From a virus (lineage: Duplodnaviria > Caudoviricetes), in IMG/VR virus record IMGVR_UViG_3300035208_002115: 64,000 bases of DNA; one strand, given 5' to 3'. The translations under genes were made by a program, and so were the position numbers. Below the pieces are notes generated by a model, which was not told the DNA's origin, searched no databases, and worked only from the letters and a program-made list of their open reading frames with translations. Positions within the stretch are counted from its first letter, which is position 1; each line of letters starts with the position of its first letter. Positions 1-64,000 of this stretch are shown one piece after another.

Positions 1-352
1 CTCTTAAAAAATAAGTACCACCTTTTGGTGGGTGAACTTCAACGATTGTATAACGGGTTCTAAAAACCACAGAATAATAAGTATATAAAGCTTCTGCCCA
101 GTATCCTTTTGGCATCGGTATCTCATCATATTCAGCTAATATAGAATCATGAACATAATTAACCATAGAATCTGATTTATTATCTTTGAATAATTCTTTA
201 AGAAGTATTTGTCGTTCGGCTTCTAATTGATTCATTTTTTTACTTCCACGTTCGGCTCTTTCCATATTCTGTAAATCAGAAAATTCATCAAGTGCTACCA
301 CTAACTCAGCAGTCATTTCAATAAACCGTTTTTTTATTTCTTCGATGCTCAT
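1..352 (-). CDS. Hypothetical protein, runs off the left edge (MSIEEIKKRFIEMTAELVV...)
   Basis: Manual translation; ATG at 352, open to position 1; follows ORF 354-533. Confidence 0.7.
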   Translation of the reverse strand, partial: MSIEEIKKRFIEMTAELVVALDEFSDLQNMERAERGSKKMNQLEAERQILLKELFKDNKSDSMVNYVHDSILAEYDEIPMPKGYWAEALYTYYSVVFRTRYTIVEVHPPKGGTYFLR

Positions 353-353
353 A

Positions 354-533
354 TTATTCGTTATTTTGTGCGAAGTTAAACAATTCTATCAATTTCATTT
401 CCCTAACCACATCAATAGTTACTAAATTATTGTCGATATCTTCCATCAACCTTCTATCACTTTCTAATTTAAATTCTTCCGTTTCACCCACTAATCTATA
501 ATATTGTACTAAGTCGGTTTTACCATTTACCAT
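354..533 (-). CDS. 59-aa protein with near-C-terminal R-x-x-K-L-x-x-L-F tag (VVREMKLIELFNF)
   Basis: Manual translation MVNGKTDLVQYY...REMKLIELFNFAQNNE; below the ORF-track cutoff; TAATATATA upstream at 556-565. Confidence 0.7.
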   Translation of the reverse strand: MVNGKTDLVQYYRLVGETEEFKLESDRRLMEDIDNNLVTIDVVREMKLIELFNFAQNNE

Positions 534-586
534 TAAACCTTTAATATTTTTCTTGTATATATTAGAAAAATATATTCCCGTCCCGA

Positions 587-596
587 TTAATATATA
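587..596 (+). promoter_or_regulatory. TTAATATATA putative late-type promoter
   Basis: Motif recurring shortly upstream of start codons; divergent near-copy at 556-565 on the minus strand. Confidence 0.5.
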
Positions 597-620
597 AATA
601 AAAATATAAACATTAAAAAA

Positions 621-1037
621 ATGACTGCTGAACTCTCTAATATTCTTTCAACTGCTAAAATATATGACTTGATGTTTAATACCGAGACAAAAACTGACAA
701 TGGCTGGAAGTTATCCATCCAAGGTAAATCATTGGATGATGTTATATTTTTATATGATAGATTAAGCGATTATTTATTTGATAATAAAATACCTTTTAAA
801 ATAGCGACCAATAAGCGAATAATTTCCAGTAATAAAGAACAGTCACAAAAGGTGATGACTATTTATGTACCAGATTACATTGATGTTTATGAATTTGCCG
901 AAACAATATATTCTAAAATTATAGATTACAAAGGCTGGTACAATATTAAAACACCCACTAATTATGAATTTTACGCTGGCGGTGTTTATATCCGAAATGA
1001 TAGGGATGAATATGGAGATTACATCCCTGCTAAATAA
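621..1037 (+). CDS. Stand-alone protein resembling the phosphoSer/Thr-lyase domain (LanKC N-terminus/OspF-like)
   Basis: Motif order GWKLSI...IPFK...QKVMTIY...GVYIR; family call tentative. Confidence 0.45.
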   Translation: MTAELSNILSTAKIYDLMFNTETKTDNGWKLSIQGKSLDDVIFLYDRLSDYLFDNKIPFKIATNKRIISSNKEQSQKVMTIYVPDYIDVYEFAETIYSKIIDYKGWYNIKTPTNYEFYAGGVYIRNDRDEYGDYIPAK

Positions 1038-1061
1038 ACTTTTTAATTATTTCATTATATA
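1036..1061 (+). promoter_or_regulatory. AAAC-N18-TATA putative early/middle promoter
   Basis: Same spacing at 7 intergenic sites in the window. Confidence 0.55.
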
Positions 1062-1086
1062 AACATTCAAAGATTATAGTTATAAA

Positions 1087-1446
1087 ATGTTTACATCATA
1101 TCACTTTGGGCATAAAATTTATTCTAAATCAATAAAAATAAATGAGAACACAATCAAAAATTCTCCTTGGAGATTTGTCGATACAAATGAACTTATTGTT
1201 GAAAGTAAACGAAAATGTCCTAAATGTGATAAAGAACCTACATCTGAAGGACACGACCCGTGTATTGCTAATTTACCTGATGTGAAATATGCATGTTGTG
1301 GACACGGCATTCCAAATGATGCATACATTTATTTTGAATCTGGAGAAATATACAGATTTCCGACATCGGAAGAATTTCACAATTTTATAGACAAATACGA
1401 AATAAAAAAATATGGCATACTTCGACTTCCTAATAGGGGAAAATAA
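1087..1446 (+). CDS. Cys/His-rich phage hypothetical protein (putative Zn-binding)
   Basis: CPKC...GHDPC...ACCGHG. Confidence 0.7.
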   Translation: MFTSYHFGHKIYSKSIKINENTIKNSPWRFVDTNELIVESKRKCPKCDKEPTSEGHDPCIANLPDVKYACCGHGIPNDAYIYFESGEIYRFPTSEEFHNFIDKYEIKKYGILRLPNRGK

Positions 1447-1762
1447 AGGAATCCCAAAACCAGACATGGAATATATTTACATGATGGATATGGTATGGAC
1501 ACCTAATGTACTTGGTGACAAGCCAATTAAGATTGGTACTATCATGGTAGATGTTATTCAACTTGAAAATCGAAGTTACGAATTTACTTGTAAAGAAACT
1601 GGTGAACGATTAAGAAGCAATTATGCTTGGTCTTTAGCTGAGAACACTCCTGAAAATGTAAAAAGAATTAAATTTTATAACAAAGAATATATTAAATTCA
1701 AAAAACACGAAAAGAAAATAAAATATTTACGTAACGATATATTTACATTAGAACCTCATTAA
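1412..1762 (+). CDS. Hypothetical protein
   Basis: 116-aa ORF overlapping the upstream gene end. Confidence 0.65.
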   Translation: MAYFDFLIGENKGIPKPDMEYIYMMDMVWTPNVLGDKPIKIGTIMVDVIQLENRSYEFTCKETGERLRSNYAWSLAENTPENVKRIKFYNKEYIKFKKHEKKIKYLRNDIFTLEPH

Positions 1763-2256
1763 AAATTCTGTTCTTCTTTCTTTCTTTTAAATTCTTTAAG
1801 ATATTCTTCTCTACTTAATCTTTGGTCAACAAAATATGATTTACCAGAATTTTTTTCATCATCGGCTGTCCATCGATTGGATTCTTGGGTTTTAAGTTTT
1901 TCCAATTCTTCAGCGTATTGAATTTCATGTTCTTCAATCTTTTTTAGAAGACCAGATAAATAAGATTTAAATGGTGTACCGTCATCTTTATACTCGACAT
2001 TATACTCTTTATTATTGTAATAAATAATTAACATATCATCTTTTATAACCACATCAGTATAAAACATAAGAGAGCCGATATTACCTACTTTGTGTATAAG
2101 TCTATTTTTTTGAAGATGATATCTTTTTACAAACTCATCGTGAATTTCGAGTGTAGAACTCTTTTTATTTAGAACTGAACTACCTAAATCTAATTTAAAT
2201 ATATCAATAGTTCTAATTTTCCTTAACATAGTGTTATTAGAAATAATACTAAACAT
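1759..2256 (-). CDS. Hypothetical protein
   Basis: 165-aa ORF, co-oriented with 2279-2812. Confidence 0.7.
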   Translation of the reverse strand: MFSIISNNTMLRKIRTIDIFKLDLGSSVLNKKSSTLEIHDEFVKRYHLQKNRLIHKVGNIGSLMFYTDVVIKDDMLIIYYNNKEYNVEYKDDGTPFKSYLSGLLKKIEEHEIQYAEELEKLKTQESNRWTADDEKNSGKSYFVDQRLSREEYLKEFKRKKEEQNF

Positions 2257-2278
2257 AATAAATTATTTGTTTTTAATA

Positions 2279-2812
2279 TTACGCAGCAGGGGTTGTTTCT
2301 TCAGCAGGTTTTTCTTCCTCTGCTGGCGGTGTTTCTTCTGCTGGAGCTTCTTCGGCTGTTGGTTCTTCTGCAAATTCAGATGATGCAGTTTCTTCACTCG
2401 TAGCTGGTTCAGCTTTAAATTTTCCTATTTCATCAATATTTGTAATCTTATCAACTATAAAATCTTCTGTTATGTCAGTTATTGGAACTTCTTCTTCATA
2501 ATTTTCTATAAGATTATTATCGGCATCATATTTTTTTAGAGTTAATACCAATTTTGTAAGTTTATCATCTTGAAACATTCCTTGGTCGATAAAGAAAATA
2601 AGTTGAAACCTATTATCATCATCTTCGAAATCTACAATTATATCTCTTGATGTTCCCTGAGATAAATTGGATTCTTCAATTTCTAATAGATTAGTGTTTT
2701 GTGATAATGAACCTTCCGAAAACCAACTTCTAAGATTTATCAATAAATCATCAAAATATCTTCTTATTATATTGTTACGTGATTGTGCAAAATCTTCAAA
2801 AAGTTTAATCAT
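2279..2812 (-). CDS. Acidic protein with capsid-targeting-like N-terminus (MIKLFEDF) and E/A/P/T-rich tail; putative head/internal protein
   Basis: N-terminal motif; TTAATATATA at 2834-2843 upstream. Confidence 0.6.
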   Translation of the reverse strand: MIKLFEDFAQSRNNIIRRYFDDLLINLRSWFSEGSLSQNTNLLEIEESNLSQGTSRDIIVDFEDDDNRFQLIFFIDQGMFQDDKLTKLVLTLKKYDADNNLIENYEEEVPITDITEDFIVDKITNIDEIGKFKAEPATSEETASSEFAEEPTAEEAPAEETPPAEEEKPAEETTPAA

Positions 2813-2863
2813 AGAATGTTTTTAGTTTTAATCTATATATTAAATACTGTTTTTAATTTTTAA

Positions 2864-3871
2864 TTATTTGGTAGTATCAGTTTTCAGTTCGGATAATATA
2901 TCATATTTTCCTTTTTTATACAAAGCTTCCCACCCAACATTTATATTCTCAATTGAATAAATAAATGTACATTTAGAACAAAAAACATTTCTCGGATGAG
3001 ATATTTTTTTAAATGAATTATAATTTTTAGAATTTATACAAACATCTTCAAAAGAATCATTTAATAAATTCCCATAAATAACTGGGTTAACATAACAACA
3101 AGGATGAACATCACCCTTATAAGTAATAAACAAATCTTTTTCTACTGAAGGACATTGTGTCAAATTATTTACTGTTGTTGCATTAGCATCAGGTATACAA
3201 ATTCCACCCACAACATCTGGTATTACAATATACAATCCAGTATTTTCATAGAGTTTTTTAATTTTATTAACTTCTTCTAAAAAATAATCATTTATAGAAT
3301 CAAGCTCTTGATGTAATTCTGCATTGTATTTATCATCTCCTTGGGCGTAATTTAAAATCATATTCATATTATTTTCTTTAAAATATGTCGCAATTTCAAA
3401 TATTCGGTGTATATTTTTTGTTTGTAATGTGAATATGCCAGTTGGTCTTCTTTTTATACTTGATAAATCTTTTACATTATTATTTATTATTGATAAATTA
3501 GCACCTCTTATCTCTTTCATTTCTTGAAAATCTGGTGAATCTATTGAAACCCATAATTGTACATCATATTCTATGAACTTTTTTATAATCGCATTATTCA
3601 CAAATGATAAATTTGTAGCAAGCGATATTTCTAATTGTGGGTAACTGATTTTTGTATATTCTAATATTTCAACGAAATCTGGGTGTATAGTACTCTCGCC
3701 TCTTGAATTAAGTCGTATAACTTTTGTATAAGGGGCTACTTTATCTAATATAGTCGCATAATCTTCACACGAAATAAATTTGGTTTTATCGACTTTACCA
3801 CCGAAACTACATATACCACATGAAAGGTTACATGTGTTGGATAATTCTATACCAATGAATTCTTTTAACAT
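2864..3871 (-). CDS. Radical SAM protein with SPASM/Twitch domain
   Basis: CNLSCGIC (CxxxCxxC), RGESTIHP, C-terminal C...GDVHPCC...GNL...CSKC. Confidence 0.9.
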   Translation of the reverse strand: MLKEFIGIELSNTCNLSCGICSFGGKVDKTKFISCEDYATILDKVAPYTKVIRLNSRGESTIHPDFVEILEYTKISYPQLEISLATNLSFVNNAIIKKFIEYDVQLWVSIDSPDFQEMKEIRGANLSIINNNVKDLSSIKRRPTGIFTLQTKNIHRIFEIATYFKENNMNMILNYAQGDDKYNAELHQELDSINDYFLEEVNKIKKLYENTGLYIVIPDVVGGICIPDANATTVNNLTQCPSVEKDLFITYKGDVHPCCYVNPVIYGNLLNDSFEDVCINSKNYNSFKKISHPRNVFCSKCTFIYSIENINVGWEALYKKGKYDILSELKTDTTK

Positions 3872-3877
3872 AAAAAA

Positions 3878-4894
3878 TTATTTTAAAGTTGCGTTTTCTT
3901 TTCTAACACTATGACTTATACCACATGGTTTTGTACATAAAGACATTTCTTGTCTTAAATCATTGTTATTATTCCAGAAATCAGTTAAATCACCATATTT
4001 CCTAATATAAGTTCCTATATAGGGTATTGAAAAACAAAGCCTTGCAGCACCATGCATATCAATCATTATATTTCTATCATAAGAATTACATATAGGCATT
4101 TTCGTTTTATTATCACACCACCCTTTAGTATTATTTGATTCGTTTACACTGCTATGGTACGTTTCTACAACATTCAACCATTTCGGGTTTAAATTAAGAT
4201 TATATTTTTCGTTGCATTGCTTAATTATCATAAGAAGTTCGTTATAATTTTTAATAATGTTTTCCTTATAGAATATATCATTATCTCTAATTGAATCAGT
4301 TGGAGCGAAAGTGGGTTGTAAAAAATTTAATTTTAACTTATCTGCACCAAGTTCATTCAATACTAAATCATACATAGCATCCAACTCACGATAATTGAGT
4401 TCACAAACAACAGCCATTACATAAATAGGATTTGTTTTATCTAATTTTTTTCTGGCAGCAACTAAAAGTTTTATCGCATTAATAACTAAATCATAAGAAC
4501 CTATAAACCCTCTGGAGTAATCGTGTATTTCTGGTATATGACTATTTAATGATAATGTTATTTGTGTTGCTCCATCCAAAATCATTCTTTCGGCAGACTT
4601 TTCATCTGTAATTTTTGTTCCGTTTATAACGGAAAAACATTCAAGGCCAAGTTTTCTACATTGTATTGTAATTGGAAAATATCGTTCTGGATTTAATAAA
4701 GATTCACCGCCACAAATCACCACTGTTCCATTTGGATTGAGATTTGAAAATTCTTTTATAATTAAACTTCTCTGTTCGATAGTAATGTGTGTTGGTAATA
4801 TTGTTTCTTTTCTAACCCAATATTTACAATGTTTACATTTTAAATTACATTGATAATTAATATCTAAAAAAAGAAATTGTGGTGGTTTGTACAT
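3878..4894 (-). CDS. Radical SAM protein with C-terminal Cys cluster
   Basis: CNLKCKHC, ICGGESLL, C-terminal C...LC...CTKPC. Confidence 0.9.
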   Translation of the reverse strand: MYKPPQFLFLDINYQCNLKCKHCKYWVRKETILPTHITIEQRSLIIKEFSNLNPNGTVVICGGESLLNPERYFPITIQCRKLGLECFSVINGTKITDEKSAERMILDGATQITLSLNSHIPEIHDYSRGFIGSYDLVINAIKLLVAARKKLDKTNPIYVMAVVCELNYRELDAMYDLVLNELGADKLKLNFLQPTFAPTDSIRDNDIFYKENIIKNYNELLMIIKQCNEKYNLNLNPKWLNVVETYHSSVNESNNTKGWCDNKTKMPICNSYDRNIMIDMHGAARLCFSIPYIGTYIRKYGDLTDFWNNNNDLRQEMSLCTKPCGISHSVRKENATLK

Positions 4895-4927
4895 ATTTTA
4901 ATTATTAAAATTTTATTGATATACATC

Positions 4928-4950
4928 TATATATTCAACAAGTTTGGTTC
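4928..4950 (-). promoter_or_regulatory. AACC-N12-TATATA putative promoter upstream of the radical SAM pair
   Basis: Same architecture at 7389, 34226, 62147 and (N13) 58586. Confidence 0.4.
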
Positions 4951-5026
4951 AATAGTTAAAATGTAATAAATTTTATAAAAAATAGTTTCAATTATTTTAT
5001 ATATATGTAAAAAGAATATTAAAAAT

Positions 5027-5821
5027 ATGTCTATTATAAGCTTTTCAGAATTCAACCTTAATGAAGGTCTTACCAAAATAAAAGTTGGTGACACAATTGT
5101 GGTAACTAAAGATGATACATCGGATGAACCAAAACGTACATTAAAAGTTGGTTCTGAATATGTTGTTAAAGCACTTGATTATTTAAGTGGGTGGTTAAGA
5201 CTTGAAGGTGAAAAATATCTTCACAATCCAGACAATTTCAAAAAAGTTAAATCAGAAAAAAAAGTGAATGAAGATTCATCAACAACAGGAACTGTTGGTT
5301 CTGGAACAGCCGTTGGTGGTGGTGCAACTGGGTCATTTACATCTGCTGCTGGTGTATCAGTAAGTGGTGGTGATTCTGGTACTGCATATGCAACTAATTC
5401 TATGAAAGGTATGGGTGCTATAAAAAGCGCACAACCATCCAAAACACCGGGCGATGTTGCTGGTTCAACCGAAGGTAGTGGTGATATTGGTTCTGTTTTA
5501 GGAACATTCACCAAACAACCTGCTGGTGGTGGATATAAAAAAAGAAAGAAAAAAGGAGAAAAAGTGGAAAATCAAATAAAAAATATGTATGTCGTTAAAT
5601 TCAGTGAATTTGATGGTGTTAAAAACATAAAAGAAAATGCTTATATTCCACCTAAAAAAGTGAAATGTCAAGAATGTGGTGAAGAAGTAGAAGATGATTT
5701 TGTTACTATGTTGGGTCATGTACAGAATAAACATTGGGCGCAACCTAATGCAAGATTCGTTGATGCTGAACCAAGAGAAATGGTGAAACAATTTTTTCAT
5801 GAAATACCCGAAAAAAAATAG
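5027..5821 (+). CDS. Multi-segment putative internal head protein (CTS-like N-terminus, SH3-like segment, G/S/T-rich segment, C2H2-like Zn finger)
   Basis: MSIISFSEFNLNE; internal VVKFSEF...IKE; CQEC...HVQNKH. Confidence 0.6.
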   Translation: MSIISFSEFNLNEGLTKIKVGDTIVVTKDDTSDEPKRTLKVGSEYVVKALDYLSGWLRLEGEKYLHNPDNFKKVKSEKKVNEDSSTTGTVGSGTAVGGGATGSFTSAAGVSVSGGDSGTAYATNSMKGMGAIKSAQPSKTPGDVAGSTEGSGDIGSVLGTFTKQPAGGGYKKRKKKGEKVENQIKNMYVVKFSEFDGVKNIKENAYIPPKKVKCQECGEEVEDDFVTMLGHVQNKHWAQPNARFVDAEPREMVKQFFHEIPEKK

Positions 5822-5826
5822 ATTCT

Positions 5827-6177
5827 ATGAAATATTTAATTCTATTTAATGAATCTAACGGTATTACTCAGACAAATACTACCTCATATACAGCAAGTAA
5901 GCTTATTGACAAACTAAAACGTCTTAATTATATTAATGGTAGTTTGACCCCAGAACATGGCGATAAAGGTGGATTATATACAGGGATTAAAACAGGGTAC
6001 AATATAAGAATAATATTATCTGGTGATAAAAGTGCATTGGACAGGACATTTGATATTAATGTTTCAAATAAAGATGCTTTATCAACCAAAGGGTTTAATT
6101 CTTTCGATGAAGATAGTGATGCAGTTGATATATCTTTTAAGGATATTGGGGTGATAATTAAAGATTTAAACAAATAA
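5827..6177 (+). CDS. Hypothetical protein with CTS-like N-terminus (MKYLILFNES)
   Basis: ORF and N-terminal motif. Confidence 0.65.
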   Translation: MKYLILFNESNGITQTNTTSYTASKLIDKLKRLNYINGSLTPEHGDKGGLYTGIKTGYNIRIILSGDKSALDRTFDINVSNKDALSTKGFNSFDEDSDAVDISFKDIGVIIKDLNK

Positions 6178-6347
6178 TGAAAAATATGAAAAACTGGCAA
6201 ACCTTTATTAAAGAATTTGTAAATTATAATGAAAGAGAAACTGATTTAAGTTGGATTATAGAAATATTACCCAATTTAAAAGAAGAACAAATTTATAAAA
6301 TTCGAGAATTTATGATGAACGACCTAAATTTAGAAGGAGAAGAATAA
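6177..6347 (+). CDS. 56-aa protein with CTS-like N-terminus (MKNMKNWQTFIKE)
   Basis: Manual translation; TAATG coupling to the upstream stop; below ORF-track cutoff. Confidence 0.65.
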   Translation: MKNMKNWQTFIKEFVNYNERETDLSWIIEILPNLKEEQIYKIREFMMNDLNLEGEE

Positions 6348-6363
6348 AAATAAAAATATAAAA

Positions 6364-7038
6364 ATGATAACAACTTTTAATACCTATACAAACGAGAATA
6401 AGTCGTTCTCTGATTATCCATATCAAATGTTTTATTCAAAAGATAATATAGCTTCAGCTAAAGGTGCAAAATCTGAAAGAGAATTAATTAGTATGGCTAA
6501 GAATTTAAATTTAAAAGAATTTGCTATTTATAAAACATATGCTAATGGTAGAACTTTTTATTCAACTGCTGATGAAAATTTCTTAGTATCTTGGTATGAC
6601 AAGGGTGGTCGTGATTATTGGTCAAATAGGTCTAAAAAAGAACCAGAATTATTAAAGAAGAAAATTGAAAAACTTGATGAAGGTTTAATGGATGATTTAA
6701 TAGCTGATAGTGATGCTGGTGTTAAACAGACCAATGAATACAGTGATAAACCAATTTTTGTTTTATGGGCTGAAAAAGCAACAAAAGATTTTCCCAGTAT
6801 AATTAAAAAAGCTATGTATAAAGGAAAAAGCAATAAATTGTGGAACAGAGAATATATTACAAATGCACATAATGGATATGGTACGGTTTTCTTTATTGAT
6901 GCTAACAACGTACCAGAGGCTAAATCCGAATTAATAAAAGCATTACGACACGGCTCTGCTGATAATATTTATTATTTTGGTGTAAATTCTAAAGCCATGT
7001 TAGATGGGATAGATTGGAACTATATTATAAATAAATAA
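6364..7038 (+). CDS. Hypothetical protein with CTS-like N-terminus (MITTFNTYTNE)
   Basis: 224-aa ORF, N-terminal motif, internal KLDE. Confidence 0.7.
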   Translation: MITTFNTYTNENKSFSDYPYQMFYSKDNIASAKGAKSERELISMAKNLNLKEFAIYKTYANGRTFYSTADENFLVSWYDKGGRDYWSNRSKKEPELLKKKIEKLDEGLMDDLIADSDAGVKQTNEYSDKPIFVLWAEKATKDFPSIIKKAMYKGKSNKLWNREYITNAHNGYGTVFFIDANNVPEAKSELIKALRHGSADNIYYFGVNSKAMLDGIDWNYIINK

Positions 7039-7047
7039 GAAAACATT

Positions 7048-7072
7048 AACTTTTTATTAATTGAAGGATATA
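7048..7072 (+). promoter_or_regulatory. AAC-N18-TATA putative promoter
   Basis: Conserved spacing; upstream of 7098. Confidence 0.5.
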
Positions 7073-7097
7073 ATAGATAAATTTTATATCCTTTTTT
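7064..7097 (+). terminator. Putative intrinsic terminator
   Basis: AAGGATATAA/TTATATCCTT inverted repeat followed by T-run, after 6364-7038. Confidence 0.5.
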
Positions 7098-7388
7098 ATG
7101 TCGTATATAGGAAAAAATGTTTTTATTCAAACTAAAAAAACATCAGGTGTTTATCGAGTTATAAAAGAAACTAAGTCTAAGAAAACATTAACCCTTCAGG
7201 AAAATGAATTGATAGAAAAAGATGAAATTCCAGTTAAGATACATAATATTTTCTTTTCAATAAAAAATTCACATAGACTTGAATATAGAGAAAACTCAAA
7301 TGGTAATATAATAAGAATTCGCCTTAATAAGAACGATGTGTGGTACATTTTAAATCATTATGAACCCATTGATATGAAATTTATTTAG
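7098..7388 (+). CDS. Hypothetical protein
   Basis: 96-aa ORF downstream of promoter motif. Confidence 0.6.
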   Translation: MSYIGKNVFIQTKKTSGVYRVIKETKSKKTLTLQENELIEKDEIPVKIHNIFFSIKNSHRLEYRENSNGNIIRIRLNKNDVWYILNHYEPIDMKFI

Positions 7389-7412
7389 GAAACGTTGATT
7401 AGGTAATATATA
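7389..7412 (+). promoter_or_regulatory. AACG-N12-TATATA putative promoter upstream of dnaJ
   Basis: GAAACG 7389-7394, TATATA 7407-7412. Confidence 0.4.
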
Positions 7413-7434
7413 ATAAAATAAAAAATGAAATTTA

Positions 7435-8478
7435 ATGGATTATAATAAAAACTACTATACGATTTTAGGTCTCACCAAGGATGCTGATAAGGATTTGATT
7501 AAGAAAACCTATAAAAAACTGGCCTTAAAATATCATCCTGATAAAAACAATCAAGATAAAAAATCAGAAGAAAAATTCAAAGAAATAAATGAAGCGTATC
7601 AAATCATTGGTGATGATGTTAAAAGAAATGATTATGATGTAAGAAGTCCACATGGTAAGAGTTATAATCCGAATCCATTTGGTAGTGGATTTAATCCATT
7701 TACTGGTAGAGGGGGTGGTGGTGGAGATTTTAATGATATTTTTGAAGTATTTAAAAATTTCGGACACACACAAGGTTTTAATTTTAATTATAAAGAACAA
7801 TTTCATGAAAATTTAGATATTAGTGTTTCAGTAAATGTCTCAATAGAAGATATTTATAACAATAATCCAATAAAGGTTGTATATGATAGAAATATACATT
7901 GTAGTGAATGTAATGGAACAGGTTTCAACCCACACAGCGAATCATTTGTTTGTGAAGTATGTGGCGGTTCAGGTCATGGTATGTATGGTAATAAATGTGA
8001 GAGTTGCCAAGGTTCTGGTAGAATATATTCAGCTACTTGTCCGAAATGTAAAGGGGAAAAACTTCAAAATAAAAAAGAAGAATTTAATTTCTTAAATTCT
8101 TATCAGGTTCGCAACTCTTTTAAAACCAGAAAAGGTAGATATGGACATCAATCGAAATATTATCGTGGTACAAGTGGGGATTTAATAGTAACACTTATTT
8201 TCATTAATAATACAAATTTTGTTATTCGCCCAGATAATAATTTAGATTATAAATTGAATATCCATTATGAAGATGCCATCAACGGTTTAGATTATCAAAT
8301 AAAGACCCCAGATAAAAAATCGTATAATGTTAAAATACCAGCTAATACAAAAGATGGTGATGTGTTAAAATTAAATGGAATAGGAATGTTAAATTTAGAT
8401 GGGAAGACACGTTCGGGGATATATATAGTTATAAATATTATTATAGATTATGAAAGACTTGGAAAAAATAGCATTTAA
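7435..8478 (+). CDS. dnaJ: Class A DnaJ co-chaperone
   Basis: J domain with HPD, G/F-rich linker, four CxxCxG motifs, C-terminal substrate-binding domain. Confidence 0.92.
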   Translation: MDYNKNYYTILGLTKDADKDLIKKTYKKLALKYHPDKNNQDKKSEEKFKEINEAYQIIGDDVKRNDYDVRSPHGKSYNPNPFGSGFNPFTGRGGGGGDFNDIFEVFKNFGHTQGFNFNYKEQFHENLDISVSVNVSIEDIYNNNPIKVVYDRNIHCSECNGTGFNPHSESFVCEVCGGSGHGMYGNKCESCQGSGRIYSATCPKCKGEKLQNKKEEFNFLNSYQVRNSFKTRKGRYGHQSKYYRGTSGDLIVTLIFINNTNFVIRPDNNLDYKLNIHYEDAINGLDYQIKTPDKKSYNVKIPANTKDGDVLKLNGIGMLNLDGKTRSGIYIVINIIIDYERLGKNSI

Positions 8479-8515
8479 TCTTTAATATATATTTATATAA
8501 AATAATTAAATTTTA

Positions 8516-9028
8516 ATGTATCAAACAATTGACCAGTCATTGGATTTCATAAATGATTTGTATAAAATACTTTCTACAAATGAAAAAGTATTATACAATG
8601 ATTCTAAAATGTCTAAGGATAAGTATTATAAGAATGTTATTGGTAAATTACTTTTAAAGTATTTAAGTTTGCCTGAAGATTATATGACTGTTTCAAAAGA
8701 AGGATTTGTTGTTGAAAAATCACATATTTTATTACATAGGGCATTGACTGATATTTTCTGTAAATTACAAAAGAAATATTATGGAAACGAAGATTTATTC
8801 GGAATAGAAAAAAAATCAAATTATATAACCTCATTTTATGAAGATACTTCATATATTTGTGAGACATATATTTATTCCAATTTTAATACTAAATTTTTAG
8901 ATTGGATAAAGGCATATAATGAAGATTTAGTTTATGTTGAAACCGAAACGTACAAATATTATGGATTTTTAAATAAAAAACTGGAATTAAATTCTGGTTC
9001 TTATGCTTCTAAAACTTTTAAATTTTAA
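8516..9028 (+). CDS. Hypothetical protein
   Basis: 170-aa ORF; TTAATATATA at 8482-8491. Confidence 0.7.
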   Translation: MYQTIDQSLDFINDLYKILSTNEKVLYNDSKMSKDKYYKNVIGKLLLKYLSLPEDYMTVSKEGFVVEKSHILLHRALTDIFCKLQKKYYGNEDLFGIEKKSNYITSFYEDTSYICETYIYSNFNTKFLDWIKAYNEDLVYVETETYKYYGFLNKKLELNSGSYASKTFKF

Positions 9029-9040
9029 ATTTTATTTATC

Positions 9041-9334
9041 ATGAAAAAAAGTATTTTTTTGTTTGTTACAATGCTATTCTTAATGGCATGTAGTTCATCT
9101 ATTAAAACAACCACCGAAAACGAGGAAGGTTATGTTGGTAAAATTGAAAGTATAACATATCTCGGAAAAATGAATACCAAAGTAACTTATGTTGTAACTA
9201 CTAAAACTGAAGTTCAGTTAGTTGGTAAAGTTAAAAAACTAAAAAATGGTAAAAAATGTTTCATTGTTAAAAAATCAGATGGACATGATTATCTTTTAGT
9301 TGAAAAAATTGGTGAATTTGAAATAGCAAGATAA
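9041..9334 (+). CDS. Putative lipoprotein
   Basis: MKK + hydrophobic stretch + LMAC lipobox. Confidence 0.7.
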   Translation: MKKSIFLFVTMLFLMACSSSIKTTTENEEGYVGKIESITYLGKMNTKVTYVVTTKTEVQLVGKVKKLKNGKKCFIVKKSDGHDYLLVEKIGEFEIAR

Positions 9335-9339
9335 ATTAT

Positions 9340-9870
9340 ATGAATAAAAAATTAACTGTTGTAAACCTATTCTGTGGGCCGGGTGCTGGGAAAACCACAT
9401 CTCGTTCTCAAATATTTTCTTATCTAAAATGGCACAATATTAATTGTGAAGAAGTTGCCGAGTATGCCAAGAAATTAACTTTTCAAAAAAACTTCAAACA
9501 ATTAAAAAATCAAACATATGTTTTCGCAAAACAACACAATAATATATTCATGGTAGAAGATGATGTTGATGTTGTGATTACTGATTCACCACTATTGTTA
9601 TCTATTATTTATGATAAGAGAAATGATGAACTTTTTAAAAAGTATGTTATACAAACTCACAACGAATATAATAACATAAACATTTTTATAAATAGGGTTA
9701 AGCCATATCATAAAGTGGGGAGAAGTCAAAGTGAGGCTGAATCTAAATTAATCGATGAACAAGTTTTATCATTGTTAAATGAACTTAATGAACCATATCA
9801 AATAGTCAATGGTACATACGAAGATATGTTGGAATACTCGAAAGAGCTTGTATTGGAATTAAAAAAATAA
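9340..9870 (+). CDS. NadR/AAA_28-like P-loop ATPase/kinase
   Basis: GPGAGKTT Walker A, EYAK, VITDSPLL, GRSQSE. Confidence 0.8.
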   Translation: MNKKLTVVNLFCGPGAGKTTSRSQIFSYLKWHNINCEEVAEYAKKLTFQKNFKQLKNQTYVFAKQHNNIFMVEDDVDVVITDSPLLLSIIYDKRNDELFKKYVIQTHNEYNNINIFINRVKPYHKVGRSQSEAESKLIDEQVLSLLNELNEPYQIVNGTYEDMLEYSKELVLELKK

Positions 9871-9922
9871 AATGTTTTTTTATATATACATTTATTAAAT
9901 ATCTAAAAAATAATTTATATAA

Positions 9923-10279
9923 ATGAAAAACATTTTTAATTTTAAAAAATTCATTTCTAATAAGTTAAATGAATATAAGAATGCAAGTAAAGTTGAAGTT
10001 TTACCCCTGAAAAGTGTAATAGACCAGTTTAAATCACTTGAAAAAGGTATAAATTCGCTTGGTTATAAAGTCGAATTCTCAGAAAAGGATATTAACCGAG
10101 TAGCTGAAAATCATTCAACTTGTAAATTTATTATTGATGGTAAACAAAAGACTTTTTTAATATTCAAAAATGGAACAGTTTATCTTTCTAAAGAAAATGA
10201 AGATGGATATATTGGAATTTTGATATACTACGATGAATTCTTAAAAGGTCTTAAAAAAATACTTAAAGAAGCGTTATAA
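9923..10279 (+). CDS. Hypothetical protein with CTS-like N-terminus (MKNIFNFKKFISNKLNE)
   Basis: ORF, N-terminal motif, TTTATATATA at 9879-9888. Confidence 0.65.
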   Translation: MKNIFNFKKFISNKLNEYKNASKVEVLPLKSVIDQFKSLEKGINSLGYKVEFSEKDINRVAENHSTCKFIIDGKQKTFLIFKNGTVYLSKENEDGYIGILIYYDEFLKGLKKILKEAL

Positions 10280-10294
10280 AATAAATGGACGGTC

Positions 10295-10783
10295 TTGAAA
10301 AAATACACACTATTAACTCTATTATTATTTTTTGTACACCTAAATGTGGTTGTATCTCAAAGTAATTTAGTGTTTACGGATTCTGTTAAGATAACCAAGA
10401 CTAACACTAATATTCGCTCAAATATAGAACACTGGTATAGTAATGAAAATAATATACACATATCAGTTCTTCGAACTGATGGTAAAAGTTATATAGGGGT
10501 TGCCAGTTTATATTATCCAAATCACTCTAAATACATAGAAGGATATGTCAATTTTAAATTCACTATAACTATAAAAGAAAATTATTTATATATTCGGTAT
10601 TATAATCTTATACACACCTCAGACAATATATCATTTGGTTTATTATTGAAAAATCAACCCAACTTATCTAACAACTGTTATTTACATGCTGATATATGTA
10701 AAGTTTTATGGAATGACCTCATAGAATATTTAACAAATCACTTAATGATAACAACAGCCGATTTGAAATATTATTTTAAGTAA
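10295..10783 (+). CDS. Secreted protein, possibly DUF4468-like
   Basis: TTG start, signal peptide MKKYTLLTLLLFFV...; YNLIH pattern resembles Bacteroidota DUF4468 proteins (tentative). Confidence 0.5.
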   Translation: MKKYTLLTLLLFFVHLNVVVSQSNLVFTDSVKITKTNTNIRSNIEHWYSNENNIHISVLRTDGKSYIGVASLYYPNHSKYIEGYVNFKFTITIKENYLYIRYYNLIHTSDNISFGLLLKNQPNLSNNCYLHADICKVLWNDLIEYLTNHLMITTADLKYYFK

Positions 10784-10796
10784 TTTTTTTTATAAT

Positions 10797-10822
10797 AAAC
10801 AAATCTATATTTTTGTTTTATA
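10797..10822 (+). promoter_or_regulatory. AAAC-N18-TATA putative promoter
   Basis: Heads the run of small genes from 10839. Confidence 0.55.
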
Positions 10823-10838
10823 ATAAAAATAAAGTGAA

Positions 10839-11159
10839 ATGCTTAAAACTAAAAATGACGAATATTATGTGTTGTGTTTCAAAAACGAATATAATGAAAC
10901 TCAATATATTAAATCGTATAATTATAAGAACATTAACAGACCCATTTCAAATCATAAGTTACAATATAAAACTTATGTATATTTGACTAAGAGTTTGGAA
11001 GAAGCAAAAATTTGGAAGAAAAAGAATGGTGCTTTTAGAATGTGTAAAAATGTAATAGCACCAACACTGAATATTCCATTTGAATCTATAAGTATAAGTA
11101 GTGTATCAAAACAAAAGATTCGAAGGGCTAAGATTCTTGAACTTGGATTATTGGATTAA
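10839..11159 (+). CDS. Hypothetical protein with C-terminal tag (IRRAKILELGLLD)
   Basis: ORF and C-terminal motif. Confidence 0.7.
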   Translation: MLKTKNDEYYVLCFKNEYNETQYIKSYNYKNINRPISNHKLQYKTYVYLTKSLEEAKIWKKKNGAFRMCKNVIAPTLNIPFESISISSVSKQKIRRAKILELGLLD

Positions 11160-11170
11160 ATATTAGAAAT

Positions 11171-11458
11171 ATGGCAGAGCGTAGAGGAAGTATAAGAACC
11201 GTAAAAGGCATCGAATTAGAAAATAAACACCAGCTTACTTATGAAAAATGGTGGCTTGGAAAACACATAGAAACTAATTTATTTAAAGATTATCCTATTA
11301 GTGAGGACATGATTAACGGAATAGTTGAAAATGTTAAATATGTCGGTAACTCGGTGTCTGGGGTTGTAGAATTAACGTTAGATAATGGTTTTGTTTATTT
11401 AGTTGGTTCACGAACTTCATACAGACCAACAAAGGCCGATGTTAAAATATTAAATTAA
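11171..11458 (+). CDS. Hypothetical protein
   Basis: 95-aa ORF in tight gene run. Confidence 0.65.
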   Translation: MAERRGSIRTVKGIELENKHQLTYEKWWLGKHIETNLFKDYPISEDMINGIVENVKYVGNSVSGVVELTLDNGFVYLVGSRTSYRPTKADVKILN

Positions 11459-11476
11459 TTACCTAATTTTTATATA

Positions 11477-11710
11477 ATGGATAACCAGCTATCTTTAAAT
11501 GAAGACGAAATGAGAGCCATAGTCTCGGTGATGAGGGGTATGAGACATTTTTCTAAACATGATACTGTTGAATCTCTATTGGATTATATTGTTAAAGAAG
11601 AAATAGCAAACAGAACCAATGGGAAAATCAAATGGGAAACCCCCATGTTAAATTTGTTTAAATCTATCGAGGAAAAATTCAAAAAGCGTCTTTCAGAACA
11701 TGGTTTATAA
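11477..11710 (+). CDS. Hypothetical protein
   Basis: 77-aa ORF in tight gene run. Confidence 0.6.
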   Translation: MDNQLSLNEDEMRAIVSVMRGMRHFSKHDTVESLLDYIVKEEIANRTNGKIKWETPMLNLFKSIEEKFKKRLSEHGL

Positions 11711-12062
11711 TTTAATAATAGATGACTCCAGAACCATACAAATGGTTTATAACGTAACTGGTAATTCAATTTACATTAATTTGAAATGGATTATAGTCAA
11801 ATCTTTTGATGAATTTGTAAAAACTATAATAGATAAAGGAATACCAGAAAATATCAGTTTCGACCACGATTTAGGTGATTTTATTTTAGAAGATGGTGAA
11901 TTGAAAGAACGTACTGGGTATGACTGTATTAAATGGTTAGTTGACTATTGTCAAGATAATAATCTGAAATTACCAAATTGTTTAGTTCACACTTCTAATA
12001 CGGTTGGGTCGGAAAACATTAAAAGGTATATTGGAAATAGTAAAAAACATCTGGGTATATAA
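11700..12062 (+). CDS. Cyclic-phosphate-processing receiver-domain protein
   Basis: IIDD.R, ISFDHDLG, TGYDC, VHTSNTVG motifs. Confidence 0.8.
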   Translation: MVYNLIIDDSRTIQMVYNVTGNSIYINLKWIIVKSFDEFVKTIIDKGIPENISFDHDLGDFILEDGELKERTGYDCIKWLVDYCQDNNLKLPNCLVHTSNTVGSENIKRYIGNSKKHLGI

Positions 12063-12443
12063 ATGGACGAAATTGATAAACTAAAAGAATTACGGCTCAT
12101 ACAGTATTTAGATTCATTAACCATTACATTTATTGAAGAAAGTAACGAATCTTACTTTGATAAAAAAACAATATCTACTATCAAAGATACCATATTTCAA
12201 TTGATATCAACTATTAATACATCACCTTATTTATTTTTTAAACAGTGGTCACCTTTTGGATTTGTAATTCATTATACTGTTTATTATAAATCAAAAAAGA
12301 TATTTGATATTACTGAAAAATACTTACCTAAAAATTACAATAGGGATAAAATGAATCTATTGATAATGGGGGAAATAAATTCGTCAAAACATTATCATTT
12401 TATTAATGAAAAACCTCAAAAACTGTCTGATATAGACTACTAA
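12063..12443 (+). CDS. Hypothetical protein
   Basis: 126-aa ORF abutting upstream stop. Confidence 0.6.
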   Translation: MDEIDKLKELRLIQYLDSLTITFIEESNESYFDKKTISTIKDTIFQLISTINTSPYLFFKQWSPFGFVIHYTVYYKSKKIFDITEKYLPKNYNRDKMNLLIMGEINSSKHYHFINEKPQKLSDIDY

Positions 12444-12510
12444 AATATTTCTTCTGTAATTTTTTTCTTTATTATTTTGTGATTATATTTGTTGTGTAAA
12501 ATTATACAAT

Positions 12511-12834
12511 ATGTTTGAACTTGATTTAACACAACCGATAGAAATATCTCACTCAGCCTCGACTGACCCATTCGATAAACACGAAGGTGAAAGAAGAACT
12601 GAATTGAAAAAATATAAACGGGTTTTACACTATCGTGGGTTTGAATATAAAGAAAATATAAATGTACCAGTTGGTGGTGATGGTCTTTGGGAAATACCTG
12701 AATTACCATGTTTTGGTATTGGTGCTAACACTAAAGGTAAATTAGTTGTTTCTCAGACACAGGCAAAAGAAGCTATTGATAATTATTACAACAACTGTGC
12801 GTTGAATGGAAATAACCCAAAAAACAAAAACTAA
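12511..12834 (+). CDS. Hypothetical protein
   Basis: 107-aa ORF. Confidence 0.65.
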   Translation: MFELDLTQPIEISHSASTDPFDKHEGERRTELKKYKRVLHYRGFEYKENINVPVGGDGLWEIPELPCFGIGANTKGKLVVSQTQAKEAIDNYYNNCALNGNNPKNKN

Positions 12835-12844
12835 AACAAAAATT

Positions 12845-13291
12845 ATGAATACAGATATCGATAATATTTTTTCACATTCTATTTTTATTTCAAAACTTAA
12901 AGATTTGGGGTTTGATATTGAAGTGAAAAGTAATAAAGATGGAGATTATACTTATGACCTTTTTGTGAATGGTATTAGAATTTCAACTACTGATTATCGA
13001 ATATTTGGTTATTACTGCGGTGGTGCTTATGCTTCATGTGCAAGAACAGATAAAGAAGAATATTCAATAGAAGACATTGAAATTGCGATAACGAAATGTT
13101 CCGAAGTATTAATGAGTGAAATTATTTCGATAAGTAAAGTTCCATCTTACTTTGATTGTAGAGATTTTCTAAATTTAAAATTTGGAAAATCAAAAGTGGA
13201 GAAAGATGCTATTAAAAGAGTCTTATCCCTTTTAAAAGAAAATTATCAAGATTTAATTAAATCGGTAGTTGGTTTTCAACGTTACCGATAA
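12845..13291 (+). CDS. Hypothetical protein
   Basis: ORF track 12806-13291; in-frame ATG at 12845 avoids overlap. Confidence 0.6.
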   Translation: MNTDIDNIFSHSIFISKLKDLGFDIEVKSNKDGDYTYDLFVNGIRISTTDYRIFGYYCGGAYASCARTDKEEYSIEDIEIAITKCSEVLMSEIISISKVPSYFDCRDFLNLKFGKSKVEKDAIKRVLSLLKENYQDLIKSVVGFQRYR

Positions 13292-13318
13292 TATGAATAT
13301 AATTTTAAATAAAAACAT

Positions 13319-13522
13319 ATGATAGAATATTTGTACACAGAAGGTAAAATTGGTGATAGGAATACACCAATACCTGTAAGATTAAATGGTCAAAGAGTTG
13401 GAACAATTAAACCAGTAGAAGGTGGGTGGCAGTATTTTCCTCTTAACCACAAACAAGGTGGTGAAATTTTTGATACTATTGATAAAGTTCAAAAATCTCT
13501 CGAATTTTGTGAAGAAGAATAA
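13319..13522 (+). CDS. Hypothetical protein
   Basis: 67-aa ORF in tight gene run. Confidence 0.6.
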   Translation: MIEYLYTEGKIGDRNTPIPVRLNGQRVGTIKPVEGGWQYFPLNHKQGGEIFDTIDKVQKSLEFCEEE

Positions 13523-13537
13523 AGAATAAATTATAAC

Positions 13538-13792
13538 ATGAAAACAATAAAATTCACAGTAGCATATTATCATGGCATCGGAGAAAACCCAATGGTTATC
13601 CTTTTGGATAGGGAAGTTGGTTATATGAAAAGACAATATAACACCATCGAAGAACTAAAGGCCGACATCACCGAAGATGCTATTATTTATTTTGTTGCCG
13701 ATAAATATGACAATCGATTTAGTGATTTGGATAACTGGCATGGTGGTAATTTTGATTTTGATAAATTATCCGAAGTAGTATTTAAAAACTAA
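13538..13792 (+). CDS. Hypothetical protein
   Basis: 84-aa ORF in tight gene run. Confidence 0.6.
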   Translation: MKTIKFTVAYYHGIGENPMVILLDREVGYMKRQYNTIEELKADITEDAIIYFVADKYDNRFSDLDNWHGGNFDFDKLSEVVFKN

Positions 13793-13796
13793 TAAT

Positions 13797-13982
13797 ATGT
13801 CAAAAATTAAAAAAGTTGATGAAGAATTCATCCCAATGTGGAAAAAAGAACTTGAAAAAGTTAAACGTTGTCCACAACGTCAGGATTCTATGACCGACCA
13901 GTTAAAAGATTTGTGGCAGATTGCTAATAAATTTGGTTTTTATGATGCAGCCGACCATATCAGAACCATTTGTAATTTTTAA
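13797..13982 (+). CDS. Hypothetical protein
   Basis: 61-aa ORF (QLKDLWQIANKFGFYDAAD). Confidence 0.6.
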   Translation: MSKIKKVDEEFIPMWKKELEKVKRCPQRQDSMTDQLKDLWQIANKFGFYDAADHIRTICNF

Positions 13983-13986
13983 TTAT

Positions 13987-14316
13987 ATGAAAGATATATT
14001 TAACAAAGAAATGGAAATTGGACATATAGTTGCAGTTAGATATGTCTGGAATAGTTATGTTGGTGTGCTTAGAACAAATGGCTTATCTATGCGAGAATTA
14101 GCACAAAAACACTGGGCAATGGCAGATTGTCACCCAATTGAATCAAAGAATACACATCAGATTTTAGGACATATTGATGTAAATCATTCAGATTTTAATA
14201 AAGATGTAAATGAGTGGGCATATTCAGAAGATGAAAATGTCAAATGTCCTGTTGATATCCATATTTACAAAACAAAAGAAGAAATCAGAAAACTTAAAAT
14301 AGAATCTCTATGGTAA
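13987..14316 (+). CDS. Hypothetical protein with C-terminal tag (EEIRKLKIESLW)
   Basis: In-frame ATG at 13987 (MKDIFNKE...) within ORF 13921-14316. Confidence 0.7.
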   Translation: MKDIFNKEMEIGHIVAVRYVWNSYVGVLRTNGLSMRELAQKHWAMADCHPIESKNTHQILGHIDVNHSDFNKDVNEWAYSEDENVKCPVDIHIYKTKEEIRKLKIESLW

Positions 14317-14531
14317 AGCCGAAAATAAAACTCAAATGGAGTAAGAAAGAAAATGATTGGATTTTTGATTACCCAGATAATAAAGGTAAATCTTTAATGG
14401 GAGTTTTCTTCGATATGATGAAAACATCTGGAAATAGAACCGACTGGGAAGATGACTTAAAAACCATGCTGACTAATGCTGGATATGACTATACAACATT
14501 AAAAATAACAGTGTCTAAAAAAGAAAAATAA
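14310..14531 (+). CDS. Hypothetical protein
   Basis: 73-aa ORF coupled to neighbours. Confidence 0.6.
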   Translation: MVKPKIKLKWSKKENDWIFDYPDNKGKSLMGVFFDMMKTSGNRTDWEDDLKTMLTNAGYDYTTLKITVSKKEK

Positions 14532-14532
14532 T

Positions 14533-15687
14533 ATGACAATTCAAGAACTTAAAGATAATAACCTCATTATATTTGAAGCCCTCACAGGCTCTCATGCTTA
14601 TGGTTTAAATGAAGCTAATTCGGATATTGATTATAAAGGAGTGTTTGTACTTCCTTTAGACGATTTGTTATCAGATGATTATATTACTGAGGTATCTGAT
14701 GAAAAAAACGATATAACTTATTTTGAAATTGGTAGGTTTATTGAACTTCTCAATAAATCAAATCCAACAGCAATCGAATTATTATTTTCACCCGTAGAAA
14801 ATATTCGTATTAAACATGAATGTTTTGATTTTTTATTGGAAAATAAAGAAAAATATATTTCCAAAAAACTAAAAGAAACTTTTGGTAAATATGCCGAACA
14901 GCAAATAAAAAAAGCCAGAGGTTTAAATAAAAAAATTGTTAAACCAGTTGCCAAGGAAAAAAAGAGTCCATTGGATTTTTGTTTTGTTATTGATGGTTAT
15001 AAAACATATTCATTAAAACGTTTTTTAAGCAAGAATGGACTTAATCAAAAGTTTTGCGGTATAGTCAATGTCCCGAATGCAAGAGACGTTTTTTCGCTAT
15101 TCTATGATGAATTTTCCCATGCTTGTTTTGATGAGAGGATACCCGAAGAAAATAGGTTAGATGCTCAATCAAAATTTAAAAATTCTTTTAAAGCATACAA
15201 GGGTATTGTTAAAGAAAGTGAAAGTGGTGAATTGCTTTCAAATGAATTAAGGTACAGTTCTGTAAGAGAGACAGAGACCCCCAGATGTATATTTTCTTAT
15301 AATAAAGATGGTTATACCTCTTATTGCAAAGATTATTCCGAATATTGGTCATGGGTTGCAAAAAGGAATCCTGTTCGTTATGATACTAATATGAAGCATG
15401 GTAAGAACTATGACTCGAAAAATCTTTTACATCTAACAAGATTATTAACAATGTGTCTTGAAATTGGACAAGGAAAGGGGGTAATTGTTAAACGACCAGA
15501 CAGAGATTTATTATTAGATATAAAGCATGGTAACAGGGAATATGATGATATCATAAAAGATTCTGATGATAAAACCATAGAGATTGAGAAAGTGTATAAA
15601 GAATCTAATTTGAAAAATGATGTTGATGAAAAAAGTTCTAAAAATATCTTGAAACAAATACGCAAACAGTTTTATAATATAAAATAA
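14533..15687 (+). CDS. RlaP/YcgL-like (RNA-repair pol-beta superfamily) nucleotidyltransferase
   Basis: GSHAYG...SDIDYKG, NPTAIELL, YDSKNLLHLTRLL. Confidence 0.85.
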   Translation: MTIQELKDNNLIIFEALTGSHAYGLNEANSDIDYKGVFVLPLDDLLSDDYITEVSDEKNDITYFEIGRFIELLNKSNPTAIELLFSPVENIRIKHECFDFLLENKEKYISKKLKETFGKYAEQQIKKARGLNKKIVKPVAKEKKSPLDFCFVIDGYKTYSLKRFLSKNGLNQKFCGIVNVPNARDVFSLFYDEFSHACFDERIPEENRLDAQSKFKNSFKAYKGIVKESESGELLSNELRYSSVRETETPRCIFSYNKDGYTSYCKDYSEYWSWVAKRNPVRYDTNMKHGKNYDSKNLLHLTRLLTMCLEIGQGKGVIVKRPDRDLLLDIKHGNREYDDIIKDSDDKTIEIEKVYKESNLKNDVDEKSSKNILKQIRKQFYNIK

Positions 15688-15693
15688 TTTAAT

Positions 15694-15927
15694 ATGAATT
15701 CAATTCAATCAGTATCAGTTCAAACACCAAAAGGTGTTTTTTATAAAGTTGGGTTAATATGCCCAAATAAAGACATACCAGTTTCACGCATTGAACAACG
15801 ACAAGTTGAAAGTCAGACTGGAGATGTTTACACCGCTTATGATATCTATGACTTTGAGGACGAAGTTATGGTTACTATTGAAAACTGTCCAGTTATTGTT
15901 ACATTTGAAACAATAACAACTTTCTGA
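15694..15927 (+). CDS. Hypothetical protein
   Basis: 77-aa ORF. Confidence 0.6.
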   Translation: MNSIQSVSVQTPKGVFYKVGLICPNKDIPVSRIEQRQVESQTGDVYTAYDIYDFEDEVMVTIENCPVIVTFETITTF

Positions 15928-16014
15928 CATGTTAAAAATATTAAAAAACAAAACTAATAAATTTTCGAAGAAGTCAAAAAGTGGATAAAAAAATATAGGA
16001 AAAAATATTCTAAC

Positions 16015-16046
16015 AAAAAACCCAGCTAAATGCTGGGTCTTTTTTT
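16015..16046. terminator. Bidirectional intrinsic terminator
   Basis: A-run + CCCAGC-taaat-GCTGGG + T-run between convergent genes. Confidence 0.75.
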
Positions 16047-16524
16047 ATCTCATTCTTATCTTTTTTAAATCGGTTTCGTCTTTTATCACATAACAATTTA
16101 TGGTTTTAATACCTAATTTTTTAGCTTTGTATATTCTTTTCCATCCGTCAATTAACATATGAAAATCACCATCCATTACAAAAATAACAGGGTCTTTTAA
16201 TTCTTCTTCAGTTATATTATTTGCTATTTTTCTATCAACGGATATCCCGATTTTTGTTTTATAGCTTTTACCATCTTCTCTTTCATCATTCTGAACTTGA
16301 ACACCATTTTCATCAAATGTTCTTGATACTAATTCATAAAAATCATCCACAGGTAGTTCATAATATGAACCATCTTCCTGAAGATATTTCTCAGGATTAT
16401 TTCTAATTAAATCCCAAGCCATTTCAACATCATATCCTTTTGTTAAAAAATGAAAATATTCACCTTTTGTTGTTTCTGCTGGTTTATATCTTTCAAAAAT
16501 TTCATATTTTTTTAAATATATCAT
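16045..16524 (-). CDS. ParB/Srx-like domain protein with CTS-like N-terminus (MIYLKKYEIFE)
   Basis: PVIF...LIDGWKRIYKA...I.CY pattern. Confidence 0.6.
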   Translation of the reverse strand: MIYLKKYEIFERYKPAETTKGEYFHFLTKGYDVEMAWDLIRNNPEKYLQEDGSYYELPVDDFYELVSRTFDENGVQVQNDEREDGKSYKTKIGISVDRKIANNITEEELKDPVIFVMDGDFHMLIDGWKRIYKAKKLGIKTINCYVIKDETDLKKIRMR

Positions 16525-16540
16525 GATTTAATTTTTTTGA

Positions 16541-16560
16541 TTTTTAATATATATTAAAAA
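16541..16560. promoter_or_regulatory. Perfect palindrome TTTTTAATATATATTAAAAA giving TTAATATATA on both strands; putative bidirectional promoter
   Basis: Lies between divergent starts 16524(-) and 16574(+). Confidence 0.55.
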
Positions 16561-16573
16561 GAAAAAATATAAA

Positions 16574-18841
16574 ATGCCCAACCTCAATGCCGAAATTTTA
16601 TTGAAAGCTGTTGAATTTTCACCTGCAAGTATAATTATTACAGATAAAGAAGGCTTGGTAGAATTTGTGAATAATAAATTTACAGAAGTTTCAGGATATT
16701 CAAGAAAGGAAGTTTTAGGAAAAAATCCAAACATATTAAAATCTGGTGTTCAATCTGATGATTTCTATAAAGAATTATGGGAAACCATATCCAGTGGAAA
16801 AGAGTGGAGAGGTGAGTTTCACAATAAAAGAAAAAATGGTACTCTTTATTGGGAGTCTGCTTCTATATCATCATTTAAAGATGACGAGGGTAACATATTA
16901 AAATACGTAGCTGTTAAAGAAGATATAACCAATAAAAAAGAGCTTGAAAAAGTGTTGAAGATGAAAGAATTTTCAATAGAAAACACTAAAGAGGGTATGA
17001 TGTGGTTGGATTTAAAGGGTGAAGTTACTTATTGTAATAAATCTTACCATGAGATGTTAGGTTATGATGAGAATGAAATAAATAAAAAATTAGATTGGTA
17101 TGACTTAGTACCAAAAGAATATAAAAGTTTGTGGAAAGAATATTTTAATATTTTAAAAAAGAAAAAAAATATTACACTGGAACATTTTCATCTCACTAAA
17201 AATAGTGAAACATTTCCAATGGAAGCTTCTTTGAATTATTTCAAAATTGATGATGAAGAATATATTTTTATTTTTACACGAGATACAACCATTCGTAGAG
17301 AAATGGAAAATATAATAAAAATGAGTGAAGATAAATTCACTAAAATATTTATGTTCATACCTGATTCAGTTCTGGTAACCGACTTAGAAACATCAGAATA
17401 TTTAGAGGTTAATATAGCATTTGAAAAATCATCTGGTTGGAATAGGTCTGAATGTATCGGTAAAACCATATACGAATTAAATATATGGAAGTATCCAGAA
17501 AAAAGGGTGGAAATGATAGAATTATTAAAACAAAATGATGGTGAATATTATAATTATGAAGTGGAATTCATATTAAAGAATGGGGAAGAAAGAACTGGTT
17601 TAATGGCTGGAAAAATTATAAATTACGATGGAAAAAATAGGTTATTAACTATAATACGAGACATATCAGAAAGAAAATTATATGAACTGGAGTTAGAAAA
17701 AGCTAAAGAAAAAGCCGAAAAATCTGATAGATTAAAATCATCTTTTTTGGCTAACTTATCACATGAAATACGAACACCTATGAATGCCATCATTGGGTTT
17801 TCCGATTTATTAAAAGATAATAATCTTCCTTTGAATGAAAAAACGGAATATGTTAAAATAATAAATGAAAGTGGAGATGAATTATTAAAATTAATTGATG
17901 ATATAATTGATATAGCCAGAATAGAATCAGGTGAATTAAATATAGAAGAAATGAAATATCATGTTGAAAATATCATGATGGATTTATATAATACTTATAA
18001 AAATAAAATTAAATTTTATAATAAGAATTTAAATCTTGTTTGTGAATCGTGTCCATCATCACACATGACATTGGCTTATATTGACCCATACCGTGTTAAA
18101 CAAGTTCTTTCAAATCTTCTAAGTAATGCTATTAAGTTCACTGAAGACGGTATTGTTGAATTTGGTTTTGTAATTAAAAATAATTTTATTGAATTTTTTG
18201 TTAAAGATTCTGGTATTGGTATCCATGAAAAATATAAGAATTTAATATTTGAAAGATTTCGTCAGATAGATGAAAGTAAGACAAGAAAATATGGTGGTAC
18301 TGGACTTGGTTTAAATATTTGTTTAAATCTTGTTAAAATGATGGGTGGTGATATATGGTTAGAATCTAAACCAAAAGAAGGTAGTATATTTTATTTTAAT
18401 GTACCATATAAACCAGCCATTGAATATAAAAATATGGTAACTTCTACATTTAACAAAGATAATTATGATTGGACTGGTAAAAAAATATTAATTGCAGAAG
18501 ATATTCCTACAAATTTTGAGTATCTAAATGAAGTTCTTAAATGTACTGGGTGTGAAATAATTCATGCTGAGAACGGTAAATTAGCTATTGAATATTATAC
18601 CAAATATAAACCAGATATAGTGTTAATGGATATACAAATGCACATTATGAATGGTATTGAAGCTAAAGAAAAAATAAGATTGTTATATCCCGATTCTATT
18701 ATTATAGCTCAGACTGCATATGCAATGAAAAATGATAAAAAAGATTGTTTAAATATGGGGTTTAATGATTATATATCTAAACCGATTAATAAAGTAGAAC
18801 TGTTTAATATAATTAATAAGCATCTGAAAATTAATATATAA
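16574..18841 (+). CDS. Cytoplasmic hybrid sensor histidine kinase (3xPAS-HisKA-HATPase_c-REC)
   Basis: PAS repeats; FLANLSHEIRTPMN H-box; NLLSNAIKFT, DSGIGI, GGTGLGL; REC with AEDI, LMDIQM, KP; no TM segment. Confidence 0.93.
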   Translation: MPNLNAEILLKAVEFSPASIIITDKEGLVEFVNNKFTEVSGYSRKEVLGKNPNILKSGVQSDDFYKELWETISSGKEWRGEFHNKRKNGTLYWESASISSFKDDEGNILKYVAVKEDITNKKELEKVLKMKEFSIENTKEGMMWLDLKGEVTYCNKSYHEMLGYDENEINKKLDWYDLVPKEYKSLWKEYFNILKKKKNITLEHFHLTKNSETFPMEASLNYFKIDDEEYIFIFTRDTTIRREMENIIKMSEDKFTKIFMFIPDSVLVTDLETSEYLEVNIAFEKSSGWNRSECIGKTIYELNIWKYPEKRVEMIELLKQNDGEYYNYEVEFILKNGEERTGLMAGKIINYDGKNRLLTIIRDISERKLYELELEKAKEKAEKSDRLKSSFLANLSHEIRTPMNAIIGFSDLLKDNNLPLNEKTEYVKIINESGDELLKLIDDIIDIARIESGELNIEEMKYHVENIMMDLYNTYKNKIKFYNKNLNLVCESCPSSHMTLAYIDPYRVKQVLSNLLSNAIKFTEDGIVEFGFVIKNNFIEFFVKDSGIGIHEKYKNLIFERFRQIDESKTRKYGGTGLGLNICLNLVKMMGGDIWLESKPKEGSIFYFNVPYKPAIEYKNMVTSTFNKDNYDWTGKKILIAEDIPTNFEYLNEVLKCTGCEIIHAENGKLAIEYYTKYKPDIVLMDIQMHIMNGIEAKEKIRLLYPDSIIIAQTAYAMKNDKKDCLNMGFNDYISKPINKVELFNIINKHLKINI

Positions 18842-18847
18842 ATTATT

Positions 18848-19183
18848 ATGAATTTTATGTATTTTGATAAATATCAAATGGTCTTAGAAAATGCAGATTG
18901 GAGTCTGACGTTTAATGTTGCAGATATATGGCATAAATATTCATCTGGAAACCTTTCATTAACAGACTTTTGTAAATTATACAGGGATTATATTTTAAAG
19001 AAAAAAAATGAGATAGTTAAGCTGTATGGTAATGATGCATGGGTTAAATTGGATGGTGTTATACAAAAATTAGGTAGTGTCACTGATGAAAAAGAATCAC
19101 ATAATATTTTTGATTCTATATATGATTGGGCTGATGCACATGAAGTTTTAATACAGACAAATACAGAACAAGAAGAATTTTAA
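18848..19183 (+). CDS. Hypothetical protein with CTS-like N-terminus (MNFMYFDKYQMVLE)
   Basis: TTAATATATA at 18831-18840 immediately upstream. Confidence 0.65.
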   Translation: MNFMYFDKYQMVLENADWSLTFNVADIWHKYSSGNLSLTDFCKLYRDYILKKKNEIVKLYGNDAWVKLDGVIQKLGSVTDEKESHNIFDSIYDWADAHEVLIQTNTEQEEF

Positions 19184-19199
19184 AAATAAAAATATAAAA

Positions 19200-19595
19200 A
19201 TGAGACATATACAAGATTTCAGAACATTCGAAGATAATAATCATAGTGATTACATAGAACAGGAAATAGTTTTAATCCGCTTTGAAGTAACTGAAGATAA
19301 CCCTATTATAACACCCGTTAAAATAATAAAAAAGTATTCTAATAATGCATATCTTGTTTCTCATAATATTGAAGATAGTAATATAAGAAATTTCCCAGAC
19401 CTTAAAATAAAAGGTAGTGATATAATTTCACCTTATCAACAGATGGATTCACCTATGGATAGTACTTGGGTTACAACAAATCCGAGAATTAATCCAAATG
19501 TTTCAGGTCAAATTGCAGGTGGAAATGGTGCGCCAGTTTCGGATATTACTTTACCACCAGCTAATCAACGTCCATCAAACGATATTTCTATTTAA
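19200..19595 (+). CDS. Hypothetical protein with CTS-like N-terminus (MRHIQDFRTFE)
   Basis: ORF and N-terminal motif. Confidence 0.65.
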   Translation: MRHIQDFRTFEDNNHSDYIEQEIVLIRFEVTEDNPIITPVKIIKKYSNNAYLVSHNIEDSNIRNFPDLKIKGSDIISPYQQMDSPMDSTWVTTNPRINPNVSGQIAGGNGAPVSDITLPPANQRPSNDISI

Positions 19596-19712
19596 TTTCT
19601 TTTGTTCCATATGGATGAATTCTTCTTTATTGATAGAATCATCTAAAATGATATCACGGGGAGTTAGAATTATTATTTGACTTTTTAGTTCACGTTTATT
19701 ATAAATAGTCAT
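19575..19712 (-). CDS. Possible 45-aa protein ending the fibre operon
   Basis: Manual translation MTIYNKRELK...; starts 2 nt after the stop of 19715-20275. Confidence 0.35.
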   Translation of the reverse strand: MTIYNKRELKSQIIILTPRDIILDDSINKEEFIHMEQKKLNRNIV

Positions 19713-19714
19713 TT

Positions 19715-20275
19715 TTATAAGTTTGTTTCTTGTATTAAATTATCACCCTTCGCTAAATAACCACTTCCAGTATACCATGAAACATTATTAATAGTTGCTC
19801 TTGATGTCGTATTATAAGCACCATTCCAGATAACACGAGTTCTAACATCTACTGTGGCATTATAAACAAAATTACTAATAGTAAAAGAAGTATTTGTAGT
19901 TCCAGCAGTCGTTCTCGATGCTATTGTAATCCATGAACCATTATTTATTCTATAATAAACATACGCTGATGATGAACTAATGGTATACAAATATATAGTC
20001 AATGTAACACTCATTGTATTTGGGGAATCGTGGGAACTTCTAAGTATTGATGCATATCTATCCTGTTCCGTAGAATAATTAGTAATAATATATTCACCAC
20101 CATATTCAACCGCACACACATTTTTACTATAAAATTCTGATATATTATGGGGTGCGGTTAATCCGATATCTGTGCTAAGATTAGTTAGACTTGCATCCAT
20201 ATCAGATACAGAACTACGCCAATATTCTGTATTTATAGTACTAATACCAATTTGTCCTGATGCTGGTAATGTCAT
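19715..20275 (-). CDS. Putative tail-fibre tip/adhesin protein
   Basis: N-terminus MTLPASGQIGISTINTE...ISEFYSK resembles small proteins encoded after S74-type fibres; beta-rich C-terminus. Confidence 0.6.
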   Translation of the reverse strand: MTLPASGQIGISTINTEYWRSSVSDMDASLTNLSTDIGLTAPHNISEFYSKNVCAVEYGGEYIITNYSTEQDRYASILRSSHDSPNTMSVTLTIYLYTISSSSAYVYYRINNGSWITIASRTTAGTTNTSFTISNFVYNATVDVRTRVIWNGAYNTTSRATINNVSWYTGSGYLAKGDNLIQETNL

Positions 20276-20290
20276 TTTTAATTATTATTT

Positions 20291-20785
20291 TTAAATATCA
20301 GATATAGTAATTTCTGATGTTGCACAATATGGACTATGTATAGTTAGTTCTTCAAATACTTCATTACCTAGTCCGTCAAGTAATATATCACCTGTTCTAT
20401 GTTCATAAATAACATCACCGTTTTCATCTAATACTATATCACCGTTTTCATCTATTTTTAAAATATCTTGATGATAATAACTATATTTTTTTTCAGTTAA
20501 ACCACTAACAAATATAGACTGTACTTTATTGTGTATAAATGATAAGATATCAGAGCCGTCAGTTGTTCTATTATATGGTAAATCATACACTGGTCTGAAC
20601 ATAAATCCATTAATATCTAAAGAATTTTTTTCTAAATCTTCAATATACTTTGATTTTGATGCATATACAACACCTATAACTCGTATATTATCTGATTTAA
20701 GATTCATATTATATAGCAATCTAAGGTATATTTGTTCTAAAGTAATACCTTTATAATTCATTTGTTTTGTTATTATTAACCCCAT
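20291..20785 (-). CDS. Fibre-associated hypothetical protein
   Basis: Position in fibre operon; DENGD duplication. Confidence 0.65.
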   Translation of the reverse strand: MGLIITKQMNYKGITLEQIYLRLLYNMNLKSDNIRVIGVVYASKSKYIEDLEKNSLDINGFMFRPVYDLPYNRTTDGSDILSFIHNKVQSIFVSGLTEKKYSYYHQDILKIDENGDIVLDENGDVIYEHRTGDILLDGLGNEVFEELTIHSPYCATSEITISDI

Positions 20786-20787
20786 AT

Positions 20788-22638
20788 TTATTTTTTATTT
20801 TTTAAAATATCTATTTCTTCTTTCAATTCTTTTATACTTTTTATCAAAAATGGTATAATTTGTTCATAATTAACAGTTTTATACATTTCATCTTCAGGTT
20901 TTCCCAACAAATTATGTTCTTTAACTATTTCTGGTAAAACTTTTTCAACATCTTGTGCTATTAAACCATAAACAGTTCCTATTGATGATTTCTTAGGGTC
21001 TTTCCATGTAAAAGATACTGGATTTAATTGGTCAATAATTGATAAACCACTGTCAATATTTTTAACATTTTCTTTTAATCTATTATCTGAAGGAACAGTA
21101 CTTGAATATGCAATAATATCACTTTCAGCGTGGAATACCCCTGCACTTGTAAATCTAAAATAATCAGTACTGGATGCAAAAGTTATACCTATATATCCAG
21201 ATGCTGCAAATAAACCATATCCAGTATAACTGGCAAATGAAAAAGATGGTGCTGATGAAGAACCATTAGCCCCTATAAATTTAGTGCTATATGTATTCGA
21301 AAATAATCTTGTACTACTACCCAATGCATATGTATTTGTGCTTTCTGGTGTAATAGTACCGCCTAATGATATTGCATCTAAAGTAGATGTGCCATTTACT
21401 GTTAAGCCAGCAAATGTTGGTGAACTTGATGTTAAAACCGCTTGGTTTAAATAAGTCGCAAATTGATTACCATCCCATAAATCAGCGTCCAGACCAGAAC
21501 TGCTACCATCATTAGCTTCTGTCCATATTTTGTACCAAGAACTTGCTGATGGTGAAGCACCACCACTTATAGTTCTCGTATACAAATACCCAGCATTTGT
21601 GTAATCAGAAATTATCTGTGTACTATAATTATATGTTGATGTGTTAGAAGTATGTGCCATTGTTAAACACCAAAACCAGTTAGCATTGGGTGTCCAAGCA
21701 GCCCCATTAACTTCCCAAAACCCAGATTTATATTGAGGTAATTCTAATAAGTTTTGAGTAGCATTTGCAGTATTACTACCACTACCATTACTACCATATA
21801 TAAATTTAGATGGTGCAACTGATAAGTTATTTATAGAAGTTGATAATGAACTATCGGCTGAACTTACAGTTGAATTAGTTGTAGAAATAGCCGTTGATAA
21901 TGATGTGTCTGCACTGCTTCTTGTTGAGTTTGCAGTAGAAATAGCCGTTGATAGTGATGTATCGACAGAGCCTCTTGTTGAAATTTCACTTGATAAAGCT
22001 GTTGATAGTGAGGTTACACCAGTGACATTGATATTAGCGATAGCAGTACTTAGTGATGTATCACCAGTATCGACATAATTTCTATGAACAATATCATTAC
22101 TACCTGTTATAGCATAAGTAGAATTATATGTCATTTTACCATAAACCGTTCCACCAGATATATTTAAGTAGTAGCCATCTGCGTTCAAGGTTGTCTGATT
22201 TTTCCAAGTACCACCAGTATACACTAATATGTCACCTGCTGATAATGATGTTATCGTGACATCTGTTAATCCAGACAAATAACCACCACTATTAACATTA
22301 ATTGCAGTTGCTAAAGATGAATCTGCCGAACTTCTTGTCGAGTTTGCAGTGGAAATGGCTGTTGATAAAGATGTGTCTGCACCACTCCTTGTTGAGTTTG
22401 CAGTAGATATAGCTGTTGAGAGTGATGTATCAGAAGATGACCTTACTGATTCCTCAGTTGATATTGTAGTTGACAATGTTAATCCAACATAAGATACAAC
22501 CGCACCCTCAGTAGTTAATGCTGTACTATATGTACCAGACCCCTGTGTATCTATTTCACCTTCAAGTCTTATTAAGTCAATCGTTGGGGAAGTATATGTA
22601 TCACCTGATAATTGTATGCTATTGGTTATTAAACCCAT
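20788..22638 (-). CDS. Tail fibre protein with SLST repeats and C-terminal peptidase S74 intramolecular chaperone
   Basis: SDNRLKENV...GLIAQDVE...VNYEQIIPFLIKSIKEL; GLDADLWDG; DTSLSTAIS repeats. Confidence 0.88.
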   Translation of the reverse strand: MGLITNSIQLSGDTYTSPTIDLIRLEGEIDTQGSGTYSTALTTEGAVVSYVGLTLSTTISTEESVRSSSDTSLSTAISTANSTRSGADTSLSTAISTANSTRSSADSSLATAINVNSGGYLSGLTDVTITSLSAGDILVYTGGTWKNQTTLNADGYYLNISGGTVYGKMTYNSTYAITGSNDIVHRNYVDTGDTSLSTAIANINVTGVTSLSTALSSEISTRGSVDTSLSTAISTANSTRSSADTSLSTAISTTNSTVSSADSSLSTSINNLSVAPSKFIYGSNGSGSNTANATQNLLELPQYKSGFWEVNGAAWTPNANWFWCLTMAHTSNTSTYNYSTQIISDYTNAGYLYTRTISGGASPSASSWYKIWTEANDGSSSGLDADLWDGNQFATYLNQAVLTSSSPTFAGLTVNGTSTLDAISLGGTITPESTNTYALGSSTRLFSNTYSTKFIGANGSSSAPSFSFASYTGYGLFAASGYIGITFASSTDYFRFTSAGVFHAESDIIAYSSTVPSDNRLKENVKNIDSGLSIIDQLNPVSFTWKDPKKSSIGTVYGLIAQDVEKVLPEIVKEHNLLGKPEDEMYKTVNYEQIIPFLIKSIKELKEEIDILKNKK

Positions 22639-22659
22639 TTTACATTATTTAATTTTTAG

Positions 22660-22669
22660 TATATATTAA
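22660..22669 (-). promoter_or_regulatory. TTAATATATA putative late promoter
   Basis: 21 nt upstream of fibre start 22638. Confidence 0.55.
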
Positions 22670-22682
22670 AATATAAATTTTG

Positions 22683-23834
22683 TTAATCTACATCTCCATC
22701 GGAATAAAGTCTAATTATACCACCACTGGAATTCCCATTATAGTGATTATATGCACCAAGAATTATTATTTTATTATCACTTTGTATCGACATACCAGTG
22801 GTTTGACCATCAAATCCACTTCCAACATTAAATGTACTATCATATGTACCATCATTATTTAGCCTTGCTATATTATTAATAGGTGTTACATCATAATATG
22901 ATAAAAATCCAGATATAATATATTTGTCGTCATTTTGTTTTACAATATTCCACGCAGTACCATCAAAACTATAACCACTATTAAAACTACTATCAATACT
23001 ACCATCACTGTTTAATCTTTTAATATAATAATTATTATAAATCACCACAATTTTATCATCATTTTGAACCACCATATCTAAAGCTCCATATGTAGAACCT
23101 GTATAAAATGAAGTATCAAAAGTACCATTTGTGTTTAGTCGGGCTAATCCATAACAAGTATATCCACTGTATGTGGAAAATGTGCCACCAACTAATATTT
23201 TACCTGTTGATTGTAGTCCGATTGAAAATACTGTACCATCAAACCCAGTTCCAATAGTAAAACCACTATCGAGACTACCGTCTGTATTTAATCTTACAAA
23301 TCTATTTCGTGTAGTACCACTATATGAGGTAAATTCTCCACCAACTAATATTTTATTATCTGTTTGTAGTTTTATTTCTTCTACTATTGGAAAAGAACCC
23401 CCTGAAAAACCACTATCAATAGTAAAACCACTATCAATACTACCATTTGAATTTAATCTAATTATTCTGTTTCGAGTAGTACCACTATATGAGGTAAATT
23501 CTCCACCAACTAATATCTTACCATCACTTTGAATTTCTAACGCATATGCTGATGGATATGTACCACCTATACCACTACCTATTACAAATGTATCATCTAT
23601 ACCACCATTTGAATTCAATCTTATAATACCATTATAGGTGACACCACTATATTGTGTAAATCCACCAGAAACTATTATTTTATTGTCAGTTTGTAACATA
23701 ACTTTATACGGTGAACCAGTAAATCCATCACCTGAGAAAAATGTGTGGTCTTTTATTTGGATGTATTTTGATAATATTCTTTTATTACTACCACTTAATA
23801 ATCTATTATTATGACTTAATAATATATTACCCAT
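22683..23834 (-). CDS. Delta-60-repeat beta-propeller protein (putative virion adhesin)
   Basis: About 7 repeats of LQxDxKILVGGxF...RLNxxGxxDxxF; near-identical DNA copies 165 nt apart. Confidence 0.85.
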   Translation of the reverse strand: MGNILLSHNNRLLSGSNKRILSKYIQIKDHTFFSGDGFTGSPYKVMLQTDNKIIVSGGFTQYSGVTYNGIIRLNSNGGIDDTFVIGSGIGGTYPSAYALEIQSDGKILVGGEFTSYSGTTRNRIIRLNSNGSIDSGFTIDSGFSGGSFPIVEEIKLQTDNKILVGGEFTSYSGTTRNRFVRLNTDGSLDSGFTIGTGFDGTVFSIGLQSTGKILVGGTFSTYSGYTCYGLARLNTNGTFDTSFYTGSTYGALDMVVQNDDKIVVIYNNYYIKRLNSDGSIDSSFNSGYSFDGTAWNIVKQNDDKYIISGFLSYYDVTPINNIARLNNDGTYDSTFNVGSGFDGQTTGMSIQSDNKIIILGAYNHYNGNSSGGIIRLYSDGDVD

Positions 23835-23836
23835 TA

Positions 23837-26143
23837 TTAAACCATTTTATTTTTATAGGTATACACGCCACTATTACATCTTTGAAATTCTAACTCACCA
23901 TTTATATTTATAAACCATCTCCAAGAATTTTCAGTAAATGGTGTTCCTAAATAATAATAACTTGAAGCGTCTATGATTGTTGAACCTGTTACACTCAGAT
24001 TTGCACCATCAAATTTCAAGTTTGATTCTCCAATTATACCATTTACTGTACCATTAGATGTTAATAATCTATCATCACCATAATTAGTAATATTTGTCCC
24101 GCCAGATATATTATTTATAGCAGTACTCAACGAGGTGTCAGTAGATGTTCGGACAGAAGTTTCTGATGATATAGCTGTTGATAATGAGGTGTCGGCTGAA
24201 CTTCTTGTCGAATTCGATGTCGAAATAGCAGTAGATAATGAAGTGTCAGCAGAGCCTCTTGTTGATAATTCAGTAGAAATCCCAGTACTTAATGATGTAT
24301 CAAATGATGTTCTTGATGAAATTTCAGATGATAAAGCACTTGATATTCCAGTCACTGTTATGTAATCAATATTAGTTAAATGGTAATATTGCCCAGATGT
24401 ACCACCTTGTAATCCAGATAATGTGTTGTGGTCAGTACCAGAACCACTCCCAACAGTTGTTGTAGTAGAAATGTTTATTCTAATTGGTGTGGCAGACAAA
24501 CGACATTTACCTTTAGAACCATATGAGTTTGAAGTTTCCCATGTGAGTTGATATGCTATTATAGATTCAGCAATCGGTAAACCAGTCCAGTCAAAAGTTA
24601 ATGGATTTTCAGCTTGTGCCAGTGCTAACGATGAGAACTGGCCTCGACCTGATACTATTGAAAATCTTGCTGTTAAATTCTGGTCTGTGAATAATAAATA
24701 AGTATTATAAAAATTATTTGCTGAACCAGCCGTCATTGTACCATTATTATCATATTCAACAAAACCAATAGTCGTATATTTAAACGGAACTTCAGAAGGT
24801 TGCCATGTCCAACCAGTAGTACTGGTTCTATAATATATATTGTACGCATTTGTTGTACCATTAGGTCTTGTAAGACCAGAAAGAACTTGTATTAAATCTT
24901 CATCTGCTATTGTTGTTTCACTTACACCTAATGTATTATCTGCGTCAGTAGCTGATTGTACAGTCGGGCCAGTTAATACACCACCACTAACGAATCGTGT
25001 TCCAGATGTTTCATGTAAATACTTATGCATTCTTCTATCTATAAGAACTGAATGTCGTTCTTCAGCCATGTGGTATTTTGGAGTATTTGAATTATTCCAT
25101 CTTATAGTAGCAACTGGTAATTTCAAATCAGTTAAAGTCCACCCTGTTGTTGATTGTATTATAGTTCCATCAGTTGAATCTAATGTAATAAAATATGTAC
25201 CTGTTGCTGGCGGTGTACCTGGTAGCGTGACCGTTTTATTACCACTAATTGTATACTTTAACCCACCTCTATAATATGACCAACCACTACCCGTATCAGC
25301 TAATGTGAATGTGTATGTTGTATCATTAAATGATATTGAAGTTTCATTATTATTTAAAAATCCACAACGATTAATATCAACCCAAGGTTGTAAAGTAGCT
25401 GTTGATAATGATGTATCGGCTGAACCTCTTGTTGATATTTCAGTTGAAATTGTTGTTGTTAAAGATGTGTCGGCTGAACCTCTTGTTGATATTTCAGTTG
25501 AAATTGTTGTTGTTAAAGATGTATCAGCAGAACTTCTTGTAGAGGCTTCACCAGAAATTGCAGTTGATAATGATGTATCGGCTGAACCTCTCGTAGAAGC
25601 TTCAGTTGAAATAGCAGTTGATAACGATGTATCAGCAGTCCCCCTTGTAGAAGTCTCAGTTGAAATTGTTGTTGAAAGCGAAGTTTCAGTAGATATCCTT
25701 GATGATAATGAAGTTGATAATGATGTGTCGGCTGAACCTCTCGTAGAAGCCTCAGTTGAAACGGCTGTTGATAATGAAGTATCTGTTGATATTCTTGTTG
25801 AAATAGCAGTTGATAATGATGTATCGGCTGAACCTCTTGTTGATATTTCAGTTGAAACGGCTGTTGAAAGAGAGGTTTCAGTAGATATCCTTGATGATAA
25901 TGAAGTTGATAATGAAGTGTCGGCTAAACCTCTTGTTGATATTTCAGTTGAAACGGCTGTCGATAATGATGTGTCAGCAGTTGCTCTCGTAGAAGTCTCA
26001 GTTGAAATTGTTGTTGATAATGAAGTATCTGAACTTCCTCTTACAGAAATTTCAGATGAAATTGCTGTTGATAATGATGTGATGCCAGTTACAATCATCC
26101 CTTCAACATAAGCTGCCTCATTTATATATATTGATTTAGGCAT
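23837..26143 (-). CDS. Fibre-like structural protein with long SLST-repeat stalk
   Basis: N-terminal ~250 aa of 14/18-aa repeats; HNTLSGLQGG..GQYYHL; NYGDDRLLTS module. Confidence 0.8.
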   Translation of the reverse strand: MPKSIYINEAAYVEGMIVTGITSLSTAISSEISVRGSSDTSLSTTISTETSTRATADTSLSTAVSTEISTRGLADTSLSTSLSSRISTETSLSTAVSTEISTRGSADTSLSTAISTRISTDTSLSTAVSTEASTRGSADTSLSTSLSSRISTETSLSTTISTETSTRGTADTSLSTAISTEASTRGSADTSLSTAISGEASTRSSADTSLTTTISTEISTRGSADTSLTTTISTEISTRGSADTSLSTATLQPWVDINRCGFLNNNETSISFNDTTYTFTLADTGSGWSYYRGGLKYTISGNKTVTLPGTPPATGTYFITLDSTDGTIIQSTTGWTLTDLKLPVATIRWNNSNTPKYHMAEERHSVLIDRRMHKYLHETSGTRFVSGGVLTGPTVQSATDADNTLGVSETTIADEDLIQVLSGLTRPNGTTNAYNIYYRTSTTGWTWQPSEVPFKYTTIGFVEYDNNGTMTAGSANNFYNTYLLFTDQNLTARFSIVSGRGQFSSLALAQAENPLTFDWTGLPIAESIIAYQLTWETSNSYGSKGKCRLSATPIRINISTTTTVGSGSGTDHNTLSGLQGGTSGQYYHLTNIDYITVTGISSALSSEISSRTSFDTSLSTGISTELSTRGSADTSLSTAISTSNSTRSSADTSLSTAISSETSVRTSTDTSLSTAINNISGGTNITNYGDDRLLTSNGTVNGIIGESNLKFDGANLSVTGSTIIDASSYYYLGTPFTENSWRWFININGELEFQRCNSGVYTYKNKMV
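25390..26085 (-). repeat. In-frame tandem repeats (54/42-nt units) encoding DTSLSTAISTEASTRGSA
   Basis: Repeating GTTGATAATGATGT.TC.GC.GAACCTCTTGT on the plus strand. Confidence 0.9.
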
Positions 26144-26165
26144 TTAAAACATATTATTTTTTATT

Positions 26166-26175
26166 TATATATTAA
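26166..26175 (-). promoter_or_regulatory. TTAATATATA putative late promoter
   Basis: 22 nt upstream of 26143. Confidence 0.55.
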
Positions 26176-26193
26176 TAATCTTTTTTAAATTAG

Positions 26194-28464
26194 TTAATAC
26201 GTTATAATATAATTTATGTATCTTTTAGCGTTATTAGTTGAACTAATTTTTGCATTTTCCATCCAATATATTTTCTCTTTTTGATTCCAAGGGGTATTAG
26301 ACCCAGAGCCTGTATAATCCAGACCATTTGATAAGAAATTGACCTGTGCTTCAGTTAAGTCCCACGCATTACCACCATATGTACCCAAACTACCAAGTTG
26401 TTCTGTTGTACCCGATACAGTGTCACCTATACCTGAAATATTAATAGAAAAATTAACATAAGTGAAATATTTTTTATTAACAAACAAATAATCTATAAAG
26501 GCATTAGAACCAGTCACACCAGTATTACCATTTATATAAAAATTGCTAATACCACTATATAAAGTGACACCCGACAAAGTTCCTTGTATATTACAATTAT
26601 CTACTCTAAAATCGAAAGCTCTGTTTATTAAATTAAAATCCGTATTAATATTCGATGATATTTCTGAATTTGAAGCAATTAAAGTATAAACATTATAATG
26701 TTTTAATGCACCTGATAAGCCAGTATTATCTAAAAATAAATTTGTTGTACCACTAATAATCCATGATGTAGTATCACCAGATAAATTTGGGTTGTTCCTT
26801 ATATCTAAGGATGTAGTAACCCCTGTCCCACCGTACCATGAAGAAATATCACAATTGAGAGAACAATTGCGAATTGCGAAACTCTGAATTTTATGAGCTG
26901 GAAAATTTCCCATATCACTTGATATGGGTGTATATGCTAAATCTAAAGCTTGCATATTTTTATTTATAATGAAATTATCAATATTACCCGTCATACCACT
27001 TAAATAACCTAATGTTAAATAAATTAAATTATTTGTATTGAATACACCTTCATCAAAATCTATATAAATATCATTCATACTTAAATAAAAGTATATTAGA
27101 GATGTTGGTAAAACCGTACCTGTAATATTACCATATAAATTATTATTATATAACTGCAAATTAGTTATTGCTGAATTAAAAGTTAAACCAGATATATAAC
27201 CAGTGATATTTAAATTCCCATAAAGAAATAGTGAGGTGGTAGCCGATGGTATTGTAAAGTCATGTATATTACCTGTTAATTTATTGCTTGATAAATTGAT
27301 GGAGAAACTATTTGGTAATGTTATATTATTAATGTCATCTATTAAATTACCATTATTTGTTAATGAAAAGTATGTAACACCAGTTGGAAATGTGATTCCA
27401 GTCACTGATGTTAAAGAGGTCATATTATTAATATTGAATGAATTTAGATTTGTATTTGAATAATTAAGTGGCACTCGTGTAACTTGATATAAACCTGATA
27501 TTTGGATATCTTTTAATGTATCTGGTAAGACCCAATTAGATAAATCACCACTTATTATACCATTTGATGAATTAGAATCATGTATTAATATTGATGTACA
27601 TTTTGTATCACTAAAATCCCAGTTTGTAAGGTCTCCTGTTATATAATAACCACTTATAAATGTAAAAAGAGTTAACCCAGTACTAAATATCCAGTTTGTC
27701 ACATCACCAGTTATTAGATTGGAAGTAATTGGTTTGTTATAATAGAAATAATTCAATTTTGATACATCAATTGTAGATAAATTACCTGTTACCAAACTAC
27801 TTCCATTCAAAAAAAACGATTCAAGATTTACATTATTAAATAAGTTGTTTATGTTACAGTTCAAAGTATTAACATTATTGAGTGATATTTTTCTTAAATT
27901 GCTAAATGGTATATTAGATACATTACCTGTAACTGGACAAGAATTCAGCGATAAATCTTCTAAATTTACTATATTGTTTATAGTATTTATATTCCCAGTT
28001 ATTGTACTATCATATATGTGAAAATATTTTAATCTACTTGGAAATGTTTTATAACTTATATTATTACTAAATGAACTATGTTGGAATTCTAATGTTTCCA
28101 AGTTCGGGAATTGATTCATAAAATCAAACAAATCACCAGTATCGTAATTACTATCTGATGTTGTTTTAAATGTTATTACAGAATTTAAATTACCAAATGT
28201 GTAAACTTTTTTTGAACTGCTTTCACTGGTAGGTGATATCAATTGGTCAAAGTTTGTAACATTTGATGTATAAACTATTTTCACCATCCCAGTAGGTTTT
28301 TCAAAATAAAATTTAAATGGATTAGTAGCTGTAACACCACTTAGCGTGATTGTATACCTGTAATAATATGATTGGGTTGAAGCCAAATAAGAATTTATTA
28401 CAGTTGATTTAAGTATATACCCATCCTTATTTTTTAATATAGTATCATCCTTATTCTTAATCAT
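26194..28464 (-). CDS. Leucine-rich-repeat protein (putative virion/adhesin)
   Basis: Repeated LxxLxLxxxx[IV]TG[ND][IL]xx units; within fibre operon. Confidence 0.75.
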   Translation of the reverse strand: MIKNKDDTILKNKDGYILKSTVINSYLASTQSYYYRYTITLSGVTATNPFKFYFEKPTGMVKIVYTSNVTNFDQLISPTSESSSKKVYTFGNLNSVITFKTTSDSNYDTGDLFDFMNQFPNLETLEFQHSSFSNNISYKTFPSRLKYFHIYDSTITGNINTINNIVNLEDLSLNSCPVTGNVSNIPFSNLRKISLNNVNTLNCNINNLFNNVNLESFFLNGSSLVTGNLSTIDVSKLNYFYYNKPITSNLITGDVTNWIFSTGLTLFTFISGYYITGDLTNWDFSDTKCTSILIHDSNSSNGIISGDLSNWVLPDTLKDIQISGLYQVTRVPLNYSNTNLNSFNINNMTSLTSVTGITFPTGVTYFSLTNNGNLIDDINNITLPNSFSINLSSNKLTGNIHDFTIPSATTSLFLYGNLNITGYISGLTFNSAITNLQLYNNNLYGNITGTVLPTSLIYFYLSMNDIYIDFDEGVFNTNNLIYLTLGYLSGMTGNIDNFIINKNMQALDLAYTPISSDMGNFPAHKIQSFAIRNCSLNCDISSWYGGTGVTTSLDIRNNPNLSGDTTSWIISGTTNLFLDNTGLSGALKHYNVYTLIASNSEISSNINTDFNLINRAFDFRVDNCNIQGTLSGVTLYSGISNFYINGNTGVTGSNAFIDYLFVNKKYFTYVNFSINISGIGDTVSGTTEQLGSLGTYGGNAWDLTEAQVNFLSNGLDYTGSGSNTPWNQKEKIYWMENAKISSTNNAKRYINYIITY

Positions 28465-28480
28465 AATAATTTATATATTT

Positions 28481-31400
28481 TTAAAAGATATATCCCTCTA
28501 CTAATAAATGCGCTGATAATGGATTTACATTCGTAGATGCCGAGGACACCCTAAAATATACAACACTACCAGATGACTGTGTTACTGCATTTTGAGTTAC
28601 TTCTAACTCATATGTTTCATTCGTTAACACATCGTTAATAACCAATGAAGGTGATAAATTATTATAAGAAGAATTATTATTACCAACACTTATAGTAAAT
28701 GCTGTTGGTGAAGCGTCATTCAATATTATTAATTTAAATCTATTAAACAATACTCTTTTACCTGTTGGAATAGTTAATATAGCAGTATTACCAATAGATT
28801 TTAGATTAATATTTTGAACGAATATAAAATTTTGCAAAGTTGTAAATACATCAAAATCCGTTTTAAATACAGTATGAGTTGGGTAAGCATATTTTTGACC
28901 AATATAAGTTATTCCACTTTCGGTACTAACCCATTCATCAACTACATCTATTTCTTGTACAATGTTATTTGTCGAACCAATCCATGTTTTACCACTTGTT
29001 AATGGTCTATTGTATGATTCTTTAACCCAATAATTACCAGTTTTATTATATCTAAGAAATACATCTTCAAGACTTAAATTAACATTTATAGCAATACTTC
29101 CACTATCGTAGAAATTATCAAAAGTATAGTTAAATGTTCCATCATTTTGTGGTTCGGGTCTATACCACTGGCTATCTGCTAAACCACTTGGAACTGACGA
29201 ATTTTTAGTAATATTACCCAAAAATCCCCCACCAGCACCAGTTAACCCAGAGTTAACCCATTGCGAACCATTATAAACTAAATATTGTCCACCTGACAAA
29301 GATGATAACGTAACATCAGTTAAACTATCAAGATTAGTAGAAATAGATATACCAGAATTAACCCATTGTGAACCATTATAAGTCAATATTTGAGTTGAAG
29401 ACGGTGTTGTTATTGTAACGTCTGATAATCCATCTAAATTCAAGTTTGTTGATAAAACACCACTACCATTAATAGACAATCCAGTGCCAACCATTATAGC
29501 ACCTAATGAAACTGCACTGGCCATCGGTAAGTCACCTGGGCTGATGGTTGTTGAAGCGTTTTTATATGTGATATTAGCCCACTGAACAGTTAAATTAACA
29601 TTTGTCCACGTTGCAGAATTAATATAAATTGTTGTATTTACAGTGTTTGATAATCTCATATTTACCGTAACCGATACTGTTTCACCAGAGGTCACTGAAA
29701 TAGTTTTATATGGTGTTATTTCATTTCCAGTCACAGTTGTACCTAAATTAACTTCGGCTGTTGTAGTACCAGTATTAGTGATATATACCATACCAAGTGT
29801 CTGTCCTGATACTAATATACCTAAATCTCTGTTTGAAGTGACACCAGTGTAAGAATATAGGTTAGCTAATGTAGAATTTGTAATATAATTGTTATCAATA
29901 ATAAATTGGCCATTACCGTTTATTAAAATACCATCCGAACCCGTAATATAAGACGCAGAATTAAAAATGTGTGTGTGCGAATTAGTTGACACAGAATTTG
30001 TAGAACCAGTATTTATATCAGATGGTGTACCAAGAGTTACTGAACCAGATGATGTAATAGTTGAAAAATTCATACCATTACCTGCTGAAATAGAAGTCAC
30101 TGAACCAGTAGACGCAGTACCATATGTTATTTGACCTGTTGATGTGTTATAAAATAAAACATTTGATTGGCTCGATGATGGTAATCCAGATATGTAAGTA
30201 TTACCTGTAACAGCCAACGAACCATTCACATTTAAACGTGAATTAACAAAAGTCAAATTAGAGCTTGTGTATATTTGTTTTGTATCGTTATTCCAAAATG
30301 TGATACCACTTGAAATAGGTGAGTCTTCTCTTGTAGCAACAGCTTGTAACGAACCTATTTCACCAACCCTGAATGTATCATAAGTTTCATTGAATATAAA
30401 TTGGTAATTTGTTAATGAACCTCTTTCAACTTCGATACCAGCTATAATCGAAGTGACACCAGAGCCAGTTTCACCGCTATTTATCAAAATCAAATTATCA
30501 GAAACCTGCATATTTTGGGTGTTAATAGTAACAGTAGTACCAGAAACATATAAATTACCCAGAATATTTAGATTACCATTTAATAACATTTGACTCCCGT
30601 CAAAAGTTAAATTAGATTCAGCAACCATCCCTTTTTGTGTACCATCAGATGTTAGTAACCTATCATCACCATAATTTGAAATGACCGTTCCACCAGAAGC
30701 ACTAACTAAACTGTCAATATAATATTTATTTACAATATCATTAGTATTAGTGAATGACAACCCAGTAGCTGAATACCTCATAATATCACCGATAGATATT
30801 TTAGCACCAGAATCAACAGTTGTGTAAATATAAACTGAACCTAATTGTTTATCCTCTATGTATGTAGCACCTGGTATAGAATCCACGTATGAACCACTGT
30901 TTATTTTAACATTACCAGCTATTACCCCACCCACTCGTGATAGTCCACCTTCAAGTATTAAATCACCGCCTGAATTATCGCTCACACCACCTGATATAAT
31001 TGTAGTACCACCTGATAAAACACCATCACCAGCTCTGAATACAGCAGCACCACCAATACTATTACCGCCACCAGCAATAATATTAATCCATCCCCCATCA
31101 CCAGTTGTATTCTCAGCTCTCATCATAATACTATCACCATGATTAGCTGTCCTTGGCGTGTCATCCCCAAATAATGATATAAATGGGCCAATTAATAATG
31201 CTCCATAATTTTCAACATCAAAATTATAATATGATTGCAATGCTTGTATACTTCTACTATCTGGTGTATCATAAAATTTTATTTTACTTGAACCACTTAA
31301 ACTAACAATAGAATTATTAAATGATAACGTATTTGTAGTTGAATTAAATGTCATACCAGTGTTGGCATTTATGCCATTTGCCGTACCATCAGATGTTAAT

Positions 31401-33175
31401 ATTCTATTAAGTCCATAATTTGTTATAGGAGTACCACCGCTAACAACCGATATAGCTGTGCTTAAAGATGTATCAGCAGAACTTCTTGTAGAAATTTCAG
31501 ATGAAATAGCAGATGATAGTGAGGTGTCTGCACTTTCTCTTATTGATATCTCTGACGAAATAGCTGTCGATAGTGAAGTATTAGCAGATGTCATACCAGA
31601 AGTATACCCAGTCACAAAACCTTTATCCACTAAAGACCTATTTGTATAATTGTTTGAAAAATCAGTAATATATGTTAAACCTGAGAAACCAGTAACACCA
31701 CTTACAGTAATGTCTGATGTGTTTGACAATATAGTATTACTATTATAACCATTTATATAAATGCTTATGTTTTTTGCTGAATCAAACAAACCATTTGATA
31801 ATATTGCTGATGCTACATAGGTAGTAGGCACACCAGTTATAGACTGAACTAATACTTTATAGTTTCCATATAATGTTTCAGTGCCGACACCCAAAAATGT
31901 AGTTACATTATTTAAATAAATAACAGAAGACGGGGTGAATGTAACGTAACTATTATTTCTAATAGTGATAGCTGTTGTACAGTTATCAAAAACAACAGAA
32001 CTATTTGCTTGGTTAAATTCGAAATTACCTTGAAAACATTCGATACCAGTTGCCCAATTGTACAAATATAAACCAAATGCTGATGTGGGTGGTATATAAA
32101 AACCTTGTGCTGATAAAGACATTGCGATACCAGTTTTAGTACCACTCTTTCTTATCGTTGTATTCCTAAATTGAACTTTAGTATTAGCAGGTGTAAAAGA
32201 TGATGATGACAATACAAAAGCACAGTTTGTGAAATTATTCCTATAACTTGATTGTACAATACTACCTTGTGTAGCAGTAATTTTAGAATTTTGAAAATCT
32301 AATATACCATTATTAATAAATCTAATAGCACCAGAAGGGTTAGTAATATCAATATTGTTGAATATTAAATTCTGGACATATGGAGATGCTATATTTAATG
32401 TAAAATTACCATTCGCAATATTAAACGTTGTAGTATTATGAATTATAGATGTACATGAAGTCGCACCGACAACTGAATTAATCGTAGTAGCACTATTATA
32501 TGCAATTGGAAAAGCTGTTGTCCCATTATACATGAAATAATCTTGGTATTGGTTCACAGTGAACGTTGAACCAGTCACGTTATAAATATAAGGGGTTGAA
32601 CTGGCTGTTATCGTTAATCCTGAAACATCAGTCACATATTTACCACTGACAGTTATACCAGCATTTCGACCCAAATACATTCTTTTCGTGTATTTATCGG
32701 TTTCTATCATATCAACTGTATATGTTCCAGCAGCTACATCAATAGTAATAGTTACACCAGAATTTATTATCGGTCTAATAGATTTGATAGCTTTCAAATA
32801 AGTAGCATATGTATTACCAGATGAACCATCACCAGTTGTATCAGAACCTGCGGTTGAAATATAAATAGTTCTTGAAACTGTTTCTTCGGCTGTTAACCCA
32901 GAAACAATTGTTTCTAAAGAGGAATCCCCCGAAATTCTATTTGAAATTTCTGAGGATATTGCAGTTGATAATGATGTATCAGCAGAACCTCTTGTTGATA
33001 TTTCAGTTGAAATTGCTGTTGATAATGATGTGACTCCAGTTGTTGAACCAGTTAATAAACTATCAACATATATTTTAGTAGCAGCATCACCCGAATTAAT
33101 AGGGGTAGTTAAACTCAAATGTGCTTGCAATATTGTACTATCCTTTATTTGTTTACCATGAAGCTTTTTAGCCAT
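28481..33175 (-). CDS. Large (1564 aa) mosaic tail fibre/spike protein
   Basis: AATKIYVD, SLST repeats, IYIS..GSD.TGDGS..N.YAT beta-helix entry, DNLILIN...AGIEVERG, LxxLxDVT...YNGSQWVN x2. Confidence 0.85.
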   Translation of the reverse strand: MAKKLHGKQIKDSTILQAHLSLTTPINSGDAATKIYVDSLLTGSTTGVTSLSTAISTEISTRGSADTSLSTAISSEISNRISGDSSLETIVSGLTAEETVSRTIYISTAGSDTTGDGSSGNTYATYLKAIKSIRPIINSGVTITIDVAAGTYTVDMIETDKYTKRMYLGRNAGITVSGKYVTDVSGLTITASSTPYIYNVTGSTFTVNQYQDYFMYNGTTAFPIAYNSATTINSVVGATSCTSIIHNTTTFNIANGNFTLNIASPYVQNLIFNNIDITNPSGAIRFINNGILDFQNSKITATQGSIVQSSYRNNFTNCAFVLSSSSFTPANTKVQFRNTTIRKSGTKTGIAMSLSAQGFYIPPTSAFGLYLYNWATGIECFQGNFEFNQANSSVVFDNCTTAITIRNNSYVTFTPSSVIYLNNVTTFLGVGTETLYGNYKVLVQSITGVPTTYVASAILSNGLFDSAKNISIYINGYNSNTILSNTSDITVSGVTGFSGLTYITDFSNNYTNRSLVDKGFVTGYTSGMTSANTSLSTAISSEISIRESADTSLSSAISSEISTRSSADTSLSTAISVVSGGTPITNYGLNRILTSDGTANGINANTGMTFNSTTNTLSFNNSIVSLSGSSKIKFYDTPDSRSIQALQSYYNFDVENYGALLIGPFISLFGDDTPRTANHGDSIMMRAENTTGDGGWINIIAGGGNSIGGAAVFRAGDGVLSGGTTIISGGVSDNSGGDLILEGGLSRVGGVIAGNVKINSGSYVDSIPGATYIEDKQLGSVYIYTTVDSGAKISIGDIMRYSATGLSFTNTNDIVNKYYIDSLVSASGGTVISNYGDDRLLTSDGTQKGMVAESNLTFDGSQMLLNGNLNILGNLYVSGTTVTINTQNMQVSDNLILINSGETGSGVTSIIAGIEVERGSLTNYQFIFNETYDTFRVGEIGSLQAVATREDSPISSGITFWNNDTKQIYTSSNLTFVNSRLNVNGSLAVTGNTYISGLPSSSQSNVLFYNTSTGQITYGTASTGSVTSISAGNGMNFSTITSSGSVTLGTPSDINTGSTNSVSTNSHTHIFNSASYITGSDGILINGNGQFIIDNNYITNSTLANLYSYTGVTSNRDLGILVSGQTLGMVYITNTGTTTAEVNLGTTVTGNEITPYKTISVTSGETVSVTVNMRLSNTVNTTIYINSATWTNVNLTVQWANITYKNASTTISPGDLPMASAVSLGAIMVGTGLSINGSGVLSTNLNLDGLSDVTITTPSSTQILTYNGSQWVNSGISISTNLDSLTDVTLSSLSGGQYLVYNGSQWVNSGLTGAGGGFLGNITKNSSVPSGLADSQWYRPEPQNDGTFNYTFDNFYDSGSIAINVNLSLEDVFLRYNKTGNYWVKESYNRPLTSGKTWIGSTNNIVQEIDVVDEWVSTESGITYIGQKYAYPTHTVFKTDFDVFTTLQNFIFVQNINLKSIGNTAILTIPTGKRVLFNRFKLIILNDASPTAFTISVGNNNSSYNNLSPSLVINDVLTNETYELEVTQNAVTQSSGSVVYFRVSSASTNVNPLSAHLLVEGYIF

Positions 33176-33202
33176 TTTTAAAGATTACTTTTTTACCATT
33201 TG

Positions 33203-33212
33203 TATATATTAA
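33203..33212 (-). promoter_or_regulatory. TTAATATATA putative late promoter
   Basis: 27 nt upstream of 33175. Confidence 0.55.
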
Positions 33213-33354
33213 ATTATTTATCTTAAATATGAATCTTAACTAAATAAAAATATTTAGTATATATATTTAAAATATAATCCTAATATACCATTAAATAAAA
33301 AGAGATGTAAGAATGGATTTATAATTGAAAAATATTATAAGTTGAGTAAATTAT

Positions 33355-33552
33355 TTATGTGAGGGTTTTCTTAACAGAATTGTATATAAATTTTTCCACT
33401 TTAATCATCCATCTTTTAAATCGATTTATATGGTAAATAGTGGTAACCCCATTTTTATCATAAATGATAGTAGATTCTATAATTATTTTATATGGAGCTA
33501 ATATATATCCATCTTTAAAATTTTTAAATTCATTAGGATTAAACGATTTCAT
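33355..33552 (-). CDS. Hypothetical protein
   Basis: 65-aa ORF coupled (TAATG) to upstream gene. Confidence 0.5.
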   Translation of the reverse strand: MKSFNPNEFKNFKDGYILAPYKIIIESTIIYDKNGVTTIYHINRFKRWMIKVEKFIYNSVKKTLT

Positions 33553-34202
33553 TACTTAGCTTCTTTTCTAAATTTTAACATTTGGACTCTTATTCTTTCA
33601 ATCATAATTTTCTTTAGACTTTCATTTTGGGTGTGATACCAAATCCAACTGTTTGTATATTCAATACTATTTAAATGTAAAGATAAATTATTTATTTCTC
33701 TATTTATATATTCAGTATAATTTTCTACAACATCAATTTCTAATCCTAATTTATACCCTATCAAGAGTATAGCTGCTATATTATTTTTATTAGCAGCCGT
33801 TGTTGCTTCAAGATACATTTTTAATTTTTCAGTTTTCAGTGAATCACTATCTTCTAATTTATCTGGGTGTGTTAATGTAGTAATCTTTCTATACAATTTT
33901 TTGATATCTGGTGGTAATTCAATTTTATTTTTAACTGATTCGAGAACTTCATTAACTACTTCTTCCTTTGACTGTTCGGACGAATCGGAATTAACTTCTT
34001 CATTTATTTTATTTTCTTCAACTGGTATATTTTCTTCCACTATTGGTTCATCTTCAATTATTGGTTCATCATTTACTGTAATTTCCTTCATGAATAAATC
34101 ATTAACATATTCTAACTTTTCATTTTTAAATTCCATTTCTTTTTTAATAGAATCTAATTTATGAATCAACATCTTAACTTCTAATGATTGAATATTAGCC
34201 AT
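33552..34202 (-). CDS. Protein with internal J-domain-like segment
   Basis: IKKLYRKITTLTHPDKL; likely start ATG 34202 (track uses TTG 34217). Confidence 0.7.
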   Translation of the reverse strand: MANIQSLEVKMLIHKLDSIKKEMEFKNEKLEYVNDLFMKEITVNDEPIIEDEPIVEENIPVEENKINEEVNSDSSEQSKEEVVNEVLESVKNKIELPPDIKKLYRKITTLTHPDKLEDSDSLKTEKLKMYLEATTAANKNNIAAILLIGYKLGLEIDVVENYTEYINREINNLSLHLNSIEYTNSWIWYHTQNESLKKIMIERIRVQMLKFRKEAK

Positions 34203-34231
34203 CTTTATAAAATACAATTTGTTTTTATATA

Positions 34232-34264
34232 TAAAAAAGGAAAGGTTACATATAATGTAACCTT
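34232..34264 (-). terminator. Putative intrinsic terminator
   Basis: AAGGTTACAT-ata-ATGTAACCTT hairpin (34242-34264) followed by T-rich tract on the minus strand. Confidence 0.55.
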
Positions 34265-34302
34265 AAATATTTGTGCATCCATCCGTCATTTAAATGTACT
34301 AT

Positions 34303-34749
34303 TTAATACAAACCTAACGTTTTAATTTTCATCAATCTAATTTGACGCTTGAATTCTGGGTTATTAACATCTATATCATCACCGTATAATTTAAAATTCT
34401 TTTTAAAAGTTTTAAATTTAACATACTGCTCACTCGAAGAACGGAAATTAATAAGTGTCATTTTATTTTCACTTTCATTATAATAATAATAAGAAACTAA
34501 TGCATATTTTTCTTTATTTTCTTTTACAACTTCCCTGTTTCTCCGAGGGTCAAAGTAACTAACAGAGTTGAAATCTAATGGTGTATCTATATCCCTTAAA
34601 TAACAAAAAATCAAACCATATTTTTTTCTTATACTATTAGCATAACCTATCATAGAGCCAGTGTATGTATAATATAAACCACTTTGTACACCGTTTACTT
34701 TACTATTATTCGAATATGTATATATGAACGAACTATCTGTCGAGTACAT
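34303..34749 (-). CDS. Hypothetical protein with C-terminal tag (QIRLMKIKTLGLY)
   Basis: ORF and C-terminal motif. Confidence 0.7.
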   Translation of the reverse strand: MYSTDSSFIYTYSNNSKVNGVQSGLYYTYTGSMIGYANSIRKKYGLIFCYLRDIDTPLDFNSVSYFDPRRNREVVKENKEKYALVSYYYYNESENKMTLINFRSSSEQYVKFKTFKKNFKLYGDDIDVNNPEFKRQIRLMKIKTLGLY

Positions 34750-35566
34750 TGTAGTCTTTTAATTCTTTTAGTTGTTCCAATAAATCTGGAATTTTAAAAT
34801 AACTAACCTCATCGTAAACTGAGGTTAAATCTCTGTAACAATTATCAGTAGTTTCCTTTGGATTTACAGTGATTTTAAGCTTGTAAACATCTGAAATCAT
34901 ATTCACCAACTCACTTTTATTAACGGTTCTTGGTGAATATATATGTCTTACACCACACCAATACAAATTATCATATATAATCTGTTTTATTATCTTAGAC
35001 AATTGGAGACAAGTAACGCCATTCCATTTATGATTTGTAAAACCGAAAACCGATTTCCCTTTATTAGATTTCACCCATTCCAATAACGACCTTTTATTAT
35101 GTAATTCTTCACCTATAATAGAAGTTCTTATAACAGATGCTTCAACTGGTTCGCCAAGAGATTTAGATTTACCATATAAATCATCTGCATTATGTTTTGA
35201 TTTCTCATCATAAGAACCTGTAAGACCATCATAAACACAATCAGTACTAATGTGTATAAAATATGCTTCGTGTAGTTTACAAAGTTGAGCCAGATAATGA
35301 GGAAATAATGAATTAACCATTATAAAATCGGTATCAGGACTGTCATTCCTTTGTTTAATCATACCAGCACAATTAACTATCACATCATTTTTAGATAAAC
35401 CAAGAAATAAAAATTTTCTTCTTAAATCTTCATAAGATAGTTTCGTTATATCCATTTCCACCCGTGTTATAGGTGAAACTTTATAATCCGTGAGAGATTC
35501 TTTCAAATAAGTATAGACATATTTACCTAACATGCCATTACTACCAAAAACGAACACTTTATTCAT
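34733..35566 (-). CDS. RmlD-like NDP-4-keto-6-deoxysugar reductase
   Basis: GSNGMLG, HISTDCVY, YGKSKSLGE, IRTSIIG. Confidence 0.88.
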   Translation of the reverse strand: MNKVFVFGSNGMLGKYVYTYLKESLTDYKVSPITRVEMDITKLSYEDLRRKFLFLGLSKNDVIVNCAGMIKQRNDSPDTDFIMVNSLFPHYLAQLCKLHEAYFIHISTDCVYDGLTGSYDEKSKHNADDLYGKSKSLGEPVEASVIRTSIIGEELHNKRSLLEWVKSNKGKSVFGFTNHKWNGVTCLQLSKIIKQIIYDNLYWCGVRHIYSPRTVNKSELVNMISDVYKLKITVNPKETTDNCYRDLTSVYDEVSYFKIPDLLEQLKELKDYNVLDR

Positions 35567-35592
35567 GTATAATAATTATTTTTTAATCACCA

Positions 35593-36615
35593 TTAACGAT
35601 GTGTCAAGAACCCACCCAAAGCCAAAAATTCTTTTAATACGTCTTTCCCTTTTAAATTATCTTGTGAAGTGAATTCTTTAAAATTTACTTTTTTAATATT
35701 TTTAAATTTGTAATAATTTTCAATAGCTTCCTGAGTATCAATTTTTATAGTGGGTAAAATAGAGTAATAATCTTCATCAAATTTGTAGGTATTTGGTGAT
35801 TCATGTTCAGATACTAACATTTCATGTAATTTTTCACCTTCTCTTATTCCAATTTCTTCTATCTCAGTGGTATCATTTCCATAATAATCAATTAATACTT
35901 CTGCTAAATCTTGAATATAAAATGATGGCATATTCATAACGAATGTTTCACCCCCATGAGAAAATTCAGATGCTTTAAATAGAAGATGTATGGCTTCAGA
36001 TAGTGTAAGAAAATATCTGGTCATCCGACTATCAGTGATAGTAACCTTATTGAATTTTTTAATTTGGTCAATAAAAAATGGAACGACTGAACCATTTGAA
36101 CCAAGGACATTACCACCTCGGACACATACAAATTTGGTGTTAGAATTTAAATTGTTGGCCTGAATGATAAGTTTTTCACCGACAGCCTTGGTCATACCAT
36201 ATAGATTACATGGATTAACAGCTTTATCGGTAGATACATCAATAACTTTCTCAATCCCGTTCTCAATGGCAGCATTTATTAAATTCGTAGTGCCATCTAT
36301 ATTTGTTTTTATAGCTTCTTGTGGTTGATTCTCACAAACAGGTACATGTTTTAATGCTGCCAGATGATACACATAATCAACATTTTTTAAAGTTCTCCTT
36401 AACGTTTCATAATCCCTGACATCACCAATAACAAATTTTAATTTTGGATTACGAAATTTACGTTCCATATTTACTTGTGCGAGTTCACCTCTGGAATATA
36501 TAATAATTTCTTTAGGGTCTTTTTCTAATAATTGTTTTGTTAATTCATTCCCCCAGCTTCCCGAACCCCCAGTGATAAGGACTCTTTTATCTTTAAATAA
36601 TTCTTCATTAACCAT
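35593..36615 (-). CDS. UDP-GlcNAc 4,6-dehydratase (FnlA/WbjB/PseB-like, Polysacc_synt_2)
   Basis: TGGSGSWG, GDVRD, AALKHVP, STDKAV, YGMTKA, GNVLGS.GSV, GEKLHE. Confidence 0.9.
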   Translation of the reverse strand: MVNEELFKDKRVLITGGSGSWGNELTKQLLEKDPKEIIIYSRGELAQVNMERKFRNPKLKFVIGDVRDYETLRRTLKNVDYVYHLAALKHVPVCENQPQEAIKTNIDGTTNLINAAIENGIEKVIDVSTDKAVNPCNLYGMTKAVGEKLIIQANNLNSNTKFVCVRGGNVLGSNGSVVPFFIDQIKKFNKVTITDSRMTRYFLTLSEAIHLLFKASEFSHGGETFVMNMPSFYIQDLAEVLIDYYGNDTTEIEEIGIREGEKLHEMLVSEHESPNTYKFDEDYYSILPTIKIDTQEAIENYYKFKNIKKVNFKEFTSQDNLKGKDVLKEFLALGGFLTHR

Positions 36616-36636
36616 TTCATATTATTATTTTTTATG

Positions 36637-36987
36637 TTATTTAGTTATTTCATCACCAAATATTTCATCTAATTTTAATTTTCTCAACCCTTTTATATCA
36701 AGTTCTTCTATTTTAGAATTTATTTCACATATTAATTCTGGTTGATTATTATATACCCCCAGTTTTTTAAGTGTTTCATTTATGGAATTAATTTTACTTA
36801 CTAATCCATTATTAAAATCTTGTTTATTCAATTTTTTAAATATATCATTGAATTCTTTTTGAAGTTTCATGAGAGGACTTTCATTAATTTCTTTTTGAAG
36901 TTTCATGAGAGGACTTTCATTAAAAATGTTGTTTAATTTGCTATAAATTTCATTTATATTTATAACACTTAAATCTTTTTTATTCAT
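36637..36987 (-). CDS. Hypothetical protein with C-terminal tag (LRKLKLDEIFG)
   Basis: ORF; internal 12-aa duplication. Confidence 0.7.
   Translation of the reverse strand: MNKKDLSVININEIYSKLNNIFNESPLMKLQKEINESPLMKLQKEFNDIFKKLNKQDFNNGLVSKINSINETLKKLGVYNNQPELICEINSKIEELDIKGLRKLKLDEIFGDEITK
36853..36923. repeat. Exact 35-nt direct repeat, 36-nt period (NESPLMKLQKE x2)
   Basis: Copies at 36853-36887 and 36889-36923. Confidence 0.9.
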
Positions 36988-36997
36988 TTTTATTTAA

Positions 36998-37150
36998 TTA
37001 TTTTTCAATCTCTTTAGAGAATTTATCTAAACATCTTTTACAAATAACTATTACACATTTATTCATCCAATCAATATGAGCGCAATGTTCTTTTTTATCA
37101 CAAAAATCACATTCATATTTATCACTATCAACAAATAATAATTCATTCAT
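36998..37150 (-). CDS. 50-aa Zn-finger protein (CDFC...CKRC)
   Basis: Manual translation MNELLFVDSDKYECDFC...; promoter motif just upstream. Confidence 0.65.
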   Translation of the reverse strand: MNELLFVDSDKYECDFCDKKEHCAHIDWMNKCVIVICKRCLDKFSKEIEK

Positions 37151-37156
37151 ATTCTA

Positions 37157-37182
37157 TATAGTTATTTTAATAAGTTCTGTTT
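37157..37182 (-). promoter_or_regulatory. AAAC-N18-TATA putative promoter
   Basis: Conserved spacing; upstream of 37150. Confidence 0.55.
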
Positions 37183-37390
37183 AAAAAATTTTGAGACTTT
37201 TTATTTTTTCAGCCCGTTCTATACTATTAATTTTTCTTTTAATGTAAAATATAATTTCTTGGTCATTCATATCATAACCCACACCATATACATTAATTTT
37301 AGAACCTGATTGTATATAATACTCAAAAAAATTCAAATGCTTTTTCAATTCTTCCTTATCATTACAATTTATAAAATCAAAATCATTCAT
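37181..37390 (-). CDS. Small protein with C-terminal tag (IERAEKIKSL)
   Basis: ORF; resembles neighbour 37387-37620. Confidence 0.7.
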   Translation of the reverse strand: MNDFDFINCNDKEELKKHLNFFEYYIQSGSKINVYGVGYDMNDQEIIFYIKRKINSIERAEKIKSLKIF

Positions 37391-37620
37391 AAATTCTCAT
37401 TTTCAAATATATTTTTTAATTTCTTTTTTCGTTCCAATCTCAATATTTTAATTTTAATATACCTAATACATTCTCCACAATCTAAAGTAATGTTATCTGA
37501 AACTGCGAAACTATCCACATTAATCCGTTTCATCATTTCGTATAAATTAAGTTGCTTTTTTAATAATTCAACGTTATCAGTTTCAAAAAAATTTAAATCT
37601 ATATTATCATCTACATACAT
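37387..37620 (-). CDS. Small protein with C-terminal tag (LERKKKLKNIF)
   Basis: ORF and motif. Confidence 0.7.
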   Translation of the reverse strand: MYVDDNIDLNFFETDNVELLKKQLNLYEMMKRINVDSFAVSDNITLDCGECIRYIKIKILRLERKKKLKNIFENENL

Positions 37621-37803
37621 TTAATCTAAAAAAATTTTTTCTATTTTTCTTTTTCTAATTTCATTTAATTGTTTAGATTCATTTTCTAATTGCAGAATAC
37701 GTTCTTCTAATTCGGCAATTTTAGCTCTTAAATTCTCAACATATTCAATAGAATTTGGTTTAGTGTACTGATTTGTATAATCAGATGAATATTCTTCGTT
37801 CAT
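37621..37803 (-). CDS. Small coiled-coil protein with C-terminal tag (IRKRKIEKIF)
   Basis: ORF and motif. Confidence 0.7.
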   Translation of the reverse strand: MNEEYSSDYTNQYTKPNSIEYVENLRAKIAELEERILQLENESKQLNEIRKRKIEKIFLD

Positions 37804-37805
37804 AT

Positions 37806-38057
37806 TTAGTCTTCTGTAAATATTTGTTCTATTTTATCTTTTCTAACTTTAGAAATTGCAGGGTTTTCGAGTAAATTTATTCTTTCTTTTAATAAAGCAA
37901 CTTGACCCATTAAATATTTAAGCTCAGTTTCTAATTGTGAAACGTATTCATAATTAGTATAAGTAGTATTAGAATCACGAACGTAAACACCCGGGCTGAT
38001 AAACAATTTACCATTCTCTCCATCGAGGTGATTAATAATTAAATTTGAAGACTCCAT
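37806..38057 (-). CDS. Small coiled-coil protein with C-terminal tag (VRKDKIEQIF)
   Basis: Likely start ATG 38057 (MESSN) within ORF 37806-38117. Confidence 0.65.
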   Translation of the reverse strand: MESSNLIINHLDGENGKLFISPGVYVRDSNTTYTNYEYVSQLETELKYLMGQVALLKERINLLENPAISKVRKDKIEQIFTED

Positions 38058-38073
38058 AAATAATATTTTTATT

Positions 38074-38589
38074 TTAATTTTTCTTATGAAAAATTCCATT
38101 CTCATCTGGTTGTTCACTCCAGTTTCTTTTATCCACTTTGTCTAATTTATTTAAAGCAAAATGTAATAGTTTGTTAAATGAAACATCATCACCATAACGA
38201 ACTCGGAAAGCGTCTAAAAGAAGAAGTACACAATCTGCCCATTCTTCTTCTTCATTGTCTTTTCCAATGGCTTCTGATAATTCTTGAACTTCCAATTTTA
38301 AATGATTAAGCATTCCAGACGGGTCAGTCCGTTTAAAATGTTTTTCAGAAACTCTTATAATTTCTTCTTTTAAATAATCTAACATGTTTGTATTATATTT
38401 TTTTTCAAACCCAAAAATTTCTTCCAGTTTAGCTTTTCTTAATTTTGAAGGAGATTCTAATAATTCGATTCGTTTTTCTAAATCATCTATGGCATCTTGT
38501 AAATTATTTTTAATATGAGTAATACCATTACCAGCATTTACACTACCACAATTTGCATTAACTAAAACTTTACTAATTAATTTCCCCAT
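38074..38589 (-). CDS. Tag-bearing N-terminal module fused to a DUF550/MazG-like dNTP pyrophosphohydrolase
   Basis: LRKAKLEEIFG then HLKLEVQEL...EEWADCVLLLLDA...KRNW. Confidence 0.7.
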   Translation of the reverse strand: MGKLISKVLVNANCGSVNAGNGITHIKNNLQDAIDDLEKRIELLESPSKLRKAKLEEIFGFEKKYNTNMLDYLKEEIIRVSEKHFKRTDPSGMLNHLKLEVQELSEAIGKDNEEEEWADCVLLLLDAFRVRYGDDVSFNKLLHFALNKLDKVDKRNWSEQPDENGIFHKKN

Positions 38590-38590
38590 A

Positions 38591-38803
38591 TTATTTTTTT
38601 ATATTTTCACCGAAAATATCATCAAGTTTCTTTTTCCTGATATATTTTTTATCATTAATAAGAAGTATATCTTCGATAGTATTATTTATTTGTGTTATCG
38701 TTTCAAACATCTCATTTAAGTTTTTATGCAAACATTTGTGGGATTCACGTTTATTCTTTCTTCTCAGAATCCATTTTGATAGTATTCCCAAAAATTTCTT
38801 CAA
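38591..38803 (-). CDS. Small protein with C-terminal tag (IRKKKLDDIFG)
   Basis: ORF and motif. Confidence 0.65.
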   Translation of the reverse strand: MKKFLGILSKWILRRKNKRESHKCLHKNLNEMFETITQINNTIEDILLINDKKYIRKKKLDDIFGENIKK

Positions 38804-39017
38804 TTTTTTCTTTTCTATTATTATTCAATTCTAAAATTTTTTTATATGGATATTCTTGTGCAGCCCAACCATTTTGAGAATCCTCTACACCATACCAAAC
38901 CACACAAGTTGCCCTATCTGGTTCATAATATAATCCATTAAATGGACAATTTATATTTATTATAATACCATTTCCATCAGGAGTTTTAACTTTCTGGTAT
39001 ATGTGTAAATGCGACAT
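38751..39017 (-). CDS. Small SH3-like protein with near-C-terminal tag (NRKEKIEEIFG)
   Basis: KVKTPDGNGII beta pattern plus motif. Confidence 0.65.
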   Translation of the reverse strand: MSHLHIYQKVKTPDGNGIIININCPFNGLYYEPDRATCVVWYGVEDSQNGWAAQEYPYKKILELNNNRKEKIEEIFGNTIKMDSEKKE

Positions 39018-39224
39018 TTAATCTAAACAATAAGCCTGTTTCATCCAACAACCCTGACAACTCATTTCTTCAGGTTTTGTTATACCTATATATCTATGCA
39101 TAAGTAATTCTTCTTTTGACAGTTTTTTACCACATTCGCAACAAACCACCCCAAATACAAATAGATTTTCATATATTTCTACGGCTGGTAAATCATCGTC
39201 ATTTCTATGTATTAAATCATTCAT
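39018..39224 (-). CDS. Small Zn-binding hypothetical protein (CCEC...CQGC)
   Basis: Likely start ATG 39224. Confidence 0.6.
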   Translation of the reverse strand: MNDLIHRNDDDLPAVEIYENLFVFGVVCCECGKKLSKEELLMHRYIGITKPEEMSCQGCWMKQAYCLD

Positions 39225-39225
39225 A

Positions 39226-39687
39226 TTATTTTTTATTTTTGAGTTCTGAACATTTTTCATAGTTTTCATTTTTTGTATAATATTCTATCAAATTTTGTCG
39301 AAAGGATTCATCATTGAAAAAAGGATGTTCTTCATTATATGATATTACATCAGTAATTGTTAATTTAAAATACTTGTCTCTGTTGTATTTTAATTCTTCA
39401 TTTTCAGCTAAAAAATTAATAAGGTCGATATCACTAATAATTATATCCCGTAACTGATTTATAAAAGAAAAAATTTTATTATGTAAATCGATATAACCAA
39501 CGCTTATTTTAGTTAATTCGTTATTCTTTCTAAAAATATTTGACATTTCTCTCTTTTTAGTTTCATAATCATAACTATTAAGCAAATCCAAATTTGATTT
39601 TATTTTCTTGGCATTTTCAAGAGTGAAATATTGTAATAATTTCAATAATTCATGAAGTCTTAAATTCACAATACTCTTGTAATCCAT
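39226..39687 (-). CDS. Hypothetical protein with C-terminal UVR-like motif (ENYEKCSEL)
   Basis: ORF and motif. Confidence 0.65.
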   Translation of the reverse strand: MDYKSIVNLRLHELLKLLQYFTLENAKKIKSNLDLLNSYDYETKKREMSNIFRKNNELTKISVGYIDLHNKIFSFINQLRDIIISDIDLINFLAENEELKYNRDKYFKLTITDVISYNEEHPFFNDESFRQNLIEYYTKNENYEKCSELKNKK

Positions 39688-39693
39688 AGTAAA

Positions 39694-39852
39694 CTATTTT
39701 AACATTTTTTTTAAAATGTAATCGGTCATCTGGTTTTTTTGTGTCGGTGTAATAATTTGTTCTACCAACATCTCATCCAATGAACGACAAAATAGAGTTA
39801 CATACCATTGTTGGTCTTCTGTTAACTCTGAAAAAACACTTTTAACATCCAT
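39694..39852 (-). CDS. 52-aa hypothetical protein
   Basis: Manual translation MDVKSVFSEL...; fills the gap between 39687 and 39842. Confidence 0.55.
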   Translation of the reverse strand: MDVKSVFSELTEDQQWYVTLFCRSLDEMLVEQIITPTQKNQMTDYILKKMLK

Positions 39853-40927
39853 GTCTACTAAATAATATTTTTATAACTTTATCAGAAACATTATCAACAT
39901 TATAATCTTCAATGTCAGTCCAGTCTCTTTTCATAAACTTAATTGTATTATATGCGTCCATCATATTTCTATAATTCATACCAGTTAAAATAGTAGAACC
40001 ATTTTCGATAGTTTCTTGTCTTTCAGTGGTATTTCTTATTGTGATGGACGGTACTTTAAATATTTGTGTTTCCTCTTGAACAGTACCAGAGTCAGTTACA
40101 ACACAATATGCATTCTTTTCCAATTTAACGAAATCAAAAAATCCAAAAGGTTCAGAAAGTATTACATTATTATCAAAATTTAAATCTAAATGATTTAATT
40201 TTGATTTAGTTCTTGGATGAACCGAGAAAACAACTTTTCTATCCTTGGTTATTTCATTTAAAAAATTATAAAGCTCAACTAAATTCTCATTATTATCAAC
40301 ATTTTCACTTCTATGAGCAGTGACCAACACGTATTCTTTATATTTTAATTTTAATTTTTCAATAATCATACTATCTCGTATTCCATCTTGATATTCATCT
40401 AAAACTTCATAGATTGGGTTGCCTATTTTAAAAATAAAATTTTTATGATACCCTTCAGATAAAAGATTTTGTTTACTATTTTCTGTATAAGGAAGATTAA
40501 CTTTTGAAAAAGAATCGATGATTCTTCTATTAGTTTCTTCTGGGACACGGCTGTCAAAACATCTGTTACCAGCTTCCATATGATATACTGGTATCCCCCG
40601 TTTAGCTGCCAACATCGCAAGCAAACCCGTATTAGTATCACCGAGAATTAATACTTTATCTGGATTTTCTTGATTAAGAACGTTTTCGAATTTTTCAATT
40701 CCTTTAGATAAAAATTCACCAACTGATTTAGCTTCTAAATCACTAAAATAATAACTTGGTGAAAACATATCCAATTCTCCAAAGAAAACCTTACTTAATT
40801 GGTAATCAAAATTTTGATTTGAATATACAACAACATGATTTTTACCAAGTATATGATTAAGTTTTTTAATTATTACAGAAAGTCTTATAATTTCTGGTCG
40901 AGTCCCAAGGAGTGTTAATATTTTCAT
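39842..40927 (-). CDS. wecB: UDP-N-acetylhexosamine 2-epimerase (non-hydrolysing; FnlC/WbjD-like)
   Basis: GTRPEIIRL, LGDTN, HMEAGNR, PEETNR, TAHRSENVD, TDSGTVQEE, TERQE. Confidence 0.9.
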   Translation of the reverse strand: MKILTLLGTRPEIIRLSVIIKKLNHILGKNHVVVYSNQNFDYQLSKVFFGELDMFSPSYYFSDLEAKSVGEFLSKGIEKFENVLNQENPDKVLILGDTNTGLLAMLAAKRGIPVYHMEAGNRCFDSRVPEETNRRIIDSFSKVNLPYTENSKQNLLSEGYHKNFIFKIGNPIYEVLDEYQDGIRDSMIIEKLKLKYKEYVLVTAHRSENVDNNENLVELYNFLNEITKDRKVVFSVHPRTKSKLNHLDLNFDNNVILSEPFGFFDFVKLEKNAYCVVTDSGTVQEETQIFKVPSITIRNTTERQETIENGSTILTGMNYRNMMDAYNTIKFMKRDWTDIEDYNVDNVSDKVIKILFSRHGC

Positions 40928-40947
40928 CCGAATAAAGTCTTTCTATT

Positions 40948-40973
40948 TATAGAAAAGTTCGAATGAAAAGTTT
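40948..40973 (-). promoter_or_regulatory. AAAC-N18-TATA putative promoter
   Basis: Conserved spacing; upstream of 40927. Confidence 0.55.
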
Positions 40974-41024
40974 AATTTATTAATAATGATATTTTATATT
41001 GTTTTTAATAAGAAAAAATAATAA

Positions 41025-41294
41025 TTATTCACCAGCTTTTACTTGTAACATTTTCTTTTCGTATTCATCAATATTTTCTTTTGATATCCATTCTGGTTTT
41101 ATTTCAAGTTCATTCCAGAGTTTTCTCATTTCAGATATTTGACCTTCAACTGAACCAGCCCATAAATGTTTTTCAGCACCATTACCATGACCAAGGAAAT
41201 AATCACAGTCTTGTTGAAGCCTACTAAGCATCATATATGTATATCTGGTTGAATCTTCAGATTCATTAAATTTAGTATAAGATAATATTTTCAT
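41025..41294 (-). CDS. LPD11 (large polyvalent protein-associated domain 11) protein with CTS-like N-terminus
   Basis: YMMLSRLQQDCDYFLG.G...HLWAGSVEGQI..M..LWN...KPEW; MKILSYTKFNES; TTAATATATA at 41317-41326. Confidence 0.8.
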   Translation of the reverse strand: MKILSYTKFNESEDSTRYTYMMLSRLQQDCDYFLGHGNGAEKHLWAGSVEGQISEMRKLWNELEIKPEWISKENIDEYEKKMLQVKAGE

Positions 41295-41397
41295 AATATT
41301 AATATTGATTTTATTTTATATATTAAATATTATAATATATTTTTCATAATCAATGTCAATGTTTTTAACACATTAAAAAATTCTTCTTTTGTCATTT

Positions 41398-42642
41398 TTA
41401 TAACGTATTTATATCTTCTATCTCATCTATACGATTAATAATTCTTATATCTGGAAAAGGTATGATATAAGTAAAATCATAATTATTTATAAGTTTAGAA
41501 ATTATCATTTTTGAATAGTTCCACGCAAATATGACTATATAATCTGTATTAATATTTAATTTATCGCTACTAAGTATGGGGATATTATTTATATACCTAC
41601 CATATCTTTCAGGTGATTCATCAATTATATAATCAATAAGAGTATTGTCAATATTATTGAAATTACATAACATATTTGCACGACCAGATGCTCCATATCC
41701 AGCAATGTTATAACCTTTATTTTTAATACCAATCAAACATTTATATAATTCGTGTTGGTGAATTAGCACTCTATTTTTAAAATCATCGTAATATTTTGGT
41801 GTATCAACACCCAATAATTTTTCTTTTTCTAAAACTTGAACTATTTTTTCATTTACAGGCTCAACTTTATTAAATACAATAACCCTGATACTACCAGAAT
41901 GTAATGGTATTTCATCAACATTAACAATAGTCATATTATTCATATCAAATAAATATTTCAGAGCTGTCACTGTATAATAATAAATATGTTCATGATAAAC
42001 ATTATCATATTGTAATTCCTCAATTATATTTTTACCATAATGAACTTCAAAAATAAAACATCCATCTTCTTTCAATGCATAATGAATACCTTTAACAACT
42101 GATTGTATATCATCAACATGAGCGAAAGTATTTGAAGCTGTAATTAAATCAAAACTATTTTTTACACAATATTTTTGAGCATTTTCAAAATTGAAATAGT
42201 CATGTATTATATCACACCCTCTGTCTATTGCTATCTTAGAAACATTGTCTGATGGTTCAAATCCTTTAGCAAGTATTCCAGAATCATTAAGTGGTTTTAA
42301 TAAAACACCATCATTAGAACCTATTTCCAATACTTTGGAATTAGAGTTTAAATTAAAATATTCTATTAAATATTTAGAATATTCATTAAAATGTTTCTGT
42401 AAAGAAACTGATGATAAATACCTATAATCTTTAAACAAATAATCAGCTTCGACAATACTATTAGATTGAAGTAAATGACAAGTAGGACAATATAATAAAC
42501 TAAGCTCATAGGTTTTTATATTATTTAATTGGTCTTCTTTAGGAAAAAAACCTGCTAATGAAACTTCACCATAATTTAATACCGTAACAAATTCTTCTCC
42601 ACCACAAATTGCACATTTAGTTCTTTTCTTGTATTCACTCAT
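41398..42642 (-). CDS. NDP-hexose C-methyltransferase (Zn-binding N-terminus, class I SAM)
   Basis: CAIC...CPTC, EIGSNDG, NTFAH, YHEHIYY, HSGSIR, GYGASGR, FAWNY; likely start 42642. Confidence 0.88.
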   Translation of the reverse strand: MSEYKKRTKCAICGGEEFVTVLNYGEVSLAGFFPKEDQLNNIKTYELSLLYCPTCHLLQSNSIVEADYLFKDYRYLSSVSLQKHFNEYSKYLIEYFNLNSNSKVLEIGSNDGVLLKPLNDSGILAKGFEPSDNVSKIAIDRGCDIIHDYFNFENAQKYCVKNSFDLITASNTFAHVDDIQSVVKGIHYALKEDGCFIFEVHYGKNIIEELQYDNVYHEHIYYYTVTALKYLFDMNNMTIVNVDEIPLHSGSIRVIVFNKVEPVNEKIVQVLEKEKLLGVDTPKYYDDFKNRVLIHQHELYKCLIGIKNKGYNIAGYGASGRANMLCNFNNIDNTLIDYIIDESPERYGRYINNIPILSSDKLNINTDYIVIFAWNYSKMIISKLINNYDFTYIIPFPDIRIINRIDEIEDINTL

Positions 42643-42652
42643 CCTATATTTA

Positions 42653-43255
42653 TTATTTTTTAACGAACAGTAAATCGTTGTGTGTACCATCCCAATATGG
42701 AAAATCTGTAATATTATAACCTGTTATATTATCTACATAATCATAATTATTTTTAGTCATGAAAGAAAAAATTTCATTTTTATTATTTTCATACACTTCT
42801 ATTAAAATATATTGAGGACTATAAATATTAAAATTCAGTCCTTTTAAGACTTCCATCTCATACCCTTCCACATCTAAACTAAATAAATCTATGTTACTTA
42901 TATTTAACTCTTTCAATATAGATGTCAATGTTCTACATTCCACTTTTGTCTGGGGCTGTCTTTTTAATCTGTCACCATTAACACTTGACATACATGAACC
43001 ATCAAAATCTCCGTATATTTCTTTAATATTATCAGAAGAAACTAAAGCACAATTATAAAAAAAATTATTTTTAGAACGATTCTTAATACATTCATCAAAA
43101 GCTTTTATTGATGGTTCTATTAATATTCCATTCCAATTTAATTTTTCCAATTCATATGTATAACTATAAAATACACCATCATTTGCACCACATTCTATAT
43201 AGAATCCGTCTCTGTGGTTTATGTATTTAAATAAATTTTTTATAAAATGCTCCAT
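42653..43255 (-). CDS. FkbM-family methyltransferase
   Basis: IECGANDG, GILIEP, SLDVEGYE. Confidence 0.88.
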   Translation of the reverse strand: MEHFIKNLFKYINHRDGFYIECGANDGVFYSYTYELEKLNWNGILIEPSIKAFDECIKNRSKNNFFYNCALVSSDNIKEIYGDFDGSCMSSVNGDRLKRQPQTKVECRTLTSILKELNISNIDLFSLDVEGYEMEVLKGLNFNIYSPQYILIEVYENNKNEIFSFMTKNNYDYVDNITGYNITDFPYWDGTHNDLLFVKK

Positions 43256-43260
43256 AATTA

Positions 43261-44037
43261 TCAAATTGTTTTTGGATACTTTAACATAATATAATCACTA
43301 CATTTCAAATTATACCTTTCCCAATAATCGTAGTAATGGGTTTCATCATCTTTTATTTTTATTTGTTTCCAAATTTTTTTAATACAATTAAAATATATAT
43401 TTAATACCCCCTGTTCGTTTGTTTTTGAATTGATATATTTATAAGATAATTCTATCAAATCTGTTTTAGTATTGTCAGTTATTATATTAGTATCATATAA
43501 TAAGATACCAGATTGGAAATAATCTATATTTAAATCATATTCTTCATTTAATTCATTATATAAATCTTTAAAATAAAAATAATCAAATTGCACATTTAAT
43601 TTCCAATCATACATAGGATACGCATCAGAATGTGCCAATAAAACATTTGTACAATCTAATGATATTATTTTATCAATAGGTTTAAAAATTTTCATACCAC
43701 TATCTACATATAAACATTTTTTCCACTGTTTAAAATATACGTCAAAACAATGAATTTTATGCCATTGAAATATTTTATTTACCTCTCTACCATCAAGGCT
43801 TATGGGTTTATATCTTAATTCTTTGATTATATCACTTCTATCAAATTCTGGAAAATATTTTATAATTGTATTATAATTTTCTACATTCTTAATATTATTA
43901 TCATCTTTCAAATCATCACCAATTAATAATACCACATCTTTTTCATACAGTCCTATTTTCCTGATTTGATTTATCGTATCTAAAGCTTTTTCTAAATACG
44001 GCTTATTAGTCATTAATATAATACAATAATCACTCAT
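43261..44037 (-). CDS. GT8-like glycosyltransferase
   Basis: WHKIHCF, YVDSG, FQSGILLY, NEQGVLN. Confidence 0.65.
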   Translation of the reverse strand: MSDYCIILMTNKPYLEKALDTINQIRKIGLYEKDVVLLIGDDLKDDNNIKNVENYNTIIKYFPEFDRSDIIKELRYKPISLDGREVNKIFQWHKIHCFDVYFKQWKKCLYVDSGMKIFKPIDKIISLDCTNVLLAHSDAYPMYDWKLNVQFDYFYFKDLYNELNEEYDLNIDYFQSGILLYDTNIITDNTKTDLIELSYKYINSKTNEQGVLNIYFNCIKKIWKQIKIKDDETHYYDYWERYNLKCSDYIMLKYPKTI

Positions 44038-44707
44038 GTGTGTGTTTTCTTTTTATCATTTCATGAAGTTTTTTCATTATTCTAATATCATCCATTCTAT
44101 CATGACAACGGCATCTATAATAAAATTGTGTAAAATCTATTTTATCTTCTGTTAAATTAAAAAAATCAATATTATCCCAAGTACCCAATGTTTCTTTTGT
44201 CATTTCAAATAAGGATATTTTTAAATCGTGCATTAAAAAACCTAATGCAACATCGTCAGGTAATTCATGATGTATATTTTGTTTATATTTTGAAACCATT
44301 TCAACAACGTCTTTTGATAAAAAATATACCCCAGCACCTACCCACAACCCATTAACAAATATGGGGTTGGCACAATAAAAATTAGTTCTCGGTTTATTTT
44401 CTATAAACTTTTTCAGATTATATAAATCAATATATGACGACTCATTTGTTCTAAATATATAATCAAATGTTTTATTATTCAACACCCATTCAAACACAGA
44501 AACTGTTTTCCTCCCAATATTAGATACAGTTTCTTCAACAGGACAATATATATTTTCATTTTCTTGATATAATTTATCAGAATTTCCGTAATAATAAAAT
44601 ATTTCAATGTCGTTATCATTTTCAGAAAAACAAGTTTTTTTTATCGTTTCATTTAAAATATTATATTTGGTATTATTAGAAGATAAAACTAATACTATTA
44701 TTTTCAT
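44030..44707 (-). CDS. GT31 (galactosyltransferase/Fringe)-like glycosyltransferase
   Basis: KT...F.W, DYIFRTNESSYI, GAG.YFLS.D, DDVALG. Confidence 0.7.
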   Translation of the reverse strand: MKIIVLVLSSNNTKYNILNETIKKTCFSENDNDIEIFYYYGNSDKLYQENENIYCPVEETVSNIGRKTVSVFEWVLNNKTFDYIFRTNESSYIDLYNLKKFIENKPRTNFYCANPIFVNGLWVGAGVYFLSKDVVEMVSKYKQNIHHELPDDVALGFLMHDLKISLFEMTKETLGTWDNIDFFNLTEDKIDFTQFYYRCRCHDRMDDIRIMKKLHEMIKRKHTHE

Positions 44708-44712
44708 TCAAA

Positions 44713-45399
44713 TTATTTATTTTTTATAGCTAAACACCAAGTTATAATAGGGCATTTCACGTCATTATATCCAGCACGAGTAGAATAAGTATAATCTGAC
44801 CATAATTTATCGTGCATTTGTCTAAAATACTCCTTATTACCCCATTGTCCAATTTTAAGTATATCAAATCCAGCCAATTTAACCATTGCGCCTAAACCAA
44901 CAGGTGTAATACCAGTATAAAAATGAAATGGTGTTGAATGTGGCACATTGTCTGCTGGAACATTTGTATAAAAAATTCCACCAATTTTCAAATGATTATA
45001 AATATTTTTTATGGCTAAAATAGGATTATATAAATGTTCAATTGTTTGATTCGTCATTGCAAAATCAAAATCTTTTTTGTCTAAATCAATTTTATGTAAA
45101 TCATATTTTTCATTTTCTTCATAATTAAAATTATGAAGATTATTATATTTCATATATTCATATTCTGGGTCGCTATCTCCGTTGAATGATAAAACATCAT
45201 TAAAAGTTTTATTATATTCTAACATATATTCTCTAAATTCGAGCAAAGCTATGATTCGGGGAAAATCTTTCCCTTCCCATTTCCATTGTTTATTATTATA
45301 TTGAAGTGGTAGAGGAACGTATTTATTAGTATATTCTATTGTGTAATTTATTTTAACATAGTTGTTATAAATATCATTAATATCATTATTACTTAACAT
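44713..45399 (-). CDS. Class I SAM-dependent methyltransferase-like protein
   Basis: FDF...NQTIEHLYNP...LKIGG...P...H..P.HF. Confidence 0.75.
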   Translation of the reverse strand: MLSNNDINDIYNNYVKINYTIEYTNKYVPLPLQYNNKQWKWEGKDFPRIIALLEFREYMLEYNKTFNDVLSFNGDSDPEYEYMKYNNLHNFNYEENEKYDLHKIDLDKKDFDFAMTNQTIEHLYNPILAIKNIYNHLKIGGIFYTNVPADNVPHSTPFHFYTGITPVGLGAMVKLAGFDILKIGQWGNKEYFRQMHDKLWSDYTYSTRAGYNDVKCPIITWCLAIKNK

Positions 45400-46250
45400 A
45401 ATTTATTTAATTTATTTATTATTTGATTTGAACACCCAGCGAAACTAAAGTATTCTTTATATATTATTTCACCATTGGTTCTATATTTTTTTATATCATT
45501 TTCTGTTTTAGAACAAAGTATTGTTTTAATATTTTCGATTTCATTTTCAGAAATTAATATTCCAATATCATTAAAATCGAATTCACCAATCCAAGGTATC
45601 CAAGGTTTATCATATACATAAACTGGAATTGAACCATGTTGTAGTGATTCACAAATTCTAAATGATGTTGCACCATACCCCCTCGGACATAATGAAAAAA
45701 CACTTCTTTCTAATATATCAATGAAAACATTATATCCGACCCTTTCTTTTAATATGAATTCATTTTCATATAAAAATTTTATTTTTTCCCGAATAAAATG
45801 TCTACCATTAATCACTCCGACAAAACTGCAAAAAATATCACGCTCTCTATTTTTATTTATATGAGGATTGACATTACAATTCAACGGTATTGGATAACCA
45901 ATGTTTTTTTCTGGTACGACTTTTTTACCACCACCGCCCTGACCAAATACAAATAAATCCACATGTTCTATATTTTGAAGAATACCATCATCATATTGAA
46001 CAATGGTAAAATATTTTTTAGATGTATCAAGACTATTTAAAAACAATTGAATATCGTTCATATCAGTATTACCATAATCCCGACTGATATACAAATTCGT
46101 CCAAAGAATCGGTAAATAAAAATATTCAGTTTCTATTTTGTTTTTTATAAAATAATCTAAAAAATATTCTTCAAATACCTTTTTATTATATGGTGGATAT
46201 TCATGATTTGTTTTAACTATAAACTTTGATGGAACATCAACTATATTCAT
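45393..46250 (-). CDS. Exostosin-family (GT47-like) glycosyltransferase
   Basis: FSLCPRGYGATSFRICESLQHGSIPVY. Confidence 0.8.
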   Translation of the reverse strand: MNIVDVPSKFIVKTNHEYPPYNKKVFEEYFLDYFIKNKIETEYFYLPILWTNLYISRDYGNTDMNDIQLFLNSLDTSKKYFTIVQYDDGILQNIEHVDLFVFGQGGGGKKVVPEKNIGYPIPLNCNVNPHINKNRERDIFCSFVGVINGRHFIREKIKFLYENEFILKERVGYNVFIDILERSVFSLCPRGYGATSFRICESLQHGSIPVYVYDKPWIPWIGEFDFNDIGILISENEIENIKTILCSKTENDIKKYRTNGEIIYKEYFSFAGCSNQIINKLNKLC

Positions 46251-46972
46251 TACATATTTCTTATTTTTTCAAATATTTTTGTTGTTGATAATTGACATTC
46301 ATTAGTGTGAGTTATATACCAACTATTATTGTGGACACGATGAATATATGATAAATCGGGTACTACCTCAATTTTAAATCCCTCCATTAACCACAGATAT
46401 GAAAAATATAAAGCATCATTAATGCTCAGTTCATTATCGATTTCTTTATTTTTTAAAATTTTTAAATAATTATTTCTATTGACAAAATAATTTCCAGTAT
46501 TTAAAAGTGCATCGAATAATTCTATATGTATAAAATTCTTCAAGGTATTTTTATTTATATCTAATCCAGTGAAGTTTTTATAATTAAGAGAAATTGTATT
46601 TTTAGCTGTGTTTTGATATAAGATTTCTGGACAATATAATATATCATCTTTCGCATCTATTCTTTTAATAATATTAATATAAGAATCATCAATAATGTTA
46701 TCTGAATCCAATAAAATGACCCAATCATTTTTACAATGTTCTACTGTTATTGTTTTATTTAATAATGGCTTAAAATTTCTTTCGTTTCGAAATATTTTAA
46801 TTTTCGTATTGTTTAATTTATCAATTTCATTTTTAAGAGTATCATAATAAGTTTGAATAGAATTATCATCTATAATTACAATTTCTTCAATAAAATCGTT
46901 ATCTAACACTTGGTTAAAAGATTCTAATGTTAATAAATGTCTATTATATGTTGGTATTGCTAATGATATCAT
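46250..46972 (-). CDS. GT2-family glycosyltransferase
   Basis: IPTYNR, IIDDNS, LLDSDN. Confidence 0.85.
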   Translation of the reverse strand: MISLAIPTYNRHLLTLESFNQVLDNDFIEEIVIIDDNSIQTYYDTLKNEIDKLNNTKIKIFRNERNFKPLLNKTITVEHCKNDWVILLDSDNIIDDSYINIIKRIDAKDDILYCPEILYQNTAKNTISLNYKNFTGLDINKNTLKNFIHIELFDALLNTGNYFVNRNNYLKILKNKEIDNELSINDALYFSYLWLMEGFKIEVVPDLSYIHRVHNNSWYITHTNECQLSTTKIFEKIRNM

Positions 46973-46978
46973 AATCTT

Positions 46979-47599
46979 TTATTTATTTTTAATATAAAGT
47001 GCATCACCCCAAGTACCACCAGCCCAAAATGTTTCAACTCTTTTGAAGTTGTAATGTTTTAATAGAAATTCATCCAATTCATCTTCTAATACACAATCTT
47101 TATATAAGTTAGCTCTATTTATTTCAGTCATTATAATATCTATTGTATTCAATGATTTTATAGCACCTTTAAAAACTTCTAATTCATATCCTTGAACATC
47201 AATATTAATAAAATTAAAATCATTTCGATTGTATGGTATATTATCCAGTTTATCAATTTCAACTTCAATTTTATCATTAAATTTAATATTTGGGTATTGT
47301 GTTACATGTAACATGGGTTCTAATAAAGATGATGATTGGCTTTCATTATCATATTCAACATACATATCAGCTTTTCCAATTTTATTACCAAGTGCTTTAT
47401 TGACAAATATTGCATTATTTTCACCAACATATTGTTTTAATTTTTCAAATGTATGAGGTAAAGGCTCAAAAAACATAACATTTTTAATATTAGCTTTTTT
47501 ATAAGCATCCATTTCCCTACCAAAGTGTGCGCCAATATGAAGAACACCTTTTAAATTCAGATTATATTTTTTTATTAAATTTTCAAGATTAAGTAACAT
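46979..47599 (-). CDS. FkbM-family methyltransferase
   Basis: HIGAHFG.E, FEP, SSSLL, NIDVQGYELEV, WGDALY. Confidence 0.88.
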   Translation of the reverse strand: MLLNLENLIKKYNLNLKGVLHIGAHFGREMDAYKKANIKNVMFFEPLPHTFEKLKQYVGENNAIFVNKALGNKIGKADMYVEYDNESQSSSLLEPMLHVTQYPNIKFNDKIEVEIDKLDNIPYNRNDFNFINIDVQGYELEVFKGAIKSLNTIDIIMTEINRANLYKDCVLEDELDEFLLKHYNFKRVETFWAGGTWGDALYIKNK

Positions 47600-48398
47600 T
47601 TTTTTTATTTTTATTTTTAAAAATCAAATCTATTTCCTGATGACATGCATTATTTTTTAAACCATCAATATTTTCTAAACTAATAATAAATCCGTCTAAA
47701 AACTTTTTATTAAGTTCTCTCACATCAATAATACCATGATAGTTTGGATTATTTGTTTGAACTTTATTACAAGGGTTATTTATAATTATCGATTTATCAT
47801 AACAAATCATTTTTGGTAAATTTATTGGTCTAATAGCCATATTACCTTCAAATGAATTAGGGTTTGTATAAGGTAAATTTAATACATAGGGAAATATCTG
47901 ATTCGTTCTGAAAATATGTCCATCTACGGACATTGGATAACCATAATCTCCACTTTCACCTTTCCACAAATAAATATTATTATCTAAGAACATTGGATTA
48001 ACCATATTTGTTTTAGATGCATATGAATGTGTTAAATCTGGTTGTAATCTTAAACTTCTACATAATATTTCATTATCTTGTTCAAATATTTCTTTTTGTT
48101 TATCATCAAAATCTATCGTGTTTTTAAATATTATATCATCAACAAAAAATACAGTGAATGCATCATATTGATTTATTAAATTTATTAAATCTGATTTGAA
48201 ATTTTCTTCTTTTTTCCACAATATATCTCCGTTTGATTCACTTATTAATTTTTCGTAACCGTTTTTAAATTTATCATCAGAATATGTGTATAAAATTTTT
48301 ATCCAATATTTATCTGGATTTTTAACATATATATTGAAGCTTCTAATGAATAACTCCAATTGCATTGCTCTATCTTTACTAAAAACTATAATATTCAT
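47589..48398 (-). CDS. Putative GT-A-fold glycosyltransferase
   Basis: FSKDRAMQL...FFVDD...YPMSVDG...PNSFE; position in glycan locus. Confidence 0.6.
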   Translation of the reverse strand: MNIIVFSKDRAMQLELFIRSFNIYVKNPDKYWIKILYTYSDDKFKNGYEKLISESNGDILWKKEENFKSDLINLINQYDAFTVFFVDDIIFKNTIDFDDKQKEIFEQDNEILCRSLRLQPDLTHSYASKTNMVNPMFLDNNIYLWKGESGDYGYPMSVDGHIFRTNQIFPYVLNLPYTNPNSFEGNMAIRPINLPKMICYDKSIIINNPCNKVQTNNPNYHGIIDVRELNKKFLDGFIISLENIDGLKNNACHQEIDLIFKNKNKKNVT

Positions 48399-49141
48399 TA
48401 TATTTTATTTATTTCAGTGTACGGAGTCTTACTTCTTATTTCTGCTGCAATTTCTAATTGTAAATTAGTATTTACATGCATCTCATTTAAAATATTCATG
48501 TCATTATACACATACAACACTTTATCAATAAATAAAAGATGATTCTTACCAGCCATTTCAATTATAGGATACATATATGCAGCATCACCAGCCATCTTAT
48601 AATATTCTCCATTAAAATCCCTTAAATCATCTTTGTTTATTAAATCGAATAATTTCTTTTTAACTGTTCGAAGATGGGATGCATACCAAGCACCACTTCT
48701 TCTATATGTTTGTGTATCTGGTATCGGTTTACAAAATTTACCGTATGTTCCACTGAAAGGAATAAAATTTCCATATGTCATATAAATATTTTCATTTTGG
48801 TAAGAGTTATTCAGATATTCGAAAACTGAATTATCATACAAAAAATCGTCCCCATCGACAGTAACTAAAATATCTTCTTTATTAAAAGAAAAGAATTCAA
48901 TACCTTTTATAAAAGTTGCCAGAGGTGAACCGACTCTGATATGATTCTGACATACATTAAAAGAATTACCAAATTCAGCATGAACTTTATTAATTACTTC
49001 ATAGGTTTTATCAGTTGAACAATCATCTATTACAACCAATTCAAAATTTTTGTAAGTTTGATTTAGTATAGATTTTAAACATTTTTCAATGAATGGTTCA
49101 GCATTATAAACAGGTACTATTACAATAAATTTATTTTTCAT
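48398..49141 (-). CDS. GT2-family glycosyltransferase
   Basis: VPVYNAE, IDDCSTD, VDGDD. Confidence 0.88.
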
Positions 49142-49142
49142 T

Positions 49143-49994
49143 TTATTTTAAAATATTTTTACACAACTTACAAAACGTTGTATTATAATCCACATAATTT
49201 TTTTCATTCAGAGTATTATTAAACATCTGTGACATTGGATGCCCACCAAACCAATGATACCCGATAGATTCTTTTGAAAATTTATTGATATCAACCCCAT
49301 ATTGATTATTATATTCTATCATCGTCCAGTCGAAATTGTAGACAGTTTCATTTTTTAAATTGAAAATATTTAATTCTGGATGTTTTTGTAGTATTTTATC
49401 TATGATGTATGGGTTCTGACGATTAGTTCCGTATATACTATAAATTAAATCAACACCAAATGATTGATAGTTATCATACTTTTCTATGTCTAAAGCATGG
49501 TCTAATATATCCTTATAAAAAGAATTACCACTTTCCGCACCCAAGAATCCGATAGTAATAAACCCTGTGTCTTGATGAATTAGTGTATCAGTATTATTTT
49601 CTATTAATTGTTTATAAAATTTATCAATTGGCCTAAAGAATAAAATGTCCATATCGGCATATATTCCACCATTAGAAAATAATTCATAATATCTGAATAT
49701 ATCACTCTCATGTACAGGTGATAAATCCTTAACCTTGTTTTTAACATCATCTGGTAAATTTATTTTTTGAACTTTTATGTTTAATTCTTCAACCTGTGAT
49801 AAATAGTTTACCCCTTTATAATTAGAGAAATCTTGTTCTTCTCTACCGTACCACTTATTCTTATTCTTATTGTCGGAAATATAAAGAGTTATGTCCCAAT
49901 CTGGGTTAAATTGTCTAAATGAAAACAGTGTCATATATCTCATCCAAGATAAATCAGAACCCGACCAATAAAAAAAAATTCTTTTAGGTATCAT
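49143..49994 (-). CDS. GT32-like (DXD sugar-binding) glycosyltransferase
   Basis: [25 protein letters not shown]. Confidence 0.8.
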
Positions 49995-50791
49995 TATAAA
50001 TCCTGTATTTTAATTTTATTTTCTTTCAATGTATAGTTGATAAAAATATCTCGATTTTTATTGAATAAATTTATCTTAGAACTATAATTAGTATTACCAT
50101 GATATTGATGAATGACGAATGGTTCATCAACCATTTTTATATTCATTTTTTTTCTTTTTATTCGAACCAAAAATTCATTATCATCGAAAGCTATTCCATT
50201 TGCAAATCGTTCATCAAATCCACCCAAATCAAATAAATCTTTTTTAGTTATAGCTGAACAAAAATGCAACTGATGAGGTCTATACTTTGAATGATTATAC
50301 CACGCTGTTTCTCCGTCTCTATTTATACCTCTATTAATCATAGGTTCAATATAATATTTTATTTTAAGTATATTAAATTCATTTTTAGAAACATAACTAA
50401 TTTTAGAAGTTAGTTTTTCATCAACAGAATAACACCCGAAATTTAAATAAACATTATCTTTAATATTTTCAGTAATATTTTTTAATAGGTCACCCATGTG
50501 GACACATTCTGGATTCTGTATGATAACAACTTCACCAGTAACCAATTTAAATCCTTTATTAAATGGAAGACTTGGATTTGTCCACCATTTATCTTTTTTT
50601 TCTATCCTTAATAATTTTATATCTAAATCAAATTTATCGATAAAATCTTCAATCCTTTGGTCATCTGTTGATGCATCATCAACTACTATAAGTTCTAAAT
50701 CCTTCTTCAATGATGATTTTTCAATAGATTTTAATGTGTTGAAGAATAATTGTTTCCTATTATAATAAGCAGTAACTAATGATATTTTCAT
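49994..50791 (-). CDS. GT2/GT7C-type glycosyltransferase
   Basis: AYYNR, VVDDAS, QNPEC.H, GGFDERF...DDNE, HQYH; paralog of 54978-55790. Confidence 0.85.
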   Translation of the reverse strand: MKISLVTAYYNRKQLFFNTLKSIEKSSLKKDLELIVVDDASTDDQRIEDFIDKFDLDIKLLRIEKKDKWWTNPSLPFNKGFKLVTGEVVIIQNPECVHMGDLLKNITENIKDNVYLNFGCYSVDEKLTSKISYVSKNEFNILKIKYYIEPMINRGINRDGETAWYNHSKYRPHQLHFCSAITKKDLFDLGGFDERFANGIAFDDNEFLVRIKRKKMNIKMVDEPFVIHQYHGNTNYSSKINLFNKNRDIFINYTLKENKIKIQDL

Positions 50792-50846
50792 TATTGAACT
50801 TAAATTTTTATTATTTATTCACACAACCGAGTTCTGTGATAAAATA

Positions 50847-50872
50847 TATAGTTAATATGATAATTTTTGTTT
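50847..50872 (-). promoter_or_regulatory. AAAC-N18-TATA putative promoter
   Basis: Conserved spacing; upstream of 50791. Confidence 0.5.
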
Positions 50873-50891
50873 AATAATCGAATAAAATTTT

Positions 50892-51545
50892 TTATAGTTT
50901 TAAATTAAATTTATCAATATCATAATTAGCTGGTATACCAATCATTTTAACTTTTACATTATCCTCGTGGACGTTCAGCAACACTTTTAAATCGTCAATA
51001 ACCACACCACTATAAACTTCACCAAGTTTTGAGTGATTATATTTATATGGTATACAAATGAAATCCTCTTTTTTCTCCATAACAGAAATAAATCCACTGG
51101 TTTTAGAAACATTCCAAATTCTTTTTTCATTAGTCAGTAAATTAAATATATTCATTTTTTTAATATCATAATAATATGGTGCTTCTTCTATAATATTTTT
51201 TTGAAGTATATCAACAAAATCATCACTTAAACAATTATCACTATCTATTCTTGTAACTAAAACATAATCTTCATCGATTAATTTATATAATTCAGGTACA
51301 ATATCATTGAAAATATTTTCTAATCCAACTTCTTCAGTCTTTATAGTATATTCATTTTCAATCATACCTTCGGGTTCATAACCCCAGAGAGTTACAAATT
51401 TAAAATTCTTATTTGTTTGAGCCTGAATTGATGCTCTTAATGTATTATTAAGAATGGTTTTACGGTTATTTAACCATTTTTCATCTTTAGAATGTTCAGT
51501 CCATCGGATATTTATTCTGCTTACTATTAAATGTGTAAAATTCAT
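50892..51545 (-). CDS. Putative rhamnosyltransferase-like (DUF3118-type) GT-A protein
   Basis: SR.N...W...R...SIQAQTNKNF...TRIDSD...H..N. Confidence 0.65.
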   Translation of the reverse strand: MNFTHLIVSRINIRWTEHSKDEKWLNNRKTILNNTLRASIQAQTNKNFKFVTLWGYEPEGMIENEYTIKTEEVGLENIFNDIVPELYKLIDEDYVLVTRIDSDNCLSDDFVDILQKNIIEEAPYYYDIKKMNIFNLLTNEKRIWNVSKTSGFISVMEKKEDFICIPYKYNHSKLGEVYSGVVIDDLKVLLNVHEDNVKVKMIGIPANYDIDKFNLKL

Positions 51546-51561
51546 ATTAAAAAATTCTTTT

Positions 51562-53220
51562 TTAAAATTCGATATATGAGTTTGTTTCTATATCAATTTT
51601 TATATTTTCATTTGTATTATAAACTCTAATTTGAGATTTATAATTGTTTCTTAATTCACTATTAAAATTGGTTTCTTTTCTTTTTGTTAGACTATTATTA
51701 TGAATTCTTCTATAAAATAAATAAGTTCCAGTTTCTTTTATTCTAACAAAATTCTGTATTCTTTTTAAGAGTTCTGTATCGGCTGCACACTTCCAACCTT
51801 TATATCCACCAGCTATATTAAATACTTTTTTTCTATAAAAAACCACACCATCTGGATATTTCAATTTATCAACATTACTAATCTTTTCATTAATATTCGT
51901 TGTGAAATTGTAACATGAGAATCTTAACAAATCACAATCATTAGATTTTTCGACAATCTCTTTTATCATATTCGGCATCATAACATCATCACTATCAAAT
52001 CGAATAATATTATCAAATTTTGCCATACGTATTAAAGTATTTGAAGTAATATATGTACCCATATTACTATTCATCATAAATATTCTCAAATTTCTATAAT
52101 ATGGCCTAATATCTATTAATTTTTTCAAAGTTGCATGACAATCATCAAACCCAACTAAAATTTCATAATTATTATGGTCATTAAAATATGTTTGGTTTTC
52201 AATAGAATCCAAACATTCTTCAATATAATCTTGTGTTTGGTATGCTGTTATAATAATTGATAATGGTTTTTTAGAATTTATATTGAAAAAATTATTGAAA
52301 ATCTTTTTTGATTTAGTTAAAAAATTTTCTTCTTTTACTAATATATCATCTTTATAATTTATATTTTCTTCAACATTTTCTTCAACATTTTTAACTACAT
52401 TATTTATTTCAACTCTATAATTATTTTCAGTTGTGTCTTTTATAATTCCTTCACCAAATGTATTTGTAGAATTTATTTTATCTATTAACTTTTCTTTTGT
52501 AAATTGTCGATAGTTGTTAGCCATCATTCTATTTGTTTTAACGTGGTCATAATAATCTGGAGATGATAGTGGGTGATATAAATGAATGCAATATTGGTTA
52601 TCCATTCTTATTGTGTTATATCCCAGTATTTTTATTTTACTATCTAAAATATCATCTTCATGTCCATACCCAAAACATTCCTCATCATAGCCTTTAATTT
52701 CAATAAATTTGTCACGTTTCATTAAAAATACACCACCAGTTACAACATATGATTGAACTTCTTTTTCAATATTATCACTCAACCGTTCGAAACCTTCTTC
52801 TATCATTCTGTCGGTTTCCATTTCATCATAATAATAAATCTTTTTATATGGGTCAATTACATCAAAATCTTTAACGTTTAATGCGTTTAAAAAGAAATCT
52901 TTTGGTAAGATGATGTCAGCATCACAAAAAACCAAAACTTCATATTTAGCATTTAAAGCTCCGATATTATAACCAAGTCCTTTATTGAAAACTCCATCAT
53001 TATAAAGAAATAATTTCTTTATATTTTTATTTTTTTTAATTTTAACACGTTCCTCTATATCTTGTTCTATTAATATTATTTCAAATTTTTCAAAACCAAA
53101 ATTTAAAACATAATCAATAACTGCTTCTAAGTCTTTTTTTCTATATCCATCATTTTCTCTATATGATATTATATAAGAAAATCCTACTTCATTAGATATT
53201 TTAGTTAATTTTTTATCCAT
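51562..53220 (-). CDS. Bifunctional glycosyltransferase (GT2/GT7C domain + GT2 domain)
   Basis: FNKG..YN.G, FCDAD, GYDE...GYGHEDD, HLYH; second domain ITAYQT, FDSDD. Confidence 0.82.
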   Translation of the reverse strand: MDKKLTKISNEVGFSYIISYRENDGYRKKDLEAVIDYVLNFGFEKFEIILIEQDIEERVKIKKNKNIKKLFLYNDGVFNKGLGYNIGALNAKYEVLVFCDADIILPKDFFLNALNVKDFDVIDPYKKIYYYDEMETDRMIEEGFERLSDNIEKEVQSYVVTGGVFLMKRDKFIEIKGYDEECFGYGHEDDILDSKIKILGYNTIRMDNQYCIHLYHPLSSPDYYDHVKTNRMMANNYRQFTKEKLIDKINSTNTFGEGIIKDTTENNYRVEINNVVKNVEENVEENINYKDDILVKEENFLTKSKKIFNNFFNINSKKPLSIIITAYQTQDYIEECLDSIENQTYFNDHNNYEILVGFDDCHATLKKLIDIRPYYRNLRIFMMNSNMGTYITSNTLIRMAKFDNIIRFDSDDVMMPNMIKEIVEKSNDCDLLRFSCYNFTTNINEKISNVDKLKYPDGVVFYRKKVFNIAGGYKGWKCAADTELLKRIQNFVRIKETGTYLFYRRIHNNSLTKRKETNFNSELRNNYKSQIRVYNTNENIKIDIETNSYIEF

Positions 53221-53693
53221 TATTTAACATATATTTTATTTTCTAAGTCGTCAAATAATATTTTAACCAATATGTCTTCACGACCTTCTCTATTATAAAT
53301 TTGATATACACTCTTACCACGTTCGAAGTTATTATCAACTAATTTTCTTAAAATTAACTCAACTATATCTTTTCGTGTTGATAAAATAAAACCATCTTTT
53401 TGTTCAAAGGCAAAATAATCTGCTTTGCCATATAACCACCCAGAATAACCTTTAATACCTTTTAATTCAATCCATGTTATTTCAAATGAAGGTTTAGCAT
53501 CATTTCTATCATCTTTCTTGGCAGCTTTTACCTCAATTTTTTTAATATCACCATCTTTTTCGACAGTATAATCGAAATGATTATATTTATCATCTTTATA
53601 ATCAGTCTTATTTACCGTAAAACCATTATTTTTAAATAATTGTACAAATTTTTCTTCTGCTAATTCACCAGCTCGTTTTTCTGCTTCAAACAT
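53220..53693 (-). CDS. PD-(D/E)xK nuclease-like phage protein
   Basis: AE..F...HFDY...IEVK...WIE...GWLYGKAD..AFE. Confidence 0.65.
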   Translation of the reverse strand: MFEAEKRAGELAEEKFVQLFKNNGFTVNKTDYKDDKYNHFDYTVEKDGDIKKIEVKAAKKDDRNDAKPSFEITWIELKGIKGYSGWLYGKADYFAFEQKDGFILSTRKDIVELILRKLVDNNFERGKSVYQIYNREGREDILVKILFDDLENKIYVK

Positions 53694-54304
53694 TTTTGTT
53701 TTTGTTTATATTTATCTTCTGCAATTTTAATGAGGTCATCATGTATAATTTCATGTTTTAAAGTTTTTATATCTTCAATTGGAACTAATACAATAACATC
53801 TATTCTACCACGTCTTCGATACCATTTATATATTCTTTCTAAAGCTGTTTTATTTTTAATTATATCATATTCACTGTCACTAAAACCATAAAAATCATTT
53901 ATATCCACATCATTATCTTTAATCATATCTTCTACAAGTTTTTTAACATCAGCTCTACCAACCATTAAAAAACCATCTATTATTTCAAATGCAATCTTAT
54001 CAGATTTTCCATTAATCCAGCCTATATTACCATTCACATTATAAAATTCAATCCATGTATAATCAAATGATATCCCACCCTTTCTTGTTATACCTTTTAT
54101 CGATTTTACTTCAATTTTTTCAATTCTTTTACTTCCATTTATTAGTTGCCCAATTCTAAAATCAAAATGGTCTTCTATATCTTCCTTAATAGATGATTTA
54201 TTTATTTTTAAGTCGGTTTTAAACAACTTAAACAACCTAAAAAATCTCTTTTGTACAATAAATCCATTTTTTTTAGATTTTGGATATTTTTTAAATGTAT
54301 TCAT
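53660..54304 (-). CDS. PD-(D/E)xK nuclease-like phage protein (paralog of 53220-53693)
   Basis: HFDF...IEVK...WIEF...GWINGKSD.IAFE...RRGR.D. Confidence 0.65.
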   Translation of the reverse strand: MNTFKKYPKSKKNGFIVQKRFFRLFKLFKTDLKINKSSIKEDIEDHFDFRIGQLINGSKRIEKIEVKSIKGITRKGGISFDYTWIEFYNVNGNIGWINGKSDKIAFEIIDGFLMVGRADVKKLVEDMIKDNDVDINDFYGFSDSEYDIIKNKTALERIYKWYRRRGRIDVIVLVPIEDIKTLKHEIIHDDLIKIAEDKYKQKQKCLKQKNELVN

Positions 54305-54981
54305 AATAATCTTTTTTGATAACCTAAGAATTCTTCCAATTCCCAGTTAATGTTTTCATTTATAAATTTCAATGATTCATCATCAATTTGTTTTTCAAAT
54401 TTTGGAATAGAACTATAAGAGGTTCTTCTATTAGTTTTGTATATTAAATATTCTTCTGATATAGTGTTCATCACCTCAATTAAATCTGAACATATATCTT
54501 CATATCTAATATATTTAATATTGGGAACAATGTTTTTTAAATTAATAAAATATTGATTCTTTAAATTTCTCAATTCAATTACATTGGATATGTTTAATAA
54601 TGTATGAGGATTCCTTTCAAAAAACATTTCTTTTTTTTGATATAATCCGTTTTCTTTATTTAAGATTTTATCATGCATACTTACCCAAGGCAATTTAATA
54701 AATTCATTTAAAGATTTATTCATTAATGAAATGTGAGCATGATGTGGGTTTTCTTGCATAGACTTAACCCAGTCATACGGATTCCTACTTAATACAATAA
54801 AAAGATATTCATTTAAATTAGCTGTATCAATACTATAAATGTTCGGGAAAAAATGTTTCCAACCTAATGTAAACACATACTGATTAATGACTAAATATTG
54901 TTTAATCGATTCTTCGAACCATTTTGAACCAGTGTGTCGCTCGGCATAAAGTTGAATATATTTTATTTTTTGCTTATTCAT
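54301..54981 (-). CDS. Sulfotransferase-like protein
   Basis: ERHTGSKW (5'-PSB-like), GWKH, RNPYDWVKS (3'-PB-like), IRYED. Confidence 0.7.
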   Translation of the reverse strand: MNKQKIKYIQLYAERHTGSKWFEESIKQYLVINQYVFTLGWKHFFPNIYSIDTANLNEYLFIVLSRNPYDWVKSMQENPHHAHISLMNKSLNEFIKLPWVSMHDKILNKENGLYQKKEMFFERNPHTLLNISNVIELRNLKNQYFINLKNIVPNIKYIRYEDICSDLIEVMNTISEEYLIYKTNRRTSYSSIPKFEKQIDDESLKFINENINWELEEFLGYQKRLL

Positions 54982-55790
54982 GTTTTAAAGTAAAAATTAT
55001 TATAGACTTTATAATCTGACACACCTCTGTCAAAAATAGCTTGATTTTTATAAAATAACTCTAAAGTGTGTTTTTTTTCATCTTCGGGTGTTAATGCATT
55101 AAAATGATAAACACTATCGTGCCACTGGTGAATAACATATGGTGAATTTATAATTATTATATTTAAATCCAATAATCTGATTCTTCTTAATATTTCATTA
55201 TCATCGAACGCAACCCCATCTTTATATTCTTCATCAAATCCACCAATTTTATATAAATTATTGGTAGTTATTGCAGCAGCAAAGTGATACCCTTTTGGAT
55301 TTATTACAGAATGATTATACCAACCATTAGAACATGCATGTGGTGGCTGACAATTATTATACACTAATTTGTTATAATTATTAACATTATATTCTTTTTC
55401 TCCAATAGAATAACATGCATATGGTATATAATTTTCATCAGTTAAATTTATATCAACATCGGATAATACATCACCCATGTGATAACATTCTGGATTCTGG
55501 AAAAGAATTTTATTATATTGCACATGATTAAATCCTATATTATATGGGACACATGAACAAGTCCATTTCTTCTGTTCTTTTTTAATATTAAAAATACGAA
55601 ACTTCAGTTTATTAAATAAAGATGGTAAATCGTCTATTGAATGTTGTTCTAAACTATTATCATTAATGATAACAATTTCTAATTTCGACCTATCATATTT
55701 AGTTTCGTTAATAGAATTTAAAGTTCTAATTAATTGCTCTCTCCTGTTATGATATGCCATAACTATTGATATACCATCAATATTTTTCAT
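54978..55790 (-). CDS. GT2/GT7C-type glycosyltransferase
   Basis: AYHNR, QNPECYH, GGFDE...DDNE, HQWH. Confidence 0.85.
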   Translation of the reverse strand: MKNIDGISIVMAYHNRREQLIRTLNSINETKYDRSKLEIVIINDNSLEQHSIDDLPSLFNKLKFRIFNIKKEQKKWTCSCVPYNIGFNHVQYNKILFQNPECYHMGDVLSDVDINLTDENYIPYACYSIGEKEYNVNNYNKLVYNNCQPPHACSNGWYNHSVINPKGYHFAAAITTNNLYKIGGFDEEYKDGVAFDDNEILRRIRLLDLNIIIINSPYVIHQWHDSVYHFNALTPEDEKKHTLELFYKNQAIFDRGVSDYKVYNNFYFKT

Positions 55791-55792
55791 TT

Positions 55793-56917
55793 CTAATATT
55801 TTTTTATTAGTGTTTTTAACAAATTATTATATATGCTTATATTTATTTCATTATCAGCATCATAAGAGAAAATTGTTTTTTTATTTCTTTCATTATATTC
55901 TTCCAGATTCTTGTCGTGATTTTCCAAAATCCATATTAATTTATCAGTAGCATTTTTACCATTAAACCCCTCATAATAATATCCAACATTTTTACACATG
56001 TGGGCGTTATGTAATATAGCGTGTCCAAGGTAAGCCACATCCAAATAAAAATAATTCAAAGGATTATCCCATTGGTGACTGACGACTATATCAGCATAAT
56101 CGGCTAAAAATTCAACGGTTGAAAATCTATCCTCGAATGTTGCCTTATGGTCTTTAACAATACTTAAATGATTCATGTATTCCACAAAAACTTTATGTTT
56201 TCGAATATTAAATGTATTAGTAACAAATAATTTCTCTATTAATTCTGGTCTTTGTTCATATACATCATCAACAATCAAAATCGGATACATAGCATACTTC
56301 AAAACATCTTGATTAGGTTCAAGTATTGCTATGGATTTAGGTGTGTTTTTTGGTGTGTAACGAGGGTTATTTTTTAATGATGATGCTAATTCATCAATTA
56401 AAAAAGAATCCCATATAAACGGAACAGATTTTACATTTTTATTTTTATGAAATCTATTGAAATAATATTTATTTTGTTCAAAAACCTGTGGTACACACCA
56501 TATTTCATCGTAATCTGGATTACACCATATTATAGAACTTCCAACATCTTGATTAAATAAAACATTTTCCATTCTAATAACATATTCATTACCACATTTG
56601 TACGAAACTATTTTTGTTTTTCTTTTCTTTAAGTATGTAGTCATAGATTGGTCAATCTGTCCACCGAGAGATATTAATATATCAATATCATCTTTTACAT
56701 CCGAAATATGATGTACTGGAAATTCTTTTGTATCAAATGCGAATTGAGTAAATTCTTTACTTGTTGTATTAGCGAAAAATACGTTATATTTCCCAATGTT
56801 TTTAAGAAGTTTAGCTAAATATAAACCATTTAGTTTGATGCCATTTATCCATAAACCTTCATTATTACTTCTAACACCTAATGTGATAGCAATATTCTTC
56901 ATTGTTGCAGTTGCCAT
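55793..56917 (-). CDS. DUF2827-family protein (putative GT-B glycosyltransferase)
   Basis: W.NGI, YKCGNEY, DEIW.VPQ, PFIW, EPN, DIVVSHQWDNPLNY, HN...GYYY. Confidence 0.75.
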   Translation of the reverse strand: MATATMKNIAITLGVRSNNEGLWINGIKLNGLYLAKLLKNIGKYNVFFANTTSKEFTQFAFDTKEFPVHHISDVKDDIDILISLGGQIDQSMTTYLKKRKTKIVSYKCGNEYVIRMENVLFNQDVGSSIIWCNPDYDEIWCVPQVFEQNKYYFNRFHKNKNVKSVPFIWDSFLIDELASSLKNNPRYTPKNTPKSIAILEPNQDVLKYAMYPILIVDDVYEQRPELIEKLFVTNTFNIRKHKVFVEYMNHLSIVKDHKATFEDRFSTVEFLADYADIVVSHQWDNPLNYFYLDVAYLGHAILHNAHMCKNVGYYYEGFNGKNATDKLIWILENHDKNLEEYNERNKKTIFSYDADNEINISIYNNLLKTLIKKY

Positions 56918-56930
56918 TCAAATAATATTT

Positions 56931-58562
56931 TTATTTTTTAAAATAAACACCAATAGTATTATTGCTCCAATTTTTTTGTAAATTCGGATACCTTCTAACC
57001 ATTATTTCTTCTGTTAAATCATCTTGAATGTGGTCTTCGTTTTTATTTTCGAGACCGAATTGTTTCATAAGAAATGGTACACTAATTATTAGTTGTTTAC
57101 ATTTATCATATAATTTGTTTATGAGATTTTGTGCATCTTCAATAGTCAAATGTTCTAAAATATCACCCATTATGATTATATCATAATAATCGAAATTAAA
57201 ATCTATTATATTTGTTGTATAAACTTTTCTATATTTTGTTTTTAATTTATATTTTTTTATGTATGGTTCATAAATTTCAACAGCATCGATATTTTCATAT
57301 TCACTAAGAATATTAGAATACGTCCCACAACCAGCACCAACATCTAATATGGTAACACCAGTGTTAAAATTACTTAATATATAATCCTTTATTTCTGACT
57401 TAAAAGCACCAAAACTTGTAGGAACAAAATTCGATGCTATGGATTTAGTATTAACCAGATTACATATTAGTTCATCATATTTTTTTATAACATCAATATT
57501 ATCGGTAGAATATCTATCTAATACTTTTTGATTTTTTTCATCATATTCTTCAAGATGATTATCGTGTTCGGTTAAAGCATATAATAATTGTTTTTTTCCT
57601 TCTGTCACATTAAACCCTTCATAGTAATATCCACAATCTTTACATAAATGAGCATTATGTACTAATGGATAACCTAAATATATAGCATCCAGATAGGCAT
57701 AATTTAAAGCATTTTCCCATTGATGAGATACCACTACATCAGTATGTTCAGTTAAAAACCATGTAATTGGGAATCTATTTTCAAATGTGGTCTTTTTATC
57801 TTGAACTATTGTCAAATGATTCATAATAGAAGTTAATTCTTTAGTCAATCTAACTTTTTGGGTGTTTGTTACTTTAACACTATGAAATAGTTCTGGGTGT
57901 TCCCTATATGCATCTTCTATAATTAACATCGGATACATTAAAAATTTATAAACATTTATATTGGGTTCGAATATTGAAATTTTTTTACTTAGTTTACTCG
58001 GTATGTAATAAGGATTTTTTCCCTGTTTTTTTAATTCATCTATATGGCTATTTAAAAATAAAGGATTCCACACAAAAGGTATAGTGATTGTCTCAGCATT
58101 GTGTAAAACTCTCCAGTAATGATGGTTTGTATTTTCCATTTGAGGTATATTCCATATTTGGTCTACCTCTGGGTAATCTTTTACAATATCTTGGCGATTA
58201 AATATGATATTTTCCATACTAATCACATATTCGTTACCACATTTATATGGAACTACTTTACATCCTCTATTTCTTAAATATTCTGTTGTTGGTTTATCGA
58301 TTGAACCACCTAAAGGAAATATAATATCTAATTTATCTTTTATATCATTAAATTGGACTGTTTTATATTCTATCAAATCCCACCCCAATATATTTGTAAT
58401 ATTAATATTACTCGTGTTGACAAGATATACGTTATAATTTTGAGTAGAATTTTGAAACGTTTTTGCCAAAAAAATCGCATTCTGTAATATACCATTAGTC
58501 CATACACTTTGATTTTCTTCATGTAAAAAAATTGTTATCCCAATATTTAATTTTGAATTCAT
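56931..58562 (-). CDS. DUF2827-family protein fused to a class I SAM methyltransferase domain
   Basis: DUF2827 motifs (WTNGI, EPNINVYK, SHQWENALNY) then ILDVGAGCG...GDILEHL. Confidence 0.78.
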   Translation of the reverse strand: MNSKLNIGITIFLHEENQSVWTNGILQNAIFLAKTFQNSTQNYNVYLVNTSNINITNILGWDLIEYKTVQFNDIKDKLDIIFPLGGSIDKPTTEYLRNRGCKVVPYKCGNEYVISMENIIFNRQDIVKDYPEVDQIWNIPQMENTNHHYWRVLHNAETITIPFVWNPLFLNSHIDELKKQGKNPYYIPSKLSKKISIFEPNINVYKFLMYPMLIIEDAYREHPELFHSVKVTNTQKVRLTKELTSIMNHLTIVQDKKTTFENRFPITWFLTEHTDVVVSHQWENALNYAYLDAIYLGYPLVHNAHLCKDCGYYYEGFNVTEGKKQLLYALTEHDNHLEEYDEKNQKVLDRYSTDNIDVIKKYDELICNLVNTKSIASNFVPTSFGAFKSEIKDYILSNFNTGVTILDVGAGCGTYSNILSEYENIDAVEIYEPYIKKYKLKTKYRKVYTTNIIDFNFDYYDIIIMGDILEHLTIEDAQNLINKLYDKCKQLIISVPFLMKQFGLENKNEDHIQDDLTEEIMVRRYPNLQKNWSNNTIGVYFKK

Positions 58563-58625
58563 AAATAAAAAACTATATTTTTAGATATATATCAAAATGA
58601 ATTGGGTTTCTTCTAATATTTAAAC

Positions 58626-58659
58626 AAAAAAAGAGTGTCCTTTCGAACACTCTTTTTTT
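58626..58659 (-). terminator. Intrinsic terminator after fibre gene 58677-60617
   Basis: Minus strand GAGTGTTC-GAAA-GGACACTC followed by T7. Confidence 0.8.
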
Positions 58660-58676
58660 ATTGACCTAACTTAATA

Positions 58677-60617
58677 TTATGTAGTTACTACATATTTAAT
58701 TTTAACGTCATCAGTTGTTTCGATTGCGAATCCAGCTTCTACACCATCAAAATATAATGGTGTACCAGCAGATGTTGGAGTAACACCGTTTGTATGGAAT
58801 ACAGCAGGTGAACCTTGTGCATATTCGAATGTATATTCGATACCGTTTAAAAATACTATAACAGTAGATTCATCAATTACACCCCCAGTTACACCATGTG
58901 CAAAAGCAGTACCAATATTTACAGCAGTTGTAGAACCACTAATTGCTGGTGATAATAACTGTTCAAAATAACTTGGAGCTTGAATATTACTGATTGCAGT
59001 TTCTAAAGATGTGTCAGCAGTACCTCTTGTTGATGCTTCAGTTGAAACAGCAGTTGAAATACCAGTTGCTAATGAAGTGTCAGCACTGCCTCTTGTTGAT
59101 GCCTCAGTTGAAATAGCTGTTGATAATGATGTGTCAGCAGTACCTCTTGTTGATGCTTCAGTTGAAACAGCAGTTGAAATACCAGTTGCTAATGAAGTGT
59201 CAGCACTGCCTCTTGAAGAAATTTCACCTGATAAAGCGGTTGATAATGAATCTACGCCAGCAGTTGAACCAGATGTCAAAGAAGCTATTTGTGTACTTAA
59301 CGATGTGTCGGCTGAACTTCTTATTGAAGCTTCACCAGAAATAGCAGTTGTTATTGATGTGTCAGCAGACCCTCTTGTTGATGCTTCAGTTGAAATAGCT
59401 GTTGATAATGATGTGTCAGCAGACCCTCTTGTAGATGTTTCAGATGATAAGGCAGTTGATAACGATGTATCTGATGAGTTATTAGCTGAAATAGCAGTTG
59501 ATAATGACGTGTCAGCACTACCTCTTGTTGATGTTTCAGTTGAAACAGCAGTTGATAATGATGTATCAGCAGTACCTCTTGTTGATGTTTCAGTTGAAAT
59601 AGCTGTTGATAATGAAGTGTCAGCAGTACCTCTTGTTGATGCTTCGGTTGAAACAGCAGTACTTAATGAAGTAGCAGCAGATGTATTACCAGAAATAGCA
59701 GTTGCTAATGATGTATCAGCACTGCCTCTTGTAGATGTTTCGGTTGAAACAGCAGTACTTAATGAAGTAGTAGCAGATGCGTTACCAGAAATAGCTGTTG
59801 ATAATGATGTGTCAGCAGTACCTCTTGTTGATGCTTCAGTTGAAATAGCTGTTGATAATGATGTATCTGATGAATTATTTGATGATATTTCAGATGATAA
59901 CGCAGTTGACAATGATGTTACATTACCCTGATTATTTGATATTTGAGTGATAACAGATGAAGCAACCCTTACACCAGAAGAAGTTTTACTTAGAGTACCA
60001 CCATCTAATTCAAGTGAGAAAACAGTACCAGTAAGGTCTAATCCTTCACCGTCTGTACTATATGTACCAGGCGAAGAAATCTTTACCCATCCTTGTGTAT
60101 CAACGTTAACTACAATTTCTGTTTCTGGTACAGCATCAGTAGTAGCTAAAACCCAACCAGTTTTTCCATTAACTGTTCCATTTTCAACAAATACAAAGTC
60201 ACCAGTAGAAACTTCGTTAGTTGGAGTACCATCAAAATCAAATGGTCTTATCCAAGCACCAGCCTTAACCTGCCATACACCATTAGATGGGTTTTGGTCA
60301 GTTGCACCTGCACCACCTTGATTTGTTAAAAGTACTCTATCATCTACTGATAATAAAAAATCATCAATAGTTGTTGTACCAGTTAATACTGTTGTACCAG
60401 TAGCCACAGCATGAACTGGTAAATGGGGTACTAATCCACCTGCAACTGCATCAACGTAAGCTTTGTTAACAGCTTGATTGTCAGCCGTTGGTGAACCAGA
60501 TATTATCACATTATATGTTGACATATCCAAATCACCTTGAACTACAACATTACCAGTTGCACCTTTTATAGTAACTGTTTGTTGTGCGATTTGTTTTCCT
60601 TTTAATAATTGAGCCAT
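58677..60617 (-). CDS. Fibre/decoration-like structural protein with ~300-aa SLST-repeat stalk
   Basis: MAQLLKGKQI, AVNKAYVD, DRVLL..Q...NGVW.V..GAW.R..D, repeat tract, C-terminal LNGIEY domain. Confidence 0.82.
   Translation of the reverse strand: MAQLLKGKQIAQQTVTIKGATGNVVVQGDLDMSTYNVIISGSPTADNQAVNKAYVDAVAGGLVPHLPVHAVATGTTVLTGTTTIDDFLLSVDDRVLLTNQGGAGATDQNPSNGVWQVKAGAWIRPFDFDGTPTNEVSTGDFVFVENGTVNGKTGWVLATTDAVPETEIVVNVDTQGWVKISSPGTYSTDGEGLDLTGTVFSLELDGGTLSKTSSGVRVASSVITQISNNQGNVTSLSTALSSEISSNNSSDTSLSTAISTEASTRGTADTSLSTAISGNASATTSLSTAVSTETSTRGSADTSLATAISGNTSAATSLSTAVSTEASTRGTADTSLSTAISTETSTRGTADTSLSTAVSTETSTRGSADTSLSTAISANNSSDTSLSTALSSETSTRGSADTSLSTAISTEASTRGSADTSITTAISGEASIRSSADTSLSTQIASLTSGSTAGVDSLSTALSGEISSRGSADTSLATGISTAVSTEASTRGTADTSLSTAISTEASTRGSADTSLATGISTAVSTEASTRGTADTSLETAISNIQAPSYFEQLLSPAISGSTTAVNIGTAFAHGVTGGVIDESTVIVFLNGIEYTFEYAQGSPAVFHTNGVTPTSAGTPLYFDGVEAGFAIETTDDVKIKYVVTT
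58990..59922 (-). repeat. In-frame tandem repeats (42/54/66-nt units) encoding SLST stalk
   Basis: Repeating GATGTGTCAGCAGTACCTCTTGTTGATGCTTCAGTTGAAA on the plus strand. Confidence 0.9.
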
Positions 60618-60664
60618 ATTAAAATCATATTATTTTTTGTATTATTTATTACATAATTTGATAT

Positions 60665-60674
60665 TATATATTAA
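60665..60674 (-). promoter_or_regulatory. TTAATATATA putative late promoter
   Basis: Upstream of 60617. Confidence 0.5.
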
Positions 60675-60734
60675 ATAAAAAAATAGATTTTTTTTTTATA
60701 AAATGTGTATAAAAAATAATATTCAGAAATATGA

Positions 60735-61001
60735 TTATAAAGGAGTAAAAACTGATAATTTGGGTGGTCGGATTATGAAATCACTGAAAGCTACAATATC
60801 ATAAAATTTTAAATCAATTTCGTCTAAATCATCAACCCACACATCTTCAGGTTTCATATTATTTGGTTTATTAGCATAAGCTATCACGTCACCCTTAACA
60901 TGGAGTATATTTTTTTCTACTAAAGAAGGATATATTCTAACATCACTTTTTGCATAAAGATTACCTTCTATTAAATATGTATTATCAGATATTTTTTTCA
61001 T
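60735..61001 (-). CDS. Small hypothetical protein
   Basis: 88-aa ORF; LHVKGDVIAY-type repeats. Confidence 0.6.
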   Translation of the reverse strand: MKKISDNTYLIEGNLYAKSDVRIYPSLVEKNILHVKGDVIAYANKPNNMKPEDVWVDDLDEIDLKFYDIVAFSDFIIRPPKLSVFTPL

Positions 61002-61005
61002 GTTT

Positions 61006-62127
61006 TTAGGATTTAATTATATTAAATATACACTTTTCATATTCTTCAATAATGTTTTCATTATCAATAGAGTAAATATTTAATATGTTATCACATTGGT
61101 CATTGTATTTATTGACAAAACTTTGATGTTTTGTTATGGCCTGTAATAATTTATTACTTCCCTCAGATAAATTAAATTCTGGATAATAATATAAAGTGTT
61201 TATTTTAGGAGAATTATGTACTAACGGGAATTTAGTATATAAACAATCAAAATATGTATTACTTAAATCATTTTCAAATTGATTAGATACAACTATATCT
61301 GTATAATTACTCAGAATAAATGGTGTTGTATATCTTTCTTCAAATGTTATTTTATTATCCTGTTTTAATTTTAATGTGTTAACAAATGATAAAAATCTTG
61401 GATTTTTATAAAATTTATAAGAATTTAATACTCTGACCTTATCTATAAGTTCGGGTCTTAAATTGTATAACTTCTCAACCAATAATATAGAATGAAGTGA
61501 ATTTTTTAAAATAGTATTATTTTCTTCGAATATGGTTATATCGACACCCCCTCTATTTTTCCTATTATATTTGACATCACTATATTGTAGTTTGACATCA
61601 TTATCAATCATACTTTCTTCATATTTCTTAATGAAAAAATTATCCCATATATAAGGCAAGAATTTAACTTCCTTTTTATAAAGATTTTCTAAATAATATT
61701 TATTTAATTTTTCATTATTAGAGAACGACCATATTTCGTCATAATCATCGTATGCTATAATACTTTTTTTATTCTCAAAAAGAATGTCTTCCGAATCAGA
61801 AATAAAAGCATTTTCAATTTTAAATAATACAATTTTTGTTTTACATAATTTTAATACGGTAAAATACTCATTAGATAATTTTTTACCCATTTCTATGAAC
61901 AAATCAAAATGTATATCATTTACTGGGTCTACAAACTCAACATTTTTAAATAAATCTGGAATGTCAGTATCCAAAGTATCAATTGGCACACCAAAATTTA
62001 CAATATATGTATTTACATCTGGTATTTTTTTTAATAGAAAATAGAGAAAAAAAATTTTTTGAATTTCACCATCTGACCATATATTAAATTTATTATCATT
62101 GACTCCGAAAGAAATACCGATATTCAT
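61006..62127 (-). CDS. DUF2827-family protein (divergent third copy)
   Basis: WSDGEIQ, DEIW, PYIW, FEEN, DIVVSNQFENDLSN, PLVHNS, YYYP. Confidence 0.7.
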   Translation of the reverse strand: MNIGISFGVNDNKFNIWSDGEIQKIFFLYFLLKKIPDVNTYIVNFGVPIDTLDTDIPDLFKNVEFVDPVNDIHFDLFIEMGKKLSNEYFTVLKLCKTKIVLFKIENAFISDSEDILFENKKSIIAYDDYDEIWSFSNNEKLNKYYLENLYKKEVKFLPYIWDNFFIKKYEESMIDNDVKLQYSDVKYNRKNRGGVDITIFEENNTILKNSLHSILLVEKLYNLRPELIDKVRVLNSYKFYKNPRFLSFVNTLKLKQDNKITFEERYTTPFILSNYTDIVVSNQFENDLSNTYFDCLYTKFPLVHNSPKINTLYYYPEFNLSEGSNKLLQAITKHQSFVNKYNDQCDNILNIYSIDNENIIEEYEKCIFNIIKS

Positions 62128-62146
62128 ATTTAAATATTTTTTCTTC

Positions 62147-62170
62147 TATATATTTTATTACATCGGTTTC
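62147..62170 (-). promoter_or_regulatory. AACC-N12-TATATA putative promoter
   Basis: Upstream of 62127. Confidence 0.4.
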
Positions 62171-62182
62171 CTATAAAAAATA

Positions 62183-62208
62183 AAACAATTTTATATTTAT
62201 CAACTATA
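62183..62208 (+). promoter_or_regulatory. AAAC-N18-TATA putative promoter
   Basis: Upstream of 62231. Confidence 0.55.
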
Positions 62209-62230
62209 ATCAATAAAAAAGGTTTGAATA

Positions 62231-62584
62231 ATGGACACAATTACTCTCGATATTCAGAATAAGAATGAAGCATTAGATTTTCTAATACAAGAAATACGAA
62301 TTATAAAAATTCAAAATCCACAAATAAATAATATAGTAACTAATAACAAGGTGGTATCTGGATTTGAAAATCTATCACATGAAAGTATTAAAACACATTT
62401 TATACCTTCAGATACCACTGATAATAAAACGATAATTCGTAAATTTTTATTAGATGATATCGAAATATCACTTGATACACAAATGGTATATGAAGATGTC
62501 AGATTAATATTTAACGAATGTGATAATATTATATTGGAAATGAATATTAACGATATGTATAATAATTTGGGGAGTAAGGGTTAA
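62231..62584 (+). CDS. Hypothetical protein
   Basis: 117-aa ORF with promoter motif and downstream terminator. Confidence 0.65.
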   Translation: MDTITLDIQNKNEALDFLIQEIRIIKIQNPQINNIVTNNKVVSGFENLSHESIKTHFIPSDTTDNKTIIRKFLLDDIEISLDTQMVYEDVRLIFNECDNIILEMNINDMYNNLGSKG

Positions 62585-62616
62585 TTTTTAATTATGTTAA
62601 GTGTAAGCTTTAAATG

Positions 62617-62646
62617 AAAAAAGAGGGAAATAATCCCTCTTTTTTT
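62617..62646. terminator. Bidirectional intrinsic terminator
   Basis: AAAAAAGAGGGA-aataa-TCCCTCTTTTTT between convergent genes. Confidence 0.8.
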
Positions 62647-62669
62647 ATGTGTATTGAGCTTAACTTGGT

Positions 62670-64000
62670 CTAAACCAATGAGATATATGAGTATTTAATT
62701 ACAATTAAATCAATACCCGATTCTATTCCAAACCCACCTTCCGTTGCATCATAAAATAAGGTTGAACCTTGGACGGCAGGGAAAGCATTAAAATAAAATG
62801 GCATGTTAGTTTGGCTTGAAGTTGACATACTTATTAAATATTCAACACCGTTAATACTTGCTTGTACTGGAGTTATTGGTTCGTATGTTAAAACTAAACC
62901 AGTTGAGCCAGTTGTACCAGTAACTATTGTTGCTGAATATGTTGATTGAATCCAGATTTGTGAACCTCTCAACTCATCATTAACTATTTTTAATGTATAG
63001 TTATCAACATTTACGTTTAATTCCTGATTGCCATTATCATTATATGTTAAACCAGAACCAGCAGTCTGAGCAGTAACACCACTTAAATTGTTAATTACAG
63101 TTTCTAATGATGTATCACCAGATAATCTATTTGATATTTCAGTTGAAATAGCAGTAGATAAAGAAGTATCATCATAAGTATTACCTGTTATTACATTTGA
63201 TAATGCAGTAGATAACGAAGTAGTTTCACTACTTAATACCGTAATAGTCGAACTATTTGTTGATATTACAGTTTCTAAAGATGTTAATCCTGTTACAGCG
63301 TTCCCAATTGATGTTTCTAATGATGTTGTATAACCAGTTGTAATTTGTAAAGTGTTAGTCGAAATTTCGATAGTCACACCATCAACACTAACGTTTAATT
63401 CCTGATTACCATTATCATTATAAGTTAAACCAGAACCAGCAGTCTGAGCAGTAACACCACTTAGATTGTTAATTACTGTTTCTAACGATGTATCACCACC
63501 AGCTCTTGTTGATGATTCAGTTGAAATTGCAGTAGACAAAGAAGTATCATCATAGGTATTACCTGTAATGAAATTTGATAATTCTGTTTCTAATGATGTT
63601 AAACCTGTTATAGAATTGCTTATAGCAGTTGTTAATGAAGAAACACCAGTACTAATTTCAGTTTCTAAAGATGAAATACTACTTGTTAAGGATTCAGTTG
63701 TAGCACTCAACGCAAAAATATCTGTAACCACTGGTGTTGCAAGTCTTAAACCATCAACACTCTGATATAAACCAGAATTATAATTATGAAAAGTAGTACC
63801 ACTAAATTCAGTTTCATTTAATTCAACAGAAAAAATATCACCATTTAATTTAAGTGCATTTCCATCAGCAGTATAAGCTTTACTTGTAGCAAAAATTGTC
63901 CAAACCTGACTATCAACACCAACAGTAATATAACCTTGTGAATTTAATGAACTTGAATTACTAATAACCCAAGATGTCGCAACATTAGTTTCACCCGATG
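62670..64000 (-). CDS. Fibre/decoration-like protein, paralog of 58677-60617; 5' end beyond the window
   Basis: Frame stays open past the track's GTG at 63731 to the edge (SGETNVATSWVIS...YTADGNALKLNGDIFSVEL); SLST/SLET repeats; INGVEY...GFGIE...IKY C-terminus. Confidence 0.8.
   Translation of the reverse strand, partial: SGETNVATSWVISNSSSLNSQGYITVGVDSQVWTIFATSKAYTADGNALKLNGDIFSVELNETEFSGTTFHNYNSGLYQSVDGLRLATPVVTDIFALSATTESLTSSISSLETEISTGVSSLTTAISNSITGLTSLETELSNFITGNTYDDTSLSTAISTESSTRAGGDTSLETVINNLSGVTAQTAGSGLTYNDNGNQELNVSVDGVTIEISTNTLQITTGYTTSLETSIGNAVTGLTSLETVISTNSSTITVLSSETTSLSTALSNVITGNTYDDTSLSTAISTEISNRLSGDTSLETVINNLSGVTAQTAGSGLTYNDNGNQELNVNVDNYTLKIVNDELRGSQIWIQSTYSATIVTGTTGSTGLVLTYEPITPVQASINGVEYLISMSTSSQTNMPFYFNAFPAVQGSTLFYDATEGGFGIESGIDLIVIKYSYISLV
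63013..63570. repeat. Internal duplication with 378-nt (126-aa) period
   Basis: ITGNTYDDTSLSTAISTE...INNLSGVTAQTAGSGLTYNDNGNQELNV twice; copies begin at 63013 and 63391. Confidence 0.85.

Follow-up and report, generated by a model that had tools for sequence, protein, structure and literature searches.

DUF2827 genes around a serine-rich coiled-coil fibre gene of a megaphage: candidate initiators of fibre O-glycosylation

The stretch of DNA analysed here (the window, 64,000 nucleotides) belongs to a 675,678-bp megaphage genome of 98% completeness that encodes a Gp23-type capsid protein and a terminase. The genome contains three DUF2827 genes, all within positions 55793–62127. In the direction of transcription, the minus strand reads: DUF2827 copy C (61006–62127, 373 aa), an 88-aa ORF (60735–61001), a fibre gene with SLST-type repeats (58677–60617, 646 aa), copy B (56931–58562, 543 aa), copy A (55793–56917, 374 aa) and a run of glycosyltransferase (GT) genes (39842–55790). 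This gene order, three DUF2827 genes around an SLST fibre, had been given in a preliminary description made from the sequence alone, and Pfam bears it out: all three copies are full-length, covering positions 1–361/362 of the PF10933 model with 354 (A), 394 (B) and 252 (C) bits against a curated cut-off of 25 bits. The 88-aa ORF has no family match, and its equivalent spot in a relative (L164) is occupied by a GIY-YIG-like ORF; it is therefore probably not a part of the glycosylation system discussed below.

The 58677 fibre protein, the candidate acceptor, consists of an N-terminal virion domain, a Ser/Thr coiled-coil stalk and a C-terminal domain. Its N-terminal domain matches the PHROG head-decoration family phrog_2647 (E 2e-18), and its Atlas neighbours are viral fibre-like clusters. 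The stalk contains an unbroken run of 17 SLST-type repeat units (58959–59918, 320 aa), each 18, 14 or 22 residues long, with 48% Ser+Thr. This is the longest unbroken SLST run in the genome, and in that sense alone is 58677 the longest SLST-repeat gene, as had been claimed: the fibre gene at 23837–26143 exceeds it in length (768 aa) and in the number of exact SLST words (16 versus 13), with an unbroken run of 240 aa. The megaphage has five SLST-type fibres in total. Copy C sits between two of them, the 58677 fibre downstream and, upstream, a 701-aa gene whose 3′ part occupies 62670–64000 and whose start, at 64775, lies beyond the window. The remaining three, also on the minus strand within 20788–33175, are further candidate acceptors (28481–33175, 23837–26143 and 20788–22638, the last including an S74 chaperone domain).

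The first gene of the GT run begins 2 bases past copy A. Delimited by Pfam matches and gene spacing, the run includes GT2, GT7-like, GT32, GT47 and GT31-like genes, methyltransferases, a sulfotransferase-like gene and a UDP-GlcNAc 2-epimerase, all candidates for extending and decorating a glycan. On the same strand lie an RmlD-like reductase and a Polysacc_synt_2 dehydratase (34733–36615), a candidate nucleotide-sugar supply, and a J-domain-like protein (33552–34217) with an HPD motif and a weak PF00226 match, under the cut-off.

The structural model of copy A (pLDDT 94, pTM 0.91) has two Rossmann-like domains across the entire chain. Its best fold matches are of GT4 type, with BshA at Z 25.0 (rmsd 4.0, 328 residues aligned), and copy A is predicted to be a GT-B, GT4-like glycosyltransferase, in agreement with the fold given for the family in the preliminary description. 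Protein glycosyltransferases matched as well (GtfA Z 18.9, SdgB 20.3, SPY 19.7, NGT 19.0). Because the nearest folds are GT4 enzymes acting on small molecules or lipids, and not protein glycosyltransferases, the acceptor is not given by the fold. A Pfam scan of the three DUF2827 proteins gave no match to any GT family, GT4 included, and a PDB sequence search (phmmer and profile) returned no relevant match and no solved GT4 member.

GT4 enzymes share two donor motifs, an Arg/Asn..Lys after the first strand of the C-domain and an acidic-x7-Glu pair (PMC8231724). Residues N202..K207 and N285-x7-D293 of copy A match the spacing of these motifs, with Asn replacing the first acidic residue, in a mapping by spacing and not by superposition. 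Across DUF2827, E200, N202, K207, N288, H303 and N304 are conserved at 99–100%. Copy A retains all of them along with the other near-invariant residues N25, G26, N30, G109, R264 and N285, as well as D293 of the acidic pair, and has a dN/dS of 0.06–0.11. (The JGI label of its orthologue P0001, 'RNA polymerase subunit epsilon', was rejected.) Copy B is the most canonical of the three, with 4 deviations at 50 conserved columns. Its DUF2827 part (residues 7–366) is followed by a C-terminal class I SAM methyltransferase domain (~57075–57386; E 6e-5 to 1e-4, under the curated cut-off), and this fusion recurs in the sister phages L001 and L002.

DUF2827 tracks serine-rich coiled coils. In viruses, a search starting from the coil found DUF2827 within 10 kb in 20 of 42 usable clusters, 15 of them within 250 bp, compared with 0 of 42 control clusters having the fibre N-terminal domain without the coil (Fisher 1e-7, with relatedness not removed and the clusters not fully independent). 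A search starting from DUF2827 found the coil at 36/83 viral loci versus 0/77 control loci, and about 11 more viral DUF2827 loci have a related Ser-rich coil 80–115 bp upstream. The coil-linked viruses include T4-like phages, small phages of 64–65% GC and giant-virus contigs, and their median DUF2827 identity is 29%. The coil also occurs on its own: DUF2827 is missing from the vicinity of roughly half of the coil lineages. Of nine such lineages checked, three encode it elsewhere on the contig, and one complete phage of 52 kb (G008) possesses the coil but no DUF2827. PHROGs contains no DUF2827 family, and a GenBank-derived phage collection of 50,697 records gave no DUF2827 phage match, which may explain why the pairing was overlooked.

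The linkage extends to bacteria, where 60 of 80 DUF2827 loci have an SLST protein. Across an even order-level sample of 120 genomes, DUF2827 and SLST repeats both occurred in the same two, and in a sample of 60 Burkholderiaceae, SLST repeats were present in 6/10 genomes with DUF2827 versus 0/50 others (p 4e-6). In two genomes (G081 and G199) hundreds of kb separate the DUF2827 genes from the repeat genes matched there, and the link therefore cannot be put down to adjacency alone. The Burkholderia linkage of DUF2827 with adhesins that the preliminary description had marked for checking is real, and a preprint by Dorison et al. already places bacterial DUF2827 beside trimeric autotransporter adhesins (bioRxiv 10.64898/2026.01.22.700529); co-occurrence with Ser-rich repeat proteins, on which the earlier proposal turned, holds in viruses and bacteria alike, with controls. 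The viral coil profile matched at none of the 80 bacterial DUF2827 loci: by sequence, viral and bacterial repeats are distinct, and what they have in common is Ser richness and Ser-Leu.

These distributions bear on the possibility that DUF2827 acts on an unrelated target (phage DNA, a host surface polysaccharide or a small molecule) and is found near fibres only through the clustering of late or accessory genes. Copy A does match T4 alpha-glucosyltransferase in fold (Z 20.5), and GTs do cluster in large phages. Controls drawn from comparable structural neighbourhoods, however, gave 0/42 and 0/77, and in bacteria the co-occurrence with SLST adhesins holds at the genome level, also in trans. We regard this explanation as strongly disfavoured and very improbable.

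Within the viral coil, the Ser before the core Leu is 90% fixed, and total Ser+Thr ranges from 13 to 56% and fails to discriminate DUF2827-linked from unlinked loci. As judged from these repeats, the viral target seems not to be confined to 'SLST', its constant feature being a Ser immediately preceding the core Leu/Ile of the coil. This Ser may alternatively be a small structural residue of the coil and not a sugar site. We found no biochemical or glycoproteomic evidence for DUF2827 in the literature. On the genomic and structural evidence, we think it probable, with considerable reservation, that DUF2827 starts the glycosylation of coiled-coil surface fibres by attaching a sugar to their serines. 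Cytoplasmic DUF2827 enzymes would take a sugar from a presumed nucleotide-sugar donor and initiate O-glycosylation on Ser, the targets being the virion fibres of phages and giant viruses and, in bacteria, the stalk region of trimeric autotransporter adhesins. In the megaphage, O-glycosylation of the five SLST fibres would fall to copies A and B, either ahead of assembly or while it proceeds, and its likeliest site would be the Ser that immediately precedes each core Leu/Ile. The neighbouring run of GT, methyltransferase and sulfotransferase-like genes would then extend and decorate the glycan, and copy B's own methyltransferase domain may cap it. The glycans could serve shielding, solubility or adhesion.

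In one rival reading, another enzyme, from the host or the GT run, adds the first sugar and DUF2827 extends or caps the fibre glycan. The closest structures are GT4 enzymes with sugar or small-molecule acceptors, many other GTs adjoin DUF2827 in the megaphage, and bacteria maintain three or four deep DUF2827 paralogs, which would suit successive steps. Initiation by DUF2827 is helped by four small phage contigs (19–78% complete as records) in which the coil gene is directly followed by a single DUF2827 gene and neither a GT2 nor a GT4 gene was found. Near bacterial DUF2827, moreover, no other GT family recurs, with neighbour clusters judged by inspection. We consider a role restricted to extension or capping unlikely.

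A main role in the folding or assembly of long trimeric coils, or modification of some residue that is neither Ser nor Thr (for example the core Asn, or the Arg or Asp conserved in the viral repeat), would fit the persistence of the linkage at a coil Ser+Thr of 13–20%. It would also fit the J-domain protein: by neighbour clustering, 51 viral loci have a homologue of the 33552 protein no more than 3 kb from DUF2827, with homology to the 33552–34217 ORF demonstrated for two of them (L036 and L044), and cytoplasmic N-glycosyltransferases of adhesins likewise have a GT-B fold. The near-invariance of the donor-site residues listed above argues against such a role, as do the Ser richness and Ser-Leu shared by bacterial and viral partners, the plain Ser/Ala repeats of an Acinetobacter adhesin adjoining DUF2827 and the occurrence of coils without DUF2827. 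Such roles seem fairly unlikely to us, and initiation on Ser is the reading we retain.

Copy C poses a question of its own. In copy A numbering it carries N25D, N30K, G109E, P201E, H281N, N288S and Y289N and retains E200, N202, K207, R264, N285 and D293. It deviates at 17 of the 50 conserved columns (median of the sequences, 2) and is the most degenerate among the 290 sequences of the first set. The preliminary description was right about this degeneracy, but the His-to-Asn change that it quoted does not mark a dead enzyme, being shared by copies that are canonical at other positions or are the sole copy (L105, L151, L142, L181 and L233). A decaying pseudogene is ruled out by a dN/dS of 0.13, which indicates purifying selection. 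The position of copy C in the locus is kept in L164 and L165; orthologues were obtained through protein search, and a viral scan using copy C alone gave no relatives. In a model of the A+C complex, the pair on which complex modelling was carried out, the score was 0.79 versus 0.00 for the best control; by rough counts from our own alignments, the mark for this score was reached by 58/80 solved pairs and 2/110 mismatched pairs. Model runs had at least 90% of contacts in common, with a partner pLDDT of at least 86. The predicted interface is pseudo-symmetric, 41 of its 44–49 columns being identical on both sides, and the score may reflect no more than a family-wide homodimer surface.

The preliminary description had compared this arrangement with GtfA/GtfB, whose subunits bind each other and the acceptor via DUF1975 (PMC6973325). 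On a strict version of that analogy, copy C would have no catalytic activity of its own but would be indispensable to A or B, for which it would bind the acceptor. Its degeneracy under selection, its fixed place between two fibre genes, its docking on A in the model and the loss even of E200, K207 and R264 in a member of its lineage (P0126) all suit this version. Against it, copy C is missing from a complete sister genome of 640 kb (G002) in which A, B and the fibres are present, a single DUF2827 copy is usual in viruses (73/83 and 27/37 loci), and sole copies as divergent as copy C occur in other viruses. Copy C also still has the presumed donor-binding Lys, Arg and Asp, and DUF1975 is absent from DUF2827, since PF10933 fills the whole 374-aa chain and leaves no room for it. 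We judge an obligate pair to be quite improbable; the analogy may still apply more loosely, to a dimer in which one subunit is impaired. Copy C is a candidate impaired or re-specialised subunit, and the initiating enzymes would probably be head-to-tail dimers with copy C as an accessory subunit.

Taken in full, our proposal is of a new GT family that would initiate O-glycosylation at Ser-Leu of trimeric coils. Its gene and that of the fibre would travel as a two-gene cassette between bacteria, tailed phages and giant viruses, and the enzyme would act as a head-to-tail dimer, with subunits able to take on separate roles; the megaphage would thereby start an extended, methylated fibre glycan coat. 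We give this full form an even chance. Heavily glycosylated fibres are established in giant eukaryotic viruses, and if the proposal is true, many uncultured tailed phages would encode them too. DUF2827 would gain a function and an acceptor motif, adding one more glycosyltransferase family, and a cytoplasmic enzyme for a designable coiled-coil repeat would be a glycoengineering tool. It would also name enzymes for the O-glycosylation suggested for Burkholderia SLST adhesins (PMC7142374).

The closest precedent is the bacterial system of Dorison et al., where DUF2827 is called a putative glycosyltransferase by structural homology. Those loci share with the megaphage the Pfam family, a cytoplasmic location, two or three successive copies and a proposed adhesin glycosylation. 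They are bacterial, and the part of the preprint available to us names no acceptor motif; the megaphage genes are viral, their partner is a virion fibre and not an autotransporter, and controls narrow the link to the Ser-rich coil. DUF2827 as a putative GT beside adhesins is thus prior art; what is new here is the testing of co-occurrence against controls and the model of the dimer. GtfA/GtfB and SdgA/SdgB, the O-GlcNAc transferases of Gram-positive serine-rich repeat adhesins, resemble DUF2827 in several respects: they are cytoplasmic, have a GT-B/GT4-type fold (Z 18.9 and 20.3), occur as paralog pairs and are encoded close to a surface protein with Ser-rich repeats, with extra GTs in the locus. 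DUF2827 differs from them in its size (~370 aa), the lack of DUF1975 and of any sequence match, its coiled-coil partner and the frequency of single copies. The retaining GT4 enzymes BshA, MshA, PimA and PglA are the best structural matches over the whole length (Z 21–25), with similar donor-motif spacing. They are set apart by 10–15% identity, Asn for the first acidic residue, often Cys for the conserved GT4 His (our own mapping) and the missing Pfam GT4 match. In mycobacteriophages, phage-encoded GTs glycosylate capsid and tail-tube proteins (Freeman et al. 2023, as cited in PMC12363180 and PMC12619734). Those phages likewise encode their own enzymes for virion glycosylation, which in these accounts are not reported as DUF2827; the candidate targets in the megaphage are instead repeat fibres with dozens of sites.

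The window comes from a megaphage: its source genome (675,678 bp, 27% GC, rated 98% complete) encodes a terminase, a Gp23-type capsid protein and 40 tRNAs. The minus strand holds nearly all genes between about 33 kb and a point past the window end; in transcription order, virion-type genes come first as a block, then the fibre and DUF2827 genes, an extended run of glycosyltransferase (GT), methyltransferase and nucleotide-sugar enzyme genes, and more fibre genes. The three DUF2827 (PF10933) genes named in the preliminary description are all intact and full-length: copies A (55793..56917, minus strand, 374 aa), B (56931..58562, minus strand, 543 aa, bearing a methyltransferase tail) and C (61006..62127, minus strand, 373 aa) score 354, 394 and 252 bits with Pfam, are 30–44% identical to one another and are the only DUF2827 genes of the whole genome. 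SLST-type repeats occur in five genes genome-wide, all within or at the edge of the window, and the DUF2827/SLST feature is real. The fibre gene between B and C (58677..60617, minus strand, 646 aa), described as the longest SLST gene, does hold the longest unbroken run, 320 aa with 48% Ser+Thr in 17 units of 14, 18 or 22 residues, but the gene at 23837-26143 (minus strand, 768 aa) surpasses this gene in total length and number of SLST words. The 58677 protein may be a head fibre rather than a tail fibre, since its N-terminal domain has a match among the head-decoration families of PHROGs; in other phages, coil genes and DUF2827 adjoin apparent scaffold and capsid genes, as assigned by inspection.

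Several neighbouring features were recorded alongside. A DUF5122 beta-propeller gene (22683-23834, minus strand) sits amid fibre genes, and a 117-aa ORF on the opposite strand (62231-62584, plus), between C and the upstream fibre gene, was not seen in two relatives (L164, L165). The phage encodes a complete hybrid histidine kinase (16574-18841, plus strand; three PAS domains, HisKA, HATPase and receiver), and a similar gene is apparently present in locus L175. ARAGORN called, among the 40 tRNA genes, one with a TTA anticodon that would read the UAA stop (contig C1 of the whole genome G000, 37754-37827, minus strand, outside the window); despite this call, the window genes read normally under table 11.

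DUF2827 was predicted to adopt a GT-B fold, and the alignment-based model of copy A (pLDDT 94, pTM 0.91) indeed matches GT-B enzymes along its whole length. The top structural matches are GT4-type (BshA: Z 25.0, rmsd 4.0, 328 aligned residues), with protein glycosyltransferases below them (SdgB 20.3, SPY 19.7, NGT 19.0, GtfA 18.9); among viral models the closest is that of an uncharacterised protein of Pyramimonas orientalis virus (TM 0.82). Mapped by spacing and secondary structure, near-invariant residues (copy A numbering) fall at GT4 donor-binding places: the first loop contains G26, N202..K207 reproduces the five-residue distance between the paired Arg and Lys of GT4 enzymes, and N285-x7-D293 stands where these enzymes have their acidic pair. 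On this model DUF2827 is very likely a glycosyltransferase, with an acceptor that the fold does not name.

The acceptor was sought through gene linkage. DUF2827 is frequent in uncultured viruses (198 confirmed stretches) and was not found among 50,697 deposited phage records. A profile of the viral Ser-rich repeat coiled coil, made solely from loci lacking DUF2827, matches 36 of 83 viral DUF2827 loci versus none of 77 control loci; in about 11 further viral loci DUF2827 is immediately preceded by a related Ser-rich coil. In the reverse direction, with loci picked by the coil alone and seed loci and truncated contigs left out, DUF2827 lies within 10 kb in 20 of 42 coil clusters (within 250 bp in 15) versus 0 of 42 control clusters that have the N-terminal domain of the same fibre and no coil, and none occurs anywhere on five large control contigs of 184-424 kb, two of them nearly complete. 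The linked viruses span 23–65% GC and include T4-like phages, small phages and giant-virus contigs, with a median enzyme identity of 29%. Given these counts, controls and breadth, it is the coil, rather than the gene family or neighbourhood, that predicts DUF2827, across clusters that are related to one another. An unrelated substrate is accordingly a very remote prospect. The prediction has limits: about half of coil lineages have no nearby DUF2827, and one complete 52-kb phage carries the coil but not the enzyme. Linked coils range from 13 to 56% Ser+Thr, with Ser fixed at 90% in the position preceding the core Leu and at 79% in that following the next core residue. From this conservation, the Ser before the core Leu is the best candidate modification site, though it may instead have a structural role; that DUF2827 is instead a coil chaperone, or modifies residues other than Ser, we consider unlikely.

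The co-occurrence expected with Ser/Thr-rich repeat proteins extends to bacteria, where an SLST protein lies within 10 kb of DUF2827 in 60 of 80 loci, most of them with three or four deep DUF2827 paralogs; among the remaining loci, those checked carry SLST repeats at other places in their genomes. In an order-level even sample of 120 genomes the same two carry both features, and in a family-level sample of 60 an SLST query matched 6 of 10 genomes with DUF2827 versus 0 of 50 without. An Acinetobacter adhesin adjoining a single DUF2827 has Ser/Ala repeats rather than SLST. In length, the phage stalk's 14-residue units (58959-59918, minus strand) resemble the SLST units of two bacterial adhesins (L151, L091), some sharing an Asn position; the 18-residue viral unit has no bacterial match. 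This bacterial half of the pairing is already known: a preprint (bioRxiv 10.64898/2026.01.22.700529) reports DUF2827 beside trimeric adhesins, its copy number and a glycosyltransferase guess. O-glycosylation of SLST repeats had also been proposed without evidence (PMC7142374).

Copy C had been called degenerate and likened to GtfB of the GtfA/GtfB pair. It is altered at 17 of 50 conserved columns (A, 9; B, 4; median, 2), including N25, N30, G109, N288 and Y289, while E200, N202, K207, R264, N285 and D293 are kept; the His-to-Asn change originally cited also occurs in ordinary copies. With an 80%-identical orthologue it forms a separate clade on a long branch. A strict GtfA/GtfB arrangement draws on the fact that C, though degenerate, evolves under purifying selection (dN/dS 0.13 against that orthologue), occupies the same slot, flanked by two fibre genes, in relatives with 81% and 43% identity, and pairs with A in models (0.79 versus 0.00 for the best control, a mark attained by 58 of 80 solved pairs and 2 of 110 mismatched ones and rough here, with our own alignments). 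But C lacks DUF1975, a complete 640-kb sister phage holding A, B and fibres has no C, and most viral loci have a single copy, which makes that arrangement improbable; lacking DUF1975 and being dispensable, C itself is not a GtfB. At least 90% of contacts are common to the A+C runs (partner pLDDT at least 86), which place helix 111-123 of each chain head-to-tail against 202-250 of the other. Since this interface is pseudo-symmetric, with 41 columns serving both chains, it may be the surface by which members of the family dimerise generally, and this test is known to pass close cousins. Most likely, DUF2827 is a dimeric enzyme, C being an optional, impaired or re-specialised subunit.

The proposal that DUF2827 initiates glycosylation of SLST coils withstood two of the three conditions set to refute it, with a GT-B fold predicted and co-occurrence with Ser-rich repeat coils observed; transfer itself is putative. 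We think it reasonably probable that A and B start an O-linked sugar on fibre-coil Ser and that the neighbouring run extends and decorates it. As homo- or heterodimers, they would move the first sugar from a nucleotide donor in the host cytoplasm; GT2, GT7-like, GT31-like, GT32 and GT47 enzymes, methyltransferases and a sulfotransferase-like protein, from a run beginning two bases after A, would then build the glycan coat of the fibre. DUF2827 could alternatively extend an existing fibre glycan, a rather doubtful role: in small phage contigs, themselves incomplete, the coil gene is followed by a single DUF2827 and neither GT2 nor GT4 was found, which favours initiation.

Accessory genes add further detail. 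A dehydratase, RmlD-like reductase, UDP-GlcNAc 2-epimerase and sugar C-methyltransferase (34733-42690, minus strand) are encoded, and with them the megaphage appears to produce unusual nucleotide sugars itself. Sulfotransferase-like genes are repeatedly found close to DUF2827 in viruses (54301-54981, minus strand, a faint Pfam match; L005 1643-2326, Pfam E 5e-4; L036 7416-8237), hinting at sulfated glycans. Several viruses have DUF2827 in fusion with additional domains of 200-300 aa (L068 3721-5502, L080 2193-3974, L188 11303-13105, L044 9995-12043, and protein P0128, where the domain is a methyltransferase). A J-domain-like protein with HPD (33552-34217, minus strand) is possibly a folding helper for fibres; its homologues are the second commonest viral DUF2827 neighbour (51 loci, many related). 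Two ORFs within the GT run (53220-54304, minus strand), one with a faint PD-(D/E)XK nuclease match, look mobile, since the related locus L001 has one and L002 neither.

New here are the two-way controlled statistics, the narrowing of the partner to a Ser-rich coil, a dimer model and the finding that C is dispensable. Predicted from genes and models, the DUF2827–coil pairing would be the same kind of system as the known dedicated cytoplasmic glycosylation of Ser-rich repeat fibres.
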